Part shown: positions 1 through 64,000 of the stretch, in pieces
How the letters are laid out: every line of letters starts with the position of its first letter
Numbering within the stretch: position 1 is the stretch's first letter
IMG/VR virus record: IMGVR_UViG_3300032236_001645
Location: 15,751-79,750 of that record
Length of the DNA: 64,000 bases
Direction: 5' to 3' (one strand)
From: a virus
Notes under the pieces: generated by a model
Database searches by the model: none
What the model saw: only the letters and a program-made list of their open reading frames with translations
What the model was told of the DNA's origin: nothing
Translations under genes and position numbers: made by a program

Positions 1-816
1 GATGTTATTGTTACTATCGTAAATTGTGTATATACCTGGAGAAACCGCCTTAGTTTGATTACCGTAAAGTGCGTGTGCCAATGTAGAAGAATCATGTTCA
101 ACCATTTCAATTTCAACTGTTGTTGGATTAAAATAAGTGTTTGTTAATATAATACTTTGTCCAGGTTCGCCAATAAATGGAACCACATTAGCACGACTTG
201 ATGGTGCGGATGATGGTGTTACAGTTAAGAACATAAAACTTGTTGCAGCATCCGAATATTGATATCTAATTGATTTATCTGTTGTATTAGATAAATTTGA
301 TAAAATTGGTGTACAATAAAAAGATGATGTTACCAATCTATAAAAGTTTGGTACTTTTTGATTATTAGCTGTGTTTAAATATTCAATTCTATATCCTACT
401 AATCCTTGTGGTGTAAATTTTGCTTGATCTTCTGCTGGTACGTTATTTAAATCAATAACTAATCCTCTAACTGAAGATAAAGAAGCTAAGATTCCACAAT
501 CTGTAATTGATGTTACAATTTGTTTAGGTCTAATATGTAAAGTGTATATTCCTAATTCAGAAAATTGACTTGCAGATAATTTTAAATTATATAAACCACC
601 CAACATCTCATTACTTGGGTTTGATTTATTTGGTGATTTTACTGCTGTTAATGTATCCGCATTATGATATATCGGTGTTAATACCGCAGTTGAATCTAAT
701 TTAGTTAATGTTACTGTAGCCGCAGTAGTTCTATTTGGTGTATAGTGATAAAGTATCTCAGCATCTGCTGGTGATACGTCTGCGGGTCTTGTTATGCCAT
801 ATGCTCCTACTGCCAT
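1..816 (-). CDS. Probable virion structural protein, partial (runs off window start)
   Basis: Open frame from ATG at 816 (MAVGAYGITRPADVSPADAEILYHY...) to the window edge. Missing from the ORF track because it has no stop in the window. Sense TATTTATT at 828-835 upstream. Confidence 0.75.
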   Translation of the reverse strand, partial: MAVGAYGITRPADVSPADAEILYHYTPNRTTAATVTLTKLDSTAVLTPIYHNADTLTAVKSPNKSNPSNEMLGGLYNLKLSASQFSELGIYTLHIRPKQIVTSITDCGILASLSSVRGLVIDLNNVPAEDQAKFTPQGLVGYRIEYLNTANNQKVPNFYRLVTSSFYCTPILSNLSNTTDKSIRYQYSDAATSFMFLTVTPSSAPSSRANVVPFIGEPGQSIILTNTYFNPTTVEIEMVEHDSSTLAHALYGNQTKAVSPGIYTIYDSNNNI

Positions 817-841
817 TTTCTTTTATTAATAAATATAAATC

Positions 842-1378
842 TTATTGTTTTTTAACTTTAAAATATCCATTTCCATATATATCCAATTCTCCCGTATTTT
901 CAATCTCACCCAATTTAAAGTTTCTTTCCATAACCCCTAATTTTCCTCTGTTTACAAAAACATCTGAATATATTTGTGGTTGTTCTACAAATCCTAAAAA
1001 ATGTTCATTTCTTGTTAACATATAATTTATTACTTCTTCCTTAGTAAAACCTGTTGTAGAACCACTTATAATTGTTGTTCCATCGGATAAATCATAATAT
1101 TGTAAAACAGTAGAACCTGTAGTATTGTGTGTATATGTGAATGTATAACCTGTTGTATTTAAACCCTCAATAACAGGATGTGTTAAGGTTTGTGTATATC
1201 CAGTGGAACCGTACTTTTTTAATTCCGACAATCTACTACTTCCTAATCCTCTATAATTTAAAGATGTGTAACCCGTTGGTGGATTATATTCATAATCATT
1301 CAAATAACTTTGATTACCAGTTGTGTTGGTATAGGGTATAGTAAATCCTGAAATTGTTCCAAAGTAATGGGTTGACAT
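842..1378 (-). CDS. Hypothetical structural protein (178 aa)
   Basis: ORF with sense TATTTATA motif at 1394-1401; Thr/Gly/Tyr-rich; lies in the structural cluster. Confidence 0.65.
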   Translation of the reverse strand: MSTHYFGTISGFTIPYTNTTGNQSYLNDYEYNPPTGYTSLNYRGLGSSRLSELKKYGSTGYTQTLTHPVIEGLNTTGYTFTYTHNTTGSTVLQYYDLSDGTTIISGSTTGFTKEEVINYMLTRNEHFLGFVEQPQIYSDVFVNRGKLGVMERNFKLGEIENTGELDIYGNGYFKVKKQ

Positions 1379-1467
1379 AAAAAAAATTACACTTATAAAT
1401 ATCTTTACAAGAGTTTATCTAATATAAAGAATCTATAAGTGTAAATAAAGATTAAGATTTTATATTC

Positions 1468-2355
1468 TTAACTATTATTTATGAAATATGCCCTTACGTA
1501 TTTATTTGCGGTATTTGAAACATTACTTGTTGAAACCGATAATTTCAGTGTCCATAATCCTCGATGAATACCTATTGAATTATTTGGTAAATAATCAAAT
1601 ATTTTTGTATAATGTTGATTAGATGGATTTGATGGTGTACCATCTACTCCTGAGAAATTACCCGAATTACTTCTATCAAATGTGATCTGCATTTGATCGG
1701 TATATGTTGTTGTTGTACCTGTACCTCCCGTTACATAAGTAACACCTGTTAAACTTAATGTTGCGGTTACTGTATCTCCTGAAGCAGAATTAAGAAAATT
1801 AGTGTTAAATGCTCTTAATACAATTGCTGGTGGCATAAAATAACCTTGAGAATCAATTGAACTAACTTGACTAATATCTTGGTGAGTATATGCAGTGTAA
1901 TTTAAACCTGAACCGGTATAACCTGATGCCACAGATGTAAATGAACCATCTCCATTTATAACTGCAACTTGTGAAGGTATAACTGATGTTACTTCACCGT
2001 ATACTTCAGTTGTACACATTCCTGATGTTGTAATTTGAATAGCACCAACACCATTTACCGCTGACACTGGATAATTTTGTCCATTAAAATTAGAATAACT
2101 TAAATTGTTAGTATAATTTTGAGAATACAAATTATCATATAATCCATATGTCCATGTTATGTAATTATCATTTCCCGCACCACCATAAATTACATCATAT
2201 CCAGTACTATCCCAAACTGAATATGAAGTATTACCTGTATATATTAAATTTTTTCCTGAAGAATTGTATGATAGTAAGTTTACCTTAAATGCACTTGTGT
2301 TTAAGTTTGTCATTAATGTATTATTACTAAAATTCAAGTATAAATCTCTAGCCAT
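1468..2355 (-). CDS. Hypothetical beta-rich protein, possibly fibre-associated (295 aa)
   Basis: ORF with motif at 2371-2378; Ser/Thr/Asn/Gly/Tyr-rich. Confidence 0.6.
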   Translation of the reverse strand: MARDLYLNFSNNTLMTNLNTSAFKVNLLSYNSSGKNLIYTGNTSYSVWDSTGYDVIYGGAGNDNYITWTYGLYDNLYSQNYTNNLSYSNFNGQNYPVSAVNGVGAIQITTSGMCTTEVYGEVTSVIPSQVAVINGDGSFTSVASGYTGSGLNYTAYTHQDISQVSSIDSQGYFMPPAIVLRAFNTNFLNSASGDTVTATLSLTGVTYVTGGTGTTTTYTDQMQITFDRSNSGNFSGVDGTPSNPSNQHYTKIFDYLPNNSIGIHRGLWTLKLSVSTSNVSNTANKYVRAYFINNS

Positions 2356-2416
2356 GTTTTGTTGTTTTTATATAAATATATCGTTTATTGTTTATTTTTT
2401 ATAGTGTTAATCATTC

Positions 2417-5400
2417 TTAACAATGTGCTATTAGTGTAAATAATCCATTTGAATCAAATGTACCATAGTTTGTTTTATCTGACCACCTTGCAGCGGCAGG
2501 ACCTGTGAACGGTGTCACACCATCAGATTGATAATAGTTTTTACCGTTTATTAATGTATTCACTCCAAGATATGCATAAACTACACTGTATGCAGTTGGG
2601 TTATTACTACATGCAATTGTACTTGTAGAACCACCTTGAATTGTGAAGCTGGTTAAAGGACATACTATTTGATATTCTATTGTTTGTGCTGTACAACCAT
2701 TACTATCAATTACATATAACCAATAGTAACCACAACTTAATCCTGTTACTGTTACATAGTTATTACTAGCAAGGTTACTAGTTACACCTGTTGTGAATAC
2801 TTGATTATCAGTTGGGTAATCATTATATGGTGTTGCATTATCCTTATACAACTTCATAGTTCTTGTACCTGAACCACCAGAACATGTAATTCTTAATGAA
2901 CCATTTCCACCCGCACCTGTTTCGTTAACAACTTGATCTATGTAACCATATAATGCGTCAGGTGATGTAATTGTTTGTGAGTATGATTGAACACAACCTG
3001 AACTATCTTTAATATAGATTGTGTAATTACCCATAGATAAACTACTAAATGTCTTAGGTAAAGCATAGTAAGTTGAATTATCTGTAGATGCACTATATCC
3101 TGAACCTGAACCACCTGAACCACCACTTACTGCGATACTACCATTATTACTTGTAGCACAAGTTATATTTGTAACTGATATTGTTGCATTTGGTGCTGTT
3201 ACCGCAAATGTAGTTGAAGAAGATGTTGCAGTACAACCATTACTATCTTTAACTGTAACACTATAAGTACCATTACCTAAACCTGTAAATGAATTACTTG
3301 ATTGGTATGTTCCACCATTTAATGAATATGTATAACCACCAGTTCCGCCACCCGCAGTTGCTGTAACACTACCATTAGTACCGTTATAACATGTAGGTGC
3401 CGTTCCTGAAATTGAACTTGTAACCTGTGTTCTTGCAAGGTTTCCAACTGAAACTGACACAACAGTTCCATTTCTACCACTATTTCTTACATAACCTGTA
3501 TATGTTCCACCTGCTAATGAACTGAACGTTGCACTTGACTGCCAGTTTACATTATCTTTAGAATATTCATATGCCGCACCATTACCACCACTTGCACTTA
3601 ATGTAAATGCTGCAGTTGTATCACCATAACATGTTTGTATTGTTGAACTTGCTACTGACAATGATAATGCAGGTAACGAAGGTGTTTGTGTCTGTGTTGC
3701 CGTTTGTGACGGTGTAATATTTGGTGTTGGTGTTTGAGTCGTTGTTTGAGTTGGGGTAGGTGTTTGTGTAACACAAGGAGTACATAAACCATTTAATGTT
3801 GCGGTAGTTCCTGATACCGATTTTGTTGCACTTCTATAACTTCCGTTTAGAGCAATATAAAAATTACCAATTGGTACTGTTACAATATTTGTTGAAGATA
3901 TTGACGTCGCATCACATAAACTAATGCCACCCGTTAAAGTTACTTTACCTAATTGTATACCATTATAACAAGCACTGTACGCATCTGCACCCCAAGTATA
4001 TGGAGGTTGTGTTGGTGTCGGCGTTTGTGTCATAGTTGGTGTAACACTTGGTGTTTGAGTTTGTGTTGGCGTTTGAGTTTGCGTACCCGTTTGAGTTTGA
4101 GTTTGAGTTGGTGTAATAGTATTTGTTGGTGTTACTGTTTGTGTTTGAGTTGGTGTAATAGTATTTGTTGGTGTTACTGATGGTGTTGATGTAACAGTTT
4201 GTGTGATAGTTGTGGTTGGTGTAATAGTATTTGTTGGCGTAACAGTATTTGTTGGTGTTACTGTTTGAGTCGGAGTTTGAGTTTGAGTTGCAGTCACCGA
4301 TGGAGTAATTGTATTTGTTGGTGTAACTGTTTGTGTTGGCGTTGGACTTGGAGCTAACACGCTTACATTGATTCCAAAGAAACACTGGATTGTTGGGGTT
4401 GGTGTTTGTGTTGTGGTAGGAGTTACTGTAGTAGTTGGTGTAATTGTATTCGTAGGTGTAACTGTTGGTGTAACAGTCTTTGTCGGTGTTTGCGTTTGTG
4501 TTGATGTTGGCGTTTGGGTAGTTGTTGGTGTGATAGTGTTTGTAGCGGTAATTGTTTGTGTAATAGTTGTGGTAGGTGTAATAGTATTTGTTGGTGTAAC
4601 AGTATTTGTTGGTGTTTGTGTATTTGTAGGTGTAATAGTATTTGTTGGTGTAACTGATGGAGTTATAGTGTTTGTTGCTGTAACTGTTTGTGTTGGTGTT
4701 GGGCTTGGTGCCAATACAGATACGTTGATTCCGAAGAAACATTGGATCGTAGGAGTAGGTGTTTGCGTTGTTGTCGGTGTAACCGTTGTTGTAGGTGTAA
4801 CTGTTTGAGTTGGTGTTACAGTAGGTGTACTTGTTCTTGTTTGTGTATTTGTTGGTGTAACTGTTGTCGTTGGTGTAACAGTTTGTGTAATAGTTGTTGT
4901 AGGTGTAATAGTATTTGTTGGCGTTATTGTATTTGTAGGCGTTTGAGTAGTTGTTGGTGTAATAGTCTGTGTCGCTGTTACTGATGGAGTAATTGTATTT
5001 GTTGGAGTAATAGTTTGTGTTGGAGTTGGTGATGGGGCAAGTACCGAAACGTTTATACCAAAGAAACATTGAATTGTTGGAGTTGGTGTTTGCGTCGTTG
5101 TTGGTGTAACGGTAGTCGTAGGTGTTATAGTATTTGTTGGTGTAACAGTTGGTGTAATTGTGGTAGTAGGTGTGATTGTATTTGTCGGAGTAACGCTTGG
5201 TGTTGACGTATTTGTTGCAGTAATTGTTTGTGTTGGAGTAATAGTAGTTGTTGGTGTAATAGTTTGTGTTGCTGTTACTGATGGTGTAATAGTATTTGTT
5301 GGGGTTATAGTTTGAGTTGGTGTCGGACTTGGAGCAAGTACTGAAACATTAATACCAAAGAAGCACTGTATAGTCGGAGTCGGCGTTTGTGTCGTAGTAG

Positions 5401-8400
5401 GTGTAACAGTTGTAGTTGGTGTAATAGTATTTGTTGGGGTGACAGTTGGCGTATGAGTCGTAGTTGGTGTAACCGTTGTTGTAGGTGTAACTGTTTGTGT
5501 TGGTGTCACAGTTGTAGTTGGCGTAACAGTACTTGTTGGTGTAATTGTTTGTGATGCTGTTACTGATGGTGTAATAGTATTTGTTGGCGTAACCGTATTT
5601 GTTGGCGTAGGTGATGGTGCGAGAACAGAAACATTTATTCCAAAGAAACACTGAATTGTTGGTGTTGGCGTTTGTGTTGCAGTTGAAGTAACCGTGGTTG
5701 TCGGTGTGATAGTTGTAGTTGGAGTAACAGTCTGTGTATGTGTTGTAGTAGGTGTAACCGTAGTTGTTGGTGTTACAGTTTGGGTGGAAGTTACTGTTGT
5801 TGTTGGGGTAACTGTTGTAGTTGGAGTAATAGTGTTCGTTGGAGTTACAGTTGGGGTAACTGTGGTTGTCGGTGTAATAGTTGTAGTTGGAGTAGGGCTT
5901 GGTGCCAACACACTCACATTGATTCCGAAGAAACATTGGATAGTAGGTGTTGGTGTTTGCGTGGTAGTTGGTGTAACAGTCGTTGTTGGTGTAATTGTAT
6001 ATGTTGGGGTTACAGTAGGTGTAATAGTATTTGTTGGTGTAACCGTATTTGTTGGTGTAGGTGAAGGTGCCAATACGCTTACATCTATACCAAAGAAACA
6101 CTGTATGGTTGGTGTAGGTGTTTGGGTAGTCGTTGGTGTAACAGTTGTAGTTGGTGTAATTGTTGTTGTCGGTGTAACTGTTTGTGTTTGAGTTGTAGTT
6201 GGCGTAACTGTTTGTGTTTGAGTAACAGTTGGTGTTTGAGTTGGAGTTTCTGTGTTTGATGGTGTAACAGTTTGGGTAGGTGTTGGTGAAGGTGCAAGAA
6301 CAGATACATTGATTCCGAAGAAACATTGGATTGTAGGTGTAGGTGTTTGCGTCGTTGTTGGAGTAACGGTAGTGGTTGGTGTAATAGTAGTAGTAGGAGT
6401 AACTGTAGTAGTTGGTGTAACTGTTGGGGTTACTGTTGGTGTTAAAGTTGTAGTTGGAGTTTGTGTAGGTGTTTCCGTATTTGATGGTGTTATCGTTTGC
6501 GTTGGTGTAGGGCTTGGAGCTAGTACACTTACATCTATACCAAAGTAACACTGAATAGTCGGAGTTGGCGTTTGTGTGGTAGTTGGCGTAACGGTAGTAG
6601 TTGGTGTAATAGTAGTGGTTGGAGTAACTGTTGGAGTTTGTGTAACAGTCGGCGTTTGAGTTGGTGTCTCCGTATTTGAAGGTGTAATAGTTTGTGTTGG
6701 AGTAGGTGATGGGGCAAGTACTGATACGTCAATACCAAAGAAACATTGAATTGTTGGTGTTGGCGTTTGAGTCGTGGTAGTTGTTGGTGTTATTGTATTC
6801 GTAGGCGTCACAGTTGGGGTAACCGGTGGTGTGGATGTTACTGTTTGAGTCGGAGTTGGTGACGGAGCAAGAACCGATACATTTATACCAAAGAAACATT
6901 GAATTGTTGGTGTTGGTGTCTGTGTTGCAGTTGTAGTTGGTGTAATAGTTGTAGTAGGTGTTACACTTGGAGTAACCGGTGGAGTGGATGTTGTGGTTGT
7001 TGTAGGTGTTGGTGATGGTGCAAGTACTGATACGTCAATACCAAAATAACATTGAACTGTTGGTGTTGGCGTTTGAGTTGAAGTTACTGTTGGTGTAATC
7101 GTAGTAGTAGGTGTTACCGTAGGTGTTGGTGGCATAGTACTAGTGACAGTTGGCGTTGGAGTTGAAGTAGGTGCCAATACACTTACATTGATTCCGAAGA
7201 AGCATTGAATTGTAGGTGTAGGTGTTTGAGTAGCGGTAGGAGATGGTGTTGGTGGCATAGTACCGGTAACAGTAGGTGTTGGGGTAGTTGTTGGTGCCAA
7301 AACACTTACATCAATACCAAAGAAACATTGAATTGTTGGAGTTGGTGTCTGTGTAGTGGTTGATGTAACACTAGGGGTTACTGTTGTTGTTGATGTAACA
7401 CTCGGAGTAACTGTTTGTGTATTTGTATTTGTTGGTGTATTTGTATTTGTTGGTGTAACAGTCGTTGTTGGTGTAACTGTGGGTGTTTCAGTCGGATTTG
7501 GAGTACCTGTATTAGTTGATGTAACACTTGGAGTAATTGTATTGGTAGGTGTTAAAGTTGGTGTTGATGTATTTGTTACCGTAGCAGTTTGAGTTGTAGT
7601 TGGCGTTTGTGTAACAGTTGGAGTGATAGTTGTAGTTGCTGTAACTGTTTGTGTCAGTGTTTGAGTTTGCGTATTAGTAGGTGTAACTGTTGTTGTTGAT
7701 GTAACAGTTGGTGTTTGTGTAAGAGTTTGGGTAGGTGTTACTGTAGCAGTAACTGTATTTGTTGGTGTTACAGTTGTGGTAGAAGTTGGTGTTTGTGTTG
7801 GTGGTAATGTTTGTGTTGGTGTGGTAGTTGGTGTTTGAGATATAACAAAAACATCATCAATATCATCATACCATATAATTTCATAAGAATTACCAGATGC
7901 TGCAGGTGTTGGTAAATTAAATGTAAATGACTCATTTAAATAATCAACTACATTTCCACCATAAGGTATTAATCTTGTGGTGTTGTTATATTTTGTATCA
8001 ATAAGTGAACCATTTTTCCATAATTCAACTCTAGTTGTATGTACATAAACAGAATATAAATTATCATTATGATACATTATTCTTTGTGCACTTATTGTTG
8101 TTTGTCCAACACACACATCACTATTAACATAGTCTGATGTAAAATACCATGGTGCTGGTGGTTCATTACTATCATTTGTAACTAAATCTGAAAGTAATGC
8201 CGATGGACACGTAGAGTCCAAATATGATTTAACAGTTGGTACATAAACATTAATACCACCAGATTTTACATTATTAAGTTGTTCATATGTAATCTTAACT
8301 TCAAGTGAAGTTTTAGTTGTTGTAGGTGTAACTGTAGCGGTAACAGTTGGTGTTGGTGTATATGATGCGGTATTTGATGGTGTTAAAGGTATATACGTTG

Positions 8401-9103
8401 ACGTTGGTGTTGTTGTAATAGTAGTGGTTGGTGTTACAGTAGGTGTAACCGTAACAGTCGGTGTGATAGAAGGTGTAACTGTTGGTTGTACTCCACATAA
8501 ATTAACAACTTTTAAAACTTGATTACTTATGTATGGTGAATCTAATAATATGTTGATTATTTTTTCACCAGGTGTTGAATAATATTTAGTTGTTGAACCA
8601 TTAAGTGTTATTCCTGACGATGTACCATCTCCCCAATTAATAGTAAAGACAGGTGATATATCAGGATTTGCATTAATTTTATCAACGACTTGATACGTTG
8701 TTGTATTATAAATTGTAATTGTATCACACGTGGCAGTATACATGAAGTTTGCTGTGATGTAATTGTGTTCAATTTTACCATCAAAATCAACCATTATACC
8801 TTGTTCATCAACTTTTGATTCTAAATAAACTGGTATTTGATAATCGCCATAAACTTTTTGTTTTACATCTCCTGAAATTTGTTCCCAAAAATCACCAGTA
8901 TATTTGTAATAACCTTCAACTAAACTTCCTGTAACATTTGTATTATATATAATTGAACCTGTATCAGGTGCACATAAATTTACCGAACCTGAAAACCATG
9001 GAACTAAACTACCTGATGAATCTAACCAAGAATGGGCATTAGTTGATACTAACGAACCCGTCAGTATATTTTTCTGCCTAATTGAATATCTTGTTTTTTT
9101 CAC
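2417..9103 (-). CDS. Giant fibre/adhesin-like protein (2228 aa): PKD-like N-terminal region (INWGDG), long Thr/Pro mucin-like stalk with 14 conserved knot motifs, C-terminal SprB-like repeats
   Basis: GTG start with motif at 9108-9115; alternating T-x repeats; 14 x (I/V)QC(F/Y)FGI(D/N)VSVLAP; C-terminal GGTGGYTYSLNG...GTYSVTVKDSNGC-type repeats. Confidence 0.75.
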   Translation of the reverse strand: MKKTRYSIRQKNILTGSLVSTNAHSWLDSSGSLVPWFSGSVNLCAPDTGSIIYNTNVTGSLVEGYYKYTGDFWEQISGDVKQKVYGDYQIPVYLESKVDEQGIMVDFDGKIEHNYITANFMYTATCDTITIYNTTTYQVVDKINANPDISPVFTINWGDGTSSGITLNGSTTKYYSTPGEKIINILLDSPYISNQVLKVVNLCGVQPTVTPSITPTVTVTPTVTPTTTITTTPTSTYIPLTPSNTASYTPTPTVTATVTPTTTKTSLEVKITYEQLNNVKSGGINVYVPTVKSYLDSTCPSALLSDLVTNDSNEPPAPWYFTSDYVNSDVCVGQTTISAQRIMYHNDNLYSVYVHTTRVELWKNGSLIDTKYNNTTRLIPYGGNVVDYLNESFTFNLPTPAASGNSYEIIWYDDIDDVFVISQTPTTTPTQTLPPTQTPTSTTTVTPTNTVTATVTPTQTLTQTPTVTSTTTVTPTNTQTQTLTQTVTATTTITPTVTQTPTTTQTATVTNTSTPTLTPTNTITPSVTSTNTGTPNPTETPTVTPTTTVTPTNTNTPTNTNTQTVTPSVTSTTTVTPSVTSTTTQTPTPTIQCFFGIDVSVLAPTTTPTPTVTGTMPPTPSPTATQTPTPTIQCFFGINVSVLAPTSTPTPTVTSTMPPTPTVTPTTTITPTVTSTQTPTPTVQCYFGIDVSVLAPSPTPTTTTTSTPPVTPSVTPTTTITPTTTATQTPTPTIQCFFGINVSVLAPSPTPTQTVTSTPPVTPTVTPTNTITPTTTTTQTPTPTIQCFFGIDVSVLAPSPTPTQTITPSNTETPTQTPTVTQTPTVTPTTTITPTTTVTPTTTQTPTPTIQCYFGIDVSVLAPSPTPTQTITPSNTETPTQTPTTTLTPTVTPTVTPTTTVTPTTTITPTTTVTPTTTQTPTPTIQCFFGINVSVLAPSPTPTQTVTPSNTETPTQTPTVTQTQTVTPTTTQTQTVTPTTTITPTTTVTPTTTQTPTPTIQCFFGIDVSVLAPSPTPTNTVTPTNTITPTVTPTYTITPTTTVTPTTTQTPTPTIQCFFGINVSVLAPSPTPTTTITPTTTVTPTVTPTNTITPTTTVTPTTTVTSTQTVTPTTTVTPTTTHTQTVTPTTTITPTTTVTSTATQTPTPTIQCFFGINVSVLAPSPTPTNTVTPTNTITPSVTASQTITPTSTVTPTTTVTPTQTVTPTTTVTPTTTHTPTVTPTNTITPTTTVTPTTTQTPTPTIQCFFGINVSVLAPSPTPTQTITPTNTITPSVTATQTITPTTTITPTQTITATNTSTPSVTPTNTITPTTTITPTVTPTNTITPTTTVTPTTTQTPTPTIQCFFGINVSVLAPSPTPTQTITPTNTITPSVTATQTITPTTTQTPTNTITPTNTITPTTTITQTVTPTTTVTPTNTQTRTSTPTVTPTQTVTPTTTVTPTTTQTPTPTIQCFFGINVSVLAPSPTPTQTVTATNTITPSVTPTNTITPTNTQTPTNTVTPTNTITPTTTITQTITATNTITPTTTQTPTSTQTQTPTKTVTPTVTPTNTITPTTTVTPTTTQTPTPTIQCFFGINVSVLAPSPTPTQTVTPTNTITPSVTATQTQTPTQTVTPTNTVTPTNTITPTTTITQTVTSTPSVTPTNTITPTQTQTVTPTNTITPTQTQTQTGTQTQTPTQTQTPSVTPTMTQTPTPTQPPYTWGADAYSACYNGIQLGKVTLTGGISLCDATSISSTNIVTVPIGNFYIALNGSYRSATKSVSGTTATLNGLCTPCVTQTPTPTQTTTQTPTPNITPSQTATQTQTPSLPALSLSVASSTIQTCYGDTTAAFTLSASGGNGAAYEYSKDNVNWQSSATFSSLAGGTYTGYVRNSGRNGTVVSVSVGNLARTQVTSSISGTAPTCYNGTNGSVTATAGGGTGGYTYSLNGGTYQSSNSFTGLGNGTYSVTVKDSNGCTATSSSTTFAVTAPNATISVTNITCATSNNGSIAVSGGSGGSGSGYSASTDNSTYYALPKTFSSLSMGNYTIYIKDSSGCVQSYSQTITSPDALYGYIDQVVNETGAGGNGSLRITCSGGSGTRTMKLYKDNATPYNDYPTDNQVFTTGVTSNLASNNYVTVTGLSCGYYWLYVIDSNGCTAQTIEYQIVCPLTSFTIQGGSTSTIACSNNPTAYSVVYAYLGVNTLINGKNYYQSDGVTPFTGPAAARWSDKTNYGTFDSNGLFTLIAHC
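4350..7350 (-). repeat. Intragenic coding repeat: 14 copies of TQTPTPT(I/V)QC(F/Y)FGI(D/N)VSVLAP separated by Thr/Pro linkers
   Basis: Gly-codon anchors at 7317, 7194, 7041, 6888, 6735, 6540, 6315, 6090, 5925, 5640, 5355, 5058, 4731, 4374; copies differ mainly at synonymous sites. Confidence 0.95.
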
Positions 9104-9134
9104 TTACTATAAATAACTTACTTTAATTTTTATG

Positions 9135-10769
9135 TTAAGGATAATGTATTAAATTACCTGTGGCACAATCATACCATCCCCCAATTAAACCATGATCAAT
9201 ATATACGATATGTGTAAATACGTTACTTGTTCCAAGTGCCGCCGCCCAATAGTGACCCTCATTTGCAATTATTGGTAAAGAAGTAACCGGTGTACCATCT
9301 GTACTTCCACTATATAATGCGTTGTATGCAACACCTGGTGTTGGTGTTGTACCTGTAACACTAACATCAAAATAAACACCATAGACTGTGTTTCCCGTAT
9401 ATGAATATGCTTGGTAAATGTTTTTGTTACACAAATTAGTTTTATAATCATTTACGGAAGTAAATCCGGTAACATTCGCAATTGTCATATGTGCGGTACG
9501 ATAAGTTGCTCCCCTATAATGTGTCGGATCTTGTCCACAGTTTAATGCATATGGAGCTACACTCTTACTACCTTCAATAGTTCCGTTAGGATCAGTTAAT
9601 AATAAATCAATAACTGTATAATAGAAAAATCCTGCAGGTGGAGATCCAGGTAAACCATTTGAACCACCTCTAAACAAATCACCTCTTTGTATTGAATTGT
9701 TTAAAAATGCATTCTTTGAATAGTGATAAATATTAAGTGAAGGATCTTCATCACATCTAGTCATTTTTAACCAATAATATACGGTTGTTGGTGTTGGTGT
9801 TGGTGTCGGAGTTGGAGTTTGAGTTGTTAGAATAGTTGCTCGTGTTGGTGTAGGTGTAGGTGTTTGAGGGCAATTTAAATTTGGTATAGATGGTGGTGCC
9901 ATAGCACCTCCTCTTTCAAAAAAAACAACAGGATTATTTATTGTTCCAACTTTTTTACCTTTAGTTCCCTTATATAAATAAACTTTATATGTGTGATATA
10001 TTTTATCAATATCAATTTGATAATACATATCATTACTCTCATTAATACCTATTGTATTTGTATAAACACTTGTATATGATGTATTTGTAAAATCTGTTAT
10101 ACTTCCATCTTCAGCGTTGTAAAATTTAGCAGTCATGAAGAAAGTATTACCAGTTGTTGTTCCACTTAAATTACTATTTTCTAAAACACTTTCATCTTCA
10201 AACCAATAGAAATACATATTTTCTTTTTTCTCGTAATTTGAACCTTTGAAAATTGGTAAATGTATGTATCCATTTAATGGTTGATAAAAATATTTTTCTC
10301 CATTGGGTAATGATAAATTTTTTGCAAAAATTAATTTTCTATTTGTTCTTGTAGGTGGTTGGTATCCTATTACATTACCATTTATATCTGTTATATTTGG
10401 TGTTTTAAAAAATTCTAATCTAAAGAAACTTTTAGTTACTTGTTTTAACATATGTTCATTTTCCGTGTAACTTAATCCAGTAGGATTATAATCCGTAACA
10501 TATGTTCCTCCTGTGCTAATAAAATAAAAATAAAACCATATGTCTGTTTGTGATAAATTTTCACTTTCTAATATGTTACAATCAACAAACATAGAGTAAG
10601 GTTCATGAATATACCTTATTGTTTCATAATTAATAATTGGATTAATGATATCAATTAACGCTTCTTCTTCATATTGAACCAAATTTTCTTCCCAACCAAG
10701 ATTAGTTTGGAAATCAGTTTCAGCATTTAATATTAAATTAATATCTTGATTTGTTCTTATGATTTCCAT
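9135..10769 (-). CDS. Probable tail/baseplate protein with Thr/Pro linker and variable C-terminal domain (544 aa)
   Basis: Coupled to the upstream gene by a TAATG overlap; TPTPTP linker. Confidence 0.6.
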   Translation of the reverse strand: MEIIRTNQDINLILNAETDFQTNLGWEENLVQYEEEALIDIINPIINYETIRYIHEPYSMFVDCNILESENLSQTDIWFYFYFISTGGTYVTDYNPTGLSYTENEHMLKQVTKSFFRLEFFKTPNITDINGNVIGYQPPTRTNRKLIFAKNLSLPNGEKYFYQPLNGYIHLPIFKGSNYEKKENMYFYWFEDESVLENSNLSGTTTGNTFFMTAKFYNAEDGSITDFTNTSYTSVYTNTIGINESNDMYYQIDIDKIYHTYKVYLYKGTKGKKVGTINNPVVFFERGGAMAPPSIPNLNCPQTPTPTPTRATILTTQTPTPTPTPTPTTVYYWLKMTRCDEDPSLNIYHYSKNAFLNNSIQRGDLFRGGSNGLPGSPPAGFFYYTVIDLLLTDPNGTIEGSKSVAPYALNCGQDPTHYRGATYRTAHMTIANVTGFTSVNDYKTNLCNKNIYQAYSYTGNTVYGVYFDVSVTGTTPTPGVAYNALYSGSTDGTPVTSLPIIANEGHYWAAALGTSNVFTHIVYIDHGLIGGWYDCATGNLIHYP

Positions 10770-12598
10770 TAACAGTTTAGTAAATTTTTATTTCTATTAT
10801 TATTTTTATCATTAAAGTCTATTACTCCATCTTGTTTGTTTGTAAAATACATTTCATTTCTTAAATAAAAATTAATATCGGCTTTAACATAATGATTACC
10901 ATTTACAAACGGAAAATTTGTACCATATCCTTCTGTATCAACAAATCCATGATCATATAAATCTCTCCATCTCCAAACATTTTCATCTGTATAATACTTC
11001 GCATTTTCAGGTAAATTATAAATGTCTTTAACTTTAGACACTTCAATATATGGTGACAATTGTCTTAACATTATTTTATGATGTGCCTTATAATATAATC
11101 CAACAGGATTTGTTATACTTGCACCACTAAATAAAGTTCCATCAGGAAATGAAATAGGTGAACTTGTTTGTCCATAATCAATTATACCTGTACTTTGTGT
11201 TATTTTATGGAAGGTTTCACTAATTGTTCTTTCTTTTAATTCCCTTGGATTGTATTCAATGTAATCACCAATTAATGTTGTACCTGTTGTTATACCTGTA
11301 CCGCCAGTAAATGTTTCAAAACCACTTTCAGGAACATTTGGTGAAAAAGTGTATGTAAATCCTGTCATGTTTTTTTCTATGGATGTTGAACCATCAAAAA
11401 CATTATCAATCCACGTATCATGAAAATTAAATTTATATCCTATTTTAGATGGATAATTAAATAAACCATTACCGTTTCTAAAAATTGTTGTAACATAAAC
11501 TTCCGTTGGTGTAATATTAAAATTATTTGTTATTCCACTTAATTGAAATGGTTTTTTAAAATCATATAAAACCGATTCCATTCTATTTCTTTCAACTAAC
11601 ACATCATTTACTCCTGCACTGTTTTCAAATAATAATTTTTTCTCATCTTCAAATATTGGATTTTCAAAACCAATGGTATCCATAATATACCCATGACTAT
11701 CAGTTAATGTTTTATGTTTATGTACATAATATTGTGAAGTTGTTCCACTTATATTTGTATAATCTAAACATCTTTTACCAGTTAATAATGTTGAAAATGT
11801 TACACCACTTGGTATTTGTGTTTTTAAAATATTAATGACATATTTTTCTGAATTAAAAACTTCATTACCAACTGACGCAATTTGAAAAGTTCTACCTGAT
11901 ACTGTTGTACTTGTTAATGTACTACCTGATAAAGTAACAAATTCACCTTCATTCATTCCGTGTTCTACAGGACTTGTTAATTCATAATATGTTGCACCTG
12001 TTTCAACTAAACCAAACGATACTCTAAATGGAATTCCGTCACCAGAAGTGAATGACATTTGTGTGTTTCCCGTTAAAGTGTATTTCATCGGGTATGTGGC
12101 ATCGGAACCACTAACGTATGTTAAATATAAATTCCAATTTGTATATGGAGCTTCTATTGGTGAAATGTTTTTATGTTTACTATAACCAGTTGTAGATGAA
12201 GTATATCCATTAAAATCTGTTAAACTACCTGATTGTGGTATAGTAATTTGTCTATATACATCTTTTCTTAAAAACGCAAATTCATCATATGGAACATAAC
12301 CATTAAAATTATAATCACTACCATCACCAACTAAAAATAACTTTTCTTCAAGTGCAGTATAATCTGCTGTACCTTCAAAAAGATTACGAAATATCATTCT
12401 TATCTTACCGTATATTTTATAATTGACACTTTCATTTCTTTCTTTGTCATATAACTGATCAATATCAAGAACAATATCTCTATCACCAATTCTCATTAAT
12501 GATTCAGAAGTGTCCAAACTAAGTGGCATGTTCAAATCAGAATCATTCGCCTTTGCGTATTCTTTACTTGGTAATAATATTTGTTTGTTTTCTTCCAC
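10769..12598 (-). CDS. Probable baseplate/tail structural protein (609 aa)
   Basis: Long ORF in the operon downstream of the gp25/gp6-like genes. Confidence 0.55.
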   Translation of the reverse strand: MEENKQILLPSKEYAKANDSDLNMPLSLDTSESLMRIGDRDIVLDIDQLYDKERNESVNYKIYGKIRMIFRNLFEGTADYTALEEKLFLVGDGSDYNFNGYVPYDEFAFLRKDVYRQITIPQSGSLTDFNGYTSSTTGYSKHKNISPIEAPYTNWNLYLTYVSGSDATYPMKYTLTGNTQMSFTSGDGIPFRVSFGLVETGATYYELTSPVEHGMNEGEFVTLSGSTLTSTTVSGRTFQIASVGNEVFNSEKYVINILKTQIPSGVTFSTLLTGKRCLDYTNISGTTSQYYVHKHKTLTDSHGYIMDTIGFENPIFEDEKKLLFENSAGVNDVLVERNRMESVLYDFKKPFQLSGITNNFNITPTEVYVTTIFRNGNGLFNYPSKIGYKFNFHDTWIDNVFDGSTSIEKNMTGFTYTFSPNVPESGFETFTGGTGITTGTTLIGDYIEYNPRELKERTISETFHKITQSTGIIDYGQTSSPISFPDGTLFSGASITNPVGLYYKAHHKIMLRQLSPYIEVSKVKDIYNLPENAKYYTDENVWRWRDLYDHGFVDTEGYGTNFPFVNGNHYVKADINFYLRNEMYFTNKQDGVIDFNDKNNNRNKNLLNC

Positions 12599-12612
12599 TT
12601 TTTATATTTTTA

Positions 12613-15600
12613 TTAAGTAGTTGTTGGTGATGGTGTATTAGTTGGTGTTGGTGTTACATTTGGCGTTGGTGTTGGTGTTGTTGTTCCTTGCATGGTTGGT
12701 GTTGGTGTTGGTGAAACTCCTATAGAACTATATTCCAAATATGTATAAACTTCAGTTGGTTCAACAAACGCACCCTTAGGTCCGAACGCATCAATAAATT
12801 TATCCAAACCAGTTTTACCATGTCTTAAACCAAAATAAAATTGGAATGGTGTTGATAATATTTGTTTAGTAACTCCACTATAATAATCCATTCTTTGTGG
12901 TAAAATAAAATCAACATTATTATCCCAATAGATTGATTGCCAACCTGTCGCACCTGACATAGGATCTGATGTATCATTACCTGCGGGACCGACTCTTATA
13001 AACAATCTACCTGAGGTTGGTGAGGTTTGTGTTCCACCAGTAACATACAAATATGTAAATCCAGGGTATTCTGAATTATGTGCAGTATATCCACTACTTA
13101 TTGATATAACATCAAATTCAAGCACATCGGTTAAATTAAGATTATTAATTGTAATACCACTAAAATCATCTGTAAATGGTAATAACAAATATTTGTCACT
13201 ATCATCATCATACATTCCATTATAAGTATACCCATAAGTTGTGCCTGATATATATGTTGTCATACCTTGTAATGGTTGTACTCTTATTGTACTAAAATCC
13301 CAAGATTGATCATCGGATGTTGCTGCGGATGTTCCACCAAACCCAGTACCTTTTTTATCCCAATAAAAAAATGGTACAGGTTGTGATGATTCTGTTAATC
13401 TACCTTGAACAAGGTTTCCATAATAATCATAATGTGTTGGTTCATTTAAACAAGATCTAACTCTATCACCGTCATGACTTAATTCAAATGTTACAGGTAA
13501 AGGACCCCAATAACCTGAAGTGCCACCTGAATAATTCTTTTTGAAAAATTGGGGATAAAATGTTGGATCTAAATATTCAAAATCATAACCAACATATTTT
13601 GGACTTTGTAAATCAAATTCTTCAATACCAGTTTCACAGTTAATTGAAATTGATTGTAATAAATCACCATCAAAAACATTTTCAAATCCGGCAGATTTAA
13701 AACTACCACCATTTGTAAAAAAGTCATCTAAACCAAAACTAAGATCAGATTGCATTCTATAATTAATTGCTAATCCCAATAATTCACCAAAATTTTGATG
13801 TGATGTTGGTCCAATTGATCGAGATACTGAACAGTTCGGATCTAAAGATTCGTCAATACAAATTTCTTTAATGAATTCATCTCTCGGTCCTAAGTCGACA
13901 AATGTTGTTGGATGTGTAATACCAAGAAAAGTATTTGTTGTTGCATTGAATGGTGCCGATCTATAATAAAATCTACTTTGTCCATCAACATATCTAACAA
14001 GATCTCTACAGTATTTAATTAAATTTTCAGCTCCTTTAGTTATTCTTCTAACTTTAAATTGGAAAAAATATAATGAACCTGAAAGCCAGTTATCTATAAA
14101 TCCATAATTAACAATACCACCACAAAACATTTTACCAACTCTTTTTCTTCTATAATATTCTAATAAAATTCCATTTAATCTTCCGCTACTTTGAGTACCT
14201 GGTACAATATAGTAAACACCATTTCTAAATTCACTCATAGGATTACCATTCGGCAAACCAAATTTGTATTGAGAACAGTTAATTTTTCTAACGTCTTTCA
14301 TATCCGTAAATGCGGTATTTGTTCCACTACCATAAATTGCGGTTGAAATTAATTTACCATCAATATTAGGGTCATATGTTGCTACGTATCTTCTAAAAGG
14401 TTGTCCACGTTCGGTTATTACAGTTTGATATACATCCGTTGTATGACAACTAACTGGTGGATATACACCAGTTGCTGATTCAACATAATATCCATGAATA
14501 AGACTTGTATCGTAAACTTTATCATACATATCACAACCTGATTCTGTATTAGTGGTACTACCAGTATTACTACTATTAATAGAATTAGGATCAATTATTT
14601 TAACAGTATAAGTTGTATTAGTATCAGTAAAATATTTCTGTCCATCAAGAAAATAATAATTACCACTATAATTAAAAACCGCAACTGATTGATCATCATA
14701 CGCACCATTGTTAAGATACATAAATGAATTATTAAGATTTACAACGGCATATACATCCTGTCTAGCAATTAAATCGTGTATATCAGTAATAGTTGTACCA
14801 GTTGCACCACAATCTGTATCGTTATATATAGTGAAATTACTTATCTGTTTTAATGAATTGGTACTTCCCGTAATCTGAAAAGTTGCCATAATACAACTTA
14901 TACCTCCACCACTTATACCTACCGGTTGACTTTCCGATGAACATTCGCTACAATCTGGATAATTTATTAAACTTAGTTTTGTTGTATTTTCTCTTTGTAC
15001 TGAACTTAACCAGTTTTGTAATTGATGTCCCATTTGATTTGCCCAACCAATATTTGTACCTTCTAAAAAATCACCAATACCACCCAAAAGAAAAATCATT
15101 GTATTTAAAAACATTAATGTAAGCCATTTAAATACAAAATCTAAAATCAATAAAAAATCAGCAATTAATAATGTAAATGTATAATTTTTTGTTGCAAAAT
15201 TTACCGGTGGAATTAAATTATCACAATCTTCTTCTTCAGGTGGAACCAATTCTTTTAACCCAACATATTGATTTTTACCAAATAATGTTGCTCCGATTGC
15301 TGCACCTGCGGGACCACCAACCGCACCACCTATAAGTGCACCTGTGTAATCTTGTTTAATGTAATGACTTTGAAATGAAGAAAGAGTATATACTTTATTA
15401 TAATTAAATCTATAGAAATAATCTTTAGGATAATATTCTCCATTTTCAGAATATAAAATACCTTTACTTGAATCATTACTTACTGCCGGTATTGGATAAT
15501 CATTCCAATCAGTAGAAAAGGCATAAGATTTGTCATCTATTGTTGAACCTGAAATGTATTCTCTAATATTTGGAATTAAGTAATCAGCATTAGCACGAAC

Positions 15601-16713
15601 TCTTGATAAACCATTATCATCAATATTAATTCTAATACGATAACACGCAGATGTTGCAATACCTTTATTCGGATCATTTGTAATTACAATGTCACCAAAC
15701 TCATCGGTATAAACATAATCCATGTTCATAGGTAATGGCATCATAAAACCACCATCTTCTGATATATCTTCATGTAAATCATATTCTTCTAAATAAGGTC
15801 TGTGGTTTTCATCTTTTTGTGGGGTAAATCTTATCGCCTCAATCTTTGCGGATTTTGTTACTAAATCACATTTTCTACCCATTTTCTTTCTTGGTGTACA
15901 GTTTTTATTAACTGAATTTTTACCATTATCAGTAAAAACACCACCAATCAAATATGCTTTAGGTTCTATTTTAACACCTTTATCAGATAAGTCAAAGTCT
16001 GCTCTACTAATACCAATTTCACAATAATCTTCACTTCCCCAAAATGGATAAACTTCAATTGATTTATCAAATGTAACAATTTGAGGTAACGAAGTTAAAT
16101 CTTCAGATGCTTTAAATTTATATTTGTTTTTAAAATTATCAACTCCTTTACCTTGTCTTATAAAATCGTAAGGTCTTAATGAAAAACAACCAATATCAGA
16201 TAAGTCAACATCTACGTGTAAAGTTTGTGTACCCAATGGAACTCCCCAAATCATAAAGTCACCCGCCATATTAGTTTTAACGGTATATGTGTAATAATTT
16301 TCATATACTTCTAATATCGCTTCTTGAGTTAAAATATCTTCCTGATCAGGAAAAGTACCTGTTGGTTGATGTCCACTATGTTGTTGTCTTTTTGGTAATA
16401 AATTGTAACGATAATTGTTATCGTCTTTGTCTGAAATTGTCTTATATGGGTATAAACTTGAAATTACGGGATCATTAATATGTTCCTCCTTTAGGGGTAC
16501 AAAAATAGAAACCCTTGCATTTGGAACACCAAAACCATTGTTTACTGAAATTCTTCCACAAACCACCCCGTAATCCGCACAAAATGATGAATATGTCTGT
16601 TGTTGACTAAATTTTAGAGATAAGATTTCTAATAAGTCAAAATCTTGTTTTAACTCAACTTTAATAAGTTGATCTTTACCAATCTCCGTTGAAATTCTGT
16701 GTTTTTGTACCAT
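12613..16713 (-). CDS. Large baseplate-associated protein (1366 aa): N-terminal carboxypeptidase-regulatory-like beta domain, glycine zipper plus hydrophobic segment, Thr/Pro tail
   Basis: YGVVCGRISVNNGFGVPNARVSIF; GALIGGAVGGPAGAAIGA; LLIADFLLILDFVFKWLTLMFLNTMIFLLGG; position after the gp6-like gene. Confidence 0.55.
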   Translation of the reverse strand: MVQKHRISTEIGKDQLIKVELKQDFDLLEILSLKFSQQQTYSSFCADYGVVCGRISVNNGFGVPNARVSIFVPLKEEHINDPVISSLYPYKTISDKDDNNYRYNLLPKRQQHSGHQPTGTFPDQEDILTQEAILEVYENYYTYTVKTNMAGDFMIWGVPLGTQTLHVDVDLSDIGCFSLRPYDFIRQGKGVDNFKNKYKFKASEDLTSLPQIVTFDKSIEVYPFWGSEDYCEIGISRADFDLSDKGVKIEPKAYLIGGVFTDNGKNSVNKNCTPRKKMGRKCDLVTKSAKIEAIRFTPQKDENHRPYLEEYDLHEDISEDGGFMMPLPMNMDYVYTDEFGDIVITNDPNKGIATSACYRIRINIDDNGLSRVRANADYLIPNIREYISGSTIDDKSYAFSTDWNDYPIPAVSNDSSKGILYSENGEYYPKDYFYRFNYNKVYTLSSFQSHYIKQDYTGALIGGAVGGPAGAAIGATLFGKNQYVGLKELVPPEEEDCDNLIPPVNFATKNYTFTLLIADFLLILDFVFKWLTLMFLNTMIFLLGGIGDFLEGTNIGWANQMGHQLQNWLSSVQRENTTKLSLINYPDCSECSSESQPVGISGGGISCIMATFQITGSTNSLKQISNFTIYNDTDCGATGTTITDIHDLIARQDVYAVVNLNNSFMYLNNGAYDDQSVAVFNYSGNYYFLDGQKYFTDTNTTYTVKIIDPNSINSSNTGSTTNTESGCDMYDKVYDTSLIHGYYVESATGVYPPVSCHTTDVYQTVITERGQPFRRYVATYDPNIDGKLISTAIYGSGTNTAFTDMKDVRKINCSQYKFGLPNGNPMSEFRNGVYYIVPGTQSSGRLNGILLEYYRRKRVGKMFCGGIVNYGFIDNWLSGSLYFFQFKVRRITKGAENLIKYCRDLVRYVDGQSRFYYRSAPFNATTNTFLGITHPTTFVDLGPRDEFIKEICIDESLDPNCSVSRSIGPTSHQNFGELLGLAINYRMQSDLSFGLDDFFTNGGSFKSAGFENVFDGDLLQSISINCETGIEEFDLQSPKYVGYDFEYLDPTFYPQFFKKNYSGGTSGYWGPLPVTFELSHDGDRVRSCLNEPTHYDYYGNLVQGRLTESSQPVPFFYWDKKGTGFGGTSAATSDDQSWDFSTIRVQPLQGMTTYISGTTYGYTYNGMYDDDSDKYLLLPFTDDFSGITINNLNLTDVLEFDVISISSGYTAHNSEYPGFTYLYVTGGTQTSPTSGRLFIRVGPAGNDTSDPMSGATGWQSIYWDNNVDFILPQRMDYYSGVTKQILSTPFQFYFGLRHGKTGLDKFIDAFGPKGAFVEPTEVYTYLEYSSIGVSPTPTPTMQGTTTPTPTPNVTPTPTNTPSPTTT

Positions 16714-16767
16714 TCTTATAATAAATAGAAAAAATGAAATTTTCTACTATTATAAACTAAAAAACTT

Positions 16768-18600
16768 TTAGTATGTAGTCGTTCCTAATGATTTGGTTCT
16801 CACTAAAATATCAATATTCGGGAATCTAATTTGAAAAATTTGATTTGACTTCATATAAATGATATGATCCGATTGTTGTATTTCTTTTGTTGTACTATCA
16901 ACATATGGCATCACCGTTTCTGCGGACGAATATAATCCACCTATTTTATTGTAAACTCTAATATCTACCACATTAACGACACCAGGTATTGCTCCAATTG
17001 AATGGATTAAATCTCCAATAAACAATGGATCTCCCATTTTTCTTTTTGTCACATCAAAAAATTGAGTTGCTCCACTTATTGTTGATTTTATAACATCTGT
17101 TGGTTTTTCGTTTTTGTCAATAACCAAATCAATCTGTAATGATAAGTCTATTACCTCTCCTGTTGCAATATCAATATAATCATTAATCATTCTAAACTCA
17201 GAAAGATATTCTACAATATTACTAGCCAAAGTATTAGAAACCGTATCAGTTAAATTACCTTGATCGTCATAGGATAAAATTTTAATTCTAACTTTATTAT
17301 CTTCTTCCATGACGTTAACTTTTGCGGGCGCACCATATGTACCTGGCATTGTTTCAATTAATGATTTATAATCATTTAAAGTAACCGCTCTATCTTGTGC
17401 CGCAAAATTATAAGAAATCATATTTCTTAATTCTTCAATACTAGGTTGATCAGAACCACCTATTGCTGGTGTAACATTTACAACTCTTAAAGATTGTATA
17501 GTTTGTGTGTTCAAATTACTAACAGGACCGTTAACATTGAACTCAACATTCTCTACGCTGTTAATCACATTAACACCTAAGTTACTATCTTTACCACCAC
17601 CAACTCTATATTTTACAAACAATGTTGAATTACTCTTTGGTATTGCACCCAATGATGTATTATTAAGATAACTTGCCAAATTTACTTTCAAAGAATCTGT
17701 CATGTAGTTGTCTAAATTACTCATCGGATCAACATTACCTGAACCAAATGTTAATGAAATATAACCTTCAGGTGTGTATTCAGTTACAAACTTATTTGTA
17801 ACATTCATATATGTTCCTGATTTAAAATTATTTCTATCAGATACTGAAGTTGGATCCGGTACAAAAACTTTATCTTGAATTAATGAATTTACTTCGTACC
17901 ATTTATTTGTGGAACTCGCAAATTCTGAAGATGTTGGATTCGCACCATAGTTTGTACCATCTTTATGTATAACAGTTGTAACTCCTAAAACATCTTGTTC
18001 AGGTAGATATAATTTTAAAAATGGTTTCTGATCTAAATCTGTAATTACTCTTCTGTATATTCTTGTAACACCATTAACAACCGCTTCTCTTTTAGTAATT
18101 GTATATGATACTAATGTATTTGTTGCATCAAAATTTGGTATTTTTAATCTATTTGGTTCACCTTTACTATTAAATGGATTTGAAAAATCAATATCCTCTA
18201 CTGTTTCAAAAACTTGTCCGCCACCTGAAACTTGTGCTCCCGCTTTTAATATACCCAAATATCTTTCATCTTCCTTATCACCTCTTGGTATTACATTTAT
18301 TGAAAAATCACATAATGCAACTGAAGGACGATTACCTGGTATTTTCATACCATAGGTTTTTGCAATATGAAATAAAGATTGTCTTTGTTGAGCAAAATCT
18401 AAAATTGTTTCTTGCCAAACTCTATCAATATGGAAGTGTAAGTTATCCGCAACCGCAGCATTTAAATCTAACAATACTGAATAAATTGAGGCGTCATTTG
18501 TATTCTTGATTAAATCAGGGTAATATTGTGTTGTTAAATTAACTAACTCTTGTCTAAGTCCCGCAAAGTCTCTTGTTGCGTATGATATTTTTTTACTCAT
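16768..18600 (-). CDS. Baseplate wedge protein, T4 gp6 / baseplate J-like
   Basis: RDFAGLRQEL, AQQRQSL..IAKTYG, YRVGGG, GGSD..SIEELR, AQDRAVTLNDY motifs. Confidence 0.88.
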   Translation of the reverse strand: MSKKISYATRDFAGLRQELVNLTTQYYPDLIKNTNDASIYSVLLDLNAAVADNLHFHIDRVWQETILDFAQQRQSLFHIAKTYGMKIPGNRPSVALCDFSINVIPRGDKEDERYLGILKAGAQVSGGGQVFETVEDIDFSNPFNSKGEPNRLKIPNFDATNTLVSYTITKREAVVNGVTRIYRRVITDLDQKPFLKLYLPEQDVLGVTTVIHKDGTNYGANPTSSEFASSTNKWYEVNSLIQDKVFVPDPTSVSDRNNFKSGTYMNVTNKFVTEYTPEGYISLTFGSGNVDPMSNLDNYMTDSLKVNLASYLNNTSLGAIPKSNSTLFVKYRVGGGKDSNLGVNVINSVENVEFNVNGPVSNLNTQTIQSLRVVNVTPAIGGSDQPSIEELRNMISYNFAAQDRAVTLNDYKSLIETMPGTYGAPAKVNVMEEDNKVRIKILSYDDQGNLTDTVSNTLASNIVEYLSEFRMINDYIDIATGEVIDLSLQIDLVIDKNEKPTDVIKSTISGATQFFDVTKRKMGDPLFIGDLIHSIGAIPGVVNVVDIRVYNKIGGLYSSAETVMPYVDSTTKEIQQSDHIIYMKSNQIFQIRFPNIDILVRTKSLGTTTY

Positions 18601-18601
18601 T

Positions 18602-19054
18602 TTAAATGTTTAAGATTACAAAATCCGAAGATGTAAATGCTCCGTTATTGACATTATATTCTATTTTTACAACTGCAGTATATGGTTTAGCGGAATTATC
18701 TGAAATTCTAAAAAGTCGATTATCCTCATTTTCCGCAGGTGATCTAAATTGTGACGGATCATCTTCGGCAGACATTATATTAATTGATGTAATATCTAAA
18801 TTAGGAATGTATTTTTTAACCGATTCTCTAATTTCACTTTCAATTAAACCATAGGTTACCGCATCATTCTGATCAAAAATAAATTGATATAATCTAGTTC
18901 CAAAATCAGGTAAAAAGTACCTACTTCCTTTTCTTGTTAATAACAAGTGGATTAAATTTGCTCTAATCTCTCTTTCGGGAGTTGGAGTCATTTTTAGAAA
19001 TTTACCTTCTAAACTGTCACTAAACGGAAAATCTACACCGTATGATACTGCCAT
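18602..19054 (-). CDS. Baseplate wedge subunit, gp25/GPW-like
   Basis: NLIHLLLTRKGSRYFLPDFGTRLYQFIFDQ signature; adjacent to gp6-like gene. Confidence 0.9.
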   Translation of the reverse strand: MAVSYGVDFPFSDSLEGKFLKMTPTPEREIRANLIHLLLTRKGSRYFLPDFGTRLYQFIFDQNDAVTYGLIESEIRESVKKYIPNLDITSINIMSAEDDPSQFRSPAENEDNRLFRISDNSAKPYTAVVKIEYNVNNGAFTSSDFVILNI

Positions 19055-19084
19055 ATTGTATAAATATAATCAATAGTAAAATGG

Positions 19085-19252
19085 TTATGTATCTTCTTCT
19101 GTATTTGTATTTCCTTTTTGATGTGGGGGTAGATATGGACATTCAGAACATTTATTACCACAACAATAACCTCTCTTTAACAAAAAAAGAGAAGTCAGAA
19201 CCATAAGTCCTGACTCCTCATCTATTGTATAATCAACACCCTCTATTAACAT
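19085..19252 (-). CDS. Small Cys-rich protein, DUF5522-like (55 aa), not in ORF track
   Basis: MLIEGVDYTIDEESGLMVLTSLFLLKRGYCCGNKCSECPYLPPHQKGNTNTEEDT; ATG overlaps the RNR stop (TAATG). Confidence 0.75.
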   Translation of the reverse strand: MLIEGVDYTIDEESGLMVLTSLFLLKRGYCCGNKCSECPYLPPHQKGNTNTEEDT

Positions 19253-21513
19253 TAGATACTTGTTACATCACATTGTGCCCCACTACAACTTTGTGCTGCA
19301 AAGTCTGAAATGTTCTTGTATTGTGGTTTATCCAAAATTTCACCAAAGTTTACTTCTTTAAATTGACGAGTAATGGTTTCCCACTTATAAAATAAGTGAA
19401 CGTCTTTTAAACAATAAACCATTTTCTTTAAATCGTTTTTGAAATAATTCTTAGCAAATTTCTTCGCTCTTTGTAACCAATATTCTTTTAGTAATACTTG
19501 TTCTCTCGTTCCTGTTAAAGGAATACTTCTATCTAATAAAGTATCACAAGCTAACCATAAATTTTGTCCAAAGTAATGTAATCCATCAATAATTAAACCT
19601 GAAGCAAGTATTGAACCTTTACCATATGTTTCAACAATTTCATCAAGATTCAACACCGATGTAAATGGTGCTTGGTTGAAGTCTTTATCACCATAATCGG
19701 AAATAAAACTTACCGCTGTAAAGAAATCTCTTTGTTCCCAAATATAATCAACAATCGCATCTTTATTATCAATAATAACGGTACATGATGTATTATGATT
19801 AACTGGCATATATGTACACAATTCAGGATTAGTTCCAGCATTTACCCAATGTTGTTGTACCAATTTAATCAATTCAAGGTGTTTAATTCCTTTCATATCT
19901 TTTTTGAATAAACCGTTCTTTGGATTTTCAACAGGAACAAATACAACATAATCACTCTTAGTTGAACTCCATACACTTTCTTCTAATAAGAATGGCATAT
20001 TTTCAGTCAACCATTTTGCAGTATTACTTTCTTTATTCAACTGCATAATACGGAAATATTTCTCAGAATGTTCAGGATGTATACCTGATGCAGTACCTAA
20101 TACAACTGATGCATTACCCGATGGTTTAACACAAGTAGTTCTTGCCGCTTGATTAATATTAATAACCGCAGCAACTTCTTTGTTTGTGTCTTTAACCATT
20201 TGTGCACCCTCTTCTAACAATTCAGCATTAAATAATTTAGGGTTATTCATCCAACCTGTAATACTAACACCTAATAAAGCTTCTCTTTCAAAAATTGCTT
20301 TACTAACAGGTCCTAAATAAGGAAACTCAGTGTAACCAGCTTGTAAAGTACCTAAAATAGATGCGTCTCTACATGCTCTTAAAAATTTATCTTTTGTTAA
20401 ACATTTTTCTGCATTAATTTCAGTTAAGTTACAACCTTGTATACCAAATTTTTCTTTATTATTTTTTACATAATCTTCAACATCATCATAATGTATCTTT
20501 CCAAAATCAATATTATCTAATACAGGTATTTTTAAAATTTCAAAACATGGATTGAACATATCAAACCAACTATTTGCAAATACAAATCCAATATCGTTTG
20601 CTCCATCATTCAATTGTACTAAGTAATTAAATTGTTCTTTTTCAACTTCACTTCTTAATAATAAAACTGAGTTATTACTTCTACCTCTTTGTGGGTTTTC
20701 CATTCTCCAATTACCAGTCTTAGCGTGAATCATTTCAGTATCGTTAGGATCGACAATCATATTTAATGCTGAACGTCTAACACCTCCTGATAACACCGCA
20801 TCTGCTGAATGACAAATAATATCAAATGCTAAAATTGGACGAATTTTATTACCTTCAGTTGTAATCCATTTTTCAATTAATTGTTCAATTTTTTCCAATG
20901 ATTGTTTTAAACCATCTGCACCTGGTGCTTTAAATCCACCACTAATAAATGCACCTTTTTCTCTAATATAAGAATAATCAAATTTAATTTCATAACCAGC
21001 ATATTCAGGGAATGGTTGATTATCCGCAAAATATGAAGACAATAATACACCTAATGAATCTGCCCAACCCTCAATACTATCTTCAATATAAAATGTTTTA
21101 GTACCTAAAGTTCTTTTTTGTAATTTACTCAAATTGTTAACGAAAGGAATTAACAATCCACCACCAAATCCACAACCAGACAATGCTAAATAGAAAATTT
21201 CTTGGAATACTCTATTACGTGCAATATGTCCTGAAGTACAGTTAAACATTCTCGTATTATGTTTCATGATTTGTTCATGTCTGTACTGTAAATTTCTTTG
21301 TGATGCTAACACAGCTTGATCTTTCATACTTTCAACCGCCGATTGTAAATAAGGTTCAACCTTATCAGCAAATTTTTTGTATTTGATTCTATGTCCATCA
21401 ATTATGTTCTCACATGCGTCTTCCCATGTTTCGTACCTTTGTTCGTCTTCTTTCCATTTAAAATAATCCGAGTGTAACTTCAAGTCACTCAGAAATTTTT
21501 TACCTTTCTGCAT
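19252..21513 (-). CDS. nrdJ: Ribonucleotide reductase, probably class II (adenosylcobalamin-dependent)
   Basis: FNC, GGVRRSA, NPCFEI, GCNLTEIN, TCVKPSGN and C-terminal CSGAQC; no beta-subunit gene adjacent. Confidence 0.8.
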   Translation of the reverse strand: MQKGKKFLSDLKLHSDYFKWKEDEQRYETWEDACENIIDGHRIKYKKFADKVEPYLQSAVESMKDQAVLASQRNLQYRHEQIMKHNTRMFNCTSGHIARNRVFQEIFYLALSGCGFGGGLLIPFVNNLSKLQKRTLGTKTFYIEDSIEGWADSLGVLLSSYFADNQPFPEYAGYEIKFDYSYIREKGAFISGGFKAPGADGLKQSLEKIEQLIEKWITTEGNKIRPILAFDIICHSADAVLSGGVRRSALNMIVDPNDTEMIHAKTGNWRMENPQRGRSNNSVLLLRSEVEKEQFNYLVQLNDGANDIGFVFANSWFDMFNPCFEILKIPVLDNIDFGKIHYDDVEDYVKNNKEKFGIQGCNLTEINAEKCLTKDKFLRACRDASILGTLQAGYTEFPYLGPVSKAIFEREALLGVSITGWMNNPKLFNAELLEEGAQMVKDTNKEVAAVININQAARTTCVKPSGNASVVLGTASGIHPEHSEKYFRIMQLNKESNTAKWLTENMPFLLEESVWSSTKSDYVVFVPVENPKNGLFKKDMKGIKHLELIKLVQQHWVNAGTNPELCTYMPVNHNTSCTVIIDNKDAIVDYIWEQRDFFTAVSFISDYGDKDFNQAPFTSVLNLDEIVETYGKGSILASGLIIDGLHYFGQNLWLACDTLLDRSIPLTGTREQVLLKEYWLQRAKKFAKNYFKNDLKKMVYCLKDVHLFYKWETITRQFKEVNFGEILDKPQYKNISDFAAQSCSGAQCDVTSI

Positions 21514-21534
21514 TTGTTTCCTAATTTTATGTTT

Positions 21535-22911
21535 TTATTTATTTAATAATTCTTGTCTCTTTTTGTAAGCTTCAGCAGCTCTATTCACGTTCTTTTGAGC
21601 TTGTTGCTCTTCATGCCCCAATAATGTATTTTGGGATTCGGTATCAATAACAAGGAACTCATTATTGAATTTACAGTTTTGGAATACAACACCATCTCTA
21701 CCTATACGAGATTTTAATAAAGTAAGTGTTGCCAAATTATTGTCTTTTTGTTCTAAAGTCTTACCGATAGATAATATAACGTGTGCAATTTGTGCCTTTT
21801 TGATTGAACCACCCATTTGATCTCCTGTTACAACTTCACTTGAAATAGATTCACGATTACCTTGTGTTGCCGTCCATATTGCCATTTCAAATTCACTTGT
21901 CATTGATTCTAAACTTCTCATAATTGAACCTTCTCCTTTCCATTCTTCACCAAATGTACTTCTTTCAGGTGAAATACAATCCACATAGTCGATTACTAAT
22001 AAATCAACTTTAGTAGGATTTTCTGAATTCATTTTTCTGATTTTATTTTTAATTTCAGAAATAGTAACATTATCACTAGCCAATTTTAATAATTTCAAAC
22101 TTCCTTTAGAACGAGCCTGAGCTTCTTCTACTTTTTGTTTTACTTCATCCTTAAATTCAGGTTGTGAATCAGGTGCAATTTCAGTCCAAATTGTATAGTG
22201 TTTTCTTTTAATATTACCTGGATTATCTTCAAAGAAAATCTGAACGACATTGTAACCTAAGTTATATGCTGTATTAGCAAATTTAGTTAATAAGGTTGTT
22301 TTACCAGTACCAGTTGGTGCCAATACAACCCCTAATTCTCCGATTCCTAATCCACCTTTAAGTAAGTTATCAATTCCCACAATACCTGTCGGTAATGGGT
22401 GTCTAAAGTCCTTTTCTAACGCTCCATCTATATCATGAAATACATCCGTTGCTTCATCACTTGTTATACCAACTTGTAACGCTTTTTGAATGATTTCTTC
22501 AATCTTACTATAAGCCTCAAATTCACCACTATCTATAATACTTTGTACACTTTTCAATTCTCTTTTTAAATTCTGTTGTTTACAGAAATTCATTGCAGTA
22601 TCTTTAACATACTCAATTTGTTGTTCGTTATTTTTAATTGCATCAAGTGTATCAGTATGTACTTTAGAAGAAGATGTGTTACCATTTTCAGCCATTATTT
22701 TCTGTGCAATTGTATTGTAATCGGGAATTTTATTATAATTCTTATATAACTCTTTCATGTTTTCCATGATGAATCTAAATGAATTATTTTCAAAATATTT
22801 GCTTTCTAATACGTCAATAATTGTCTCACCGTATTTTTTGTCTTCAATGATTGCCTTTAGTAATGATTGTTGAAATGAGAAACCTAAGTATCCAAAGTTT
22901 TTTTCTTCCAT
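21535..22911 (-). CDS. Replicative DNA helicase (DnaB / T4 gp41 family)
   Basis: Walker A APTGTGKT, VIDYVD, TATQGNR, KSR arginine finger. Confidence 0.9.
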   Translation of the reverse strand: MEEKNFGYLGFSFQQSLLKAIIEDKKYGETIIDVLESKYFENNSFRFIMENMKELYKNYNKIPDYNTIAQKIMAENGNTSSSKVHTDTLDAIKNNEQQIEYVKDTAMNFCKQQNLKRELKSVQSIIDSGEFEAYSKIEEIIQKALQVGITSDEATDVFHDIDGALEKDFRHPLPTGIVGIDNLLKGGLGIGELGVVLAPTGTGKTTLLTKFANTAYNLGYNVVQIFFEDNPGNIKRKHYTIWTEIAPDSQPEFKDEVKQKVEEAQARSKGSLKLLKLASDNVTISEIKNKIRKMNSENPTKVDLLVIDYVDCISPERSTFGEEWKGEGSIMRSLESMTSEFEMAIWTATQGNRESISSEVVTGDQMGGSIKKAQIAHVILSIGKTLEQKDNNLATLTLLKSRIGRDGVVFQNCKFNNEFLVIDTESQNTLLGHEEQQAQKNVNRAAEAYKKRQELLNK

Positions 22912-22940
22912 AGTAGTATTAATATATAGTTGTTTTTAAA

Positions 22941-23387
22941 TTATAGTTCATATTGTAGATAAGATGTTTCCAATTCTTCAGATGATAAAATGTCAGTTAA
23001 GTCTGACAAAATACGCTTAAGTCTTGGACGAATATCTACAGTATATCTAACCTTTGGATGGTAAAGATATGCTGGGAATATTCTTTGAATAAATACATCT
23101 TCTCCTAGCTTAATTTCCAATAAAAAGTGCTCTTTTTGCCCGTCATTTAAATCTTCCACATTCTCAGAATTCAGGATATAGTTTTGATTTTCACATAGAT
23201 AATTGGAACTTTTTATTTTCAAATCGTAAGAAATATCTTCACAAATATTTTTTACATAATAATGTAAATCCATAGAACGTCTTGCTTGATCTACATGATC
23301 TTTTACATTAAAAAATCTTTGACAGATGATGTTACCTTCTAAAGTTAAAAGGAATTCAAATTTGGTAATGTCTTGTTGATTACTCAT
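22941..23387 (-). CDS. Hypothetical protein in replication operon (148 aa)
   Basis: ORF overlapping the end of the upstream nuclease gene. Confidence 0.65.
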   Translation of the reverse strand: MSNQQDITKFEFLLTLEGNIICQRFFNVKDHVDQARRSMDLHYYVKNICEDISYDLKIKSSNYLCENQNYILNSENVEDLNDGQKEHFLLEIKLGEDVFIQRIFPAYLYHPKVRYTVDIRPRLKRILSDLTDILSSEELETSYLQYEL

Positions 23388-24414
23388 AGGTTTTAATTTT
23401 GATTATTTTTTTGTTATTGTTTTTATTATTTTTTTCTATTCTTGTTAACCGCATAAAAGGATTTAAAAAATTTATCCAAGCGTCTTCTGATTTTGGTAAT
23501 ATGTTGAATAACCCATCTTCCATCATCATTTTCATAGTGTTCTTATAAGATCTACCTTCAGGATCTAATGGTTCGTTTATTAGAAGATTAATATTTTCTT
23601 TTACTTCATCAGTTAGGAATGGTTCTTCTAAACTAACGATACGACTGTTAACCTCGAAGAACTCTTCACCGAATACACCAAATTTGGTGACTCCTGTAAG
23701 TAAATTGGCTAGTAACTTATTATGTTTATTCTGTTCAAATAAAACATTACATTTACCTTTGATTTGTTCAACAGAAAGATGTTCTGTTTTAAGTTCAGGA
23801 AAAAATGATAAAAATCTTTTTAATCCCATTCCTTTAATACCTGCGATGTTGTCGGAACTATCACCACATAACATCTTAACCAATTTCACATTTTCAATTA
23901 AGATTTCCTCGTGGTCATAAACAATCGTATCGTTTTGTTTATAAAGTTTTTGATGACTTGGATTATATACTTGCGTGTTTTCTGATAAAAGTTGCAATAA
24001 ATCTCCATCTGATGAATAAATGATTTTATTTTCATTTGGTGAGTTTTGAACATAATAAGCTATGTTATCATCTGTTTCACAAAACTCATATTCACCTTGT
24101 CTAACAAATAATTCTTCTAAATACTGTTTAACCCTATCTCTTTGATATGAATAAGAATGTAAATCTTCTTCTGTACGTAATCTTGAACGTCGATTTTCCT
24201 TGTAGTGAACATAAATTTTTCGTCTATTTTGTGAACCGTTTTCACCGTCCCAAAAAACAACAATTTTTTCTAAATGATACGTCTCAAATGCTCTTCTAAG
24301 AATATTAAGGAAATGATAGATTCCTCCAATATGTGTCCCTTTATGAAAGGCGTTTTTAACACCATAGTAACCAATCGTAAGTAAATTATCTCCATCAACA
24401 AGTAAAACCGACAT
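23380..24414 (-). CDS. 5'-3' exonuclease / flap endonuclease (T4 RNase H, PolI N-terminal domain family)
   Basis: LLVDGDNL, YKENR, ETDDNIA, SSDGDLLQL, GDSSDNIAGIKGMG (H3TH). Confidence 0.92.
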   Translation of the reverse strand: MSVLLVDGDNLLTIGYYGVKNAFHKGTHIGGIYHFLNILRRAFETYHLEKIVVFWDGENGSQNRRKIYVHYKENRRSRLRTEEDLHSYSYQRDRVKQYLEELFVRQGEYEFCETDDNIAYYVQNSPNENKIIYSSDGDLLQLLSENTQVYNPSHQKLYKQNDTIVYDHEEILIENVKLVKMLCGDSSDNIAGIKGMGLKRFLSFFPELKTEHLSVEQIKGKCNVLFEQNKHNKLLANLLTGVTKFGVFGEEFFEVNSRIVSLEEPFLTDEVKENINLLINEPLDPEGRSYKNTMKMMMEDGLFNILPKSEDAWINFLNPFMRLTRIEKNNKNNNKKIIKIKTYE

Positions 24415-24423
24415 TAAAAATTT

Positions 24424-25404
24424 TTATAGATCTGTGTCTTCTGTTACAACTTCTAAATCTGTCGCGTCTGTAACATTAACGCCTAACATCTTACTGATGT
24501 AATCACCACATTCTTTTTTATAATCCTCAATAGATTTCTTCTCTTCAGAATCTTCTCTACCTGGCATAAATCCGTGTGATGTAACCAAGATACGTCCATC
24601 TTCATATCCTAAACCATTGATATGGTTTTTCATGATAGAGATTTTTGTTCTTGTTGCTATTTTAACTTTTCTCTTATCTTTAGTGATGGAGATTTTTGTT
24701 GTTCCTGCTCCTTTTTGATTACCAAATAAGAATACAACACTTGAGTTTAACCAAATTGCTTCCCCACCTTTTGCTTTAATCTTTGGTTGTCCAAAAGGAT
24801 TGTCAGGTAATTCTACCCAAGGTTGGTTAACAATGATTAAAGTGTTTGTATAAGGTTTATCTGTTCTTCTTGAACCTGAAATACGTTGGTTGATACCCAT
24901 ACCAATTTTGTCAGCTAAAACCGACGCATTGTGTTGTTTACCACCTTTACCATCGTATGTCATTTTACATGGAACTGAACCTACAGAATCCCATAAGATT
25001 AATAAATCGTGAGGTAAATCTCCTTTCTCTTGTGCGTCCAATAATTCATTGATATAATCTGTGATTTGTTCTATGTATTCAAAATCACTATTGAAAAGAT
25101 AATCTCCGTCTTTATTAAATCCCATTAATTCCGCATGTTCCCAACTCCATTTTTGTTCTGTAATGATAAACACAGGGATAACTCCTTTCTTTTGTGCATC
25201 CACCGCCGATTTCACAAGGGCAGTTGTTTTACCCGTATCACTATGTCCCAATAACATATTGATGTGCCCCATTGCAGGACCCGGAATACCACAAGCATCC
25301 AAGAAAGCGTCACCCAAATCAAAGAAACGATCTGGTTTATATTCTGCCTCTTTTGAGAACTTCTTTTTTATTGCTGAAAAATCAGTCTTTTTTATACCTG
25401 CCAT
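24424..25404 (-). CDS. RecA/UvsX-like recombinase
   Basis: Walker A GHSDTGKT, ILWDSVG, IVNQ, KGGEAI motifs. Confidence 0.88.
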   Translation of the reverse strand: MAGIKKTDFSAIKKKFSKEAEYKPDRFFDLGDAFLDACGIPGPAMGHINMLLGHSDTGKTTALVKSAVDAQKKGVIPVFIITEQKWSWEHAELMGFNKDGDYLFNSDFEYIEQITDYINELLDAQEKGDLPHDLLILWDSVGSVPCKMTYDGKGGKQHNASVLADKIGMGINQRISGSRRTDKPYTNTLIIVNQPWVELPDNPFGQPKIKAKGGEAIWLNSSVVFLFGNQKGAGTTKISITKDKRKVKIATRTKISIMKNHINGLGYEDGRILVTSHGFMPGREDSEEKKSIEDYKKECGDYISKMLGVNVTDATDLEVVTEDTDL

Positions 25405-25420
25405 AGAATTGTTTTTAAAA

Positions 25421-25453
25421 ATGGGGTTTCTGACGTTATCTCCACCCCTCCAT
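25421..25453 (-). promoter_or_regulatory. GC-rich stem-loop between SSB and RecA-like genes (weak terminator or RNA element)
   Basis: Minus strand GGGGT-GGAGATAACGTCAGAA-ACCCC followed by ATTTTT. Confidence 0.4.
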
Positions 25454-25459
25454 TAATAA

Positions 25460-26302
25460 TTAGAACGGTAAATCAGAATCTGCTTCATCGTCTTCTTGTG
25501 GGTCAACTACAGGGGTAGATGACTTTGGTGCTGCGATTGTTTCTTCACTTGTTGAAGATGATACATATTTTTTCTGTGCATCATCCCAACGTGGTGCCTC
25601 TCCTCTTGCAACTAAGTCAAGATAATCTTCACCTTTTTTAGAATAAACATCTGACCATGTTAATTCGTCTTCCATCCATTTTTTAGCAACATCTGCATCT
25701 GCATGTAATGGACTTGGATCGTCGTTAAGAACTGAATTGATTACTGTGTACTCTTTACCTGTTCCCGCTTTTGTTAAAGATAAAGAAAGGATTAAGTCAC
25801 GTCCTGTTTCAGGATTGGTAACATCTCCTTTGTTACGGAAAATTGGAAAGATTTTGTCAATAACACCATCACCTTTGTGATTATGTTTAAATCTCCAAAA
25901 TTTAGGACCGTCAGCTTCGTGATCACGGTCAATCACTTTTACAATATAAAATTTACGAGAACGATAGTTACGAGCTAATTCTTTATCAGAATCAACACCC
26001 GTCATCATTAATCCATCATAAACCTCATTTAATGGTGAACGTTTTCCTTCTTGTGCTGGGTCATATAATTTTACCCATTTACCATCCACTTGAACTTCGT
26101 GGAATTTTACTTCTACAAATGGTGATGAACCATCTTTTGTAGGTAAGATACGAATACGTCTTTCTTCACCTTTACTACCTTTAGGTAATACAGTTGTAAA
26201 ATAACGTTTCATTCTGTCTTCTGAAGACATTTTGTTGGAATTGCCACTTGTGGCGTTTTTGTTTTTTTCGTACTGAGCAAGTACTGCGTCAAATGTAGAC
26301 AT
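25460..26302 (-). CDS. Single-stranded DNA-binding protein, T4 gp32-like
   Basis: RIRILP..DG.SPF, TGRDL, acidic C-terminus ending DSDLPF; heads the recombination/replication operon. Confidence 0.85.
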   Translation of the reverse strand: MSTFDAVLAQYEKNKNATSGNSNKMSSEDRMKRYFTTVLPKGSKGEERRIRILPTKDGSSPFVEVKFHEVQVDGKWVKLYDPAQEGKRSPLNEVYDGLMMTGVDSDKELARNYRSRKFYIVKVIDRDHEADGPKFWRFKHNHKGDGVIDKIFPIFRNKGDVTNPETGRDLILSLSLTKAGTGKEYTVINSVLNDDPSPLHADADVAKKWMEDELTWSDVYSKKGEDYLDLVARGEAPRWDDAQKKYVSSSTSEETIAAPKSSTPVVDPQEDDEADSDLPF

Positions 26303-26342
26303 AATTTAAAATTTTTAATTAATCATTAATACTAAAATATAC

Positions 26343-26374
26343 AAAAAAAAAGCCGAATTGTGAAATCCGGCTTT
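26343..26374 (-). terminator. Intrinsic terminator separating the late block from the replication operon
   Basis: Minus strand AAAGCCG-GATTTCACAATT-CGGCTTT then a long T run. Confidence 0.8.
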
Positions 26375-26395
26375 AACTATTTTTATTTATTTTTT

Positions 26396-26767
26396 TTACT
26401 CTAACGTAATCAAATATTTTAATTTGTTAAACAATCCTAACATCTCATCTCTTATGTTTAAGAGATTAGTATCAGTTTCTTCAAATTGATCAGTATACTG
26501 AATTAAAGCATCACAAACAGTATCAATCATTCCTTTTACATCTATATCAGATAGATTAGAAAGTTTAATTGTTTTGTCTTTATCTTCTAATTCAAATCTA
26601 CCGTATTTTCCCATTGCTTCTTCAACAAAAGAATCTACTAAATCATATAGTTCATCTAATGTTTCATCAAAAGCTTTATGTCTAGCATAACCAACAGTTT
26701 GCCAGTGCATAATTTTAATTTGAGATTGTAACCCCAAAAAGAAATTTATGTTAGAACTTATATTCAT
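26396..26767 (-). CDS. Ferritin/Dps-like four-helix protein (DUF5856-like)
   Basis: HWQT..YARHKAFDE..DEL..LVDSFVEE..G and L.NIRDEMLG...KLKY pattern. Confidence 0.7.
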   Translation of the reverse strand: MNISSNINFFLGLQSQIKIMHWQTVGYARHKAFDETLDELYDLVDSFVEEAMGKYGRFELEDKDKTIKLSNLSDIDVKGMIDTVCDALIQYTDQFEETDTNLLNIRDEMLGLFNKLKYLITLE

Positions 26768-27407
26768 CTACTTCCTCCTCTCCTTCTGGGTTAAATGTGT
26801 TCTTTATATCCACAGGATAGTTTTCAACTTCATCTTTAGTTAGTACATATTCGTTCTTACCACTTTTTTGCATTTCACCCATTTTGTGATCAAAAAACTC
26901 TTGTGGTTTTTCGTTAAAAGGATATGAATCTAAAGATCTCATTTCTAATTTTTCAACAGGTGTTTCAGGTTTTAATTGTTCAATTCTTGTTCCTAATTGA
27001 TCAATCTTAGCAACTAACTGATCCATTTCAGCTAATTTAGTTTCCAATTCACCAAGTTTACTAAATACATCATCCATTTTACCAATTACAGCTGAATTAT
27101 CTTGGGTATGATTTTCTAAATCTTTTTTTATACTTTTTGTCATATCCACTAAATCCGTAATATCAATTTCTTGTGTGTCTTCCCCACCTGGTGCCGCTCC
27201 GCCCATATCTGGTGCTGGTGGTGCATCAATTGGTGCTGCGTCAGTTGGAGGTGCTCCTGCTGGTGGAACATCAGGAGTTGCAGTTTCATCTCCTGCCGGT
27301 GGTGGAGGTGGAGGAGGAGGTGCCGCTTGTTCCATAATCATCGTTTTACCATATTTGTTAATGGCTTTGTAACGATTTAATTCTTCTTGTAATTTTTGTT
27401 CTAACAT
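26751..27407 (-). CDS. Hypothetical protein with Pro/Ala/Asp linker and coiled coil, possibly head-internal (218 aa)
   Basis: N-terminal LQEELNRYKAI, poly-Pro linker, heptad region. Confidence 0.6.
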   Translation of the reverse strand: MLEQKLQEELNRYKAINKYGKTMIMEQAAPPPPPPPPAGDETATPDVPPAGAPPTDAAPIDAPPAPDMGGAAPGGEDTQEIDITDLVDMTKSIKKDLENHTQDNSAVIGKMDDVFSKLGELETKLAEMDQLVAKIDQLGTRIEQLKPETPVEKLEMRSLDSYPFNEKPQEFFDHKMGEMQKSGKNEYVLTKDEVENYPVDIKNTFNPEGEEEVDEYKF

Positions 27408-27410
27408 GGC

Positions 27411-27614
27411 TTAATCTTGTAATAGTTGTCTACCGTCATTTGTGACGTATTTTTTATTAATTCTTTCTACAATTCCGTCTTTTTCTCTAATTGTGTAACA
27501 TTCTCCTGTTACTAAATCACATTCTTCTCTTTCCATACCATCATTTGATATATTTCTTACCTTTTTAGGGTTCAAAAATTTATCTACGGTATTTTTTAAT
27601 TTAATCTGTTCCAT
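27411..27614 (-). CDS. Hypothetical protein (67 aa)
   Basis: ORF with motif at 27627-27634; CDLVTGEC. Confidence 0.65.
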   Translation of the reverse strand: MEQIKLKNTVDKFLNPKKVRNISNDGMEREECDLVTGECYTIREKDGIVERINKKYVTNDGRQLLQD

Positions 27615-27654
27615 ATCGGTTTTTTATATAAATATCCCAAAAAAGTTATTATTC

Positions 27655-30600
27655 CTATTTTAACATAAAATACACTACATCACCGTCTTTTAATCCTAAA
27701 GATAACATTAATGCTTTGGATAATCCCATACCATAACCAGGTATAACAGGCCCATAATTAATAGGTCCTTTAATATTGTCTTTAGTCATAGTTGATTCTG
27801 AAAAAGGTTCCACATCTACCATAACATTTGTTAATGGATTTTTAAATGTTGTTTTAGCAGAAATAATTTTATTTGCTGAAGCAACATCTAATTGGAAATG
27901 TGTTGAGTAAAAATAATTATCAGTATTACTACTAATTTCACCCCATGTCATTGGTAATGGTGTTACTGTAAGTTTATTTAAACCCGAAGTATCCGATGGA
28001 TTAAAATTGTGGACAGTTACATTGTTTAATAAACTCATAGTAATTGAGTCTTCAATTTTATATGTACCACCTCCCATCTCTGCAACAATTGCCCTATACC
28101 AAGTACCATTATTAACTAACTGTATATTTTCCTCATTGTTATATCCATTATATGGTATACCAAATTGATCGACACCTGTTTTTAATGTTATTGATTCATT
28201 TGGAATATTTTTATTTGCTGGACCCATATCTACAGTTACTGAACCCGCATCAGTTGTTATAACTTTACCATTACCCGTAACTTCACTACCTAATTTCTTT
28301 TTAGCTTGTGCCGATTGCATGATAGAATCAAATAAAATTCTATAACTTGTAAAGAAACTATCTTTAGGATCAGGTAACGCTCTATATGGTATCCTTGAAC
28401 CTTTAAATGATGTTGTAATTCTATTTTCTCTAATTGAATGACTAACTTCTGTTATCCAATATGAACCTCTAAATAAAGGGACGTTTTTAAGATAAAAATA
28501 CATAGTAGGTTGTATCATTACATTACCCATCATTGTAACTTCACAAGTATAAGACGCTTGTCTATATATGTCAAATAATCCAATATCGACATTCATTGCA
28601 CCTGCTCCACTTTCAGAACGCCCCATACCTTCATAAACACTAAATGATTCAGTTGTATTTCTAATTGATGTCTGATCTAATTGTACACTTTTAAAGATTC
28701 CTTGATCTTGATCTCCCACACTAACTTCAAATGAAACTACTTTGTTTGATTTTGCTAAATCACCTGTGGCAAACACATCGGGTATTGTTACAAGTAACGG
28801 ACTATTTTGTCCATTAAACAAATTACCACTATCATTTTTAAATTTATACTTTTCACTAATATCTGAAACCTCTAAATGATGTGAATTAGGACCAAGATAT
28901 TGTAATATAATTTTAGGTGAAGCATCTTGATAGTCAACTTCTAAAAATGTTCCAAATATACTTTTAGCAACTTCTCTAGATGGTAATACTTTTGATTTAC
29001 CAGAAAAATTTGTACCATAAAAGTTAACATATGCCGGTAATGCTCTCATATCAAAATTAGTACCTGCAATTAACATAGAAATTGCGCTATACAAGTTTGA
29101 TTTATCGTTTCTTGGATCTTCAAATTGTATTAACTTTTTTAAGTCAATGAAAACTTTATCACCAATATCTCTATTTGCTTTATCTAAAAATAAAAATTCT
29201 TCAATTAAATTCCTTTGTCCAATAGAATTACCCGATGTCCATTTATCGTTGAATGATTTAAAGAAACTATAAGTTTCAAGTTTTAATAATGGATCATTAT
29301 AACCTGATGTTGGCGTAACCTTATCATTTGACACTCCTTTAGGTTGAAACTCGGATGAATTAATCTTGAATATTAATTGATTTAAAAACTTAGATTGTCT
29401 ATTTTGAGCTGGTAATAATACATTATCGTAAATATATTGTTGGAAAGCCGGTTTGGTGGTGAATTTATTATCTTTTAAACCTCCCGCAAATAAATAAACT
29501 AAAGATCTAAAATTTAATACATTCTCCTCTGTTACATTTATATTATTACTTTCAAAGAATTGTTGATACAATGATTCAATATCTTCTCCTATGTAAAGTT
29601 CAATATATTTTTTATTCGCCAAATAATTAGACGAAGTGAATTCATCATATCGGAAATTATTTGTGGTATTAATCTGAGCAAATCCATCCCAAACATTTAG
29701 ATTAATTTCTTTTGGGTTACCTAATGTAATTTTTATAACATTATCTGTACTTAATAATTTAGATGTAATAGTTTTTAAATTTTCAGATTGTAAATTTTTT
29801 AAATCTGTGATAATGTTTTTAATTTCTGTTGATGTAACTTTAGTCTTATCAATTGTTACTATATCTTTTAATAAATCTTGGAAATTACTATATCTTACTT
29901 TATGTACCGTTCCATTAGTATCTGTATATGTTGGGAAAGATGAATATGGAAATTCAACATTTACTCTTTCTGTTGCAAAATCTAAGAAATATGATTCAAA
30001 CTTATCTAAAATATTTGGATTAAATGTTGCAATTAAATCAATAACTTTTTTAAAACCTGAATCATTTAAAGTTGTAATATTATTTGTTAATCCTCTATTA
30101 TATTCTTTATATGTATTGAATGTGTAACCTGTAAATGTATCTTTTACAACTTCGTTTTGCCAAATAACTCTATAGTTTGATTGTTGTGTATTTTCAAATC
30201 TATTTGTTATGTTAAGGTAGTCTTCAAAATTTGCACCATCACATGGTAATAATGTATAATAACTATCTTTTGCAACCATTTTAGAGTTATCAACAAAAGA
30301 TGTGAAATATATGTTATTATCATAACCATTAATTCTATTTCTTGTATTAATAACACCCGAATCAACTTGTGATTTATATGAGTTAGTTCCTCCTGTTATA
30401 TCATAATGAGAATAACCATTAATAATTTGATGGAATACCGCGTCATAAAATGGGTGTATACCTACATCACCTCCACTACCCGGTGTTGTTTCACCATATT
30501 TTACTGTGACACCGTTAGTTCCCATAGTAAATCCTGTATAAGTAGAACCAGTTAAATTATCATTAAAGAATAAATGATTATCAATAACACTACCTAAACC

Positions 30601-33459
30601 ATTTTCAATAAATCCTAAACTATTTCCACCGACATTAGCTAAAATATCAACACCTTCTAAAATGTATTTTTTATATCTATGATATATTGAACCCCATTTC
30701 AAAATTAGATGATACGGAACATATTGTGAACCTGACATTTCTCTAAACAAAGAAGACATTCTAACTGTTGTAGGATTTACAAATAATGAAGAATTTTCAT
30801 TTAACGTCATGTTGTCTTGTAAATCATAAAATGGTAATGAATTTAATAAAAGATATGCTGAACCAACGTATTTTCCACTAATTTGTTCTTTATTAAAATC
30901 TAAAAATAATTGTTTATGGAAAAAAGGTGTGTTTAAAATATTAACTGATGAATCACCAAATTGTAAATTTTGTGAAAACATATTACTAACATAATCACTC
31001 TTAACCCACCCTTTAATATCATTAGGTGTCCTAATAAATCCTTCAGTTGTGTCAATTTGGAATGTATTAAGAAATGTTAAACTATTTTCAAAACTTGTTT
31101 CATTTATATAATTTAAATAAGTCAACGAATTGAATGGATATATATTTTTTCTCCAATTTTCAACTGTGTAATTTTTTAAATCGGCAGTGATACTTAAATA
31201 TTGATTAGTAAAATCAACTTTTTTTGAATTACCATAATATTGAATTATATCAAAAGGGAATTCATCCACATTTTTAATATAGTTTGTAGTTGGTATTTTA
31301 TCATTATAATATGGATATTTCTCAAAAGGAGAAAATGCACTTAAATATTCAACTAATTTAGTTGTACCTGAAATTGATTTTATTAAATCAAATATATCAT
31401 AATCCTCTTCAAAAGATTTTAATACATTGTAAAATTCAAAGTTAGCCAAATCTTTCATTGAATTTTCTAAATTATCATATAACGAAACTTCAACGGATCT
31501 TTCATATATCTCATAAAAAATTGAAGAAATTGATTTATCTACATATGGTAATGTTGGTGATAAATTTAAAATATTTGATATAGGTTTAATATCATTTTCA
31601 GATATGTCTTTACCAAAAATAAAACTAACGTTACCAACTCCACCTTCTTTTTCTGCCAAAGTATCTATTCTTTTTGTTGATACACCCACATAGTTCTCAA
31701 CAAAATCAACTTCGGGCCATAATATCTTATCGTTACTGTTTAATTTATTTTGTAAATCAGGATCACCAGGATATGCTGCAATTTTTTTCTTATCTGAACC
31801 ACTCAATTTAAGAACTTGAGGCCAAGGATATATCGCATCATTTTTTGGTGTTTCGTCAGTGAAACCTTGTAACAAACCTTTTCTAATTAAACCTTGATCA
31901 AAAGCTTGTTTATGAACGTCCTTTAATAATCTAACATAAGTTTCTGCGTTAGCTAAAACTACCGCAAAGATATTTTTTATTGTAGGTTCAAAACCAATAC
32001 CGAATCCACCAGTTGATGCGTCAGATTTAATAATGGTGTTCATTTTTTCTTCCACAACTTTTTCTAATTTATCTCTTTCTGCCGCAAATGAACTTTCAAT
32101 ATTATAAATGTCAGTTAATAATGCCTTTTTGGAAACAACATAGTTTCCCCCTAATGTTGTGTAATATTTTTTAATTTCCTTAATACTATTAACAAAATTT
32201 AACGTTTGTTTCTTAAATGAAACATCTCTATCTCCTTTTATTACTTCTTCGGTGAATAATTGTAAAGATCTTAATTGTTTTGGGTATTCAGTGATTATTT
32301 GTTCTAAATTACCGGTGGTTTTATTTCCTTCAATGTTATCCAAAGAATCTTTCTTTTGTCCACTTAAATAATTGTATTCCACGCCATTTATTGTAACAAC
32401 CTCATTACTTAAATAATGTGTACACCATGAAGTAACAGCATTTTCAAATGCTATAGTTTTTTCTTCAAATTCTTTAATACCATTAAAAACTTTAAAGTTT
32501 ACAACTTCGTTAAATATTTTTCTTTCTAATAATTTGTCTAATGATTTAGCAATAGCGATAACCTCTCTTAATGTTTTAACAGGAAAATCTTTGGCAATAA
32601 AACCTTTCGCCTTATATTCATCATAGATTGTTTTTAGTACTGAATAACCTTTTGATGATTTTGAAATCTTTTTTTCATATATACCTGTTGACGTATTAAA
32701 ACTTGTGTTTGCTTCAGATTCAATATAAAACATATAAGGTGCGTTTAAAATACCATCTAAAGGGATGTCATTTAAATACGCATATGTAGATCCAACGAAG
32801 GCGGTTGTAATGTCAAAATTACCATTGCTTTCATTATACTTAGAACTAAATTTTGTCATATGAAGACGATATCTAATCGCCTTACCGTAGTAACCTTTTA
32901 CAGTTAAATAAAATATCGGCCAAGGTAAATGAAAAAACGCTGCATATGGTGAATTTTGTTGTCCTTCAAATAACGTCTTACCTCTTACATCTGTAAAATT
33001 AATTGAAATTGTAGGTATGTAATTTGTACCTTTAACAATAATATTAATACTTTCAATACCAAAAGATTGTCCTGAAGCGTCAAATGAATTTTGACTAGTT
33101 AAATTAGGATTTATAGCCTTTAATGATGATTGTGCAAATGGATCTGTTGCGTTTGGTGTATATGTTTCAGTCCAAGATGTTGTATAATCTTTACCGTCAT
33201 GATTTTGTAAAAAATTTAAAGTTCCTTTTGCAATTGAAACTAATTGTCCAGTATTTGATTGATTACCATCTGATGTTAAAATACTTCTTGGAACCAAATC
33301 AGCTTCCAAATTTACGTACATGACGAGGTTCTCTTGTTGTATGTTTCTTTGTTCAACAACAAGTCCGTTTTGAACACTATTAGGGTCGATAAATATTAAA
33401 TTATTTTCATCAACCTTAACAAGTATATTTTCTGTTCCATTTAAATTATTGTTCGCCAT
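27655..33459 (-). CDS. Very large baseplate hub protein (gp27/VgrG-like ends, 1934 aa)
   Basis: N-terminal FGIESINI...ISINFTDVRG and C-terminal YTCEVTMMGNVMIQP...GSYWITEVSHSI resemble the hub fold; follows the LysM/gp53-like gene. Confidence 0.6.
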   Translation of the reverse strand: MANNNLNGTENILVKVDENNLIFIDPNSVQNGLVVEQRNIQQENLVMYVNLEADLVPRSILTSDGNQSNTGQLVSIAKGTLNFLQNHDGKDYTTSWTETYTPNATDPFAQSSLKAINPNLTSQNSFDASGQSFGIESINIIVKGTNYIPTISINFTDVRGKTLFEGQQNSPYAAFFHLPWPIFYLTVKGYYGKAIRYRLHMTKFSSKYNESNGNFDITTAFVGSTYAYLNDIPLDGILNAPYMFYIESEANTSFNTSTGIYEKKISKSSKGYSVLKTIYDEYKAKGFIAKDFPVKTLREVIAIAKSLDKLLERKIFNEVVNFKVFNGIKEFEEKTIAFENAVTSWCTHYLSNEVVTINGVEYNYLSGQKKDSLDNIEGNKTTGNLEQIITEYPKQLRSLQLFTEEVIKGDRDVSFKKQTLNFVNSIKEIKKYYTTLGGNYVVSKKALLTDIYNIESSFAAERDKLEKVVEEKMNTIIKSDASTGGFGIGFEPTIKNIFAVVLANAETYVRLLKDVHKQAFDQGLIRKGLLQGFTDETPKNDAIYPWPQVLKLSGSDKKKIAAYPGDPDLQNKLNSNDKILWPEVDFVENYVGVSTKRIDTLAEKEGGVGNVSFIFGKDISENDIKPISNILNLSPTLPYVDKSISSIFYEIYERSVEVSLYDNLENSMKDLANFEFYNVLKSFEEDYDIFDLIKSISGTTKLVEYLSAFSPFEKYPYYNDKIPTTNYIKNVDEFPFDIIQYYGNSKKVDFTNQYLSITADLKNYTVENWRKNIYPFNSLTYLNYINETSFENSLTFLNTFQIDTTEGFIRTPNDIKGWVKSDYVSNMFSQNLQFGDSSVNILNTPFFHKQLFLDFNKEQISGKYVGSAYLLLNSLPFYDLQDNMTLNENSSLFVNPTTVRMSSLFREMSGSQYVPYHLILKWGSIYHRYKKYILEGVDILANVGGNSLGFIENGLGSVIDNHLFFNDNLTGSTYTGFTMGTNGVTVKYGETTPGSGGDVGIHPFYDAVFHQIINGYSHYDITGGTNSYKSQVDSGVINTRNRINGYDNNIYFTSFVDNSKMVAKDSYYTLLPCDGANFEDYLNITNRFENTQQSNYRVIWQNEVVKDTFTGYTFNTYKEYNRGLTNNITTLNDSGFKKVIDLIATFNPNILDKFESYFLDFATERVNVEFPYSSFPTYTDTNGTVHKVRYSNFQDLLKDIVTIDKTKVTSTEIKNIITDLKNLQSENLKTITSKLLSTDNVIKITLGNPKEINLNVWDGFAQINTTNNFRYDEFTSSNYLANKKYIELYIGEDIESLYQQFFESNNINVTEENVLNFRSLVYLFAGGLKDNKFTTKPAFQQYIYDNVLLPAQNRQSKFLNQLIFKINSSEFQPKGVSNDKVTPTSGYNDPLLKLETYSFFKSFNDKWTSGNSIGQRNLIEEFLFLDKANRDIGDKVFIDLKKLIQFEDPRNDKSNLYSAISMLIAGTNFDMRALPAYVNFYGTNFSGKSKVLPSREVAKSIFGTFLEVDYQDASPKIILQYLGPNSHHLEVSDISEKYKFKNDSGNLFNGQNSPLLVTIPDVFATGDLAKSNKVVSFEVSVGDQDQGIFKSVQLDQTSIRNTTESFSVYEGMGRSESGAGAMNVDIGLFDIYRQASYTCEVTMMGNVMIQPTMYFYLKNVPLFRGSYWITEVSHSIRENRITTSFKGSRIPYRALPDPKDSFFTSYRILFDSIMQSAQAKKKLGSEVTGNGKVITTDAGSVTVDMGPANKNIPNESITLKTGVDQFGIPYNGYNNEENIQLVNNGTWYRAIVAEMGGGTYKIEDSITMSLLNNVTVHNFNPSDTSGLNKLTVTPLPMTWGEISSNTDNYFYSTHFQLDVASANKIISAKTTFKNPLTNVMVDVEPFSESTMTKDNIKGPINYGPVIPGYGMGLSKALMLSLGLKDGDVVYFMLK

Positions 33460-33772
33460 AGTATAATGTATACAAGTCTACACCAGTTTTATAATCTTGT
33501 AAAGAGGTTATTAAAGGAAATGGTATCCTTAAATAGAAATTATCAGGTATTGTAAATTCTATACTACCAGCTAAAGGGTTAGCTTGTAATATTAACCAAC
33601 CAAATAATGGTGTATTATAATATTGTTGTGAAATAACGTCTAATCTATCTTTACCCTTCTTATATTGAATATATTTGTCAGTAGATTTAATAGGTATTTC
33701 AATGCCAGGGACTATTCTAAATTTTCCGTCAGTTAAAAAATATTGATATCTATCTAAGTACTCTCTACTCAT
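33446..33772 (-). CDS. LysM-like / gp53 / tail-X baseplate protein
   Basis: KDRLDVISQQYYNTPLFGWLILQANP...LRIP. Confidence 0.8.
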   Translation of the reverse strand: MSREYLDRYQYFLTDGKFRIVPGIEIPIKSTDKYIQYKKGKDRLDVISQQYYNTPLFGWLILQANPLAGSIEFTIPDNFYLRIPFPLITSLQDYKTGVDLYTLYYGEQ

Positions 33773-36700
33773 GGTTTATAAAAATTTAATTTTGAACCTA
33801 TATTAATATATTTTGTGGCGTTTATTTTGAATATATCATCAGATTTTGCATTATCTTGAGTTATAGTTGTATTGTTATTTGATGCAACATAACTAATTGT
33901 ATTACTATTAGATCTTATAGGTGTTTTTGGTAAATTGACAGATGTTGTCGGTAGATTACTTATAAATGTATCAAATATGTTATAAAAATTTTGTGTAATG
34001 GGGGATAATAAATCATCTCCATAATTTAAATGAACTAATGGATCAACAATATCTTTTTTGTCATTAACTAAAAGATATTTTAAAACAGATGTCAAATGTT
34101 CGGTATCAATTAATCCTCCTGAACCAAAATTATTATAATCAAAATTTGAATCGTAACAATCGGTTATTACTGTATGAGTTGCATTTAAAAAATCTAAACC
34201 ATTTTTATACTCATTTACAAAGTCAGAATTTACAAAAGATGACAATTGGATTTTATTTATAGTTGTACCGGTAATTTTAGCGTCATAACCAGAATATATA
34301 TAATTTAATTTATCTATAGTTGAGATTAATTCGTTTCTTGTTTTTTCAACATCATTAACTGATACTGCAGTTGTCAAATCGGTTATGTGCTTATTTATTA
34401 AATCTGTTACTATTGGTTTTAAAGTTTCTTCATATAAATTATTCAAATCAGAACTACCTAAATCAAAACCAAAAATACTCATTAAATCATTATTGGTTAT
34501 TGCGTCCTCCATTTCAAATATTAATCTTCTACTATAAGTTGGAATGTCATTTAATCCACTATATAACCCTAATAAATTAATTGTTGCATATCCTTGTACG
34601 TCAATTTCATTTATTGTTCTATAAGCATCGGAGAAAAACATACCATTAATTTCAGGACCATATGTTTTGTAAATGTTCTCATATGATGATTTATATGATG
34701 TTGTATAATTTACTACTTTATTGAAAAAATCATCAATAAGAGTTGTATAATCTAAACTATTTCCGCTACCTAAACCTATGTAATTACCCTCTACTTGTCC
34801 TTGAGCACCATTTGCATTAATAGGACTTTTTTGTTTATCAAAATCTTTTTGTAATGATTCAAGGAAACTTTTTGTAAATTTATCTTTATTTTGATCGGCA
34901 ATATTACCATCTGTTGGTATACTTCTTTCATCATACATTTCGGTGTTTGCAAAGAAATTGGATGATAATGCGTTTTGTAATTTTTCAACAGGTTTATCCA
35001 AACCTTGTCCACCAATAAAACTAACTTGTAAAGTCACATTTGCAATCATTGGTTGTACGCCAATTCCTTCAGGATTTAAATCCCATACTCCATCTTCATA
35101 AGTTATATTAACATCTTTAATTATAATTTTTGAGTGATAAAAATCACCAATTCTCAACACACAAATAGGTGGAGGACCGAATGATGTATTTCTCGCATTC
35201 AAATCATTTACATCATTAATTCCTTTAACAGGAATAGTATCACCAGGTCTCACACATTGTAATAAGAATGTCAAACGACTATTCAAACCTTCAGGTGTTG
35301 TTGAGTGGAAACCAGGGTGAAAATATTTTAATTTTTCAGTTAAACTTTTAAATTGTACCGGTGATGTTTCTTCAAGTTTCTTAAAATAAAAACATTCAGA
35401 TAATGTTTTCATAATAATTCTTTTCATAACATCAATGTTAGGTTTTTGATTCGTTATTGAAACACTATCTTTTGATATTTGTATTTTCGGTACTTGAATA
35501 TTTTGAGGATCTTTTTTCTTTTCACCATCAAGGATAGGTGTATAATTAATATTAACTTTTCCTTCTCTACAATAAAATGCTTGTGGAGCGGTTATTTTTA
35601 AACTTGGTGTATTAAATTTTTTACTACAATCAACAGTTACCAAATCTCCCACATTACTTAATTTAGCATTCTCTCCCCAAGTTGTTAAATTAAAAATAAC
35701 ATTACCATCCATTTCATAACCAAAATCTCTAAATGATGCTTGGTAAGTTCCTAATTGAAATGCCGTTGATGATTTTACACCATCTAATACTGATTGATCA
35801 GTTGGTTTGAACCAAGTAGAATTTGGTGTTTTACCATTAGAAATTTTATCAATAATATATTTGAATATAGCATGTAATCTTCTAATTCCTAAAAAGAAAT
35901 TTTTAGATTCATCACCAGCTTCTGAAGTTGTTGTAAAAATAGTTATTGTAACATCACCACCTATTGTTTTACCACTAAGATGATTTACAAGTTCATTCAA
36001 AGAATCATTAAATGCGGTAAATCCCGTTGATAATTCATTAAAACCATTATTAATATTATCTACTAATTGTTGAACACTTTCAGGTACATATGTTAATAAT
36101 CCTCCAAATAATATTTCAATATCAGACGCATCACTTAAACCGTTGTTTGATACTGTATTAGTAAATGTTGACACAAAAGTAGATTGTTGTCCAGAATAAT
36201 TTGATATTATTGAAAGTAAATCTTCAGTAGCTTCCGTATCAGTTCCAGATGGTATATCATTAGGAAAATATATAGTTTCAGTATTATCTATTGGTGGTAA
36301 TGAATTATTTGCGTCTGATTGATTTTTATTTTCAACTGTTACAGGTGTTGAAGTGTACTTATAAGTTGTAATTACATCTTTTACAGTACCCGCATTAAGA
36401 TATTGTTGTATTAATTTAACATCATTAGGATCTAATGTTGTGTATGTTTGAACTAATGAATAAAAATCTAAATCTTGTACTCCCGCAAAAAATGCATTTA
36501 TGTAGTTGTCAGCTTCTTCATCTGACATTCCTTTAAAATGTTCTCTAACTAATAAATTAATTACACTAGGATGATCTACCACCACTTTAAAAGAAACTTG
36601 TCCAGTTCTTTCTGTATATTGATAAGTGTAAATTGGTTCAGGTCTTCCAATAAATTTATTACCATCCCAACTCGCATTGTTTTGTTCTGAAACTTTTAAA

Positions 36701-38538
36701 TCATATGGAGGAAACCACATAACTCTACCTCCATTATTACCTCTTTCGCAAGCCGGTAAATCTGCAACTGTAAAGTTATTGGTGTTGGACGTTTTCCATG
36801 CTAAGTTCTCAATTGAAAACATATATTTTTTAGCATAAAAATCACCTTGTCCTTTATTTTTCTCTTGTATATTTGTTGAAGTATCAAATGATTTTTTACC
36901 ATCAGACATTGGTGCAATATTCAAATTCCAAGTGTTATCTAATACACTTGAATTAAACCTTCTGATATTTGAACGACGATATTTTCTTGCGGATGATTTA
37001 TAAACTTTTCCTTGTTTTGCCTCTTTTGAATTTTCAGCAAGTGGTTGAACATCATTGTAAGTTAAATAAGGACGATCTTTAGTCCACACTCTAGCATATT
37101 CAACACCACTTTCTTGTCCTGTGAATTTGTCTGTATATTTAACCGCAGAACCTCTTGAAATACTAACATCTCCCTCTCTAAAAACTCTACTTGTCTGATC
37201 TATCACATTTGCAACGTGTGAACGTGCAGCACCACCATCATGTGGCATACTTTGTAATAATTCTTGAGTTAATCCTAATATTGAATCTCTTCTATATTTT
37301 GTATTTGTGGATAATGTTTGATTAAATGTAGATGCATTAGATTGCCAACTTTGATTATTTGCACCTAATGTATTTCTTGAATTTTTACTAATCCAAGTTA
37401 ATCCACCTTCATATTTTCCACCATCCGAATAATTCTTATCACTATGAAAATACCTTGTTGCATCAGCGTCAAACATTAAACTTAGATAATAACTACTTCT
37501 AACTTGTCTATCCCAAAAATCTGATATTGAATATTTTACATCGTCATATTTGTCATCACCAATATAAACCGAACCAGGTAATTGAATACCTGAATTTAAT
37601 TGTATTCCATTTTGTAAAAAATTTTGTATCTCATTTCCTAAAGTATAATTTGGTGAATACTTTGAATAACTTAACAAATCAAATAATCTACTTTTTTGTC
37701 CTTGCCCCATATATTGTATTAATATATCTGAAGGTCTTGGGCTTATACTTGGTTTTCCTTGTAAACCAAACATAGATGATACTACGTTAGTTGCGTCATT
37801 TAATAATGTACCAATTTGTAATGGATTTTGAGCATTATAATTTAACGGATTTGCTGGATTACTTAAATAATCACCTGGTATAATACTATAAGGAACTGAA
37901 GTTCCATTTACCGCAGTTAAAAAATCAGTAGGTATACCACTTGCATTATTTGGATCTACAGTAATTGAATTATTAGCTTCAACTAAAGGTTCTCTACCTG
38001 TAATAATATTTAATGCGGCTGCAGTATTACCATTTAAAGCATCTAACAACCTATTTTTACCTAAAGTAGATTTTGCAACGTTTTGTGCAATTCTTGAAAA
38101 AACAGGACCTTTATTGTCTGTCTTTATATAGTTTGATGCAAATTTAATTAATTCAGATTCGTTATTATAATTTGAATTGTTTATAACACTAACCAAATTA
38201 TAATCTCTCCAAGAATCTAATACATTATTTGTAAGTCCATAATCGGACGATTTAAAATAGGGATATAGACTTAAGTTTGACTTTCTTGGTAATGTATCAA
38301 TTGTATCATTGATAAAATATTCTTCGGGTTTATATGTATTTTTAGTACTAGCAACCAATAAATCATTAGTTCTATTACTATCAACATTACCCTGTTTTAT
38401 ATTAGCAAAATTATTTAAATTTTGTTCAGGATATGAAGTACTATTAAAAGTTTGAGGACCATTAGGTTTTTGTAATGTTTTACCTAATATAAAGTCTCTA
38501 AACTTTTTGGTTGAATCAAAATCTAAATTACTCGGCAT
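33769..38538 (-). CDS. Large tube-initiator/baseplate protein (gp48/gp54-like domain) with degenerate OmpA-like insertion (1589 aa)
   Basis: FIGRPEPIYTY..TERTG and PPICVLRIGDF...WDLNPEG..QPMIANVTL; follows the tape measure gene. Confidence 0.6.
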   Translation of the reverse strand: MPSNLDFDSTKKFRDFILGKTLQKPNGPQTFNSTSYPEQNLNNFANIKQGNVDSNRTNDLLVASTKNTYKPEEYFINDTIDTLPRKSNLSLYPYFKSSDYGLTNNVLDSWRDYNLVSVINNSNYNNESELIKFASNYIKTDNKGPVFSRIAQNVAKSTLGKNRLLDALNGNTAAALNIITGREPLVEANNSITVDPNNASGIPTDFLTAVNGTSVPYSIIPGDYLSNPANPLNYNAQNPLQIGTLLNDATNVVSSMFGLQGKPSISPRPSDILIQYMGQGQKSRLFDLLSYSKYSPNYTLGNEIQNFLQNGIQLNSGIQLPGSVYIGDDKYDDVKYSISDFWDRQVRSSYYLSLMFDADATRYFHSDKNYSDGGKYEGGLTWISKNSRNTLGANNQSWQSNASTFNQTLSTNTKYRRDSILGLTQELLQSMPHDGGAARSHVANVIDQTSRVFREGDVSISRGSAVKYTDKFTGQESGVEYARVWTKDRPYLTYNDVQPLAENSKEAKQGKVYKSSARKYRRSNIRRFNSSVLDNTWNLNIAPMSDGKKSFDTSTNIQEKNKGQGDFYAKKYMFSIENLAWKTSNTNNFTVADLPACERGNNGGRVMWFPPYDLKVSEQNNASWDGNKFIGRPEPIYTYQYTERTGQVSFKVVVDHPSVINLLVREHFKGMSDEEADNYINAFFAGVQDLDFYSLVQTYTTLDPNDVKLIQQYLNAGTVKDVITTYKYTSTPVTVENKNQSDANNSLPPIDNTETIYFPNDIPSGTDTEATEDLLSIISNYSGQQSTFVSTFTNTVSNNGLSDASDIEILFGGLLTYVPESVQQLVDNINNGFNELSTGFTAFNDSLNELVNHLSGKTIGGDVTITIFTTTSEAGDESKNFFLGIRRLHAIFKYIIDKISNGKTPNSTWFKPTDQSVLDGVKSSTAFQLGTYQASFRDFGYEMDGNVIFNLTTWGENAKLSNVGDLVTVDCSKKFNTPSLKITAPQAFYCREGKVNINYTPILDGEKKKDPQNIQVPKIQISKDSVSITNQKPNIDVMKRIIMKTLSECFYFKKLEETSPVQFKSLTEKLKYFHPGFHSTTPEGLNSRLTFLLQCVRPGDTIPVKGINDVNDLNARNTSFGPPPICVLRIGDFYHSKIIIKDVNITYEDGVWDLNPEGIGVQPMIANVTLQVSFIGGQGLDKPVEKLQNALSSNFFANTEMYDERSIPTDGNIADQNKDKFTKSFLESLQKDFDKQKSPINANGAQGQVEGNYIGLGSGNSLDYTTLIDDFFNKVVNYTTSYKSSYENIYKTYGPEINGMFFSDAYRTINEIDVQGYATINLLGLYSGLNDIPTYSRRLIFEMEDAITNNDLMSIFGFDLGSSDLNNLYEETLKPIVTDLINKHITDLTTAVSVNDVEKTRNELISTIDKLNYIYSGYDAKITGTTINKIQLSSFVNSDFVNEYKNGLDFLNATHTVITDCYDSNFDYNNFGSGGLIDTEHLTSVLKYLLVNDKKDIVDPLVHLNYGDDLLSPITQNFYNIFDTFISNLPTTSVNLPKTPIRSNSNTISYVASNNNTTITQDNAKSDDIFKINATKYINIGSKLNFYKP

Positions 38539-38562
38539 TTTATTTTATTATAAATAGTTTTT

Positions 38563-40467
38563 TTATTTTTTTGGTGGACTTGTATATTCACCCAAATTTC
38601 TTTCCGCCCATTTATCAAACACATGTGTATTTCTTATTATATCTCTATTTAATGGTTCCATTACGTTATTTGATGTAAGTTGTATAGTATGGTTAACATT
38701 CACTGTTTGAGCCGTTTGATTTGTTGTTTGTGGTTGTTCAACAGGTTTCAAAGCCTCCATCATTTTTTCAAAATTATCATTAATGAATTTATTATTTGTT
38801 AAATCAAAAGGAGTTTTTTCTTTTGTATAATTTAACGCATCATCTTTAAATTTTGTTAAAAATTTGGAAACATCACCATTACTTTCTTTAAAAGTATTAA
38901 GAAAATAATCTTTTGTACTTTGTGCTGTTTGCTTAACTTCTTTACCTAGAGAACCTTCTTGTAATCTATTACCGGCCTGTAGATACATTGCGGTTAAAAT
39001 ATCTTTAATTTGTGTAACTTCATTGTATTGTTGTCTAGCAATGTCTTCAGGTTTTTCATCCGCTAATTCTTGTTCAATTTTTGCCAATTGTTCTAATTGA
39101 CTTCCGTTTAAACTATCTAACGCAACAAATCCTTGTTTTATACCACCTCCTAATTTAGCGGCAACATCTTTTGGTAAATCAATCCCAATTTTACCATCTT
39201 TCATTGTTGCAATATTTGAAACAAATTCTTTTTGTTCAGGACTAATATTTGGAAACATGTCAATTTTAGACATCGCTTCAAGTTTGTTTGCTCCTCTAAC
39301 CGCCATATTTGTCAAGTCACCCACACTTACTCCTAACGCATCCGCCATTGCTCTTGCCTTTCTTAAATTAACACCAGTAATTTCAAATCTACCTTGTTCT
39401 GCATTATATGTTGCCAAACTTCTCGCAGCATCAACTAAACTTGTTTGTAATGCCTCCACATTATTAGTCGCATCGTACATCGCTTTTAATGGATTAGCAA
39501 AATCACCTACAGCACCGCCAATTACTTGTAAATTAGCCGCCATGTCTATCGCTTTATCGGGATCAATTAATCTTTCCGCAACATCAAATGCTGATTGCAT
39601 GTTAATATTTAAAGATTGAGATTCTTGTACCATTTTACCTAAACCATCAATACCATTTTTGAATCCATAAAGATTCATTTTATCTAAATTTTTCATTAAG
39701 GTTTCACTAGCTTGTCTAGCATTTAAACCTAACGCATATGATCTATTTCCTATCCTTTCAATTGCAGCTGCGGCATCTCCCAAACCAATACCGACTCTTC
39801 TAAAATTTTCAGCATTATCTAATAAATCTCTTGATGTTTTTGTATATGCCTGTGACGCTTTAAATGCTGAATCTATGGTGTCTTTACTATATAACGCCAT
39901 TCTACCTGAATCAGTCATTAAAGTTTTAGTAGCGTCTATATAATCATTTACTGATACACCTAAGGCAACGGCTTCTGGTAAAGCTTCTCTTAATTCTTTA
40001 GCCATAGCACTACCTAAATCTCCTATCATACCTGCTTGTCCTTTAACATTCAAATTAAATTGATTGTTTAAAGACGCCATGTCCGCAAGAACTTCTGTGG
40101 CTTTTGTAACTCCAAAACTAACAAAATTCGTTAATAAAGTAATTGGATTAAGACTTAAAGTATCTGCTGCGTCTCCCATGAATTTTAATAAATCCGCCCT
40201 TATTTGATCGTTTTGTCTTGTATCAATAACAGATTTACTTAAACCACTAATTGCATTACTAAAAATTCCTTTTGTACCCGTAGCGGCAGAAGATACCGCA
40301 CCTGAAGCCATACCTGCAACTTTACTTATTGCGTTGTTTATGGTATTCAAAGCATTTGTTGCCTCAGTTGAACCCAAACCAAAACCCTTGGTTTTATCTT
40401 GGAAAAATCCTAATAATTTGTCACCCTGAGCACCTGTAAATCCACCACTACCAAAAATTCCTTGCAT
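38563..40467 (-). CDS. Tape measure protein
   Basis: Ala/Gly/Leu-rich helical protein downstream of tube and chaperone genes (ARAMADALGVSVGDL). Confidence 0.75.
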   Translation of the reverse strand: MQGIFGSGGFTGAQGDKLLGFFQDKTKGFGLGSTEATNALNTINNAISKVAGMASGAVSSAATGTKGIFSNAISGLSKSVIDTRQNDQIRADLLKFMGDAADTLSLNPITLLTNFVSFGVTKATEVLADMASLNNQFNLNVKGQAGMIGDLGSAMAKELREALPEAVALGVSVNDYIDATKTLMTDSGRMALYSKDTIDSAFKASQAYTKTSRDLLDNAENFRRVGIGLGDAAAAIERIGNRSYALGLNARQASETLMKNLDKMNLYGFKNGIDGLGKMVQESQSLNINMQSAFDVAERLIDPDKAIDMAANLQVIGGAVGDFANPLKAMYDATNNVEALQTSLVDAARSLATYNAEQGRFEITGVNLRKARAMADALGVSVGDLTNMAVRGANKLEAMSKIDMFPNISPEQKEFVSNIATMKDGKIGIDLPKDVAAKLGGGIKQGFVALDSLNGSQLEQLAKIEQELADEKPEDIARQQYNEVTQIKDILTAMYLQAGNRLQEGSLGKEVKQTAQSTKDYFLNTFKESNGDVSKFLTKFKDDALNYTKEKTPFDLTNNKFINDNFEKMMEALKPVEQPQTTNQTAQTVNVNHTIQLTSNNVMEPLNRDIIRNTHVFDKWAERNLGEYTSPPKK

Positions 40468-40498
40468 TGTGTTATATTACCTTTATGTAATAAATAGT

Positions 40499-40645
40499 TT
40501 ATTCCATATTTTCTGTGAGAATGTTAATGATGTTTCTCCTTTCGTGAATAGGTAATATCAATACGTCTTTATAAGTAAAACCTTTACTTAAAAGAAATAA
40601 AATTTCAAATATTTGGGTTCTTTTATATTCCGTAGAAAGGACGAA
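40499..40645 (-). CDS. gp51-like small chaperone ORF with no usable ATG start, in the +1 frame of the upstream gene; not in ORF track
   Basis: FVLSTEYKRTQIFEILFLLSKGFTYKDVLILPIHERRNIINILTENME*; fills the gap up to the tape measure gene's upstream motif. Confidence 0.7.
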   Translation of the reverse strand, partial: FVLSTEYKRTQIFEILFLLSKGFTYKDVLILPIHERRNIINILTENME

Positions 40646-41369
40646 AAAATTCAACCCCAAAGTCCACGTAAACTGGGACTACTTCTCCTGATGGGGCTGT
40701 TACTTCAACTAATAAATCTAAACCTGGTTTATTTTCACTAACAAATTTTTTGAATTCTTGTGAATCTTTAATTGGGAGATTTTGAATAAATTGATATATT
40801 GCCATCATTTCCCTATTACCGTCAATTTGTTTAATCATCATTTCAAGTCTTTTAGTCTGAATTGGTACAACGGCACTTGTAGATGATTCTCTAATTTTTT
40901 CTAATTCTTTTTCTTGTAAATTGTTTAAAAATTTAAATTTAATTGGTTTTTTACTAATTGGTAAATAAAATTCATATTCACCATTAGCATCGGCTTTCAA
41001 ATTAAAATCTTTAACTTTTAAAACTGATAAATCTAAATTAGTTTCAAATTCTTTATTTGTTGCAGGATCAGTCAATTTAACAGTATAATCTGAACCAAAC
41101 GCGGTATTTCTTAAAAATATTAAAATCGCTTGTCTATCTTCAATTACTAACTCATCTAAATTGAAATCTTTATCTAATATTTTTCTTTTTAATAATTCAT
41201 CTAATACACTATCACTTTGTATTAAATTTTGTGAGGTAAGAATATTCTCATCGGATGCCGTTAAATAAGCAATTCTCAATGATTTTCTATTATTACTATA
41301 ATGTACTCCTTTACTTGGTAGTTCAACTACGTCGTAGGCAATTGTTGGATCTATTCTATTATCTTCCAT
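40623..41369 (-). CDS. Baseplate hub / tail assembly chaperone, T4 gp26-like
   Basis: VELPSKG..Y, YLTASDENIL, DRQAILIFLRNTAFG.DY, ends FGVEFFRP; lies between tube and tape measure. Confidence 0.8.
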   Translation of the reverse strand: MEDNRIDPTIAYDVVELPSKGVHYSNNRKSLRIAYLTASDENILTSQNLIQSDSVLDELLKRKILDKDFNLDELVIEDRQAILIFLRNTAFGSDYTVKLTDPATNKEFETNLDLSVLKVKDFNLKADANGEYEFYLPISKKPIKFKFLNNLQEKELEKIRESSTSAVVPIQTKRLEMMIKQIDGNREMMAIYQFIQNLPIKDSQEFKKFVSENKPGLDLLVEVTAPSGEVVPVYVDFGVEFFRPFYGI

Positions 41370-41413
41370 AATATAAGTTTATACTATAACTATGATAAAG
41401 TAAAGATTTAAAT

Positions 41414-41447
41414 AAAAAAACCGACACCCATTACTGGTATGTCGGTT
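41414..41447 (-). terminator. Intrinsic terminator after the tail tube gene
   Basis: Minus strand AACCGACA-TACCAGTAATGGG-TGTCGGTT plus T run. Confidence 0.8.
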
Positions 41448-41469
41448 CATATAGTATTTTATTTTAATA

Positions 41470-41958
41470 TTAGTATACTAAGATACATCTATCAGGTCTC
41501 AAAGAACAAGTGATAGTTGCTAACGCATCGTTGTTGTAGTCTAATTCTTGGAAGTCAAGGTTAGTTAAGAAAGTACCTTGTAAAATCCATTTTTCAACAA
41601 CCACACCTGTCGGATCTAACATTTCTAATTCAATATCTTTTTTGTAACCAGCAGCATATCCCATACGTCCTGTAACTGATTCTGCATGTAAACGGAACCA
41701 TTCCATTAAAGCTTGAGAAGCTGAAGGACCGATTGGATCTTTGAATGTTACTCTAATCTCTTCCCATTCAAATCTACCAGCAACATATGTTGAAGTGTTT
41801 AAAAACGGAATAGGCACTGAATTGATTTTAGCAGCGGGTCTTTTAGTTGAAGTCACATACCATTCATTTATACCCAAAGTTGATGGGAATCTTAAGATGA
41901 ATCGGTTGACTCTTTTCGGTTCGTAAGGAACCGGCATTTTCATTAGTAAATCTGCCAT
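41470..41958 (-). CDS. Tail tube protein, T4 gp19-like
   Basis: EPKRVNRFIL, YVAGRFEWEEI.VTF.DPI, YKKDIEL.MLDPTG.VVEKW.L.G. Confidence 0.92.
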   Translation of the reverse strand: MADLLMKMPVPYEPKRVNRFILRFPSTLGINEWYVTSTKRPAAKINSVPIPFLNTSTYVAGRFEWEEIRVTFKDPIGPSASQALMEWFRLHAESVTGRMGYAAGYKKDIELEMLDPTGVVVEKWILQGTFLTNLDFQELDYNNDALATITCSLRPDRCILVY

Positions 41959-42087
41959 GTTGTATTTGTTAAGTTTTTTAAGTTATTTACTTTCTTATAA
42001 ATATATCAGTATTGGAAAATAATTTTTTTAAAAATTTTTATTCGGAATACTTGATAATGTCAAATATTTTTCGTAGTTTTTTACAGG

Positions 42088-42183
42088 CTCCAGTATCTAG
42101 TTCCAGAATAAATCACTAATATAAAATATCTAGTTAATAAATATATTAAAACTAGTTCTAGAATATACTAGATAATACTGGGC
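42088..42183. repeat. Cluster of CTAG/CCAG/CTGG boxes in AT-rich intergenic DNA (putative origin or protein-binding array)
   Basis: CTAG at 42097, 42130, 42152, 42158, 42168; CCAG at 42090, 42103; CTGG at 42178; flanked by imperfect inverted CCAGTATCTAG / CTAGATAATACTGG. Confidence 0.55.
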
Positions 42184-42207
42184 AACATTATAATTTTTTT
42201 TAATTTG

Positions 42208-42223
42208 TGTTCCACGTGGAACG
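42208..42223. promoter_or_regulatory. parS: parS-like centromere palindrome TGTTCCACGTGGAACG
   Basis: Perfect 14-bp palindrome GTTCCACGTGGAAC, close to the bacterial parS consensus TGTTNCACGTGAAACA; intergenic. Confidence 0.7.
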
Positions 42224-42232
42224 TTCTACAAT

Positions 42233-42264
42233 AAAAAAAGGAAGGTATCACTTACCCTCCTTTT
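42233..42264 (-). terminator. Intrinsic terminator after the tail sheath gene
   Basis: Minus strand AAAAGGAGGGTA-AGTGA-TACCTTCCTTTT plus T run. Confidence 0.7.
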
Positions 42265-42287
42265 CCTTTTTTATATCTCCTTTTAGA

Positions 42288-44717
42288 TTAGATATTTTCA
42301 AATGAAGCTCCTGTTGGAGTAATTACGAACTCTAAGTCAATGAATTCCAAAGAACGAGTTGGTTTGATGTATATCTTACCTCTTAATGTGTTTGCGTCAA
42401 TATCCTCAGGATCACTTGAAACACTTACACGGAAGTCATATAAACCTCTTTCTTTCTTAATTGCTTCTAAAATAGGGTTTACCAATCTTAAGAATTCTTG
42501 TCTTACCTGATCGTCATTTTGTTCAAACAACAATCTAACAGCAACCGCAGAAATCAATTTTCTCGCTCTTAACAATAATCTTCTTACGTTGATTCTGTCC
42601 AAAGCGGATTCTCTAACTTGTAATGTTTTATTACCCCAAATGATAGTACCTGTATCAGAGAATGTAGCGATTGGGTTAATTCTATTTTTGTATAAAGTAT
42701 CTCTTTCGTCTAAAGTTAATTTCTTTTGAGCTTTGATAGCGTTTACCAATCCTCTTGAATAACCCGCAACTGCGAACCAAGGATAAGATACGTTGTCAGT
42801 CAAAGCAATATTTCTACAAACCTCACCTGTTGGTGGGATATATAATTGAGTTGCATTATCGGTATCTCTAATTTGAATCCAAGGCCAATATGTTGCTGAG
42901 TAGTTAGAATCAATACCTTGATCTTCTAAGTCACCAACAATTGATGTCATATCTGTTTCATTTGGAGCACCAATAATATATATTGAATCCGCTCTATCAT
43001 TTTCTATAATGTCAATTGCTTGAGTTGTTAAAGAACTATGATCGTAGAAATTAATACCTGGTGTGGCAAATACGTTGATATCTACCGCTTCAGGGTTTGA
43101 ATATGTGTTAATACCATCTAAGTAAGCGTAATAATCTGAGTTACCTTCACTTGTATTAAATAAACCACCATTGTTAGTATTACCTGAAATATATGTAGTT
43201 TTTCCAAATATATAACTATCACCATAAGTTCTTACAGTTCTATAGATGTCCCAACCATCAAAACCACCACATGCTGCAAATGTAAACTTACGATAGTTAA
43301 TATCTAACATTTTATTTGTACTTGAATCACCACTTTGTCCTTCTAAATCATAATTTGTTGTTTGATAAGTTGTACCGGTAATTGTTGATGCATTTGTCGA
43401 TAAATGGAAACCGTAAGTTGTTCCTAAAGAACCCGCACCTTTATATTTAAACAAATCACTATCGTATAAGAAATCTGATTGAGTAGAAAGTCCTAAAGTA
43501 TTTTTTCTATAAGAATCTCCGTTACTTGTAGTTGTACCATAAATTACATCTCCTGAATTAAAGAATGAAGTTTTATATAAAACACTACCTAATGTAGTTG
43601 AACCTGATAATGAAGAATTTGTAAATCCTTTAAAACCAGCGGGAAAAGCATCTGAAGGTGCATTTGAATCCATATTCAACATTATATATTTTGAATTTAA
43701 ACTATATTCACCATCTGAAGTACCGATTTTTCTTGCAACATAACCAGCAACATCTGGATTCATAGAACATCTTGAAAATTTCTCTAAAACTGACATATTA
43801 TCATCAGTATCATTAAAATCTCTAACTAAAACATCAAATTCACCTGTGTTTATATTAATATTTTGAATTGTAATTTTTACTTGTTCATTTGATGCATCTC
43901 CATCGGATATTGTAATTATTTGGAATAAATCAGAAACCTTACCACCTCTTACTTCTGAAACAACCATTGGTGAAGCTGCGGTGTCCCATCCGTTTGCGAA
44001 GTTATTACCTTCAGCATTATATACCTCAGTAAGACTTAAACCAGATATAAGTTGTTGATTATAAAGATTTTTTACCAAATTTGGATACACTTCATGTACA
44101 TATAATGGAATATCTGTACCGTCTTTATCATAAGGACTTGTACCTAAAACTTTTGTAATGTATTTTGGTGATGTTGAATCTAAACTACATGTAAATGTTT
44201 TTGCACCATGAGTTAATCCTGTTACGTGAATATCAAATTCAGATAGAGGATTTGTAGTTAAAGTATTACCACTAAGAATAAATGCCGAGTTAGATGTAAC
44301 TTCAAAAACTATAGTTTCACCTGAATAGTGTCCTCTAGATCTCAAAGCCGCCACAACTACGTTGTTATATTCATCACTTCCGATAGTTTTGATACCGAAT
44401 GTTTTACCTGCTTTATATCCTGTTTTACCCAAAATTCTTGTTACAAATAATTGATTAGATTCTTGAAGATATGATTTTGCAACATAAGGTAATTCATATT
44501 TTGGATTATTATTAGCATCTTTTTCAGGAGATGTTCCACCAAAATATGTTTTAAAATCTGTAAAATTTGAAATTAATATTGGTTCAAAAGCAGGACCTTT
44601 TAATGTCTCACCTACTAAACCTAATGTTGTAACACCTACACTTTGTGCTACAAATGTTAAATCTACCTCAGAAGTGTAAACACCTGGAGATACGAATACT
44701 CTGTTTGAATTTGCCAT
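42288..44717 (-). CDS. Tail sheath protein, T4 gp18-like
   Basis: FVSPGVYTSE.D, GETLKGP, PWFAVAGYSRG, LYKNRINPI, WGNKTLQ...LDRINVRRL, PTRSLEFI. Confidence 0.96.
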   Translation of the reverse strand: MANSNRVFVSPGVYTSEVDLTFVAQSVGVTTLGLVGETLKGPAFEPILISNFTDFKTYFGGTSPEKDANNNPKYELPYVAKSYLQESNQLFVTRILGKTGYKAGKTFGIKTIGSDEYNNVVVAALRSRGHYSGETIVFEVTSNSAFILSGNTLTTNPLSEFDIHVTGLTHGAKTFTCSLDSTSPKYITKVLGTSPYDKDGTDIPLYVHEVYPNLVKNLYNQQLISGLSLTEVYNAEGNNFANGWDTAASPMVVSEVRGGKVSDLFQIITISDGDASNEQVKITIQNININTGEFDVLVRDFNDTDDNMSVLEKFSRCSMNPDVAGYVARKIGTSDGEYSLNSKYIMLNMDSNAPSDAFPAGFKGFTNSSLSGSTTLGSVLYKTSFFNSGDVIYGTTTSNGDSYRKNTLGLSTQSDFLYDSDLFKYKGAGSLGTTYGFHLSTNASTITGTTYQTTNYDLEGQSGDSSTNKMLDINYRKFTFAACGGFDGWDIYRTVRTYGDSYIFGKTTYISGNTNNGGLFNTSEGNSDYYAYLDGINTYSNPEAVDINVFATPGINFYDHSSLTTQAIDIIENDRADSIYIIGAPNETDMTSIVGDLEDQGIDSNYSATYWPWIQIRDTDNATQLYIPPTGEVCRNIALTDNVSYPWFAVAGYSRGLVNAIKAQKKLTLDERDTLYKNRINPIATFSDTGTIIWGNKTLQVRESALDRINVRRLLLRARKLISAVAVRLLFEQNDDQVRQEFLRLVNPILEAIKKERGLYDFRVSVSSDPEDIDANTLRGKIYIKPTRSLEFIDLEFVITPTGASFENI

Positions 44718-44761
44718 TGATTGTTATTTGGTTAAATTATTTTATTTCTTAACTTATAAAT

Positions 44762-44830
44762 ATCTTTGATTTCATCAAAGATTTCCCAACTTTTTTCAAA
44801 AAGATAGTTATTTATCTTTTAATATCTTTT
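44762..44830. promoter_or_regulatory. Inverted-repeat operator array between the divergent sheath and RHH genes
   Basis: ATCTTTGAT-TTC-ATCAAAGAT (44762-44782), AAAAGATA-GTTATT-TATCTTTT (44799-44820), extra TATCTTTT (44823-44830). Confidence 0.55.
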
Positions 44831-44832
44831 AT

Positions 44833-44991
44833 ATGGAAAACAAACAGAAAAATGTCAAAATAAGCGAAAAACATCACGAAATGTTAAAAAATTATTGTGA
44901 TAAAAATGGTTTAAAAATCTATAAAGTTTTAGAAAAACACATAGAAGAACTTTGTAAACCTAAAAAAAAGGATATATATGGTGACGATTAG
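44833..44991 (+). CDS. Ribbon-helix-helix-like DNA-binding protein (52 aa), not in ORF track
   Basis: MENKQKNVKISEKHHEMLKNYCDKNGLKIYKVLEKHIEELCKPKKKDIYGDD: alternating beta strand, helix, G turn, helix. Confidence 0.7.
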   Translation: MENKQKNVKISEKHHEMLKNYCDKNGLKIYKVLEKHIEELCKPKKKDIYGDD

Positions 44992-46223
44992 TATAGGTAA
45001 GTAATACCAATTTTAGAACCAATAACTGGAGTAGAAGTTAAAGTTACTTCCTGTGATCCTGTAATTTCATAACCTCTACCTTCATCTTCAACAAGTCCAT
45101 TTATATCTAAACTAACAATACTATTAATTCCGTTTGAAACTGTAAAAGTCAAACTATCAGTATATGTAAAGATTTCAGTTGAGTTGTTTAATAATTTACC
45201 TGTGTTATCTAAAATAACTGAATTTCTACCCTTATAATATGTTATTGTAACAATAGAACCTTCTAATGGTGGAGTATCAAATGAAATTTTAGAAGTATAA
45301 GCAACATGAAAATAATGTACATCTTTAGTTTGTACCAAACCATTTACCATAACATTGAATAATGTTCCGATACTTTCACCTACGCTAAATGAAGTTTGAA
45401 TACCGTCTGCTGTAAATGATACAACTGTTATATTAACATTTTTGTTAATGAATTTCTTAATACCTCCTGTGTTGTCTAATAAAAATTCGTACATAGTAAA
45501 TAATCTGCTTATTGCTGGTTTAACCTCAAACTCATCACTATCCATTAAATATCCTAACATAGTGAAATTATAATTTTGAACATAAAATCTTCTACCATCT
45601 ATAGTTTCAATTGGACTACTATCTGCAATTGTATTTAAAACAATTGGAATATAATGTCCTTTTACCATCGTGTAATCCTGTCTTGAAGCATAGTGTTGTA
45701 ATACCTTTTTGTTAAATTTATTTAAATCTCTAAATTTAGTACAAACAATAGACACGTCAAATGTAATATCAACAGGGATAGGTTGAGGTATTGTGTAGAT
45801 GTCCGCACCTAACTCAGAACCATTCCAAGTTGGAACTGAAGCATAATAAACTTGAGTTCTATCAGGTATTGTTCTTTGTACAGATGGATTTGTTCCAAAT
45901 TGAACTTCGGGTTTTCTAATGATGGCTATAAATGGTAATTTCATGTTATTGTCCTCATCACTAAAAGTCCAATTCTGTGTAAATTCACCCCATCTTTGAA
46001 TGGTTAGAATTTTATCAATAATCGGAATTTGTTTTCCATCAGATGTAATCTTAAAGTTTTTAGTAATATATTCTAAAAATCCTTTATCCAAATCATCATG
46101 TAAGATTGAATCAGGTAAATTGGTGTCAGATTTAGTTATTGAATCCAATAACTCTTGACGTCTTTTTAACCCCGTGGTTTCTTTGTAAATCTGAATATTA
46201 GTTTTTCTTTTAGGTATTCCCAT
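44988..46223 (-). CDS. Tail completion/terminator protein (gp15-like) with C-terminal beta-repeat extension
   Basis: Probable start MGIPKRK at 46223, just after the upstream stop; PQPIPVDITFDVSI...DLNKF; two similar C-terminal modules (VNGLVQ / INGLVE). Confidence 0.65.
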   Translation of the reverse strand: MGIPKRKTNIQIYKETTGLKRRQELLDSITKSDTNLPDSILHDDLDKGFLEYITKNFKITSDGKQIPIIDKILTIQRWGEFTQNWTFSDEDNNMKLPFIAIIRKPEVQFGTNPSVQRTIPDRTQVYYASVPTWNGSELGADIYTIPQPIPVDITFDVSIVCTKFRDLNKFNKKVLQHYASRQDYTMVKGHYIPIVLNTIADSSPIETIDGRRFYVQNYNFTMLGYLMDSDEFEVKPAISRLFTMYEFLLDNTGGIKKFINKNVNITVVSFTADGIQTSFSVGESIGTLFNVMVNGLVQTKDVHYFHVAYTSKISFDTPPLEGSIVTITYYKGRNSVILDNTGKLLNNSTEIFTYTDSLTFTVSNGINSIVSLDINGLVEDEGRGYEITGSQEVTLTSTPVIGSKIGITYLY

Positions 46224-46224
46224 A

Positions 46225-46737
46225 TTAAACTCCTCTAAATGTGTTGTCTTGAGCCGGTGAACACTCAATATTTCTATAATATGGTTTGTAACCAAACATA
46301 TTATGTTTATTATCAGACACAACTTTACCGTCATTTACCACCGTGTAAAATCTGGTTCTTGTTTCAGACTCTGGATAACCAATATAATCTCCGTATTTAA
46401 TATCAATTCCTAATTCATCCAAATGTTTAATATAAACTGATACCATCATATTACCTGGTTCAAGATATCTCAATAAACCTTGTTTATATGAACTGTTCTT
46501 AGGCGCATCTATTTTAACTAAACCATTAAACTCTATAGGTGGTAAATATTTTATCTCATCAGTACCCACCTCAGCGTAAACATCATCAATTTCAGTCTTA
46601 GTTCTGTCAACACGATATAATACTAATTTCATATTCAAATCACCATGAAGATACTCCTCACCCATTTGAATGTGTAAATCAAAATCGTCTTGTCCGAAGA
46701 ATTTAGATAATCTTGTGATTGGTAGTTTATTATCCAT
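46225..46737 (-). CDS. Neck / head-closure protein (gp14-like)
   Basis: VLYRVD....DDVY.E......PPIEF, GDYIGY pattern; next to the terminator and sheath genes. Confidence 0.6.
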   Translation of the reverse strand: MDNKLPITRLSKFFGQDDFDLHIQMGEEYLHGDLNMKLVLYRVDRTKTEIDDVYAEVGTDEIKYLPPIEFNGLVKIDAPKNSSYKQGLLRYLEPGNMMVSVYIKHLDELGIDIKYGDYIGYPESETRTRFYTVVNDGKVVSDNKHNMFGYKPYYRNIECSPAQDNTFRGV

Positions 46738-46792
46738 ATCCTAATAAATAGTTTAATCTTACATTCTATTTAGTTATATTATATATAATACG

Positions 46793-48544
46793 ATGGAAAA
46801 GAAAATACCCGAAATAGAGGCGAGAGATATTTTATCAATTTATGAAGGTTCCAATAATGTTTTATTGGATTATAAAAGAAAATTTGTTGAAGTTAAAAAT
46901 TTTAAATTAACTCGTCCTCAAGCGGAATATGTTATAAAATATAAAGACACTGTTCCTAAGGTTGCAAAAAAACATATTAATATAGTTTCTACATTTGGTG
47001 AAAAAATCATGGAGGATAGATTACTTCCATATCCCCCTGATAAAGTTTGGTGTGAAAAATTATTATGTGAATCTGATAAGGCGTACCATATTTGGGGTAA
47101 GATTATTGATAAGGAACAAAACTACGCAATGTGGTTACCTAAATCAGCCATAGTTCAAGAGGAGAAAAAATTAAATCGTGTTATTGATTACTCTCCATAT
47201 AGTAAACGTCCTCCTATGGAACATCAGAAGGTTGCAATTGAGAAGTTATTGGCAAATGATAAGTTTATATTAGCCGACGACATGGGACTTGGAAAAACGA
47301 CGGCAGCGGTGATAGCATCTATGGAAAGTGGAGCAAAAAAAGTTTTAATTGTATGTCCAGCCTCACTTAAAATAAACTGGAAAAGAGAAATCAGTGAATA
47401 TACTGATAGAAAAGTTTTAATTGTTGAGGGACGTAAATGGGGTTCTACTTTTGACTATTATATTATCAATTATGATATTATTAAAAATTATCACACAACT
47501 GACAAATCTGAAGATAGTGACGATTATAAATTATTAGTTAATGAAGGATTTGATTTGGCAATTGTAGATGAGGCACATTATATTTCAAATACCACCGCAA
47601 ATAGAACACGTTTGTTAAATGATGTGTTAGAAAAAATACCAAAAGTATGGTTGTTAACGGGAACACCAATGACATCACGTCCGATTAACTATTTTAATTT
47701 ATTAAAGATTGTTGATTCGCCTTTGACATTAAATTGGCAATCGTATGTTCGTAGATATTGTAAAGGATATCAATTTAGTGTTGGTAATAGAAAAGTTTGG
47801 AATACTAGTGGTGCGAGTAATTTAGACGAACTTCGTGAACGTACTAAATCATATGTTCTTCGTAGAATGAAAACTGACATTCTTGATTTACCTGAAAAAA
47901 TCGTAACTCCAATCTTTGTTGAATTAAATAGTAAGATGTACGAAGAAGAAATGGATGATTTTACACGTATCAGTAATGATAATAAAGATCAAGAAACTCT
48001 TACAGTTACATTAAATCGTTTAATGAAAGTTAGACAATTAATATCATATGAAAAAATTCCATATACTTGTGAATTGATTGATAGATGTTTAGAACAAGGA
48101 AAGAAAGTAATTGTTTTAACAAACTTTACAATGACACTTGATATGTTACATGAAAAATATAAAAAGAATTCTGTAACCCTTGATGGACGTATGTCTAAAG
48201 ATAAAAGACAAGATGCTGTAGATAGATTTCAAAATGAAGATAAAATAAAAATATTCATTGGAAATATTAAGGCAGCGGGCGTTGGTATTACATTAACTGC
48301 AGCAGAAGTTGTTATCATGAATGACTTATCATTTGTACCCGCAGATCACTCACAAGGTGAAGATAGAGCCTATCGTTATGGACAAAAAAATAGTGTATTA
48401 GTTTATTATCCTGTATTTGAAAATACAGTTGAAAAAATTATCTATAATATTTTACAAAAGAAAAAAAATGTGATAGATCAAGTTATGGGAGATGGAGAAT
48501 ATTCAGAATCTTTTAGTAAAGATTTACTTAAGAGCCTCCTTTAA
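46793..48544 (+). CDS. SNF2-family helicase (HARP/SMARCAL1-like)
   Basis: LADDMGLGKT, IVCPASL, VDEAH, LTGTP, LRRMK, AAGVGITLT, QGEDRAYRYGQ. Confidence 0.93.
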   Translation: MEKKIPEIEARDILSIYEGSNNVLLDYKRKFVEVKNFKLTRPQAEYVIKYKDTVPKVAKKHINIVSTFGEKIMEDRLLPYPPDKVWCEKLLCESDKAYHIWGKIIDKEQNYAMWLPKSAIVQEEKKLNRVIDYSPYSKRPPMEHQKVAIEKLLANDKFILADDMGLGKTTAAVIASMESGAKKVLIVCPASLKINWKREISEYTDRKVLIVEGRKWGSTFDYYIINYDIIKNYHTTDKSEDSDDYKLLVNEGFDLAIVDEAHYISNTTANRTRLLNDVLEKIPKVWLLTGTPMTSRPINYFNLLKIVDSPLTLNWQSYVRRYCKGYQFSVGNRKVWNTSGASNLDELRERTKSYVLRRMKTDILDLPEKIVTPIFVELNSKMYEEEMDDFTRISNDNKDQETLTVTLNRLMKVRQLISYEKIPYTCELIDRCLEQGKKVIVLTNFTMTLDMLHEKYKKNSVTLDGRMSKDKRQDAVDRFQNEDKIKIFIGNIKAAGVGITLTAAEVVIMNDLSFVPADHSQGEDRAYRYGQKNSVLVYYPVFENTVEKIIYNILQKKKNVIDQVMGDGEYSESFSKDLLKSLL

Positions 48545-48728
48545 TAGTGACGATAGCATCTAAAAGTATTGTATTTAAATTTTTATCTTCAGGATCACCA
48601 ATCACTAATGATATCTTTTTATTTTCTAAATCTAATGTTAAGATATTTTCACCTTCATCAGTTCTGTAATTAAATTCAAAATCGTTTTTACCGGCAGTTT
48701 GAAATAATTCCAATAATAGATTATTCAT
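48528..48728 (-). CDS. Hypothetical protein (66 aa)
   Basis: ORF overlapping the stop of the upstream gene. Confidence 0.5.
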   Translation of the reverse strand: MNNLLLELFQTAGKNDFEFNYRTDEGENILTLDLENKKISLVIGDPEDKNLNTILLDAIVTIKGGS

Positions 48729-49602
48729 GTTTATTTACTTTTTTAATAAATAACTTAAATGGAAATTTAAAAACAGGTTTTCCATATTCAGTTAGTCTCT
48801 CAATACTTTTTTTATCATTTTTGAAAATATAAATTTGTTTTTCTTTTGGTACATAGAAAACAAATAATATAACATCATTATAATTCTTTAACGTCATTGA
48901 TGCTCTGACATAATAATCCTCACCTCTTAATTCACATTTTGAAACACCCTTGATTTGTGTTCCACAATAAATTGTTTGTCCCGTACTTTTACCTTTAACA
49001 TACATTATACAATCGTTTCCATTAAACATATCAATTGGATCACCAGGTAAATCATCTCTCATTTCCATTGCAAACGCTTCAGGAAAATAATATTTCCAAT
49101 TTTCTTTCCAATCTTTAGTGTGTTCTTGTCCCGCCAACCAAGATCTGTAACAATATTCTCTTAATTCCCAATAAAATTCATTTTTATCTGAAATCAAATG
49201 TTTTTTATACTTTTCAGCATACCTAAACATTTTTTTAATATTGTTAAAATTATTTATAAAATTTCTATCAAATGTTATTGAATCATCTATTCCATCTTGT
49301 ATTAATAAACGATTAATTTCGTTCTTAAAATGGGTTAGAGCGGTAAAATTAGTGTTACCCCTATTAATATGTCCCCAATATTCCTCATCATCTATTATTT
49401 CTACAACCCCATAATAAGAAGTTCCATTCTCTTTTGTTCTTTTAGTCCATCTTCCCTTCTGTTTACTGTAAACAGTAAAGAATAAATCTCCCCAAAGTTC
49501 AATAATTTTGTTTTTTAATGAATCATCTGACAAAATATACTCAAAATCGGATGTTTCATCGGAAGTATAGTTCTTAAGTTCTGATAGTTTAGTATTAGAC
49601 AT
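48721..49602 (-). CDS. Hypothetical protein, possible PD-(D/E)XK nuclease-like C-terminal domain (293 aa)
   Basis: IDMFNGNDCIM...GTQIKG spacing resembles D..G.D...QxK; has its own host-type promoter. Confidence 0.5.
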   Translation of the reverse strand: MSNTKLSELKNYTSDETSDFEYILSDDSLKNKIIELWGDLFFTVYSKQKGRWTKRTKENGTSYYGVVEIIDDEEYWGHINRGNTNFTALTHFKNEINRLLIQDGIDDSITFDRNFINNFNNIKKMFRYAEKYKKHLISDKNEFYWELREYCYRSWLAGQEHTKDWKENWKYYFPEAFAMEMRDDLPGDPIDMFNGNDCIMYVKGKSTGQTIYCGTQIKGVSKCELRGEDYYVRASMTLKNYNDVILFVFYVPKEKQIYIFKNDKKSIERLTEYGKPVFKFPFKLFIKKVNKHE

Positions 49603-49606
49603 AATA

Positions 49607-49638
49607 CAAATATAAGATATTTATAAGAATATTCCAAA
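49607..49638 (-). promoter_or_regulatory. Bacteroidota-type sigma-A promoter (TTTG-N20-TATATTTG)
   Basis: Minus-strand TTTG at 49638-49635 and TATATTTG at 49614-49607, 4 nt before the ATG at 49602; matches -33 TTTG / -7 TAnnTTTG. Confidence 0.65.
49618..49625 (+). promoter_or_regulatory. Putative late promoter motif TATTTATA (plus-strand example of 18 sites)
   Basis: Same sense-strand motif found upstream of most structural genes on both strands. Confidence 0.65.
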
Positions 49639-49641
49639 ATT

Positions 49642-50763
49642 ATGACTCAAATTATAACGGCACAAGAAAAAGAAAAATTATACACACAGGTTTTCCACTT
49701 ATTAGGAATGCCAGTTCGTGGTATTGAACTTACAGAAGAACAAATGGACACTTTTATGGAACTTTCTTTGTCCGAATATGAACAATATGTAAGTGATTGG
49801 TTAATTGAGTCACAATGGAGCGCTTTGGCTGGTTTAGATGTTGATACACATTCCTTAACAAGAGCGTTCACATCAAGAAGTTTGGATTACGAAACACAAT
49901 ATACCTATTCTTATTCTAAAATAGTTGGTTTACAAGCTGGAGGTGATTGGGAATTAAAAAAAGATTTTATTACATTAAAGGCAGATCAACAAGTTTACGA
50001 AATACCTGCGGGACGTGAAATAAATGAATTATTATGGTTTACACGTGCGTCTCTTTCTGATTCTATTGTGGATCCGTTTTTAGGTGGATTTGGTGGTTTA
50101 GGTGGTGTTGGATTTGGTGGAGTGGGTGGTTTTGCTCAAGTAGGTTCTTCAGGTTCTTACTTTATGTTACCCGCTTTTGATTTGTTATTAAGAATGGGTG
50201 ATAGAAATATTAAAAACCGTTTAATTGGTGGTGATGTAACATATAGAATTACTGCAGGTCCTGATGGAAAAAAATTAGTTCATTTATATAATGTACCAGG
50301 CGGAAAATTTGACTTTGCAAACTTAACTAATAACAACTACCAAGTTTGGTATTGGTATTATGAAACAAATGACAAAAATAGAGATAATTGTTTAAATCAA
50401 AATAAAGACATTATTAAATTACCTTCTGATGTTATGACTGATGAATTAACATGGGAAAAACTAAATAAACCTTCACAAAACTGGGTTAGAAAATATCTAA
50501 TCGCTTACGCTAAGGAAGGTTTAGGTAGAATATGGGGTAAATTTTCAGGAGACTTACAAGTTCCTGATAGTTCAGTTAAATTAGATTATCAATCTCTTAT
50601 TACTGAAGGTAAAGATGAAAAATCTAAAGCAGTAGAAGAATTAATGGAACGTCTTGAGAGATTACGTCCTGACAAAATGTTAGAAAGAAAAGCAAACGAA
50701 GCCGAAAATTTAAACAAATCACTTAAGTTTAGAGCGATGCCAGCTCCTATTAATGTTATCTAA
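49642..50763 (+). CDS. Neck / head-tail adaptor protein (gp13-like)
   Basis: LLGMPVRGIELTEEQMD, WVRKYLIAYAKE.LG.I.GKF, L..EGK.EK. Confidence 0.8.
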   Translation: MTQIITAQEKEKLYTQVFHLLGMPVRGIELTEEQMDTFMELSLSEYEQYVSDWLIESQWSALAGLDVDTHSLTRAFTSRSLDYETQYTYSYSKIVGLQAGGDWELKKDFITLKADQQVYEIPAGREINELLWFTRASLSDSIVDPFLGGFGGLGGVGFGGVGGFAQVGSSGSYFMLPAFDLLLRMGDRNIKNRLIGGDVTYRITAGPDGKKLVHLYNVPGGKFDFANLTNNNYQVWYWYYETNDKNRDNCLNQNKDIIKLPSDVMTDELTWEKLNKPSQNWVRKYLIAYAKEGLGRIWGKFSGDLQVPDSSVKLDYQSLITEGKDEKSKAVEELMERLERLRPDKMLERKANEAENLNKSLKFRAMPAPINVI

Positions 50764-53657
50764 CTTTCGACGGCATGTAATGCATAATCATTACCATTCG
50801 TTTCAATGATTTCTTCTTCATTAGATTTAACACTATGTTCTTGTAATGATACAACTTTTCTATTGTGTTCAACCCAAAATTTATCAGCTAATTCTAAACT
50901 ATTTTCAACATACATAAAGAAAGGATCTCTACCCACTCTATTCCAAAATATAACTTCACTATCAGATAAAGTCATAACTTCATCTAATTTATCTTGTCCT
51001 TCTTCTTTTAATGGAAAACCATTAACTAAATCACATTGTTGTTTTGTAAAGTATTGTCTATCTTTTGGATCGTCAATCAGTATATCTTCTCTAATTGATG
51101 GATGAAATACAACTAACAATGGTTCAACACGTTTATTAAAATTATTTAAATAACGAGGAACATTATAATCACCTTTTAAATCAGGATTGTTTAATATTTC
51201 CTTTTCTTCAATCATATAACAGTTTACTTCAATAAAATCATTTGGCATTGGATAACCATTCTTTGCAGTAAATTCTTCTTGTTGTTTTTTTGTTGGTTTT
51301 GTAATTTTTTGTACGTCACCTGATGATTTTTTAGAACCATTATTAACATAATAAATCGTATCACCTAAACCTGCAGGATAATCATTTAACATAATTAATT
51401 CCATATGTGCTTGTCGAGACATTAATGAACCGGCTTTAGTTGTTTTAGTTACATACTTTTTATATTCATTAATACTTTGTTTAACACGTGCTTTGTTTGC
51501 AATTTTTGATAATGGAATTTCTTTATTATAAATTTTACTTACATAATCATAGTATAATTCAACAAATGAATGTCCATCACCATTTAACAAATATTTTAAA
51601 CCTTCATCTAAAAATTCAACAATATATGTTTGTAATTTTTTTGATTTAATTGTGTTACCTGTAAGTTTAACTTTTTCTTTTCCTTTCTTCAACATCTTAA
51701 TAATGTAGTTCTTACGAGAAACATTGATACAAGCTGGTGCAACATAGTCAATATCTAAACCCATTTCATTTCTCATGTATATATCATTAAACTCTGCAGT
51801 ATCCGCCTCAATACCTTTATATTCTTTATCTTTTTCAACCATTTCATTATTACCCAAACCAATATATGTATGTTCATCAATATCTGTAGGTGTTTCAAAA
51901 TTCACACCATCCGTATCCATAACAAGAGGTTTATAACCTTTCTTCATAAAATGCATAATCATCATACGAAGACATTGTCTACCTACACAAGTTATTGTTT
52001 CACCCATATTCATATCACCCCAAGGAAATACATGTGGTGCAGATAGTGAACCAAAATAAGCATTGATAAAAATCTTAATTGGTAATTGTTTACGATCATA
52101 CATTTCCGCTTGTACCGGATCTGTCTTTGCTAATTTACCGGCAAGTAATTTATATTTGATACGAATGTCTCTAAAATATTTTAACATTGATTTTTGTACA
52201 CCCATAACATCACAATCAGGAAATACATCATATACTAATTGAATAGATGGATAAAGAGATGCATAGTCAAACTTAACAATGTTCTTTGAATATCCAACAT
52301 TTAATAATCTTGATAAACCACCTGTAATTGCACGTTTTTCATCTTTAGCTGGAATTGCCAAATTATTTTCATAACTCCATGCCAACATTATTATTTTCCA
52401 CAATGTTGCTGTTCCCATTGTTGCAATTCTTTCATACGTCGTAGGAACGAGTTTTGAAAGTAAAAATGTTGATTGTGAGAAACTATCATCAACTATCATA
52501 GTCTCATACAAGTCATCATCAAGATATTGTTCCACAATTTTTCGTCCTGTCCATATTTCAAATTTATTTGGATATTTTGTTAAAAGATTTTCTGTACCAG
52601 GTTCACCAATTTGTTTATAATTTCCTGTTTTTGGATTTACATAATAACTTTCATTCTCCAAATATATTTTTGAAATCTTTGCACCATCAACGTACACACG
52701 ATTTGTTTTTTCTTTTTCCAAATACTTTGTAATATATTTCAAACCCCAAGATTTAATCTCAGAATTAATTGCCTGAGCCCTACGAACTGAATGGGCAATA
52801 TCAATAATATTAAACCCCCATATAACATGTTGTGTATATGGTTCAATTTCATTTGCAAGTTTTAACATTCCTTCTTTCTCTTTGATACCTTGAGAAGTAA
52901 AAATTTGTGTTAAACCATCAACATCAACACCAAGAATTTGCGCACGTTTTAATATAAATGGAAAGTCAAAAAATGCAGAGTTATATCCTGCAACAATCGT
53001 TGGTTTTAAATCTTTTATGTATTGAAAAAATCTTTCAATACATTTCTTTTCACCATCATCACCAAAAGCAGGAATTGTTTCTTGTAAACCACGATTATCC
53101 TTAACTCCAATCAAAATGATATTACAAGTTTCAGGATCCAAACCTGTGGTTTCAATGTCGAATACAAAACGATGAACTCCACCATAATCATCAATACCTT
53201 TAAATAATCTTTTTTTCTTTTGTATAAGATATTGTTCTACAGGGTTTAATACTGTAAAATATTGTCTATACTTTTCATCCCATGGATTTAATCCACCCAT
53301 TCTAAAAAATGAAATTAAATCTGTATATGACTTAATACTTTTAACAAGATGTGTCATACCATTTTCTAATCTTTCATTTCCGTGAGTATCTAATTTTTCA
53401 ATAAGAATTCCAAACTCACCCATGCGTTTTTTCTGCATGGCTTTTGAATTATTGTAAAAATTTAAACCAGTTAAATCACCAACCCATATAAATGGAGTAA
53501 ATGAATCAGGTTTAACTATTTTTCCTTTTTCAGGATCTTGAATAATTTTGTAGATTGTATTTGTGGGATAGTCGTACTCAACTCCTACAATAAATTGTTC
53601 ATCATCACCACCATTAAGAAAGCTTTCAATAACTTCTTGAGAGATTACCTCTTTCAT
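50760..53657 (-). CDS. DNA polymerase family B with 3'-5' exonuclease
   Basis: Exo I FDIETTG, Exo II YNSAFFDF, DYASLYPS, KIFINAYFG, MDTDG, RKNY. Confidence 0.95.
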   Translation of the reverse strand: MKEVISQEVIESFLNGGDDEQFIVGVEYDYPTNTIYKIIQDPEKGKIVKPDSFTPFIWVGDLTGLNFYNNSKAMQKKRMGEFGILIEKLDTHGNERLENGMTHLVKSIKSYTDLISFFRMGGLNPWDEKYRQYFTVLNPVEQYLIQKKKRLFKGIDDYGGVHRFVFDIETTGLDPETCNIILIGVKDNRGLQETIPAFGDDGEKKCIERFFQYIKDLKPTIVAGYNSAFFDFPFILKRAQILGVDVDGLTQIFTSQGIKEKEGMLKLANEIEPYTQHVIWGFNIIDIAHSVRRAQAINSEIKSWGLKYITKYLEKEKTNRVYVDGAKISKIYLENESYYVNPKTGNYKQIGEPGTENLLTKYPNKFEIWTGRKIVEQYLDDDLYETMIVDDSFSQSTFLLSKLVPTTYERIATMGTATLWKIIMLAWSYENNLAIPAKDEKRAITGGLSRLLNVGYSKNIVKFDYASLYPSIQLVYDVFPDCDVMGVQKSMLKYFRDIRIKYKLLAGKLAKTDPVQAEMYDRKQLPIKIFINAYFGSLSAPHVFPWGDMNMGETITCVGRQCLRMMIMHFMKKGYKPLVMDTDGVNFETPTDIDEHTYIGLGNNEMVEKDKEYKGIEADTAEFNDIYMRNEMGLDIDYVAPACINVSRKNYIIKMLKKGKEKVKLTGNTIKSKKLQTYIVEFLDEGLKYLLNGDGHSFVELYYDYVSKIYNKEIPLSKIANKARVKQSINEYKKYVTKTTKAGSLMSRQAHMELIMLNDYPAGLGDTIYYVNNGSKKSSGDVQKITKPTKKQQEEFTAKNGYPMPNDFIEVNCYMIEEKEILNNPDLKGDYNVPRYLNNFNKRVEPLLVVFHPSIREDILIDDPKDRQYFTKQQCDLVNGFPLKEEGQDKLDEVMTLSDSEVIFWNRVGRDPFFMYVENSLELADKFWVEHNRKVVSLQEHSVKSNEEEIIETNGNDYALHAVES

Positions 53658-53669
53658 ATTATATTTTAT

Positions 53670-53723
53670 TTAATGTGACGTATTAGCTTGTGATTAAATC
53701 ACAATTTGCCTTGTTTACATTAA
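53670..53723 (-). promoter_or_regulatory. Nested hairpin in the polymerase 5' leader
   Basis: Inner TTGTGAT-TAA-ATCACAA (53688-53704); outer TTAATGT (53670-53676) pairs with ACATTAA (53717-53723). Confidence 0.45.
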
Positions 53724-53747
53724 TAATTATAAGAAAAAAAAGATGAA

Positions 53748-54116
53748 TTAAAAAATGTTGATGTATAATTTTTCTTTAACAGGTAAAATTAATTTAGATG
53801 TAGGACTTAAATTTGTGTCTCTAAATTGAACTATCACTTTACCTTCGTATTTACCAATTTCAGATGTCTCTTGTTCAGTAAATTGGTGAATTATATAATA
53901 TTCGTCTGTTGTTTGATTATATAATTTTGTTCTGTACGCTATACTACAAGGTGAATCTAAAATAACATAATCACCTGTTTTACTATCAATCATCTCAAAT
54001 GTAATTTGTGCATTTTCCAATCTTTCATTAAAAGAACTTTTATCATTCTTTCCATCTTGTATCATTCTTAATTTTAAAATTGGTTCCGATGCACCTTGTC
54101 TAATTTGAAATTCCAT
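53748..54116 (-). CDS. BppU-N-like Ig-fold structural protein (122 aa)
   Basis: F.IRQG..PILK...HQFT..ETS..GKYEG.V.VQF...ILP. Confidence 0.6.
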   Translation of the reverse strand: MEFQIRQGASEPILKLRMIQDGKNDKSSFNERLENAQITFEMIDSKTGDYVILDSPCSIAYRTKLYNQTTDEYYIIHQFTEQETSEIGKYEGKVIVQFRDTNLSPTSKLILPVKEKLYINIF

Positions 54117-54127
54117 TTTTATATAAT

Positions 54128-55729
54128 TTAAATAAATTGTCCGTTATGTGTTATCACATTAAATTGGAATTTAGCCACTTCTTCAAATGCTTCACAATTT
54201 TGTGTGTTACTTGTTATTACTTTTCCATTAGATTCAACCATTAAAGTTTGAGTTGATTGCGGGTATTCAAATGTGTAACCATTTTGAACCGGATAATTTA
54301 ATCCATCAGATTTCCACATTGTCGATCTCATAATAACAGGATTACTACCTGGTATACCATACCAAGTTGCAGTGAAAGTTAATTCAATATCATTAGTTGC
54401 ACCTGAATATAATTTATATTGTGTTAAATCAAATAAAATTGCCTCTGTACCATTACCATGATTATCTCCTCCATATGTAATTATTGGATTACCACTTGTT
54501 GGAAATGAATAAACAGGTTCCGCATTACAAGTACCTACATAATCACCTTGTAAACCATCCGCAAAATCATTATTCATAATTGCAGGATTTGATATGTAAG
54601 TCATTGTATCCATATCTTCACCATCACTAAAGAAATATTCAACTAACATATAATCAAAATCAAAATTAAATGCTCCTGTTGTAAAACTTGATGAATTGGT
54701 TGGTGTAGGAGTTGGAGTTGGTGTAGTATGTGGAGTTCCTGTTGGTGTATGACTTGGTGTTGGAGTTGGTGTAGTATGTGGAGTTCCTGTTGGTGTAATA
54801 CCTAAAGTAGCTGATGGTGTTGGTGTAATAGAATTTGTAGGTGTTTGAGTTGGAGTTGGCGTGTTTGTTGATGTCGGTGTTGGTGTAGGTGTAATCAAAC
54901 CAATTATATTATCTGAACAACCGCCATCACATTCCGTAATATTCCAATTTGGTTTTATTATTGTTGTATAATGATTTTTTACTGTTAGAAAATCAAAAGG
55001 TTCTTCATAATATTCTATATTTTGTAAAATAAATTGTGTATATCCGTTATGAATTCCTAAAATACCATCTGTACCAATACCCCAAGATTGAATTAATTGA
55101 TTTTCACTTTGTCTTTGTGATGGTATAATTTCTTCAAAATTTTCCAATTTATATATTGGATTACCGTTAAGATATATTTTTAAAGTTCCTAATCTTGAAT
55201 TTTTTTCGTCATACCACTTTTTAGATAAAACTTCAACTGATGTAAGTTGTTGTGTTGCTCCAGTTAACCAATCAACAGTTGTAGTTGAATCAGTTACACC
55301 ATTTATTGTTGATATTAAATCATTTAAACCACCTTCATTTTGTAATCCACATTCAGTTAAAGTTTTATATCTTTTAAATGTAATTGTAATATTAAAATCA
55401 TTTACAGTTCCTCCTGAACATAGTGTAGTAGTTTCTCCCGAAACAATATTATAGACATTTGTATAACCTGATACAGTACTAATAGGTGTATAATGTATTG
55501 CTTTCCATATAATTTTACCATCATCAGTAAATCCAAATGATAAATTATTGTCAGCATAATTGTAATCAATAGTTTCACCACTAATTCCCCAATAATAAAA
55601 AACAGAACCATCATTCCAAGGTAATCCATTTCTATTAAAGACAAAATCTAACGTCCAACCATTTTCGGTTCTTTTTCTTATATAAGGTGATCCCGATTCT
55701 AATTCATATATAACATTTGTAAATGACAT
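54128..55729 (-). CDS. Structural protein with LamG/ConA-like N-terminal region, Thr/Pro linker and C-terminal domain (533 aa)
   Basis: [17 protein letters not shown]; TPTPT linker; motif 3 nt upstream of the start. Confidence 0.55.
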
Positions 55730-55768
55730 GTCTATAAATAGTTTGTATTAATCTTTCTATTTTAATTT

Positions 55769-58051
55769 TTATGTTGATGTGAATCTAAATGTTAGTTGTA
55801 TTGTAACATATAGATTATCCAATAATTGGAAATGTCCATATCCCATCCATTTTACCCATGCAGTATCGTTGATAGTTAAAATTCTAAATTGTGTAGAATT
55901 ATAAACCGCCGGAAACACTTTTCCACCGGTTGAACCATTACTAATCATCCCACAACCTGATGGTATTACATATGTTGCATTATACCAACTACTAGTGTTA
56001 ATATTTGCTTGATATTGTGTCTGTGATGGTATAGTCATATCAAATGATAAACCATTAGGTAAAGTAAATAGATAATCACCAGAACCATTTGCAGCACCCG
56101 TGTTTGCCGTTTGGTAATATGTCATAACCACTTCCCATTCTTTTGCTCCAAGTTGTCTATAACTAATATCATCTTTTGTTCTAACTCCTTTTGTTGGTGC
56201 TGTTGTTGTACCTCCTATCGTAACTGCACCTGCACTTGTCCAAGCGGGTACAACACCCATGGATATCCCTGAACTACCAGAAGAACCCGATGTACCACTG
56301 GTTCCTGAAGTACCTGAACCTGCTGTTTCTTGAATTGTAATTTGACTACCATTAAAACCAACCGCATTACCTATATTTAAATTACCTCCACTTGATTGCC
56401 ATGTATAAATCTTAAAATATTCATTAGGTGCCAATTGAATACTTCCGCAAACATTTAAACCAGTACCATCAGAAGTTGCTGTTTGTACTAATGTCTCTGC
56501 ATATCTGTCTCCTGGTAAAGCAGTACCCGCTGAATTCAAACCAATATATACCGCCCTTGTACCTGTTGAATTTGGTGCAAATGATAAGGTGGCTTCAACA
56601 ATATATGTTCTTGTTGATGATGATGTATTGGTAAATGTTCCACCACTATATGTAAGTGATTGTGTTCCAGTAGAAACCTTTGAAGTATCAAATAATACGA
56701 CTGTATCACTTGATGTTGGAATACTTTGTGTTGTACTATGTTTTCTAATTAAAAGTGAAGACACACCACTTGTACCAGAAGTTCCTGATGAACCAACACC
56801 CGAAGATCCACTTGTACCTGACGTACCTGAAGAACCAACGCCACTACTACCACTTGTTCCCGATGTTCCATTATTTACGGTTATGGTTGGAGTTAATTGT
56901 ATAATTTCATAACTAGCATATCCATTATTAACTGTAATTGAATTATTTGTTGTTTGTCTTAATTCGTAAGTTGTATTAACCAAAGGTGTTACAAAGTGAG
57001 TTGCAATAACTGTCGATGCTACACCAGTATTACTTGTTGTCATTTCGCCAAACGCCTCAACTCCAACGTAAGCACTATTTGTTACATCGTACCATTTAAA
57101 AGTACCCCAAGTAGAATTTGATACAAATCTTCTAATGATAGCCTCCAATTTGTAGGTATTACCTGCAGTCAATGTTACTTGAGTATTAGAAGTTTTTGTT
57201 ATTAAAGAACCATTTATTGCGTTTGTCGTTTGGAAAGCAACGGCGGTACCATTTCCAACACTACCTTGATCGGCATTGTTTGAAGCAAAAATATAAGCTG
57301 GATTTAAAGTTGACGATGCTACACCACTTGGGCTAGTTCCTGAAGAACCTGACGTACCCGAACTTCCTGAAGAACCAACACCACTAGTTCCTGAAGTACC
57401 TGATGAACCATTAGAACCTGATGTACCTGAAGAACCATTAGAACCTGACGAACCTATACCCGATGTACCACTACTTCCACTACTTCCATGACTACCTGAT
57501 GTTCCACTTGTTCCCGATGTTCCATGACTACCCACAGAACCACTTGTACCTGAACTACCACTTGTTCCAGCAGTACCTGAAGATCCTATACCAGATGTTC
57601 CACTAGATCCTGATGAACCATGACTACCTGATGTTCCACTTGTACCTGATGTACCAGGATTACCTGATAATCCAGATGAACCTGAAGTACCTGAACTACC
57701 ACTTGATCCTGCAGTACCTGAACCACCTGAAGTACCTGAACTACCATTAATTCCTGAACTACCTGAAGATCCGCTTGATCCTGAAGAACCACTATAACCT
57801 GAACTACCCGAAGAACCATTTGTTCCTGATAATCCACTTGTTCCTGAAGAACCATTTAAACCCGAAGTTCCACTTGTTCCATTAATACCAGATGTACCTG
57901 AAGTACCAGATGTTTGTGAAGTACCTAAAATTAATTCTTTGGTTACTTTATATGTTGTAGTTTCTAATCTATTATTCATTACCAAATAAACACCGGTTGT
58001 GTCCCCTGTGTAAAGTGGTAATTCATTAATTCTTTTATTATTAGTACTCAT
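55769..58051 (-). CDS. Collagen-like tail fibre with (G-S/T-S)n triplet segments and C1q/BclA-like globular domains (760 aa)
   Basis: N-terminal KRINELP; three Gly-X-Y Ser/Thr tracts alternating with beta-rich domains (VVLFDT...GTFT...YIVEATLSF). Confidence 0.75.
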   Translation of the reverse strand: MSTNNKRINELPLYTGDTTGVYLVMNNRLETTTYKVTKELILGTSQTSGTSGTSGINGTSGTSGLNGSSGTSGLSGTNGSSGSSGYSGSSGSSGSSGSSGINGSSGTSGGSGTAGSSGSSGTSGSSGLSGNPGTSGTSGTSGSHGSSGSSGTSGIGSSGTAGTSGSSGTSGSVGSHGTSGTSGTSGSHGSSGSSGTSGIGSSGSNGSSGTSGSNGSSGTSGTSGVGSSGSSGTSGSSGTSPSGVASSTLNPAYIFASNNADQGSVGNGTAVAFQTTNAINGSLITKTSNTQVTLTAGNTYKLEAIIRRFVSNSTWGTFKWYDVTNSAYVGVEAFGEMTTSNTGVASTVIATHFVTPLVNTTYELRQTTNNSITVNNGYASYEIIQLTPTITVNNGTSGTSGSSGVGSSGTSGTSGSSGVGSSGTSGTSGVSSLLIRKHSTTQSIPTSSDTVVLFDTSKVSTGTQSLTYSGGTFTNTSSSTRTYIVEATLSFAPNSTGTRAVYIGLNSAGTALPGDRYAETLVQTATSDGTGLNVCGSIQLAPNEYFKIYTWQSSGGNLNIGNAVGFNGSQITIQETAGSGTSGTSGTSGSSGSSGISMGVVPAWTSAGAVTIGGTTTAPTKGVRTKDDISYRQLGAKEWEVVMTYYQTANTGAANGSGDYLFTLPNGLSFDMTIPSQTQYQANINTSSWYNATYVIPSGCGMISNGSTGGKVFPAVYNSTQFRILTINDTAWVKWMGYGHFQLLDNLYVTIQLTFRFTST

Positions 58052-58062
58052 TTATAAAAATT

Positions 58063-58365
58063 TTAAAATTGAAATTGAATTTTATCATATCCTTGTGTTG
58101 TTAATATAATACCTGACATATCGGTTATAAAATAATCTTCAGTTTCAAAATTTACACTTAACACCAATTTGTGAACTATAGGAATATTAGGTGTAATTAA
58201 TTCATAATCAGGACTATAGTCTAATTCAAAATCATAATATTCAGAATTATCAATTTTCAAATCATATTTTTCCTGTTTATCTTCCTCATAGTCAAAATAT
58301 TGAGATTTATCTACCCTAATATCAAGTTTTCTACTATAAAATGTCAAAATATTTTGATGTGCCAT
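58063..58365 (-). CDS. Small structural/adaptor protein (100 aa; start revised to MAHQNIL)
   Basis: Motif at 58371-58378 lies 5 nt before the ATG at 58365; C-terminal YFITDMSG.ILTTQG. Confidence 0.6.
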   Translation of the reverse strand: MAHQNILTFYSRKLDIRVDKSQYFDYEEDKQEKYDLKIDNSEYYDFELDYSPDYELITPNIPIVHKLVLSVNFETEDYFITDMSGIILTTQGYDKIQFQF

Positions 58366-58370
58366 GATTA

Positions 58371-58403
58371 TATAAATATCTTTCATAACATTTGATATTT
58401 ATA
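58371..58403. promoter_or_regulatory. Back-to-back pair of TATTTATA motifs driving divergent transcription
   Basis: TATAAATA at 58371-58378 (minus-strand sense) and TATTTATA at 58396-58403 (plus-strand sense). Confidence 0.65.
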
Positions 58404-58418
58404 TAAAAGTCTATTTAG

Positions 58419-59192
58419 ATGAATAATTTTATAAAACAAGTAATTGAGGAGAAATTTGCGTCAAAAGCACAACAAAGATTCTTCTATGCAAAGGCTAAAG
58501 GTGGTAAAAACAAGAAGTGGTCCAAATGGGCTAAAGAGTTTTCTGACAAGACAGATTATAGTAAAATACCTGATAAAGTAGAAAAAGAACAAGAAGTTGA
58601 TGAGATAGTAGATAAAAATGGTAATATCGCTACAGGTAAAATGCCAACTGATTTTAACACAAAAGGTATTGGTGATGAATGGACTACTGATGAAGTTGTA
58701 AAAACTGCGGCAGGTTCTATGGGAACTCATGGTGTTCATGGTACACATACTTCATTAAGATATTGGGCCGAAGGTAAATTAACCAAAGAAAAACTTATTG
58801 AAATTGCTATGGGTGATGCTTTAGGTTTTGAAGAAACTATGGGTGAAGATGAACCTTATAAAAAAGCATTTAAACATTTTACTGAAGAGTTGGGACTTTC
58901 CGATGAGGAAGCTAAAGAAAGATTGGAAGCCATGGGTTATATACCAGGACAAAATGATGTTGTTAGATTAGTAGAAAATCCTTTGAGTTTTATGGAAGAT
59001 TATATTGAAGATGTGTTAAAGAAAAAAAAACAAAAGGATAACGATTTATTGATGAAAGATAAAGAAAATGAAGTAAAGGAAGTTCACCCAATTGTTAAGA
59101 GACAAATTATGTCCTTAAAAAATAGTATGAAAAGCCATGGTTTGAATACAGATGACGTATTAAAACATTTAGAGGACGAAGATAATGAATAA
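58419..59192 (+). CDS. Hypothetical charged protein, possibly head-internal (257 aa)
   Basis: IKQVIEEKFASKAQQRFFYAK N-terminus; motif upstream. Confidence 0.6.
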   Translation: MNNFIKQVIEEKFASKAQQRFFYAKAKGGKNKKWSKWAKEFSDKTDYSKIPDKVEKEQEVDEIVDKNGNIATGKMPTDFNTKGIGDEWTTDEVVKTAAGSMGTHGVHGTHTSLRYWAEGKLTKEKLIEIAMGDALGFEETMGEDEPYKKAFKHFTEELGLSDEEAKERLEAMGYIPGQNDVVRLVENPLSFMEDYIEDVLKKKKQKDNDLLMKDKENEVKEVHPIVKRQIMSLKNSMKSHGLNTDDVLKHLEDEDNE

Positions 59193-59682
59193 AGAATTAA
59201 AACATAGGATTTTTGATATACCTCAAGATATATTAAACAGTATAAATCACACAGTTAGTGGGTTATATGGTGTTCATGCTAGAGGTATTCAAAGAGCCCA
59301 AAAACTTTTACAGGATAAAAAAGTAAAATATGGACAATTAAAAAGAATTATCCATGATTTACAAAATACTGATCCGATGAAAGATAAAGTAAAATATGAT
59401 CTAGCCGGTGGTAATTTGATGTTAAAATGGGGTAAACAATTTTTAGATGGTGAGAGAGAATTAATATTAAATAAAAAACAAGGTAGGAAAGATGCGGATG
59501 AAATGTCAGGTATAACAGGAGAAAGAAAAAATAGTTTTTTAAAGAAACATTCAAAAAAACCTGATTTTTTACCGGCACTTAATATGATGAAAAGTAATTC
59601 TCATAAAACATCGGTATCAAATTTGGGTATAGGAAAATTATTTGAAGAAATAAATAAGATTAAGAAACTAATTATATATTAA
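59185..59682 (+). CDS. Hypothetical basic protein (165 aa)
   Basis: Overlapping start; ends LFEEINKIKKLIIY. Confidence 0.6.
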   Translation: MNKELKHRIFDIPQDILNSINHTVSGLYGVHARGIQRAQKLLQDKKVKYGQLKRIIHDLQNTDPMKDKVKYDLAGGNLMLKWGKQFLDGERELILNKKQGRKDADEMSGITGERKNSFLKKHSKKPDFLPALNMMKSNSHKTSVSNLGIGKLFEEINKIKKLIIY

Positions 59683-59683
59683 T

Positions 59684-60283
59684 ATGATAGAAACATATAA
59701 TGGATCAACAGAAACCGTTAAATCTCCTTTAGAAAAAACATCAATCCCTTTATTAGAAAAAGAATTGGTGATTAACAAATATACGCCTGACAGTGGTTAT
59801 AATTCAAATGAAAAAGCATCTGTACCAGAAGAAAAAACCGCAGTAACATCTGTTGATATCAATACAAGAATTCAAGTTACATCTATAAACAAATATAATT
59901 CAGAAAATGGATATGGTTCTAATGAAAAGGCTTACATGTCAAACGAAACAACGGCAGTAACACCAATAGATATACATACAAGAATTCAAGAAATTGCAAT
60001 TAACAAATTTAATTCCGATAAACCATATGGTATAATTCCAAATGATACGAAAGATACCGTGGCATCTAATACATTTGTTAGTCCATTAGATATTCAAGCG
60101 AGAAATGCGGAAATAGCGATTAACAAATTTAATTCAGAAAAACCTTATAACTCTAAAGAAAGGGCTAATTTATCCGATTCACAAATTGAGGTTAGTTCCG
60201 TTGACGTACATACAAGAATACAAGAAATTGCAATAAATCACTATAGTTCAAATAAAACATATCCAGATTTTCCAACCGCATAA
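59684..60283 (+). CDS. Hypothetical protein of five ~38-40 aa repeats (199 aa)
   Basis: Repeats centred on IN(K/H)(Y/F) with upstream D(I/V)xTRIQEIA. Confidence 0.7.
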   Translation: MIETYNGSTETVKSPLEKTSIPLLEKELVINKYTPDSGYNSNEKASVPEEKTAVTSVDINTRIQVTSINKYNSENGYGSNEKAYMSNETTAVTPIDIHTRIQEIAINKFNSDKPYGIIPNDTKDTVASNTFVSPLDIQARNAEIAINKFNSEKPYNSKERANLSDSQIEVSSVDVHTRIQEIAINHYSSNKTYPDFPTA

Positions 60284-61050
60284 TGAGTTTAAATAATACC
60301 ATCTTCAAAATCCTTGAGGAACAAAACATTTTAGGGACAACAAAAACAAAACCTATTGTTAAAGCAATAAAGGATAGGAAGAAGATTTCATTTTATTATA
60401 CAGGTCCAAGAAAAGCAGAAAAAGATAGTGTAAAACCAGGTAGAAGAATTGATGCTGAAGCCGTTGCATTAGGTTTAAGTAAAAAAGGTAATTTAATTAT
60501 AAGAGCATATGTTCAACCACCTTCAGTTTCTAAAAAAGGATTTGAAAAAACGGGATGGAGAACTTTTATGGTAAGTAGAATGAGTGATTTAAGAATAAGT
60601 GATGAACGTTTTGATCAAAAAAAACCTGATTATAAAGAAGGTAATGACAATTCAATGAGTGTTACTTATGTAACTTCTGATTGGACTAACAAACCTGAAA
60701 TTAAAAAATCAAGAATTACTAAACCAAGTAAAACCCCAACAAAACCTCAACCAACTGAACCACAACCTACTGAACCACAAGTGGAACCAACTGCAGAACC
60801 AGTTCAAGAACCAACACAACAACCAACACCCGCACCACAACCACCAGCTCAACCAACTCAAGAACCTCAACCTGAAACAGGAACAACACCTGAAACTCAA
60901 ACTAACAAACCACAAAAACCAGAAGATTTACCTCAACCAAAACCTGAAGTTAAACCATCTGTTAATCCTGAAGGAAAACCAGATGAAGAGGAAGAAGATG
61001 AAGTATTAAAAGAATCAATTAGAAAAATAAAACATTTAATGTTCTTTTAA
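60283..61050 (+). CDS. WYL-domain protein with Pro/Gln/Thr/Glu linker (255 aa)
   Basis: IVKAIKDRKKISFYY.G...GRR...ALG...IIRAY...GWRTF.VSRM..L.I. Confidence 0.75.
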   Translation: MSLNNTIFKILEEQNILGTTKTKPIVKAIKDRKKISFYYTGPRKAEKDSVKPGRRIDAEAVALGLSKKGNLIIRAYVQPPSVSKKGFEKTGWRTFMVSRMSDLRISDERFDQKKPDYKEGNDNSMSVTYVTSDWTNKPEIKKSRITKPSKTPTKPQPTEPQPTEPQVEPTAEPVQEPTQQPTPAPQPPAQPTQEPQPETGTTPETQTNKPQKPEDLPQPKPEVKPSVNPEGKPDEEEEDEVLKESIRKIKHLMFF

Positions 61051-61086
61051 AAAATGTTATTATTAATTTAAAAAATATTTATAGTT

Positions 61087-61680
61087 ATGTCACAACAAGG
61101 AAATGGAGTAATATCTCAAAACGATTTAATGAAAAAATTAGTACAATCAAAAAAGGTTATGAATATGGTTGATGGCGGAAATTATGAAAGAGGAAATGTT
61201 AATGAAGATATAATAATGTCATCACCAGATGAATTAATGGAAAATACTAATATACAATCTAATAGAGCCACTCGTCCTGTTGGAAATGTAAACCCTGATA
61301 AAATACAAAATTCAAGATTACCTGAAGCAATAAAAAGAGCCATGATTGAACATCCAATAGAACAAATGCCTTCAATTTCATTAAATGAAACTTTAGATAT
61401 GGATTTCATTAAAGGTGCAAAACGTTTAATGGAACAAGAAGGTGTATCAACAAAACAAAAAACAGTTGTACCATTTTCTAAACAACAAACACAATCATCC
61501 AATATTGATATGAATGTAATTGCAACTTTAATTGAAAATACTGTTCGTAAAGTAATGGATGAAAAATTAAATCAAATTCTTACTGCTCAACAAACTCAAA
61601 CAATCAACGAAAACTTAGTGTTAAAAGTTGGTGATTCAGTATTTAAAGGAAAAATTACCGGAGTTAATAAATCCAAATAA
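61087..61680 (+). CDS. Hypothetical protein (197 aa)
   Basis: TATTTATA at 61076-61083 directly upstream; SRLPEAIKRAMIEHPI. Confidence 0.65.
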   Translation: MSQQGNGVISQNDLMKKLVQSKKVMNMVDGGNYERGNVNEDIIMSSPDELMENTNIQSNRATRPVGNVNPDKIQNSRLPEAIKRAMIEHPIEQMPSISLNETLDMDFIKGAKRLMEQEGVSTKQKTVVPFSKQQTQSSNIDMNVIATLIENTVRKVMDEKLNQILTAQQTQTINENLVLKVGDSVFKGKITGVNKSK

Positions 61681-61732
61681 TTTTGTTTTCTTAATTTTTT
61701 TTATTATATTATTGACATATAACTAATATTAA

Positions 61733-62956
61733 ATGTCAAAATTGAGAATTTTAGCCATACCTCCTGATAAACATGGAGTTGGTAAATTTAGAATAATGGA
61801 TCCATATACTTTTATTGGTGAAAATTATTCAGATGAAGTACACGTAGATATCACCTACAATGCAGAAAATAATGATGAATATTTTTTAAATTACGATATT
61901 GTAGTTTTTCATACTTTTATTCACCAAACAAATCATGATGATAACATTAATAGAATTAATTGGTTAAAATCCAAAGGTATTATTACTATTATGGATATTG
62001 ATGATTTATGGTTTGTTGATCAAAGACACCCTGCATATCACGCTATCAAAGCAAACAAAGTTGGTGAAATGAAAATCAATATGTTAAAATCTGTTGATTA
62101 TGTCACAACGACAACTCCTATTTTTGCTAAAACAATTAAAGATAGTTTAAAAGTTAAAAACGTTGAAATTTTTCCAAATGCCGTTAACGATAAAGAACCA
62201 CAATATGAAATTAATCCAACAAAATCAGATAAAGTTAGATTTGGTTGGTTAGGTGGTTCATCTCATTTGTCTGACATTGAATTAATGACAAATGGTATTT
62301 CATCAACTTACAACGCTTTTAAAGATAAAGTACAATTTGTTTTATGTGGTTTTGATTTAAGAGGAACAGTAACTGAAATTGATCCAACAACAAAACAACA
62401 AAGACAAAGACCTATACAACCAATGGAAACAGTTTGGTATAGATATGAAAAGATTTTTACTGATAACTATAAAACGTTAGATAATAATTACGTTGCGTTT
62501 TTGAACACATTTGCCGATATACCATATCCCGATGAGGATAAACCATATAGAAGAAGATGGACTAAAGAAATTTCAACATACGCTTCAAATTATAATTATT
62601 TTGATGTGTCATTAGCTCCTTTAGTTGAATCAAAATTTAACGCAAATAAATCACAATTAAAAGTAATTGAAGCTGGTTTTCATAAAAAAGCAATCATTGC
62701 TAGTGAAACTGATCCATATACTTTAGATTTAATTTCAGCGGTTGATGAAGGTAAGTTTAACGATAAAGGAAATGCTTTGTTAGTTAATACAAAAAAGAAT
62801 CATAAAGATTGGGCAAAACATATGAAACGTTTAGTTGAGAATCCTAACATGATTGAAGACTTAGGTAATCGTTTATATGAAACAGTTAAAGACAAATATT
62901 CATTAAAGAAAACTTGTCAAGATAGAGTAGAATTTTTTAAATCAATAATAAAATAG
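61733..62956 (+). CDS. GT-B fold glycosyltransferase (family 4-like)
   Basis: MDIDDLW, VDYVTTTT, FPNAV, RFGWLGGSSH..D, DVSLAPL...FN..KSQLKVIEAG. Confidence 0.85.
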   Translation: MSKLRILAIPPDKHGVGKFRIMDPYTFIGENYSDEVHVDITYNAENNDEYFLNYDIVVFHTFIHQTNHDDNINRINWLKSKGIITIMDIDDLWFVDQRHPAYHAIKANKVGEMKINMLKSVDYVTTTTPIFAKTIKDSLKVKNVEIFPNAVNDKEPQYEINPTKSDKVRFGWLGGSSHLSDIELMTNGISSTYNAFKDKVQFVLCGFDLRGTVTEIDPTTKQQRQRPIQPMETVWYRYEKIFTDNYKTLDNNYVAFLNTFADIPYPDEDKPYRRRWTKEISTYASNYNYFDVSLAPLVESKFNANKSQLKVIEAGFHKKAIIASETDPYTLDLISAVDEGKFNDKGNALLVNTKKNHKDWAKHMKRLVENPNMIEDLGNRLYETVKDKYSLKKTCQDRVEFFKSIIK

Positions 62957-62962
62957 AATCAC

Positions 62963-63199
62963 ATGCATTATTTAGTTACAATCGGTTATGAAACCGAACA
63001 AATGGACAGAAACGGTAATCCTCGTTTACAAAAATTAAAGTACATCGTTGAAGCGGAAACTGTTGAAGAAGCAACAATTGTTGCAGCAAAATACAGAGCT
63101 GGAGACGTACGTTCAAGTGAAAGTATTGCGGTTGCAAAAATGGCAATTGAATGTATCATTGATCCAAAGAACACTCCAGAGTACTACAAAACAAAATAA
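62963..63199 (+). CDS. Hypothetical protein (78 aa), DUF4494-like
   Basis: KYIVEAETVEEA pattern. Confidence 0.5.
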   Translation: MHYLVTIGYETEQMDRNGNPRLQKLKYIVEAETVEEATIVAAKYRAGDVRSSESIAVAKMAIECIIDPKNTPEYYKTK

Positions 63200-63219
63200 C
63201 AATTTAAACACCAACTGAT

Positions 63220-63435
63220 ATGGACTTCTACAGTCGTGAAATACAAATTATGCGTCAATCGCAGAGTAAAATGGCTTTAGATTATGTAACATCAGTTGGT
63301 GTTACTGTTAGTGTCGAAGAACTAATAAGAATTACAGAATTATTTGTTGAATTATGTTTAAAACCTCAAGATGAAGATTTGAAAAAAAGAGTAAAATCTT
63401 TGGATAAATGGTTAGAAGAAAAGAAAAAAAATTAA
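63220..63435 (+). CDS. Hypothetical protein (71 aa)
   Basis: ORF within the operon. Confidence 0.6.
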   Translation: MDFYSREIQIMRQSQSKMALDYVTSVGVTVSVEELIRITELFVELCLKPQDEDLKKRVKSLDKWLEEKKKN

Positions 63436-63436
63436 A

Positions 63437-64000
63437 ATGGAAAAAGAAGATTTAGAAAATTATTTAAAACAATTGAAAGACTTAGAACAATCTATAAATG
63501 AACAAGAAGACACTATGGATTTTGGTTTTTTAAATGAAATTGATGATATACTAAAAAAAATATCACAAGAACCAACAATAAATCCCACAAATTCGTTTAA
63601 CGGTACATCACCTAATGTTCCCTATGGGGAATATACAACACCTAAAAATAATTCCATGGTGTTAGTTAAAGTAAAAAAATTAATTCCTGATGCCGTTGTA
63701 CCTTCATATTCTAAAGTAGGTGATGCTGGTATGGATTTAACAATTACAGATATTAAAGAAAATACCAGTTTTAGTATTACATATGGTTTTGGTATTGCAA
63801 TGGAAATTCCTGAAGGACATGTAGGTTTAATTTTTCCAAGATCCTCAGTAAGAAATCATGATTTAATTTTATCAAATTGTGTGGGTGTAATTGATAGTGG
63901 TTACAGAGGAGAAATCCAAGCCACTTTTAAAAAGACACAAGGTTTTGATAGTATTTCTTATATTGTTGGTGATAGTGGTTCACAAATAATTATTCTTCCT
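63437..64000 (+). CDS. dut: Trimeric dUTPase with acidic N-terminal extension, partial (runs off window end)
   Basis: ATG at 63437; GDAGMDL, FPRSS, GVIDSGYRGEI motifs. Confidence 0.92.
   Translation, partial: MEKEDLENYLKQLKDLEQSINEQEDTMDFGFLNEIDDILKKISQEPTINPTNSFNGTSPNVPYGEYTTPKNNSMVLVKVKKLIPDAVVPSYSKVGDAGMDLTITDIKENTSFSITYGFGIAMEIPEGHVGLIFPRSSVRNHDLILSNCVGVIDSGYRGEIQATFKKTQGFDSISYIVGDSGSQIIILP

Follow-up and report, generated by a model that had tools for sequence, protein, structure and literature searches.

A repeat element with a beta-strand pattern, not described before, is used in several predicted virion proteins of related phages, and in the 64,000-nt stretch of viral DNA analysed here (the window) 14 copies of it, called knots, are distributed along the stalk of a single 2228-aa fibre-like protein. 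Judged from its sequence, this protein forms an appendage of great length in a jumbo myovirus and is predicted to be present in the virion, which supports an earlier sequence-only reading of a very long extended filament. The spacing between successive knots rises from the N- to the C-terminus, and this rise is not due to chance.

The window comes from the contig of a jumbo myovirus (a virus record of 79.75 kb, estimated by CheckV to be 26% complete) and encodes a gp6-like baseplate wedge, tail sheath, PolB, RNR and DnaB. The fibre gene lies inside the baseplate module, downstream of the gp6-like wedge (PHROG 219/6, Pfam Baseplate_J), with the tail sheath on the same strand. A relative is syntenic over the gene order 150-610(wedge)-1366-609-544-2228-295-178, and the clade of uncultured jumbo phages to which they belong includes contigs of up to 324 kb. 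The conserved gene at the edge of the window showed 72-75% identity to ORFs of roughly 306 aa in the relatives. Another ORF of the window, at 55769..58051, has a Pfam Collagen match, unlike the 2228-aa protein. Coordinates are given in Table 1.

Table 1. Window coordinates of the fibre gene, of the segments of its product and of the neighbouring genes.
Feature	Position	Strand	Remarks
Conserved gene, 272+ aa inside the window	1..816	-	Follows the anchor gene in nearly all relatives
178-aa ORF	842..1378	-	C-terminal domain of the ancestral anchor protein (roughly 370 aa), now split off
295-aa ORF	1468..2355	-	Syntenic in the closest relative
Fibre-like protein gene, 2228 aa	2417..9103	-	GTG start; stop codon 2417-2419; from ORF listing and translation
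N-terminal anchor, aa 1-205	8489..9103	-	Small beta domain, conserved segment aa 86-114 and putative PKD/FN3-like Ig sandwich
First Thr/Pro linker, aa 206-268	8300..8488	-	Composition T 42%, P 17%
Globular insert, about aa 269-435	7799..8299	-	2 Cys; from translation
Knot-free (T-x)n stalk segment, aa 436-590	7334..7798	-	
14-knot array, aa 591-1585	4349..7333	-	13 (T-x)n linkers between the knots
Knots 1-5	7292-7333, 7169-7210, 7016-7057, 6863-6904, 6710-6751	-	
Knots 6-10	6515-6556, 6290-6331, 6065-6106, 5900-5941, 5615-5656	-	
Knots 11-14	5330-5371, 5033-5074, 4706-4747, 4349-4390	-	
Distal knot-free (T-x)n linker, aa 1586-1700	4004..4348	-	
Distal tip, aa 1701-2228	2420..4003	-	Small Cys-containing module, short TP linker, SprB repeats, C-terminal domain

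Orthologs align from residue 1 of the protein. Within the anchor, aa 86-114 form a highly conserved segment and the sandwich (aa 114-205) carries a WGDG motif. The (T-x)n chain of the stalk amounts to about 1265 residues in all and alternates strictly as (T/S-x)n, with T or S at 402 of 406 alternate positions of the linkers between the knots. Pro-Pro spacing within the linkers was 6 in 69 cases versus 4 in 17, so that the commonest internal unit is a hexad. This chain probably acts as an extended spacer, which would measure about 0.4 µm if fully stretched. Searching the whole protein against Pfam gave nothing at E ≤ 0.01, while the distal part scanned alone (aa 1742-2228) matched SprB (PF13573) in three stretches with 32.7 bits and E 5.9e-8, the gathering cut-off being 28 bits. 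The tip, a putative adhesin, also matched PHROG 26672 'virion structural protein' (E 8.7e-13). For the globular insert, no Pfam match was obtained when the N-terminal 448 aa were scanned, nor any PHROG match.

The pattern [IV]QC[FY]FGI[DN]VSVLAP has 14 matches in the translation, starting at residues 591, 632, 683, 734, 785, 850, 925, 1000, 1055, 1150, 1245, 1344, 1453 and 1572; no further copy was found in the 79.75-kb record. The periods of 41, 51, 51, 51, 65, 75, 75, 55, 95, 95, 99, 109 and 119 residues are exactly those claimed before, and the linkers from N to C are 27, 37, 37, 37, 51, 61, 61, 41, 81, 81, 85, 95 and 105 aa long. The spacing rise gave a Spearman rho of 0.958 (permutation p ≤ 5e-6), and it was weaker when adjacent related units were pooled into 6 blocks (p = 0.017). 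That all periods are odd, as had been remarked, is true but trivial: since the linkers begin and end on T/S they have odd lengths, and so do the periods once the 14-aa motif is counted in. The claim that most changes are multiples of 10 held for 6 of the 8 non-zero changes.

A motif profile search of 1.84e9 proteins together with a scan of the loci revealed arrays of 1-14 copies in related phages, where knots are present in at least three protein types. An unbiased search found 201 short non-TP islands between TP linkers, 177 of them with exactly one Cys. The family core is x-C-x-F-x-[VI]-x-[VLI]-x-[VI]-[VIL], with exactly one Cys, in an element of 12-14 residues. In 135 distinct knots of related phages, positions 0, +2, +4, +6, +8 and +9 from the Cys were hydrophobic in 91-100% of cases, as anticipated for a beta-strand, while the polar positions -1, +3 and +5 were hydrophobic in at most 8%, +1 in 29% and +7 in 19%. 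In the position profile, which alternates strictly between hydrophobic and polar, Phe reached 95%, and Cys 100% by construction, the windows being anchored on it; Gly at +3 was found in only 49 of the 135. In the 14 copies of the 2228-aa protein Cys-Phe-Ile-Val-Val occupy one face and polar residues the other; in most variants of the family the polar face is Asp/Asn-rich, suggesting that it would face the solvent. Identity among knots was 0.75 inside an array, 0.70 when different proteins of the same genome were compared and only 0.38 across genomes. Pfam, PHROGs and the PDB contain no entry for the element. The only PDB sequence match of the family profile, 8zvk (E 5e-18), covers profile positions directly after the anchor, at the onset of the Thr/Pro linker, and it was therefore read as a linker match.

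Widening from N to C is general in the family. Kendall S was positive in 15 of 15 arrays, which are not phylogenetically independent, with a pooled permutation p ≤ 5e-5, and the result held without the 2228-aa protein and its closest kin. In each of the 15 arrays the first period was the minimum or tied with it, and widening usually proceeded by 10-aa steps. The widening and the 10-residue steps could be due to selection or to mutational bias. Given that the commonest linker unit is a hexad, steps of 10 aa are odd.

The 205-aa N-terminal domain is common to a roughly 370-aa protein of the baseplate block in related phages and was taken as the baseplate anchor. It has 236 relatives in viral contigs, with 36-52% identity among the 80 loci fetched, about 60 of which encode proteins of roughly 370 aa composed of the anchor and a 175-aa C-domain. 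After the anchor, relatives have anything from this domain to stalks that exceed 2000 aa and bear differing tips. In the long-stalk forms the C-domain is a separate ORF, here the 178-aa one, whose identity to the C-terminal halves of short-form orthologs is 47-64% (for example L095 8622-9119, within ORF 8001-9122). This comparison shows that the gene arose by splitting of an ancestral roughly 370-aa baseplate gene, with the stalk, the tip and extra genes inserted at the domain boundary. Since the stalks of some orthologs consist of 330-570 aa of pure (T-x)n and lack knots altogether, the knots are an addition to a spacer. The 2228-aa protein is a chimera, its N-terminal anchor being that of fibre A and its SprB tip that of protein B, which are encoded by separate genes in a relative; its tip shares 45% identity with the C-terminus of that 1999-aa protein B. 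The AF2 model of the anchor, built from a 14-sequence alignment, had a pLDDT of 65. At that confidence, which is low, aa 114-205 resembled the PrtV PKD1 domain (4l9d; VIA, Z 8.7, rmsd 2.5 Å over 81 aa), and Foldseek gave E values of 1e-3 to 5e-3 against PKD/FN3 domains. No Pfam PKD match was found in the N-terminal 448 aa scanned.

Phage tail fibres and baseplate appendages at the periphery of T4-type baseplates combine an N-terminal anchor that is conserved with a distal part that can be exchanged, and the present gene is like them in its place in the baseplate block, its conserved N-anchor, its variable stalk and tip and the mosaic exchange of tips between genes. The shaft is different, being a (T-x)n chain with isolated 12-14-aa strands instead of a beta-helix, beta-spiral or coiled coil, and no sequence or fold match to solved fibres was found for the 2228-aa protein. 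The triple beta-spiral of the adenovirus fibre shaft and reovirus sigma1 consists of contiguous repeats of ~15 aa with a conserved Gly/Pro turn and no invariant Cys. It has in common with the knots a short repeat, alternating hydrophobics, sometimes Gly, and variable loops, but it was rejected as a model because linkers of 27-105 aa (at least 11 in relatives) keep the knots apart and Gly is not conserved across the family. A collagen-like triple helix, which has Gly as each third residue, was discarded too, as the (T-x)n stalk has almost no Gly and the protein no Pfam Collagen match.

Outside phages, an extended Thr/Pro-rich rod with spaced, small, hydrophobic elements capable of cross-linking recalls gel-forming mucins, whose O-glycosylated Pro/Thr/Ser domains are broken by CysD (folded, ~100 aa, many Cys), and plant extensins, which are Ser-Pro rods with periodic Tyr cross-link motifs. 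The sequence-only label 'mucin-like' fits the composition only. The PTS/CysD architecture was rejected since the islands have just 12-14 aa, exactly one Cys and no homology to it and, unlike mucins, the knot protein is made in the bacterial cytoplasm. PT boxes, the Pro-Thr linkers of bacterial glycoside hydrolases, are similar in composition and presumed extended spacer behaviour, but they are tens of residues long and lack the length, the strict T at each second position and the embedded knots of this stalk.

The earlier sequence-only reading listed inter-chain staples, docking sites and a stacked core as roles for the knots. The role that we tentatively favour, at somewhat below an even chance, is that the knots are points of homotypic association or cross-linking that bundle parallel fibre chains. 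The hydrophobic faces of the same knot on parallel chains would pack in register, so that knots would clasp otherwise non-interacting hydrophilic chains into one bundle, and knots of the same variant on other virion proteins may join. The single Cys of each chain would meet its partners and, after the virion has left the cell, could form a disulfide or a metal site. Repeated stapling of this kind has a counterpart in the T4 gp37 needle, whose shaft is stapled along its axis by His-Fe sites. With many clasps close to the anchor and few close to the tip, the base of the fibre would be stiffer and its end floppier. A trimer would be usual for a phage fibre, and three isolated parallel strands are not known to make a stable clasp. 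In-register packing alone gives no account of the graded linkers or the 10-aa steps, and it leaves the identity of copies at different levels unaccounted for.

That identity (92% in peptide among the 14 copies) is what would be demanded by in-register ladders of Asn, Gln, Ser, Phe and Cys if the knots within a chain, and perhaps also those of every chain and of further knot-bearing virion proteins, stacked on each other as a beta-solenoid or amyloid-like core. As loops of graded size, the Thr/Pro linkers would then give a bottle-brush and not a 0.4-µm thread. Strand repeats with very variable linkers can stack in FapC and CsgA, which are like the knot array in their near-identical short strand repeats, widely varying linkers and Asn/Gln/Ser-rich polar positions; one knot variant is common to different proteins of a genome, and the smallest linker of the family (11 aa) has about the length of a strand. 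Against this, single isolated knots and arrays of 1-3 exist, copy number varies from 1 to 14, and knot-free pure (T-x)n orthologs work. In addition, the polar face of most variants would form four Asp ladders that repel each other without cations, and hundreds of stiff Pro-rich residues would be spent on loops. The AF2 single-sequence model of aa 575-800 (pLDDT 43, a low confidence) supports neither a stack nor an in-register clasp. Unlike CsgA/FapC, the array has stiff Pro-rich linkers, far more variable copy number and a position between anchor and adhesin tip, and the protein gave no Pfam or other sequence match to the curli/Fap family. Stacking was considered unlikely.

Also rather improbable, in our estimation, is that the knots serve as donor strands, each completing or binding the fold of a partner (either a decoration subunit or a further appendage that bears knots), so that 14 partner copies would be strung along the stalk at set distances. 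Donor-strand complementation in chaperone-usher pili uses an amphipathic strand whose one face is hydrophobic and whose other, polar face is exposed, a pattern that the knot shows, and a common partner would explain both the identical copies and the genome-specific variants. Proteins A and B of the relative have the same knot sequence and the same first two periods (51 and 61), which would fit a shared partner but is explicable by recombination, since the last knot unit of A is about 92% identical in nucleotides to the first of B. No candidate partner was found. The 178-aa neighbour, which the earlier reading suggested modelling together with the motif, is not an obvious one: it is the split-off C-terminal half of the ancestral gene, and its counterpart is found in 55 of 66 knot-free loci. 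The 295-aa neighbour has no Pfam family above cut-off and no PHROG match; its homolog, a 297-aa ORF with 57% identity, occurs only in the contig of the closest relative (L011) and in 0 of the 80 related loci, which span only ±8 kb.

The earlier observation that the peptide is nearly invariant while codons vary was borne out, with pS of 0.74-0.79 and pN of 0.08-0.09 among copies. Ser10 is encoded by AGY as well as TCN codons, and codon difference among copies was 0.532 versus 0.436 ± 0.030 in random draws from the codon usage of the gene. Over-dispersed codons and the pS/pN values both point to strong selection on the protein. Such scrambling beyond random, with a longest exact nucleotide repeat of 37 nt in the gene, is the opposite of what a DNA-level site needs, and conservation resides in the peptide with its strict beta-strand pattern; that the knots are merely conserved junctions for recombinational shuffling of stalk and tip cassettes, with no structural role, is thus very improbable, even though the chimeric anchor and tip and the near-identical A and B units would suit it. 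An artefact of short-read assembly in the number or spacing of units is hardly credible: the region is repetitive, k=31 Logan unitigs break within it and only the probable source run contains it, but units are just 72-82% identical in DNA, unitigs from that run (the data behind the assembly itself, hence no independent sample) tile the gene with 0 mismatches across the knot array and 3 in the 5'-most piece (7319-9500), their single-copy depth of 15-30 versus 15 in the flanks shows that no repeat was collapsed, and independent contigs of other phages share both architecture and widening.

To our knowledge, the phage fibre shafts solved so far are beta-helices, beta-spirals, coiled coils or collagen-like helices. 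The clade of jumbo phages described here would build appendages of up to about 0.4 µm from a strict (T-x)n chain and a one-Cys amphipathic strand. More speculatively, and with a small chance in our view, the spacing itself is functional, making a 'ruler-coded' fibre whose deployment is triggered by redox or cations. Strict (T-x)n chains might form a regular multi-chain structure with a 10-residue repeat, which the one-Cys strands would lock at distances that must widen from base to tip. Widening could provide tapered stiffness, as in a whip or fishing rod, or it may permit one register only, for chains of one protein or for different knot-bearing proteins of one virion. When displaced from that register, the chains would have no more than 3-4 of the 14 knots lined up. 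If the spacing is functional, it would offer a simple and evolvable way of tuning the length, stiffness or register of a protein fibre, which would help in understanding how hosts are found by jumbo phages and could serve as a design motif for engineered fibres; and if the ruler reading is true, long protein fibres would be seen to be built on a new principle.

The window encodes a phage fibre that is built from an undescribed repeat element. Fourteen copies of the motif (I/V)QC(F/Y)FGI(D/N)VSVLAP lie in one reverse-strand reading frame, at the positions and with the periods (41, 51, 51, 51, 65, 75, 75, 55, 95, 95, 99, 109 and 119 aa) reported in the sequence-only reading, and no further copy was found elsewhere in the 79.75-kb record. 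Each copy is a knot, a 12-14-aa strand element with one Cys embedded in a Thr/Pro stalk. The SprB repeats of the tip were recognized by PF13573 at 32.7 bits (cut-off 28).

Features of the fibre gene, its protein and other genes (window numbering, or residues of the fibre protein where aa is given)
Feature	Position	Strand	Description
Fibre gene	2417..9103	(-)	encodes 2228 aa
Anchor	aa 1-205
Thr/Pro linker	aa 206-268
Globular insert	~aa 269-435
Stalk	aa 436-1700		14 knots within aa 591-1585
Tip	aa 1701-2228		small Cys module, SprB repeats, C-terminal domain
178-aa ORF	842..1378	(-)	C-domain of the ~370-aa protein, 47-64% identity
Conserved gene after C-domain	1..816		counterpart of the ~306-aa gene
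760-aa protein	55769-58051	(-)	collagen triple-helix repeats, Pfam PF01391, E 4e-23

The stalk is a spacer of the extended type. In its (T-x)n linkers, T or S fills 402 of the 406 positions in the alternating series, and the positions in between hold P (37%) followed by V, T, Q, I and N. Since this alternation forces every linker to an odd length, the odd periods pointed out earlier are real but carry no information. The proposed 10-aa steps account for 6 of the 8 non-zero changes in the fibre protein and for about half in the family-wide tally of arrays; despite these steps, the most frequent sub-unit of the linkers is a hexad. An extended chain usually rises 0.31-0.34 nm per residue, from which a span of about 390-430 nm was computed for the fully extended stalk.

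It is extremely unlikely that the number and spacing of the units are an assembly artefact. DNA identity between knot units is 72-82%, and exact repeats inside the gene reach at most 37 nt. In the probable source run, unitigs tile the gene with no mismatches over the knot array and three in the 5'-most piece (7319-9500), at a depth of 15-30 vs. 15 in the flanks, and no Logan unitig chain bridges the whole gene. None of the sequencing runs listed as containing the sequence is an RNA run. Because the units have diverged, exact repeats are short and unitigs tile at this depth, a collapsed or mis-ordered repeat is unlikely. The long alternative-frame or antisense ORFs within the stalk, 3963-5069(-), 5349-6551(-), 4368-4808(+) and 5694-6191(+), arise from the low-complexity ACN/CCN repeats and are not genes. 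In X3, a third metagenome from the same study, many short contigs match the Thr/Pro stalk (4000-7800) at 90-95% identity with a very high summed depth, so that habitat seems rich in related (T-x)n-coding sequences.

No match to the stalk or knot was found in Pfam, PHROG or PDB. The motif profile matched no PDB sequence at a cut-off as loose as E 10, and the ESM Atlas returned only unnamed viral clusters with scores ≤ 0.89. Among viral contigs, the exact-type motif DNA pattern was present in just one other contig. Its three matches in metagenome contigs include no knots (one motif-like peptide without Thr/Pro context, two out of frame), and the six in genome contigs are chance matches, all without Thr/Pro context. 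Searches of the literature on Thr/Pro-repeat phage proteins or tail fibres yielded nothing relevant.

The peptide had been described as nearly invariant with varying codons, which is borne out by pS values of 0.74-0.79 against pN of 0.08-0.09 among the 14 copies; at Ser10, both Ser codon families are used. The codon difference between copies is 0.532, compared with 0.436 ± 0.030 when codons are drawn at random according to the gene's usage (0 of 300 simulations reach the observed value), and since the copies differ beyond random draws, there has been no recent gene conversion. The knot peptide is maintained by selection, and the knot DNA may even be selected to differ between copies. The Phe4 codon (codon 4, 4349-7333(-)) is TTC in all 12 copies with Phe there, whereas the gene prefers TTT; TTC interrupts a would-be T7 run, and TTT would create TGTTTTTTTGG.

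A search with a profile of 18 copies against 1.84e9 proteins, plus a scan of all fetched loci, found knots in three protein types: anchor-bearing proteins (type A), giant proteins of 1700-2400 aa (type B) and proteins whose N-terminus is distinct (type C). Among the variants are ILCYFGINVSVL, IECFFGIDVNVV, INCSFGISVTVV, TVCEFGLSVVVL, xDCRFDVDLNVV, PDCLFDVDIDVV, PNCNFGVGVVVL and PECNFDVEVIVV. When Cys was not presupposed, 201 short islands between Thr/Pro linkers were obtained, 177 with exactly one Cys, and the 21 'Cys-less' islands are mostly clipping artefacts. Over 135 distinct knots, in windows anchored on Cys (100% at position 0 by construction), Phe occupies +2 in 95%. The hydrophobic share is 91-98% at +4, +6, +8 and +9, at most 8% at -1, +3 and +5, 29% at +1 and 19% at +7; Asp, Asn, Gly and Ser predominate on the polar face, often with four acidic residues. 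Such a profile is characteristic of an amphipathic beta strand, with a polar face that should be exposed. The knots are selected amphipathic strands with one Cys. Knots of one array share an identity of 0.75; the value is 0.70 when different proteins of the same genome are compared and 0.38 across genomes, the fibre protein being the extreme case (14 copies at 0.92). Since some orthologs have a pure (T-x)n stalk of 330-570 aa with zero knots, the knots are accessories to a spacer. Among the smaller orthologs, the 543-aa P0021 has three knots. In P0002, a 1296-aa ortholog, a second knot kind, PxHCELGGDATYIPP, which is probably a hairpin, occurs five times at residues ~260-410 (periods 22, 26, 36, 46), upstream of five ILCYFGINVSVLAP knots. 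Two knot types can therefore sit in the same stalk, and each of the two arrays widens.

Spacing widens from N- to C-terminus in all 15 non-redundant arrays, with periods such as 51, 61, 85; 45, 55, 79; 22, 26, 36, 46 then 61, 61, 71, 81; and 23, 33, 33, 37, 43, 43, 43. In no array is any period shorter than the first. The pooled permutation p is ≤ 5e-5, also when the fibre protein and its closest kin are omitted; as the arrays have a common ancestry and expand through tandem duplication, the p-values overstate independence. With its units pooled into blocks, the fibre protein by itself gives p = 0.017. Nucleotide identity of adjacent copies shows no trend along the array (27-35 of 42 nt), so that an age gradient with younger units N-terminal is unsupported as the cause of widening.

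The window, bases 15751-79750 of an IMG/VR virus record with a CheckV completeness of 26%, has a G+C content of ~30%. It encodes a gp6-like baseplate wedge, a tail sheath with just 33-41% identity to deposited phages, a family-B DNA polymerase, a ribonucleotide reductase, a DnaB-like helicase and a collagen-like protein. Since contigs of relatives reach 316-324 kb, the source phage is an uncultured jumbo myovirus. With its 760-aa collagen-repeat protein, the phage encodes a second fibrous protein of another kind.

At its N-terminus, the appendage carries an anchor common to a baseplate-module protein, and it also has the SprB-repeat tip. With the first 205 aa as the query, orthologs of 370-1438 aa were retrieved, and a profile scan of viral contigs gave 236 anchor loci, of which 80 were fetched; locus counts refer to those 80. 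In about 60, a single ~370-aa protein comprises the anchor and a 175-aa C-domain, and a conserved ~306-aa gene comes next (e.g., in L095, a relative's locus with the short-form gene). In long-stalk phages, the C-domain is an ORF of its own, after 0-5 inserted genes. This distribution indicates that an ancestral baseplate-module gene was split at the domain boundary and received the stalk, the tip and as many as five further genes there. The 178-aa and 295-aa neighbours were rejected as specific knot partners by comparison of related loci, the former being the split-off C-domain. No PHROG or Pfam family was found for the anchor, the short-form 374-aa ortholog, the 306-aa gene or the 178-, 295-, 544- and 609-aa neighbours, and the sole PDB match of the anchor-family profile lies just past the anchor and was read as Thr/Pro linker.

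In the anchor model (pLDDT 65), aa 114-205 form a predicted PKD/FN3-like sandwich (Z 8.7, rmsd 2.5 Å over 81 aa). The most conserved stretch in 14 anchor sequences is aa 86-114 (8762-8848(-)), with P91, L94, D99, E100, G102, M104, V105, F107, D108 and G109 invariant. It is also the worst modelled by AF2 (pLDDT 34-42), as would be expected for a segment ordered only in an assembly.

Comparison with two genes of L011, the contig of the closest relative (10001-13195 and 13506-19505), showed that the anchor is like that of the 1064-aa fibre A and the SprB tip like that of the separate 1999-aa protein B. The fibre protein is a chimera that combines parts encoded by two separate genes in L011. There, the last knot unit of A is ~92% nucleotide-identical to the first of B, suggesting that recombination within the stalks fused the two.

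AF2 in single-sequence mode on aa 575-800 (five knots) gave an unusable model (pLDDT 43, pTM 0.30). The favoured reading, held at slightly below even confidence, is that the knots are homotypic clasps. The need for identical copies would be better accounted for by a cross-beta stack with graded loops, but single knots, acidic faces and knot-free orthologs are hard to reconcile with this reading, which is unlikely. Docking sites for a partner would agree with the strand pattern and with variants that are specific to each genome; no partner emerged, however, and we consider this distinctly unlikely. That the knots are recombination junctions is very improbable. As homotypic clasps, the knots would hold parallel chains of the fibre bundled in register, their Cys would be free to cross-link through disulfides or metal outside the cell, and the widening spacing would give the fibre a stiff base and a floppy end.

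Follow-up and report, generated by a model that had tools for sequence, protein, structure and literature searches.

Whether the gene ahead of a tape-measure-like gene in a phage tail module produces one tail assembly chaperone, or a short and a long form joined by a change of reading frame, is the question raised by the locus described here. The stretch of DNA analysed (64,000 nt, hereafter the window; GC content ~30%) belongs to a 79,750-base virus record in IMG/VR that has a completeness rating of 26%, and is therefore probably part of a giant phage genome. The genes of interest are on the minus strand in the order sheath, tube, a gp26-like gene for 248 amino acids (aa) and a tape-measure-like gene, and the same sheath/tube/chaperone/tape measure order is found in annotated phages. 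The features of the region are as follows.

42288–44717, minus strand: tail sheath gene (phrog_23, E 5e-68)
41470–41958, minus strand: tail tube gene, 162 aa, upstream of the chaperone gene (phrog_4542, E 6e-24)
40623–41369, minus strand: short-form chaperone gene, zero frame, 248 aa, T4 gp26/gp51 family (PF12322, phrog_150)
40490–40497, minus strand: CTATTTAT motif between the stop of the +1 extension and the start of the tape measure gene, given as context only
38563–40467, minus strand: tape-measure-like gene, 634 aa, downstream, presumed client of the chaperone (phrog_14441, E 0.003, a weak match)

In Flavobacterium phage immuto, Bacillus phage HSE3 and Listeria phage LIS04, the corresponding gene carries a tape measure annotation. 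The window contains five copies of the CTATTTAT motif, each of them on the coding strand and 5–25 nt ahead of an ATG, and the copy that follows the +1 stop is preserved in nearly all related loci. The window was also searched for tRNA genes, and none were found.

The 248-aa ORF (40623–41369) terminates with GAA TTT TTT CGT CCT TTC TAC GGA ATA TAA, and the junction is made up of the following elements.

40644–40649, minus strand: T-run
40640–40649, minus strand: candidate shift site UUU_UUU_CGU_C, with conservation across 82 genes
40644–40646, minus strand: P-site codon UUU
40641–40643, minus strand: A-site codon CGU, rare
40643–40645, minus strand: codon UUC for re-pairing in the +1 frame
40623–40643, minus strand: dual-coding overlap, read as RPFYGI-stop in the zero frame and VLSTEYK in the +1 frame
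40499–40645, minus strand: +1-frame extension of 48 codons and a stop, a putative 'T'-like or gp51 C-terminal-like domain
40623–40625, minus strand: zero-frame stop codon

The +1 frame has no stop codon between a point 53 nt ahead of the zero-frame stop and the TAA at 40499–40501, and reads VLSTEYKRTQIFEILFLLSKGFTYKDVLILPIHERRNIINILTENME beyond the UUC codon. Its sole ATG is two codons ahead of its stop, and two TTG codons in this frame (40660 and 40654) are found slightly upstream of the site. The preliminary description of the ORF end, the open +1 frame and the TTG codons was accurate in every detail. The modelled trans-frame product (P0005) is 289 aa long with the junction GVEFF/VLSTEYK, and its predicted tryptic junction peptide includes GVEFFVLSTEYK. 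An open +1 frame of ~59 codons is mildly unlikely in DNA of 30% GC (single-place chance ~0.007 by our own estimate), and the significance of this ORF rests on the comparison with relatives, not on the ORF itself. In the window, CGN accounts for 18% of Arg codons, and TTT_CGN occurs in frame only twice among its ~19,800 codons.

Judged from the sequence, it is highly probable that the locus uses programmed +1 ribosomal frameshifting, in which a tRNA-Phe paired with UUU next to a rare Arg codon shifts onto UUC, to give a chaperone pair resembling G and GT. Most ribosomes would remain in the zero frame and terminate at 40623–40625, giving the 248-aa short form ending VEFFRPFYGI. Some would pause with the second UUU (40644–40646) bound by tRNA-Phe in the P site and with the A site occupied by CGU, where a rare CGN codon, presumed to be decoded slowly, would allow time for the slip. 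The result would be a 289-aa long form that continues from VEFF into VLSTEYK and ends in NME, with the extension expressed as a fusion only. The tRNA-Phe with anticodon GAA pairs with UUC at least as well as with UUU. The invariant element of the site is a UUU followed by C. In bacteria, sites of the form UUU_Ynn are known to be shift-prone in the +1 direction, and influenza PA-X uses the site UCC_UUU_CGU (PMC5009743).

Two scans of IMG/VR yielded 112 loci at 45–95% protein identity, with more than 587 stretches encoding relatives. After removal of duplicates, 84 distinct junctions were obtained, two GenBank phages included, and 82 genes entered a codon alignment and a tree that was made without the site block. 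Across the 84 junctions the zero-frame site reads TTT TTT followed by CGT (49 junctions), CGC (25), CGA (4) or CGG (2), with TTC TTT CGC in locus L052 and TTT TTT CTC in locus L063 as variants. The P-site Phe242 codon is TTT in 82 of 82 genes, with no change on the tree. Arg243 is encoded by CGN in 81 of 81 genes and never by AGR, and all 16 changes of this codon on the tree are inside CGN; four other Arg columns consist of 85–97% AGA/AGG. Phe245 is TTC in 82 of 82 with no tree changes, and other Phe columns change 8–13 times. Third-position diversity is 0.00–0.03 at the GGG, TTT, TTT and TTC codons, compared with 0.37–0.68 at adjacent codons, and the zero-frame third positions in the overlap vary (CGN, CCY, TAY, GGN). 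The alignment of homologues put forward as a check in the preliminary description thus found the TTT and the following C fixed at the nucleotide level among neighbouring third positions that vary, and all comparative tests proposed there favour programmed +1 shifting at UUU_CGN.

The offset of the extension is +1 in all 84 junctions of the clade. The +1 ORF is open for 46–82 codons in every junction and ends shortly before the next (tape measure) gene, and the extension is homologous across all relatives. Read in the +1 frame, its diversity by codon phase is 0.41/0.27/0.54. A match to DUF6760 was obtained for 9 of 29 relatives, and is weak. In the +1 frame, the C of the Phe245 codon TTC is the central base of TCT, an invariant Ser codon located upstream of a position that is occupied by ACG or ATG, indicating that the +1 frame is under protein selection before this possible internal start. 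As the zero-frame tail RPFYG(I/L) is also kept as protein despite synonymous variation, both frames appear to be read. Two other slip positions were rejected. The CCT TTC that had been named as an alternative site is variable among the relatives, which carry GCT, GTC or TTT there, and a slip at the stop codon is contradicted by locus L114, which stops earlier (TTC TTC TGA), and by ATA_TAA, which gives no re-pairing.

More distant phages were compared at the homologous position, with the following zero-frame sites and offsets of the homologous domain.

Bacillus phage vB_BceM-HSE3: GAG TTC TTT CGT CCC, +1
Streptococcus phage vB_SagM-GXN1: GAA TTC TTT CGT CCC, +1
Flavobacterium phage immuto: TTT CTT TGG, +1
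Microcystis phage Mel-JY01: TTT TTT TGG, +1
Bacillus phage SP-15: TTT TTT CAC, +1
Listeria phage LIS04: TTT TTT AGT, +1
IMG/VR subfamily L120–L125, L129 and L130: ATT TTT CTC, or TTT TTT TTC in two, +1
IMG/VR subfamily L126–L128: GTT TTC CTT, +1, no clean slip codon
Pseudomonas phage PA5oct: T_TTT_TTC, −1
Ralstonia phage RsoM2USA: T9 run, −1

The cultured phages HSE3 and GXN1 retain the site although their proteins have only 26–30% identity to that of the window. Apart from L126–L128, the slippery sequences of the distant lineages suit the offset that each requires, and a slippery sequence that matches the offset in each lineage fits programmed recoding rather than chance overlap. The constant +1 offset expected from the preliminary description held throughout the clade but not in PA5oct and RsoM2USA. 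As the −1 offset in these two phages is accompanied by a matching slippery run, they support recoding and do not refute it.

The modelled 289-aa product was used in a phmmer search of 1.84 billion cluster representatives, of which 2016 matched at E <=0.001. Among the 150 of these 2016 matches that were listed, nearly all stop 3–6 residues past query residue 242–243, just beyond the slip codon, suggesting that among them the split architecture is the rule. Natural single-ORF long forms nevertheless exist. One of these (P0116, 304 aa, six contigs) aligns to residues 10–289 with 32% identity (E 4e-48), and in locus L119 it is encoded in a single uninterrupted frame that lacks a slippery site. A second (P0156, 331 aa) aligns across the junction (E 6e-36), where it reads NFFGYPDDYR and mirrors the predicted EFF/VLSTEYK. 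Both are therefore colinear with the modelled trans-frame product across the junction. P0116 was not found in IMG/VR, and its sole metagenome locus is a 1.9 kb sequence with no adjoining tape measure gene. Fused forms were recovered by the exhaustive phmmer search only; a word-indexed comparison of the extension with longer proteins gave none among close relatives.

Recoding at this position could also take place during transcription, if the polymerase dropped one U or added two on the run of six T so that a subset of mRNAs encoded the long form. Six T is short for efficient transcriptional slippage. The run is present in the window and in most relatives, and is T7 to T9 in some lineages (Mel-JY01, RsoM2USA); slippage on homopolymers is a known route of recoding (PMC5009743). 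However, L052, HSE3 and GXN1 retain the system with TTC TTT CGN, which includes only three T, and the fixed C and CGN are not needed by a polymerase, whereas they are required if tRNA re-pairs in the P site next to a slow A-site codon. Transcriptional slippage is thus unlikely to be the source of the long form.

It is a little harder still to maintain that the locus consists of two separate genes, with the small ORF initiating alone at TTG, at the ACG/ATG position or at some other non-canonical start, and with no fusion made. GenBank annotators have called separate small ORFs in immuto, Mel-JY01, HSE3 and SP-15, and T4 gene 26 provides a precedent for an internal start (26'). The TTG codons at 40660 and 40654 in the window had been raised as possible sites of independent initiation, but this caveat fails, as at least 13 junctions have no ATG, GTG or TTG in the +1 frame either before the site or in the 10 codons that follow it, and in many loci a TAG two codons before the site closes the +1 frame (G TAG AGT TTT TTC). 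In these at least 13 relatives no canonical start precedes the conserved peptide, so the two TTG codons of the window cannot represent a general start, and L077 has no canonical start anywhere in the +1 ORF. An ATG is found four codons past the site in about a third of close relatives, where TAT replaces TAC, a change that is synonymous in the zero frame and exchanges Thr for Met in the +1 frame. In those relatives, the ATG leaves some limited room for independent initiation. However, the +1 Ser codon that fixes the Phe245 TTC in 82 of 82 genes is upstream of the ACG/ATG, the fixed TTT and CGN are left unexplained by independent initiation, and long forms encoded by a single ORF exist.

A ribosomal shift of −2 on the U-run would enter the same frame and give a long form that is one Phe longer. 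In the window UUU_UUU permits perfect re-pairing two bases back, and the LIS04 site (TTT TTT AGT) is one at which +1 re-pairing, on UUA, would be imperfect. However, relatives with TTC TTT CGN would have to re-pair on CUU, the conserved C after UUU is explained by a +1 shift only, and the single-ORF forms have FF rather than FFF at the junction, making a −2 shift very unlikely. The possibility that an assembly or sequencing indel split one real gene, which the error-prone nature of homopolymer runs and the single-ORF homologues might suggest, is already effectively refuted by 110 loci, drawn from many samples, that share the zero-frame stop and the +1 offset, by contigs from three metagenome runs in two studies that cover the site without an indel, and by the conservation of RPFYG(I/L) as protein with synonymous variation. 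Sequencing runs were searched for the stretch, and no RNA run was among those carrying it. From these comparisons we infer that the shift is ribosomal and is +1 rather than −2; that it would occur in a minority of passages of the ribosome, and that the two products would have distinct roles, are put forward on the same basis.

The short form matches the Pfam family PF12322 (T4_baseplate; 40.2 bits, cut-off 24.5) and phrog_150 ('baseplate hub'; E 8e-11) over profile positions 17–233 of 282. T4 gp51 (249 aa) and T4 gp26 (208 aa) are both members of PF12322 and phrog_150, and cover positions 13–280 and 14–235 of the latter, respectively. Judged by these profiles, T4 gp26 and gp51 are paralogues within the family of the window gene. 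T4 gp26 ends with KEFFELL and a stop, the same motif at which the window gene is predicted to shift. The phrog_634 profile ('baseplate hub assembly catalyst') corresponds to the C-terminal half of gp51 and is matched by 7 of 29 homologous extensions (best E 4e-5), suggesting that the extension is homologous to the gp51 C-terminus. The extension of the window itself gave no match to the PHROG profiles, and the fused product extends the phrog_150 match to position 253 only, with the score unchanged. The placement of the extension on gp51 residues 218–246 by hhalign is not significant, and nothing significant was obtained when BLAST, hmmsearch with an HMM of 82 fused-product sequences and hhalign were used against T4 gp51 and gp26. 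The link to T4 is thus drawn from the PHROG and Pfam profiles. The term 'gp51-like' in the preliminary description had been meant for the extension, and the profiles indicate a stronger correspondence, of the whole long product with gp51 and of the short one with gp26.

We read gp26 and gp51 as the two-gene version of the short/long pair that would be made here by recoding. Like gp26, the short form ends at an EFF motif, and the long form would include a putative C-terminal segment of the gp51 type. However, the T4 proteins are encoded by separate paralogous genes, which are divergently transcribed, have no frameshift and do not adjoin the tape measure gene (gene 29), and T4 gene 26 also has an internal start that gives the smaller product 26'. 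Two CxxC pairs in T4 gp26/gp51 (a putative zinc ribbon) have been lost in the clade of the window protein, which has DPAT and APSG instead, and the cysteines are retained in P0116, P0156, HSE3 and GXN1. T4 gp26 and gp51 appear as hub assembly chaperones in Table 2 of Leiman et al. 2010 (PMC3004832), and frameshifting between G and T is said to be conserved in long-tailed phages 'except T4' (review, PMC5009743). The short form would be the counterpart of T4 gp26 and lambda gpG, and the long form that of T4 gp51 and lambda gpGT. By analogy, the tape measure protein may be held by the N-terminal part that both forms share, tube or hub subunits may be recruited by the additional C-terminal domain, and neither form would be expected to stay in the virion.

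A confident AF2 model of the short form (pLDDT 89, pTM 0.82) was compared with known structures. Foldseek against the PDB returned nothing below E 0.6. In a wide search with the exhaustive aligner VIA using residues 128–215, the top three fold matches included the HK97 tail assembly chaperone (Z 4.4) and YqbN (Z 5.1), an XkdN-type tail assembly chaperone of a B. subtilis prophage, though with Z below the stated noise level of the tool. The likeness of the predicted fold to tail assembly chaperones is therefore weak and suggestive only. In a Pfam search the short form matched no Phage_TAC family.

Sequences around the site were examined for elements that could assist the shift. No conserved RNA structure was detected, as RNAalifold predicted 0 pairs for 29 sequences, and the fold of the single sequence around the site had a z of −0.77. 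A possible stimulator is the following.

40655–40658, minus strand: GGGG, 8 nt 5' of the P-site codon

The Gly238 codon in this element is GGG in 72 of 82 relatives and shows no third-position diversity among the 70 closest; GGG makes up 2.4% of Gly codons in the window. As the +1 frame is closed at the GGGG in at least 13 loci, coding in the +1 frame does not explain its conservation, and the GGGG may act as a stimulator.

Among the arrangements most like this one is lambda gpG/gpGT, together with the tail assembly chaperone frameshift that long-tailed phages conserve (Levin 1993; Xu, Hendrix and Duda 2004; reviewed in PMC5009743). In both systems the gene is between the tube (major tail) and tape measure genes, a frameshift near its 3' end, here a predicted one, extends the N-terminus common to both products by a C-terminal domain lacking an independent start, the overlapping second ORF is conserved as protein, and the slippery sequence is conserved at the nucleotide level. 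The window differs in that its shift would be +1 at UUU_CGN, whereas that of lambda is −1 at X_XXY_YYZ, and in that its protein belongs to PF12322 and not to Pfam Phage_TAC.

The likeness to the influenza PA-X site noted in the preliminary description extends to UUU_CGU_C, which has a P-site UUU, a rare A-site CGU and then C and on which tRNA-Phe would slip onto UUC, and to the lack of a strong stimulatory structure, but it does not include the E-site codon, which is UCC in PA-X and UUU here (UUC in L052, HSE3 and GXN1). The phage site would also be used by a bacterial ribosome, and its A-site codon may be any CGN, or CUC, CAC or UGG in other subfamilies; the two sites have no evolutionary relation. 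Bacterial systems that are comparable include the shift-prone UUU_Y sites and the +1 frameshift of prfB (PMC5009743; PMC10885494), which share with the phage site a P-site slip onto an overlapping cognate or near-cognate codon at a slow A site and a G-rich element upstream. However, the phage site has no stop codon in the A site, and its GGGG is 8 nt upstream, compared with 3 nt for the stimulatory Shine-Dalgarno-like sequence of prfB, so that a Shine-Dalgarno effect like that in prfB is only a possibility here.

A search of open-access text found no paper describing a frameshift in genes of the gp26/gp51 type. The evidence supports as new a tail-chaperone frameshift that is +1, that uses a PA-X-like site and that belongs to the gp26/gp51 family. 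A broader proposal, which we consider rather probable when all of its parts are taken together, is that the gp26/gp51 family is the contractile-tail counterpart of lambda G/GT, that its ancestral and commonest mode of expression is a frameshift at the FF motif (mostly +1 at UUU_Y, with −1 at U_UUU_UUC in some), that T4 exchanged recoding for gene duplication, and that UUU_CGN is in wide use on bacterial ribosomes, possibly aided by GGGG.

If this is correct, re-annotation would be needed across an entire class of phage genomes, with small downstream ORFs having been called 'hypothetical' or missed. The +1 sites (UUU_CGN, UUU_CUC, UUU_UGG and UUU_CAC) would form a large natural set of such sites in bacteria, and their occurrence beside −1 sites at the homologous position would be useful for studying the direction and efficiency of shifting. 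T4 genes 26 and 51, which are reportedly long described merely as hub assembly chaperones of unknown mechanism, would gain a concrete role, and the one reported exception to the rule of tail-chaperone frameshifting, that of T4, would be removed.

A run of four G residues was found 5' of the UUU slip codon (40644-40646) at which the gp26-like frame is proposed to pass to the +1 extension.

40655-40658, minus strand: GGGG, 8 nt upstream of the slippery UUU

This run is retained in 72 of 82 relatives, yet GGG accounts for only 2.4% of the Gly codons in the window, and its conservation is accounted for by neither reading frame. The GGGG may be a frameshift stimulator.

The junction takes other forms in some relatives. 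In three loci of an IMG/VR subfamily (L126-L128) it reads GTT TTC CTT AAT and the +1 extension is conserved, with a clean re-pairing codon absent at the homologous place. In two cultured giant phages, a homologous extension lies in the -1 frame and is unannotated in both records.

L133 (Pseudomonas phage PA5oct), 1950-3010: homologous extension, -1 frame, preceded by T_TTT_TTC
L134 (Ralstonia phage RsoM2USA), 1444-2480: homologous extension, -1 frame, preceded by a run of nine T (T9)

A further relative, L022 (IMGVR_UViG_3300008113_001720, about 3700-5570), lacks the extension; its gp26-like frame continues for six codons and the +1 frame leads straight into the tape measure protein. This arrangement reflects either a deletion in this variant or a chimeric assembly.

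AACTATTTAT comes after the +1 stop in almost every related locus. Copies of CTATTTAT were located in the window as follows.

40490-40497, minus strand: CTATTTAT
38550-38557, minus strand: CTATTTAT
16721-16728, minus strand: CTATTTAT
46744-46751, minus strand: CTATTTAT
55734-55741, minus strand: CTATTTAT

The number of copies in the window is not in excess (5 observed, 7 expected by chance), but their placement is striking, as all five are on the coding strand with an ATG 5-25 nt downstream. The CTATTTAT/AACTATTTAT motif could be a late promoter or a signal marking gene starts.

Both gp26 and gp51 of T4 include two CxxC pairs, likely a zinc ribbon, as do the natural single-ORF long forms P0116 and P0156 and the Bacillus and Streptococcus phage homologues (loci compared: L035, L116 and L117). 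The clade of the window has DPAT and APSG in place of the two pairs (gene 40623-41369). Among the 150 matches listed of 2016 to the modelled 289-aa product, many of the family proteins P0009-P0155 are 400-585 aa long, with 100-290 additional residues N-terminal to the gp26-like domain.

The T4 locus (L035) includes an annotated second product of gene 26.

L035, 7803-8090: T4 gene 26', internal start

More than one protein is therefore made from gp26/gp51-family genes in T4 too, though by another route, an internal start in gene 26.

Follow-up and report, generated by a model that had tools for sequence, protein, structure and literature searches.

A conserved, single-copy parS-type palindrome upstream of the tail tube gene in T4-like jumbo phages: a candidate site for host ParB

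Genomic setting of the palindrome

The stretch of viral DNA analysed here (the window) comprises 64,000 nucleotides of an IMG/VR source record of 79,750 bp, to which CheckV assigns a completeness of 26%. The genes around the palindrome all lie on the minus strand. Read in that direction, the order of features is sheath gene, two-way terminator, GTAGAAC heptamer, palindrome, AT-rich spacer, box array, conserved block, late promoter and tube gene (Table 1). The gap between sheath and tube genes measures 329 bp, and the palindrome TGTTCCACGTGGAACG sits within it between the sheath terminator and the tube gene, GC-rich in surroundings that are AT-rich. Its core GTTCCACGTGGAAC (42209-42222) is a perfect palindrome of 14 bp, as an earlier note made from the sequence of this DNA had described. 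The heptamer that abuts it is degenerate in the window, and the same position holds a perfect GTGGAAC in relatives.

Table 1. Features of the sheath-tube region, in window coordinates and in the order in which they are met on the minus strand.
Feature	Position	Strand	Remarks
Tail sheath gene, upstream neighbour	42288..44717	-	Pfam sheath domains
Two-way intrinsic terminator after sheath gene	42233..42273	.	stem-loop 42240-42260, A-run on one side, T-run on the other
Degenerate third heptamer	42223..42229	.	GTTCTAC (plus), GTAGAAC in gene orientation; touches palindrome
parS-type palindrome TGTTCCACGTGGAACG	42208..42223	.	core equals Bacteroidota chromosomal parS; position kept in relatives
CCAG/CTAG/CTGG box array	42097..42182	-	long imperfect inverted repeat around AT-rich centre
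Most conserved non-coding block	42049..42085	+	TTG (42051-42053), 20 nt, TAGTTTTT (42074-42081)
Tube-gene late promoter ATATATTTATAAG	41994..42006	-	36 nt before ATG
Tail tube gene, gp19-like, downstream neighbour	41470..41958	-	

The late-promoter motif of the tube gene recurs 36 nt before the sheath ATG and ahead of many open reading frames in G005, a complete relative of 310,542 bp (a circular assembly with a 99-nt overlap). Across the clade the late promoter takes the form ATATTTAT(A/T) and stands 12-50 nt ahead of start codons. The conserved block looks like a Bacteroidota-type promoter aimed at the box array and the palindrome. Its TTG-N20-TAGTTTTT resembles the 26 early promoters (TTG-N19-21-TAnnTTTG) that precede short open reading frames on the minus strand of G005 (236-262 kb), save for the last base, which is T here and G in 23 of the 26. 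The block is kept even in clades that have neither the palindrome nor the CTAG boxes. It also contains a palindrome of its own, of 5-3-5 type (TTGAY-N3-RTCAA). The tetramer CTAG is about 5-fold under-represented in G005 (176 seen versus 849 expected), and seven of these 176 copies fall within 150 bp in the spacer (G005 59204-59400), the densest CTAG cluster of the genome. Small open reading frames in the spacer showed no conservation. GC skew gave no sign of an origin, merely tracking the direction of transcription, and genes for DNA polymerase and helicase are found 5-10 kb from the palindrome.

Two further observations concern the neighbourhood of the sheath gene. The first 15-20 nt past its stop codon (TCTAAAAGGAGATAT; 42266-42287, minus strand) are almost invariant in relatives though non-coding. 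Divergent from the sheath gene lies an open reading frame of 52 aa (44833-44991, plus strand) that matches repressor families of the Arc-like ribbon-helix-helix type (E ~1e-4). Across about 200 related loci, sister clades included, it shows 69-98% identity, which exceeds the conservation of the sheath protein, and its N-terminal strand KNVKISEKHHEMLK is nearly invariant.

Copy number and conservation across relatives

The sequence TGTTNCACGTGNAAC has one exact match in the window and one in the whole record. The palindrome is also single-copy in relatives of 128-287 kb and in the complete G005, so that the genome-wide scan proposed in the earlier note finds one site per genome over a range of 128-310 kb. 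Half-parS sequences are neither avoided nor enriched genome-wide in G005 (26 seen, 20-27 expected), and their excess in the window stems from repetitive coding sequence. Three plus-strand copies of a 15-mer, TGTTGTAGGTGTAAC, are present in the window (4787-4801, 5477-5491 and 8318-8332), probably as repetitive coding sequence too.

Relatives were collected with the sheath protein as query, which returned 597 related IMG/VR stretches, 80 of which were kept; further relatives came from a scan with the conserved block, and sister clades from a distant sheath query. The sheath-tube gap spans 297-343 bp in nearly all relatives, and in 101 distinct sequence contexts (204 locus hits) the palindrome occupies the same place in it, at a distance of 10-20 nt past the terminator. 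On the tube-gene tree its arm positions underwent 0-2 changes each, against 13-20 at flanking positions; third codon positions averaged 5.75 changes on a better-resolved tree of 42 taxa. The recurrence of the same site in the same place in 101 contexts, together with the few changes in its arms, argues that the palindrome is more than a chance occurrence, and the substitution pattern indicates that it is under strong purifying selection. The earlier suggestion of a cis-acting element that gene annotation misses is borne out in this respect, since the element is conserved between genes in related phages.

Insertions in the gap of L020, L052, L056 and L124 (0.9-2.2 kb) fall between the terminator and the palindrome. 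Since they split the two, the palindrome is part of the module upstream of the tube gene and not of the terminator. The inserted genes (in these four and in L044) abut the left edge of the palindrome's position, are mostly antisense and have their own late promoters. The L044 insert holds a 517-aa open reading frame resembling a homing endonuclease, and L044 is without the palindrome.

These data bear directly on the notion that the palindrome is an inert relic, whether captured host DNA, a chance palindrome or a mere part of the sheath terminator. Its GC-rich composition in AT-rich DNA and its position next to the terminator would suit such an origin. However, the arms have hardly changed where the flanks have changed many times, the position is kept throughout the 101 contexts, and insertions separate the palindrome from the terminator. 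Furthermore, neither strand has a T-run after the palindrome, as would be expected of an intrinsic terminator. We consider an inert relic highly improbable.

Some lineages no longer have the site (L091, L044). In sister clades the gap (about 300 bp), the conserved block and the late promoter are all present, with repeats of TTAGTA type replacing the CTAG boxes, and no parS-like palindrome was found in those with the homologous spacer. The palindrome is therefore a clade-specific addition, sitting at the far edge of a repeat-and-promoter module that is itself older. In the nearest cultured phage, which infects Flavobacterium, only 45 nt separate the sheath gene from the next gene, and the module is thus absent there.

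Match to bacterial parS and the likely host

The palindrome agrees with chromosomal parS TGTTNCACGTGNAACA, the CC/GG variant, at 15 of 16 positions and over all 14 positions of the core; the sites of L038, L070 and G005 match it at 16 of 16. The perfect 16-mer TGTTCCACGTGGAACA is found clustered, with 2-5 copies per 8 kb, in bacteria of many phyla, among them Bacteroidales, Chitinophagaceae, Flavobacterium, Algibacter and Daejeonella. In five Bacteroidota genomes with one ParB each, GTTNCACGTGNAAC is clustered 2-5 times, with no control matches. These Bacteroidota sites are mostly of the CC/GG form seen in the window, and the core GTTCCACGTGGAAC is their main clustered parS. The resemblance to the bacterial consensus, which the earlier note had called close, is exact. 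The exact 16-mer of the window also occurs 12 times among 110 imperfect bacterial sites adjoining perfect ones (secondary parS).

The host is most likely a member of the Bacteroidota, judging from the early promoters of the TTG-N19-21-TAnnTTTG type and from the Flavobacterium host of the nearest cultured phage.

Variation of the site and tolerance of ParB

The exact core is kept in only 15 of the 101 contexts. The commonest form is GCTCCACGTGGAAC; variant centres include CACATG, CATGTG, CACGAG, CACAAG, CACGCG and CACGGG, and further variants show a GTAGAAC right arm, the paired change GTTTC..GAAAC or a one-nucleotide insertion in the right arm. The earlier note had held that degeneration of the site in close relatives would tell against ParB. 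In sequence the site is partly degenerate, with a CACGAG centre already in the nearest relative (L002) and the exact core restricted as above, and in position it is retained throughout the 101 contexts. Variation is highest at central positions 7-10, and the central four are near-neutral. Avoidance of a restriction site was rejected as the cause of this central decay, given that CACGTG occurs 29 times where about 20 are expected and so is not avoided.

In the left arm G1 and A6 never or almost never change, and it is these bases that set parS apart from the Noc site (PMC7383237). In the phages, position 3 of the 16-mer changes from T to C and position 10 is free, whereas each varies in about 1 of the 110 bacterial secondary sites; bacterial sites hardly vary at these two positions or at position 11, all of which vary in the phages. 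The right-arm counterpart of the invariant A6 has changed seven times, to A, C or G, compared with 1 of 110 bacterial secondary sites, and GTAGAAC, a form that violates a strict ParB position, evolved several times.

ChIP-seq showed that Pseudomonas aeruginosa ParB binds single parS arms in vivo, with half-parS positions 1, 3, 5 and 6 strict and positions 2, 4 and 7 free (PMC5961200). By this tolerance list, which is that of Pseudomonas and not of Bacteroidota, at least one ParB-competent half is present in 99 of the 101 variants: both arms are competent in 56, one in 43 and none in two. The one-armed contexts divide into 32 with the left arm only, seven with a good left arm and an insertion in the right, and four with the right arm only. 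In roughly 40% of contexts, one arm is broken at ParB-critical bases, and this is nearly always the same arm. Extra perfect parS half-sites lie beside the site in 14 of the 101 contexts, compared with about three expected; they include GTGGAAC at -7, GTTCCAC in L052 and the T-type halves GTTTCAC in L079 and GTGAAAC in L521.

Duplex DNA or hairpin

Transitions confined to one arm distinguish a palindrome read in duplex DNA from one that folds on a single strand. They go both ways: wobble pairing is preserved by GCTCC..GGAAC on the plus strand only, and by GTTCC..GGAGC (L170), GTTCT..GGAAC and GTTTC..GGAAC (L518, L521) on the minus strand only, so that it fits neither strand. This argues that each arm is read on its own and not as one side of a single-stranded stem. 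Since the changes fail to preserve pairing consistently on one strand, the palindrome is probably read as double-stranded DNA and not as an RNA hairpin. Note that our test of wobble direction seemed at first to point to a plus-strand hairpin; the signal was weaker on a better tree and was contradicted by further variants.

The alternative is a stem of 5 bp with a 4-nt loop acting in single-stranded nucleic acid, either an antisense plus-strand RNA that would run from the promoter-like block to the two-way terminator, or single-stranded DNA. Variation concentrated in the centre and double changes that keep complementarity (GTTTC..GAAAC, GTTCT..AGAAC) are what a hairpin would produce, but A6 is invariant although it would belong to the loop. 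On either strand, the region folds better than shuffled versions of it, yet RNAalifold applied to 27 spacers returned no consensus structure, a scan of the spacer against Rfam gave sub-threshold matches only, and fold z-scores of the long inverted repeat were modest overall, weak in several lineages and lacking in others. The arm changes are without exception transitions, the variants with a one-nucleotide insertion can still fold with a bulge, and in L020 the inserted antisense gene begins 5 nt past the palindrome. In contrast, the inserted genes of L052 and L056 bear late promoters of their own, and the final T of the block departs from the usual G of early promoters. On this balance we judge the hairpin improbable.

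Absence of phage partition proteins

The earlier note had reported no parA or parB in the window, and this holds well beyond it: the record, four large relatives and the complete 310-kb G005 yielded no ParB_N, HTH_ParB or ParA-type ATPase (AAA_31) domain when searched. With no ParA or ParB on the same replicon, the locus differs from a self-contained ParABS cassette of P1 or N15 type. G005 encodes a 273-aa tyrosine recombinase (187797-188246; Phage_integrase domain, E 5e-36) that was not found in three other large, incomplete relatives. One relative record, G001, is classed as a provirus by IMG/VR.

Candidate readers of the palindrome

Taken together, conservation, copy number and pattern of change indicate that the palindrome is a single-copy site in double-stranded DNA for a protein whose sequence specificity resembles that of chromosomal ParB. 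Host ParB is the single most likely reader, followed by another protein of the module and then by a hairpin. We tentatively propose the palindrome as a candidate loading site for host ParB, a reading that we place somewhat short of probable. It is favoured by the identity of the core with Bacteroidota parS combined with a fitting host type, by strong selection on a single copy whose variation stays within the tolerance of ParB, by the extra half-sites and independent arms, and by the precedent of phage phi29 (see below).

The main argument against host ParB is the asymmetry between left and right arms, which a symmetric dimer does not predict. The scarcity of the exact core, the recurrence of GTAGAAC, the losses and the absence from sister clades also weigh against it, as does the presence of just one site per genome. 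To our knowledge, there is no known benefit of a host parS to a lytic T4-like phage, which we likewise counted against this reading. In addition, some 250,000 windows were scanned overall, and a single chance look-alike is plausible at that scale. The earlier proposal that the phage recruits host ParB is thus supported by an exact parS match, a conserved cis element and the lack of phage parA/parB, and is weakened by a core that is exact in few contexts. Recruitment of SMC, titration of ParB and persistence as an episome, which the earlier note also raised, are speculative.

The asymmetry, together with the near-neutral central four, is better accommodated by an asymmetric complex. A different dimeric DNA-binding protein, of phage or host, might use the palindrome as an operator within the tube-upstream module, as part of a regulatory switch or a T4-style origin, its likeness to parS being coincidental. 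Gene insertions leave the palindrome attached to the downstream module, and this module is single-copy, holds the densest CTAG cluster and carries a conserved block like the early promoters. Sister clades keep a spacer of similar length and the same block with other short repeats, and the replication genes are not far off, although GC skew gives no sign of an origin. However, an operator of this kind requires an exact coincidence with host parS at 14 of 14 positions, the left half has a tolerance profile like that of ParB, and the extra copies are T-type parS half-sites. The boxes of the module vary independently of the arms, with GAAC invariant in the arms and variable in the boxes. No candidate protein was found, and the DNA-reading strand of the Arc-like neighbour does not change between clades whose repeats differ. 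We regard an unrelated operator as rather unlikely.

Three more specific candidates were rejected. A sigma-54 or class II activator site lacks the -12 GC, and the distance from the palindrome to the next box varies (7-40 nt). An inverted pair of the module's own boxes does not fit, because the boxes keep CTRG instead of GAAC and do not co-change with the arms. The Arc-like protein as reader was set aside because clades that have the palindrome and clades that lack it share the same DNA-reading strand in this protein.

Under the ParB reading, a dimer of the Bacteroidota host's own ParB would nucleate on the phage genome at the palindrome, the phage supplying only the site and the host supplying ParB. 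Provided that neither arm is broken, ParB would probably go on to close as a CTP clamp that slides over the adjoining tail-gene DNA. The window site, which equals the host-type core, should bind ParB in vitro. We infer ParB as the reader and, likewise, what the phage might gain from it: partition of the genome in a dormant or carrier state, loading of SMC on 310-kb units, or control exerted locally on the non-coding module next to the site. A broader possibility, which we hold to be rather unlikely, is that hundreds of T4-like jumbo phages of Bacteroidota from lake water make use of host ParB on their own genomes of 310 kb, and by way of ParB also of ParA or SMC, which might partition a dormant or carrier-state genome or organise concatemers for packaging. 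If so, the phi29/Spo0J strategy would extend to non-sporulating Gram-negative hosts. If host ParB does load, virulent phages of non-sporulating bacteria would plug into the chromosome-organising machinery of the host, a point relevant to the persistence of virulent phages in natural populations that grow slowly, and to the organisation of very large phage genomes. Whether or not ParB reads the palindrome, the single-copy non-coding module of about 260 bp upstream of the tube gene is a strongly conserved control region absent from annotation, which may serve in regulation, as an origin or in packaging.

Comparison with known systems

Despite the identical core, the phage site differs from chromosomal parS in its setting: chromosomal sites form clusters of 2-5 in genomes that encode ParB, and the phage site is solitary and without phage ParA/ParB. 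The module also invites comparison with origins of phage T4. The T4 origins oriF and oriG consist of a promoter and a downstream unwinding element. As in these origins, the promoter-like block of the phages studied here is directed into a single-copy non-coding stretch that is AT-rich, bears repeats and belongs to a late-gene region; unlike them, the region shows no skew signal, and the palindrome has no counterpart in T4 origins.

The arms of the phage sites fall within the forms GTTCCAC, GTTTCAC, GCTCCAC and GTTCCAT, like the half-parS of P. aeruginosa, and many lineages have one good arm. The P. aeruginosa half-sites, however, number hundreds per genome and show no obvious ParB spreading (PMC5961200), whereas the phages have one site at one conserved position.

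The closest parallel is the virulent Bacillus phage phi29, in which host Spo0J/ParB binds five parS sites of the host type (Meijer et al. 2005, as described in PMC2731898). Host Spo0J was reported to help move the phi29 genome into the prespore (PMC2731898). As far as that account goes, the two cases share a host-type parS on a phage that has no lysogeny module and no parB of its own, with a host partition protein as the proposed reader. They differ in scale, with five sites in a 19-kb genome in phi29 and one site in about 310 kb in the T4-like jumbo phages, many relatives of which carry only a half-site. The benefit described for phi29 is a genome trapped in the spore, whereas the likely hosts here are non-sporulating Bacteroidota. 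Within the literature searched, and going by the description of phi29 in that source, a phage-borne host parS is documented only for phi29, where it serves spore entrapment; no description of a parS-type site in T4-like, jumbo or Bacteroidota phages was found there. A canonical parS, TGTTTCACGTGAAACA, is present in at least 119 IMG/VR viral contigs (L339-L418), and among those listed some have clusters of 3-5 copies and many have a single copy.
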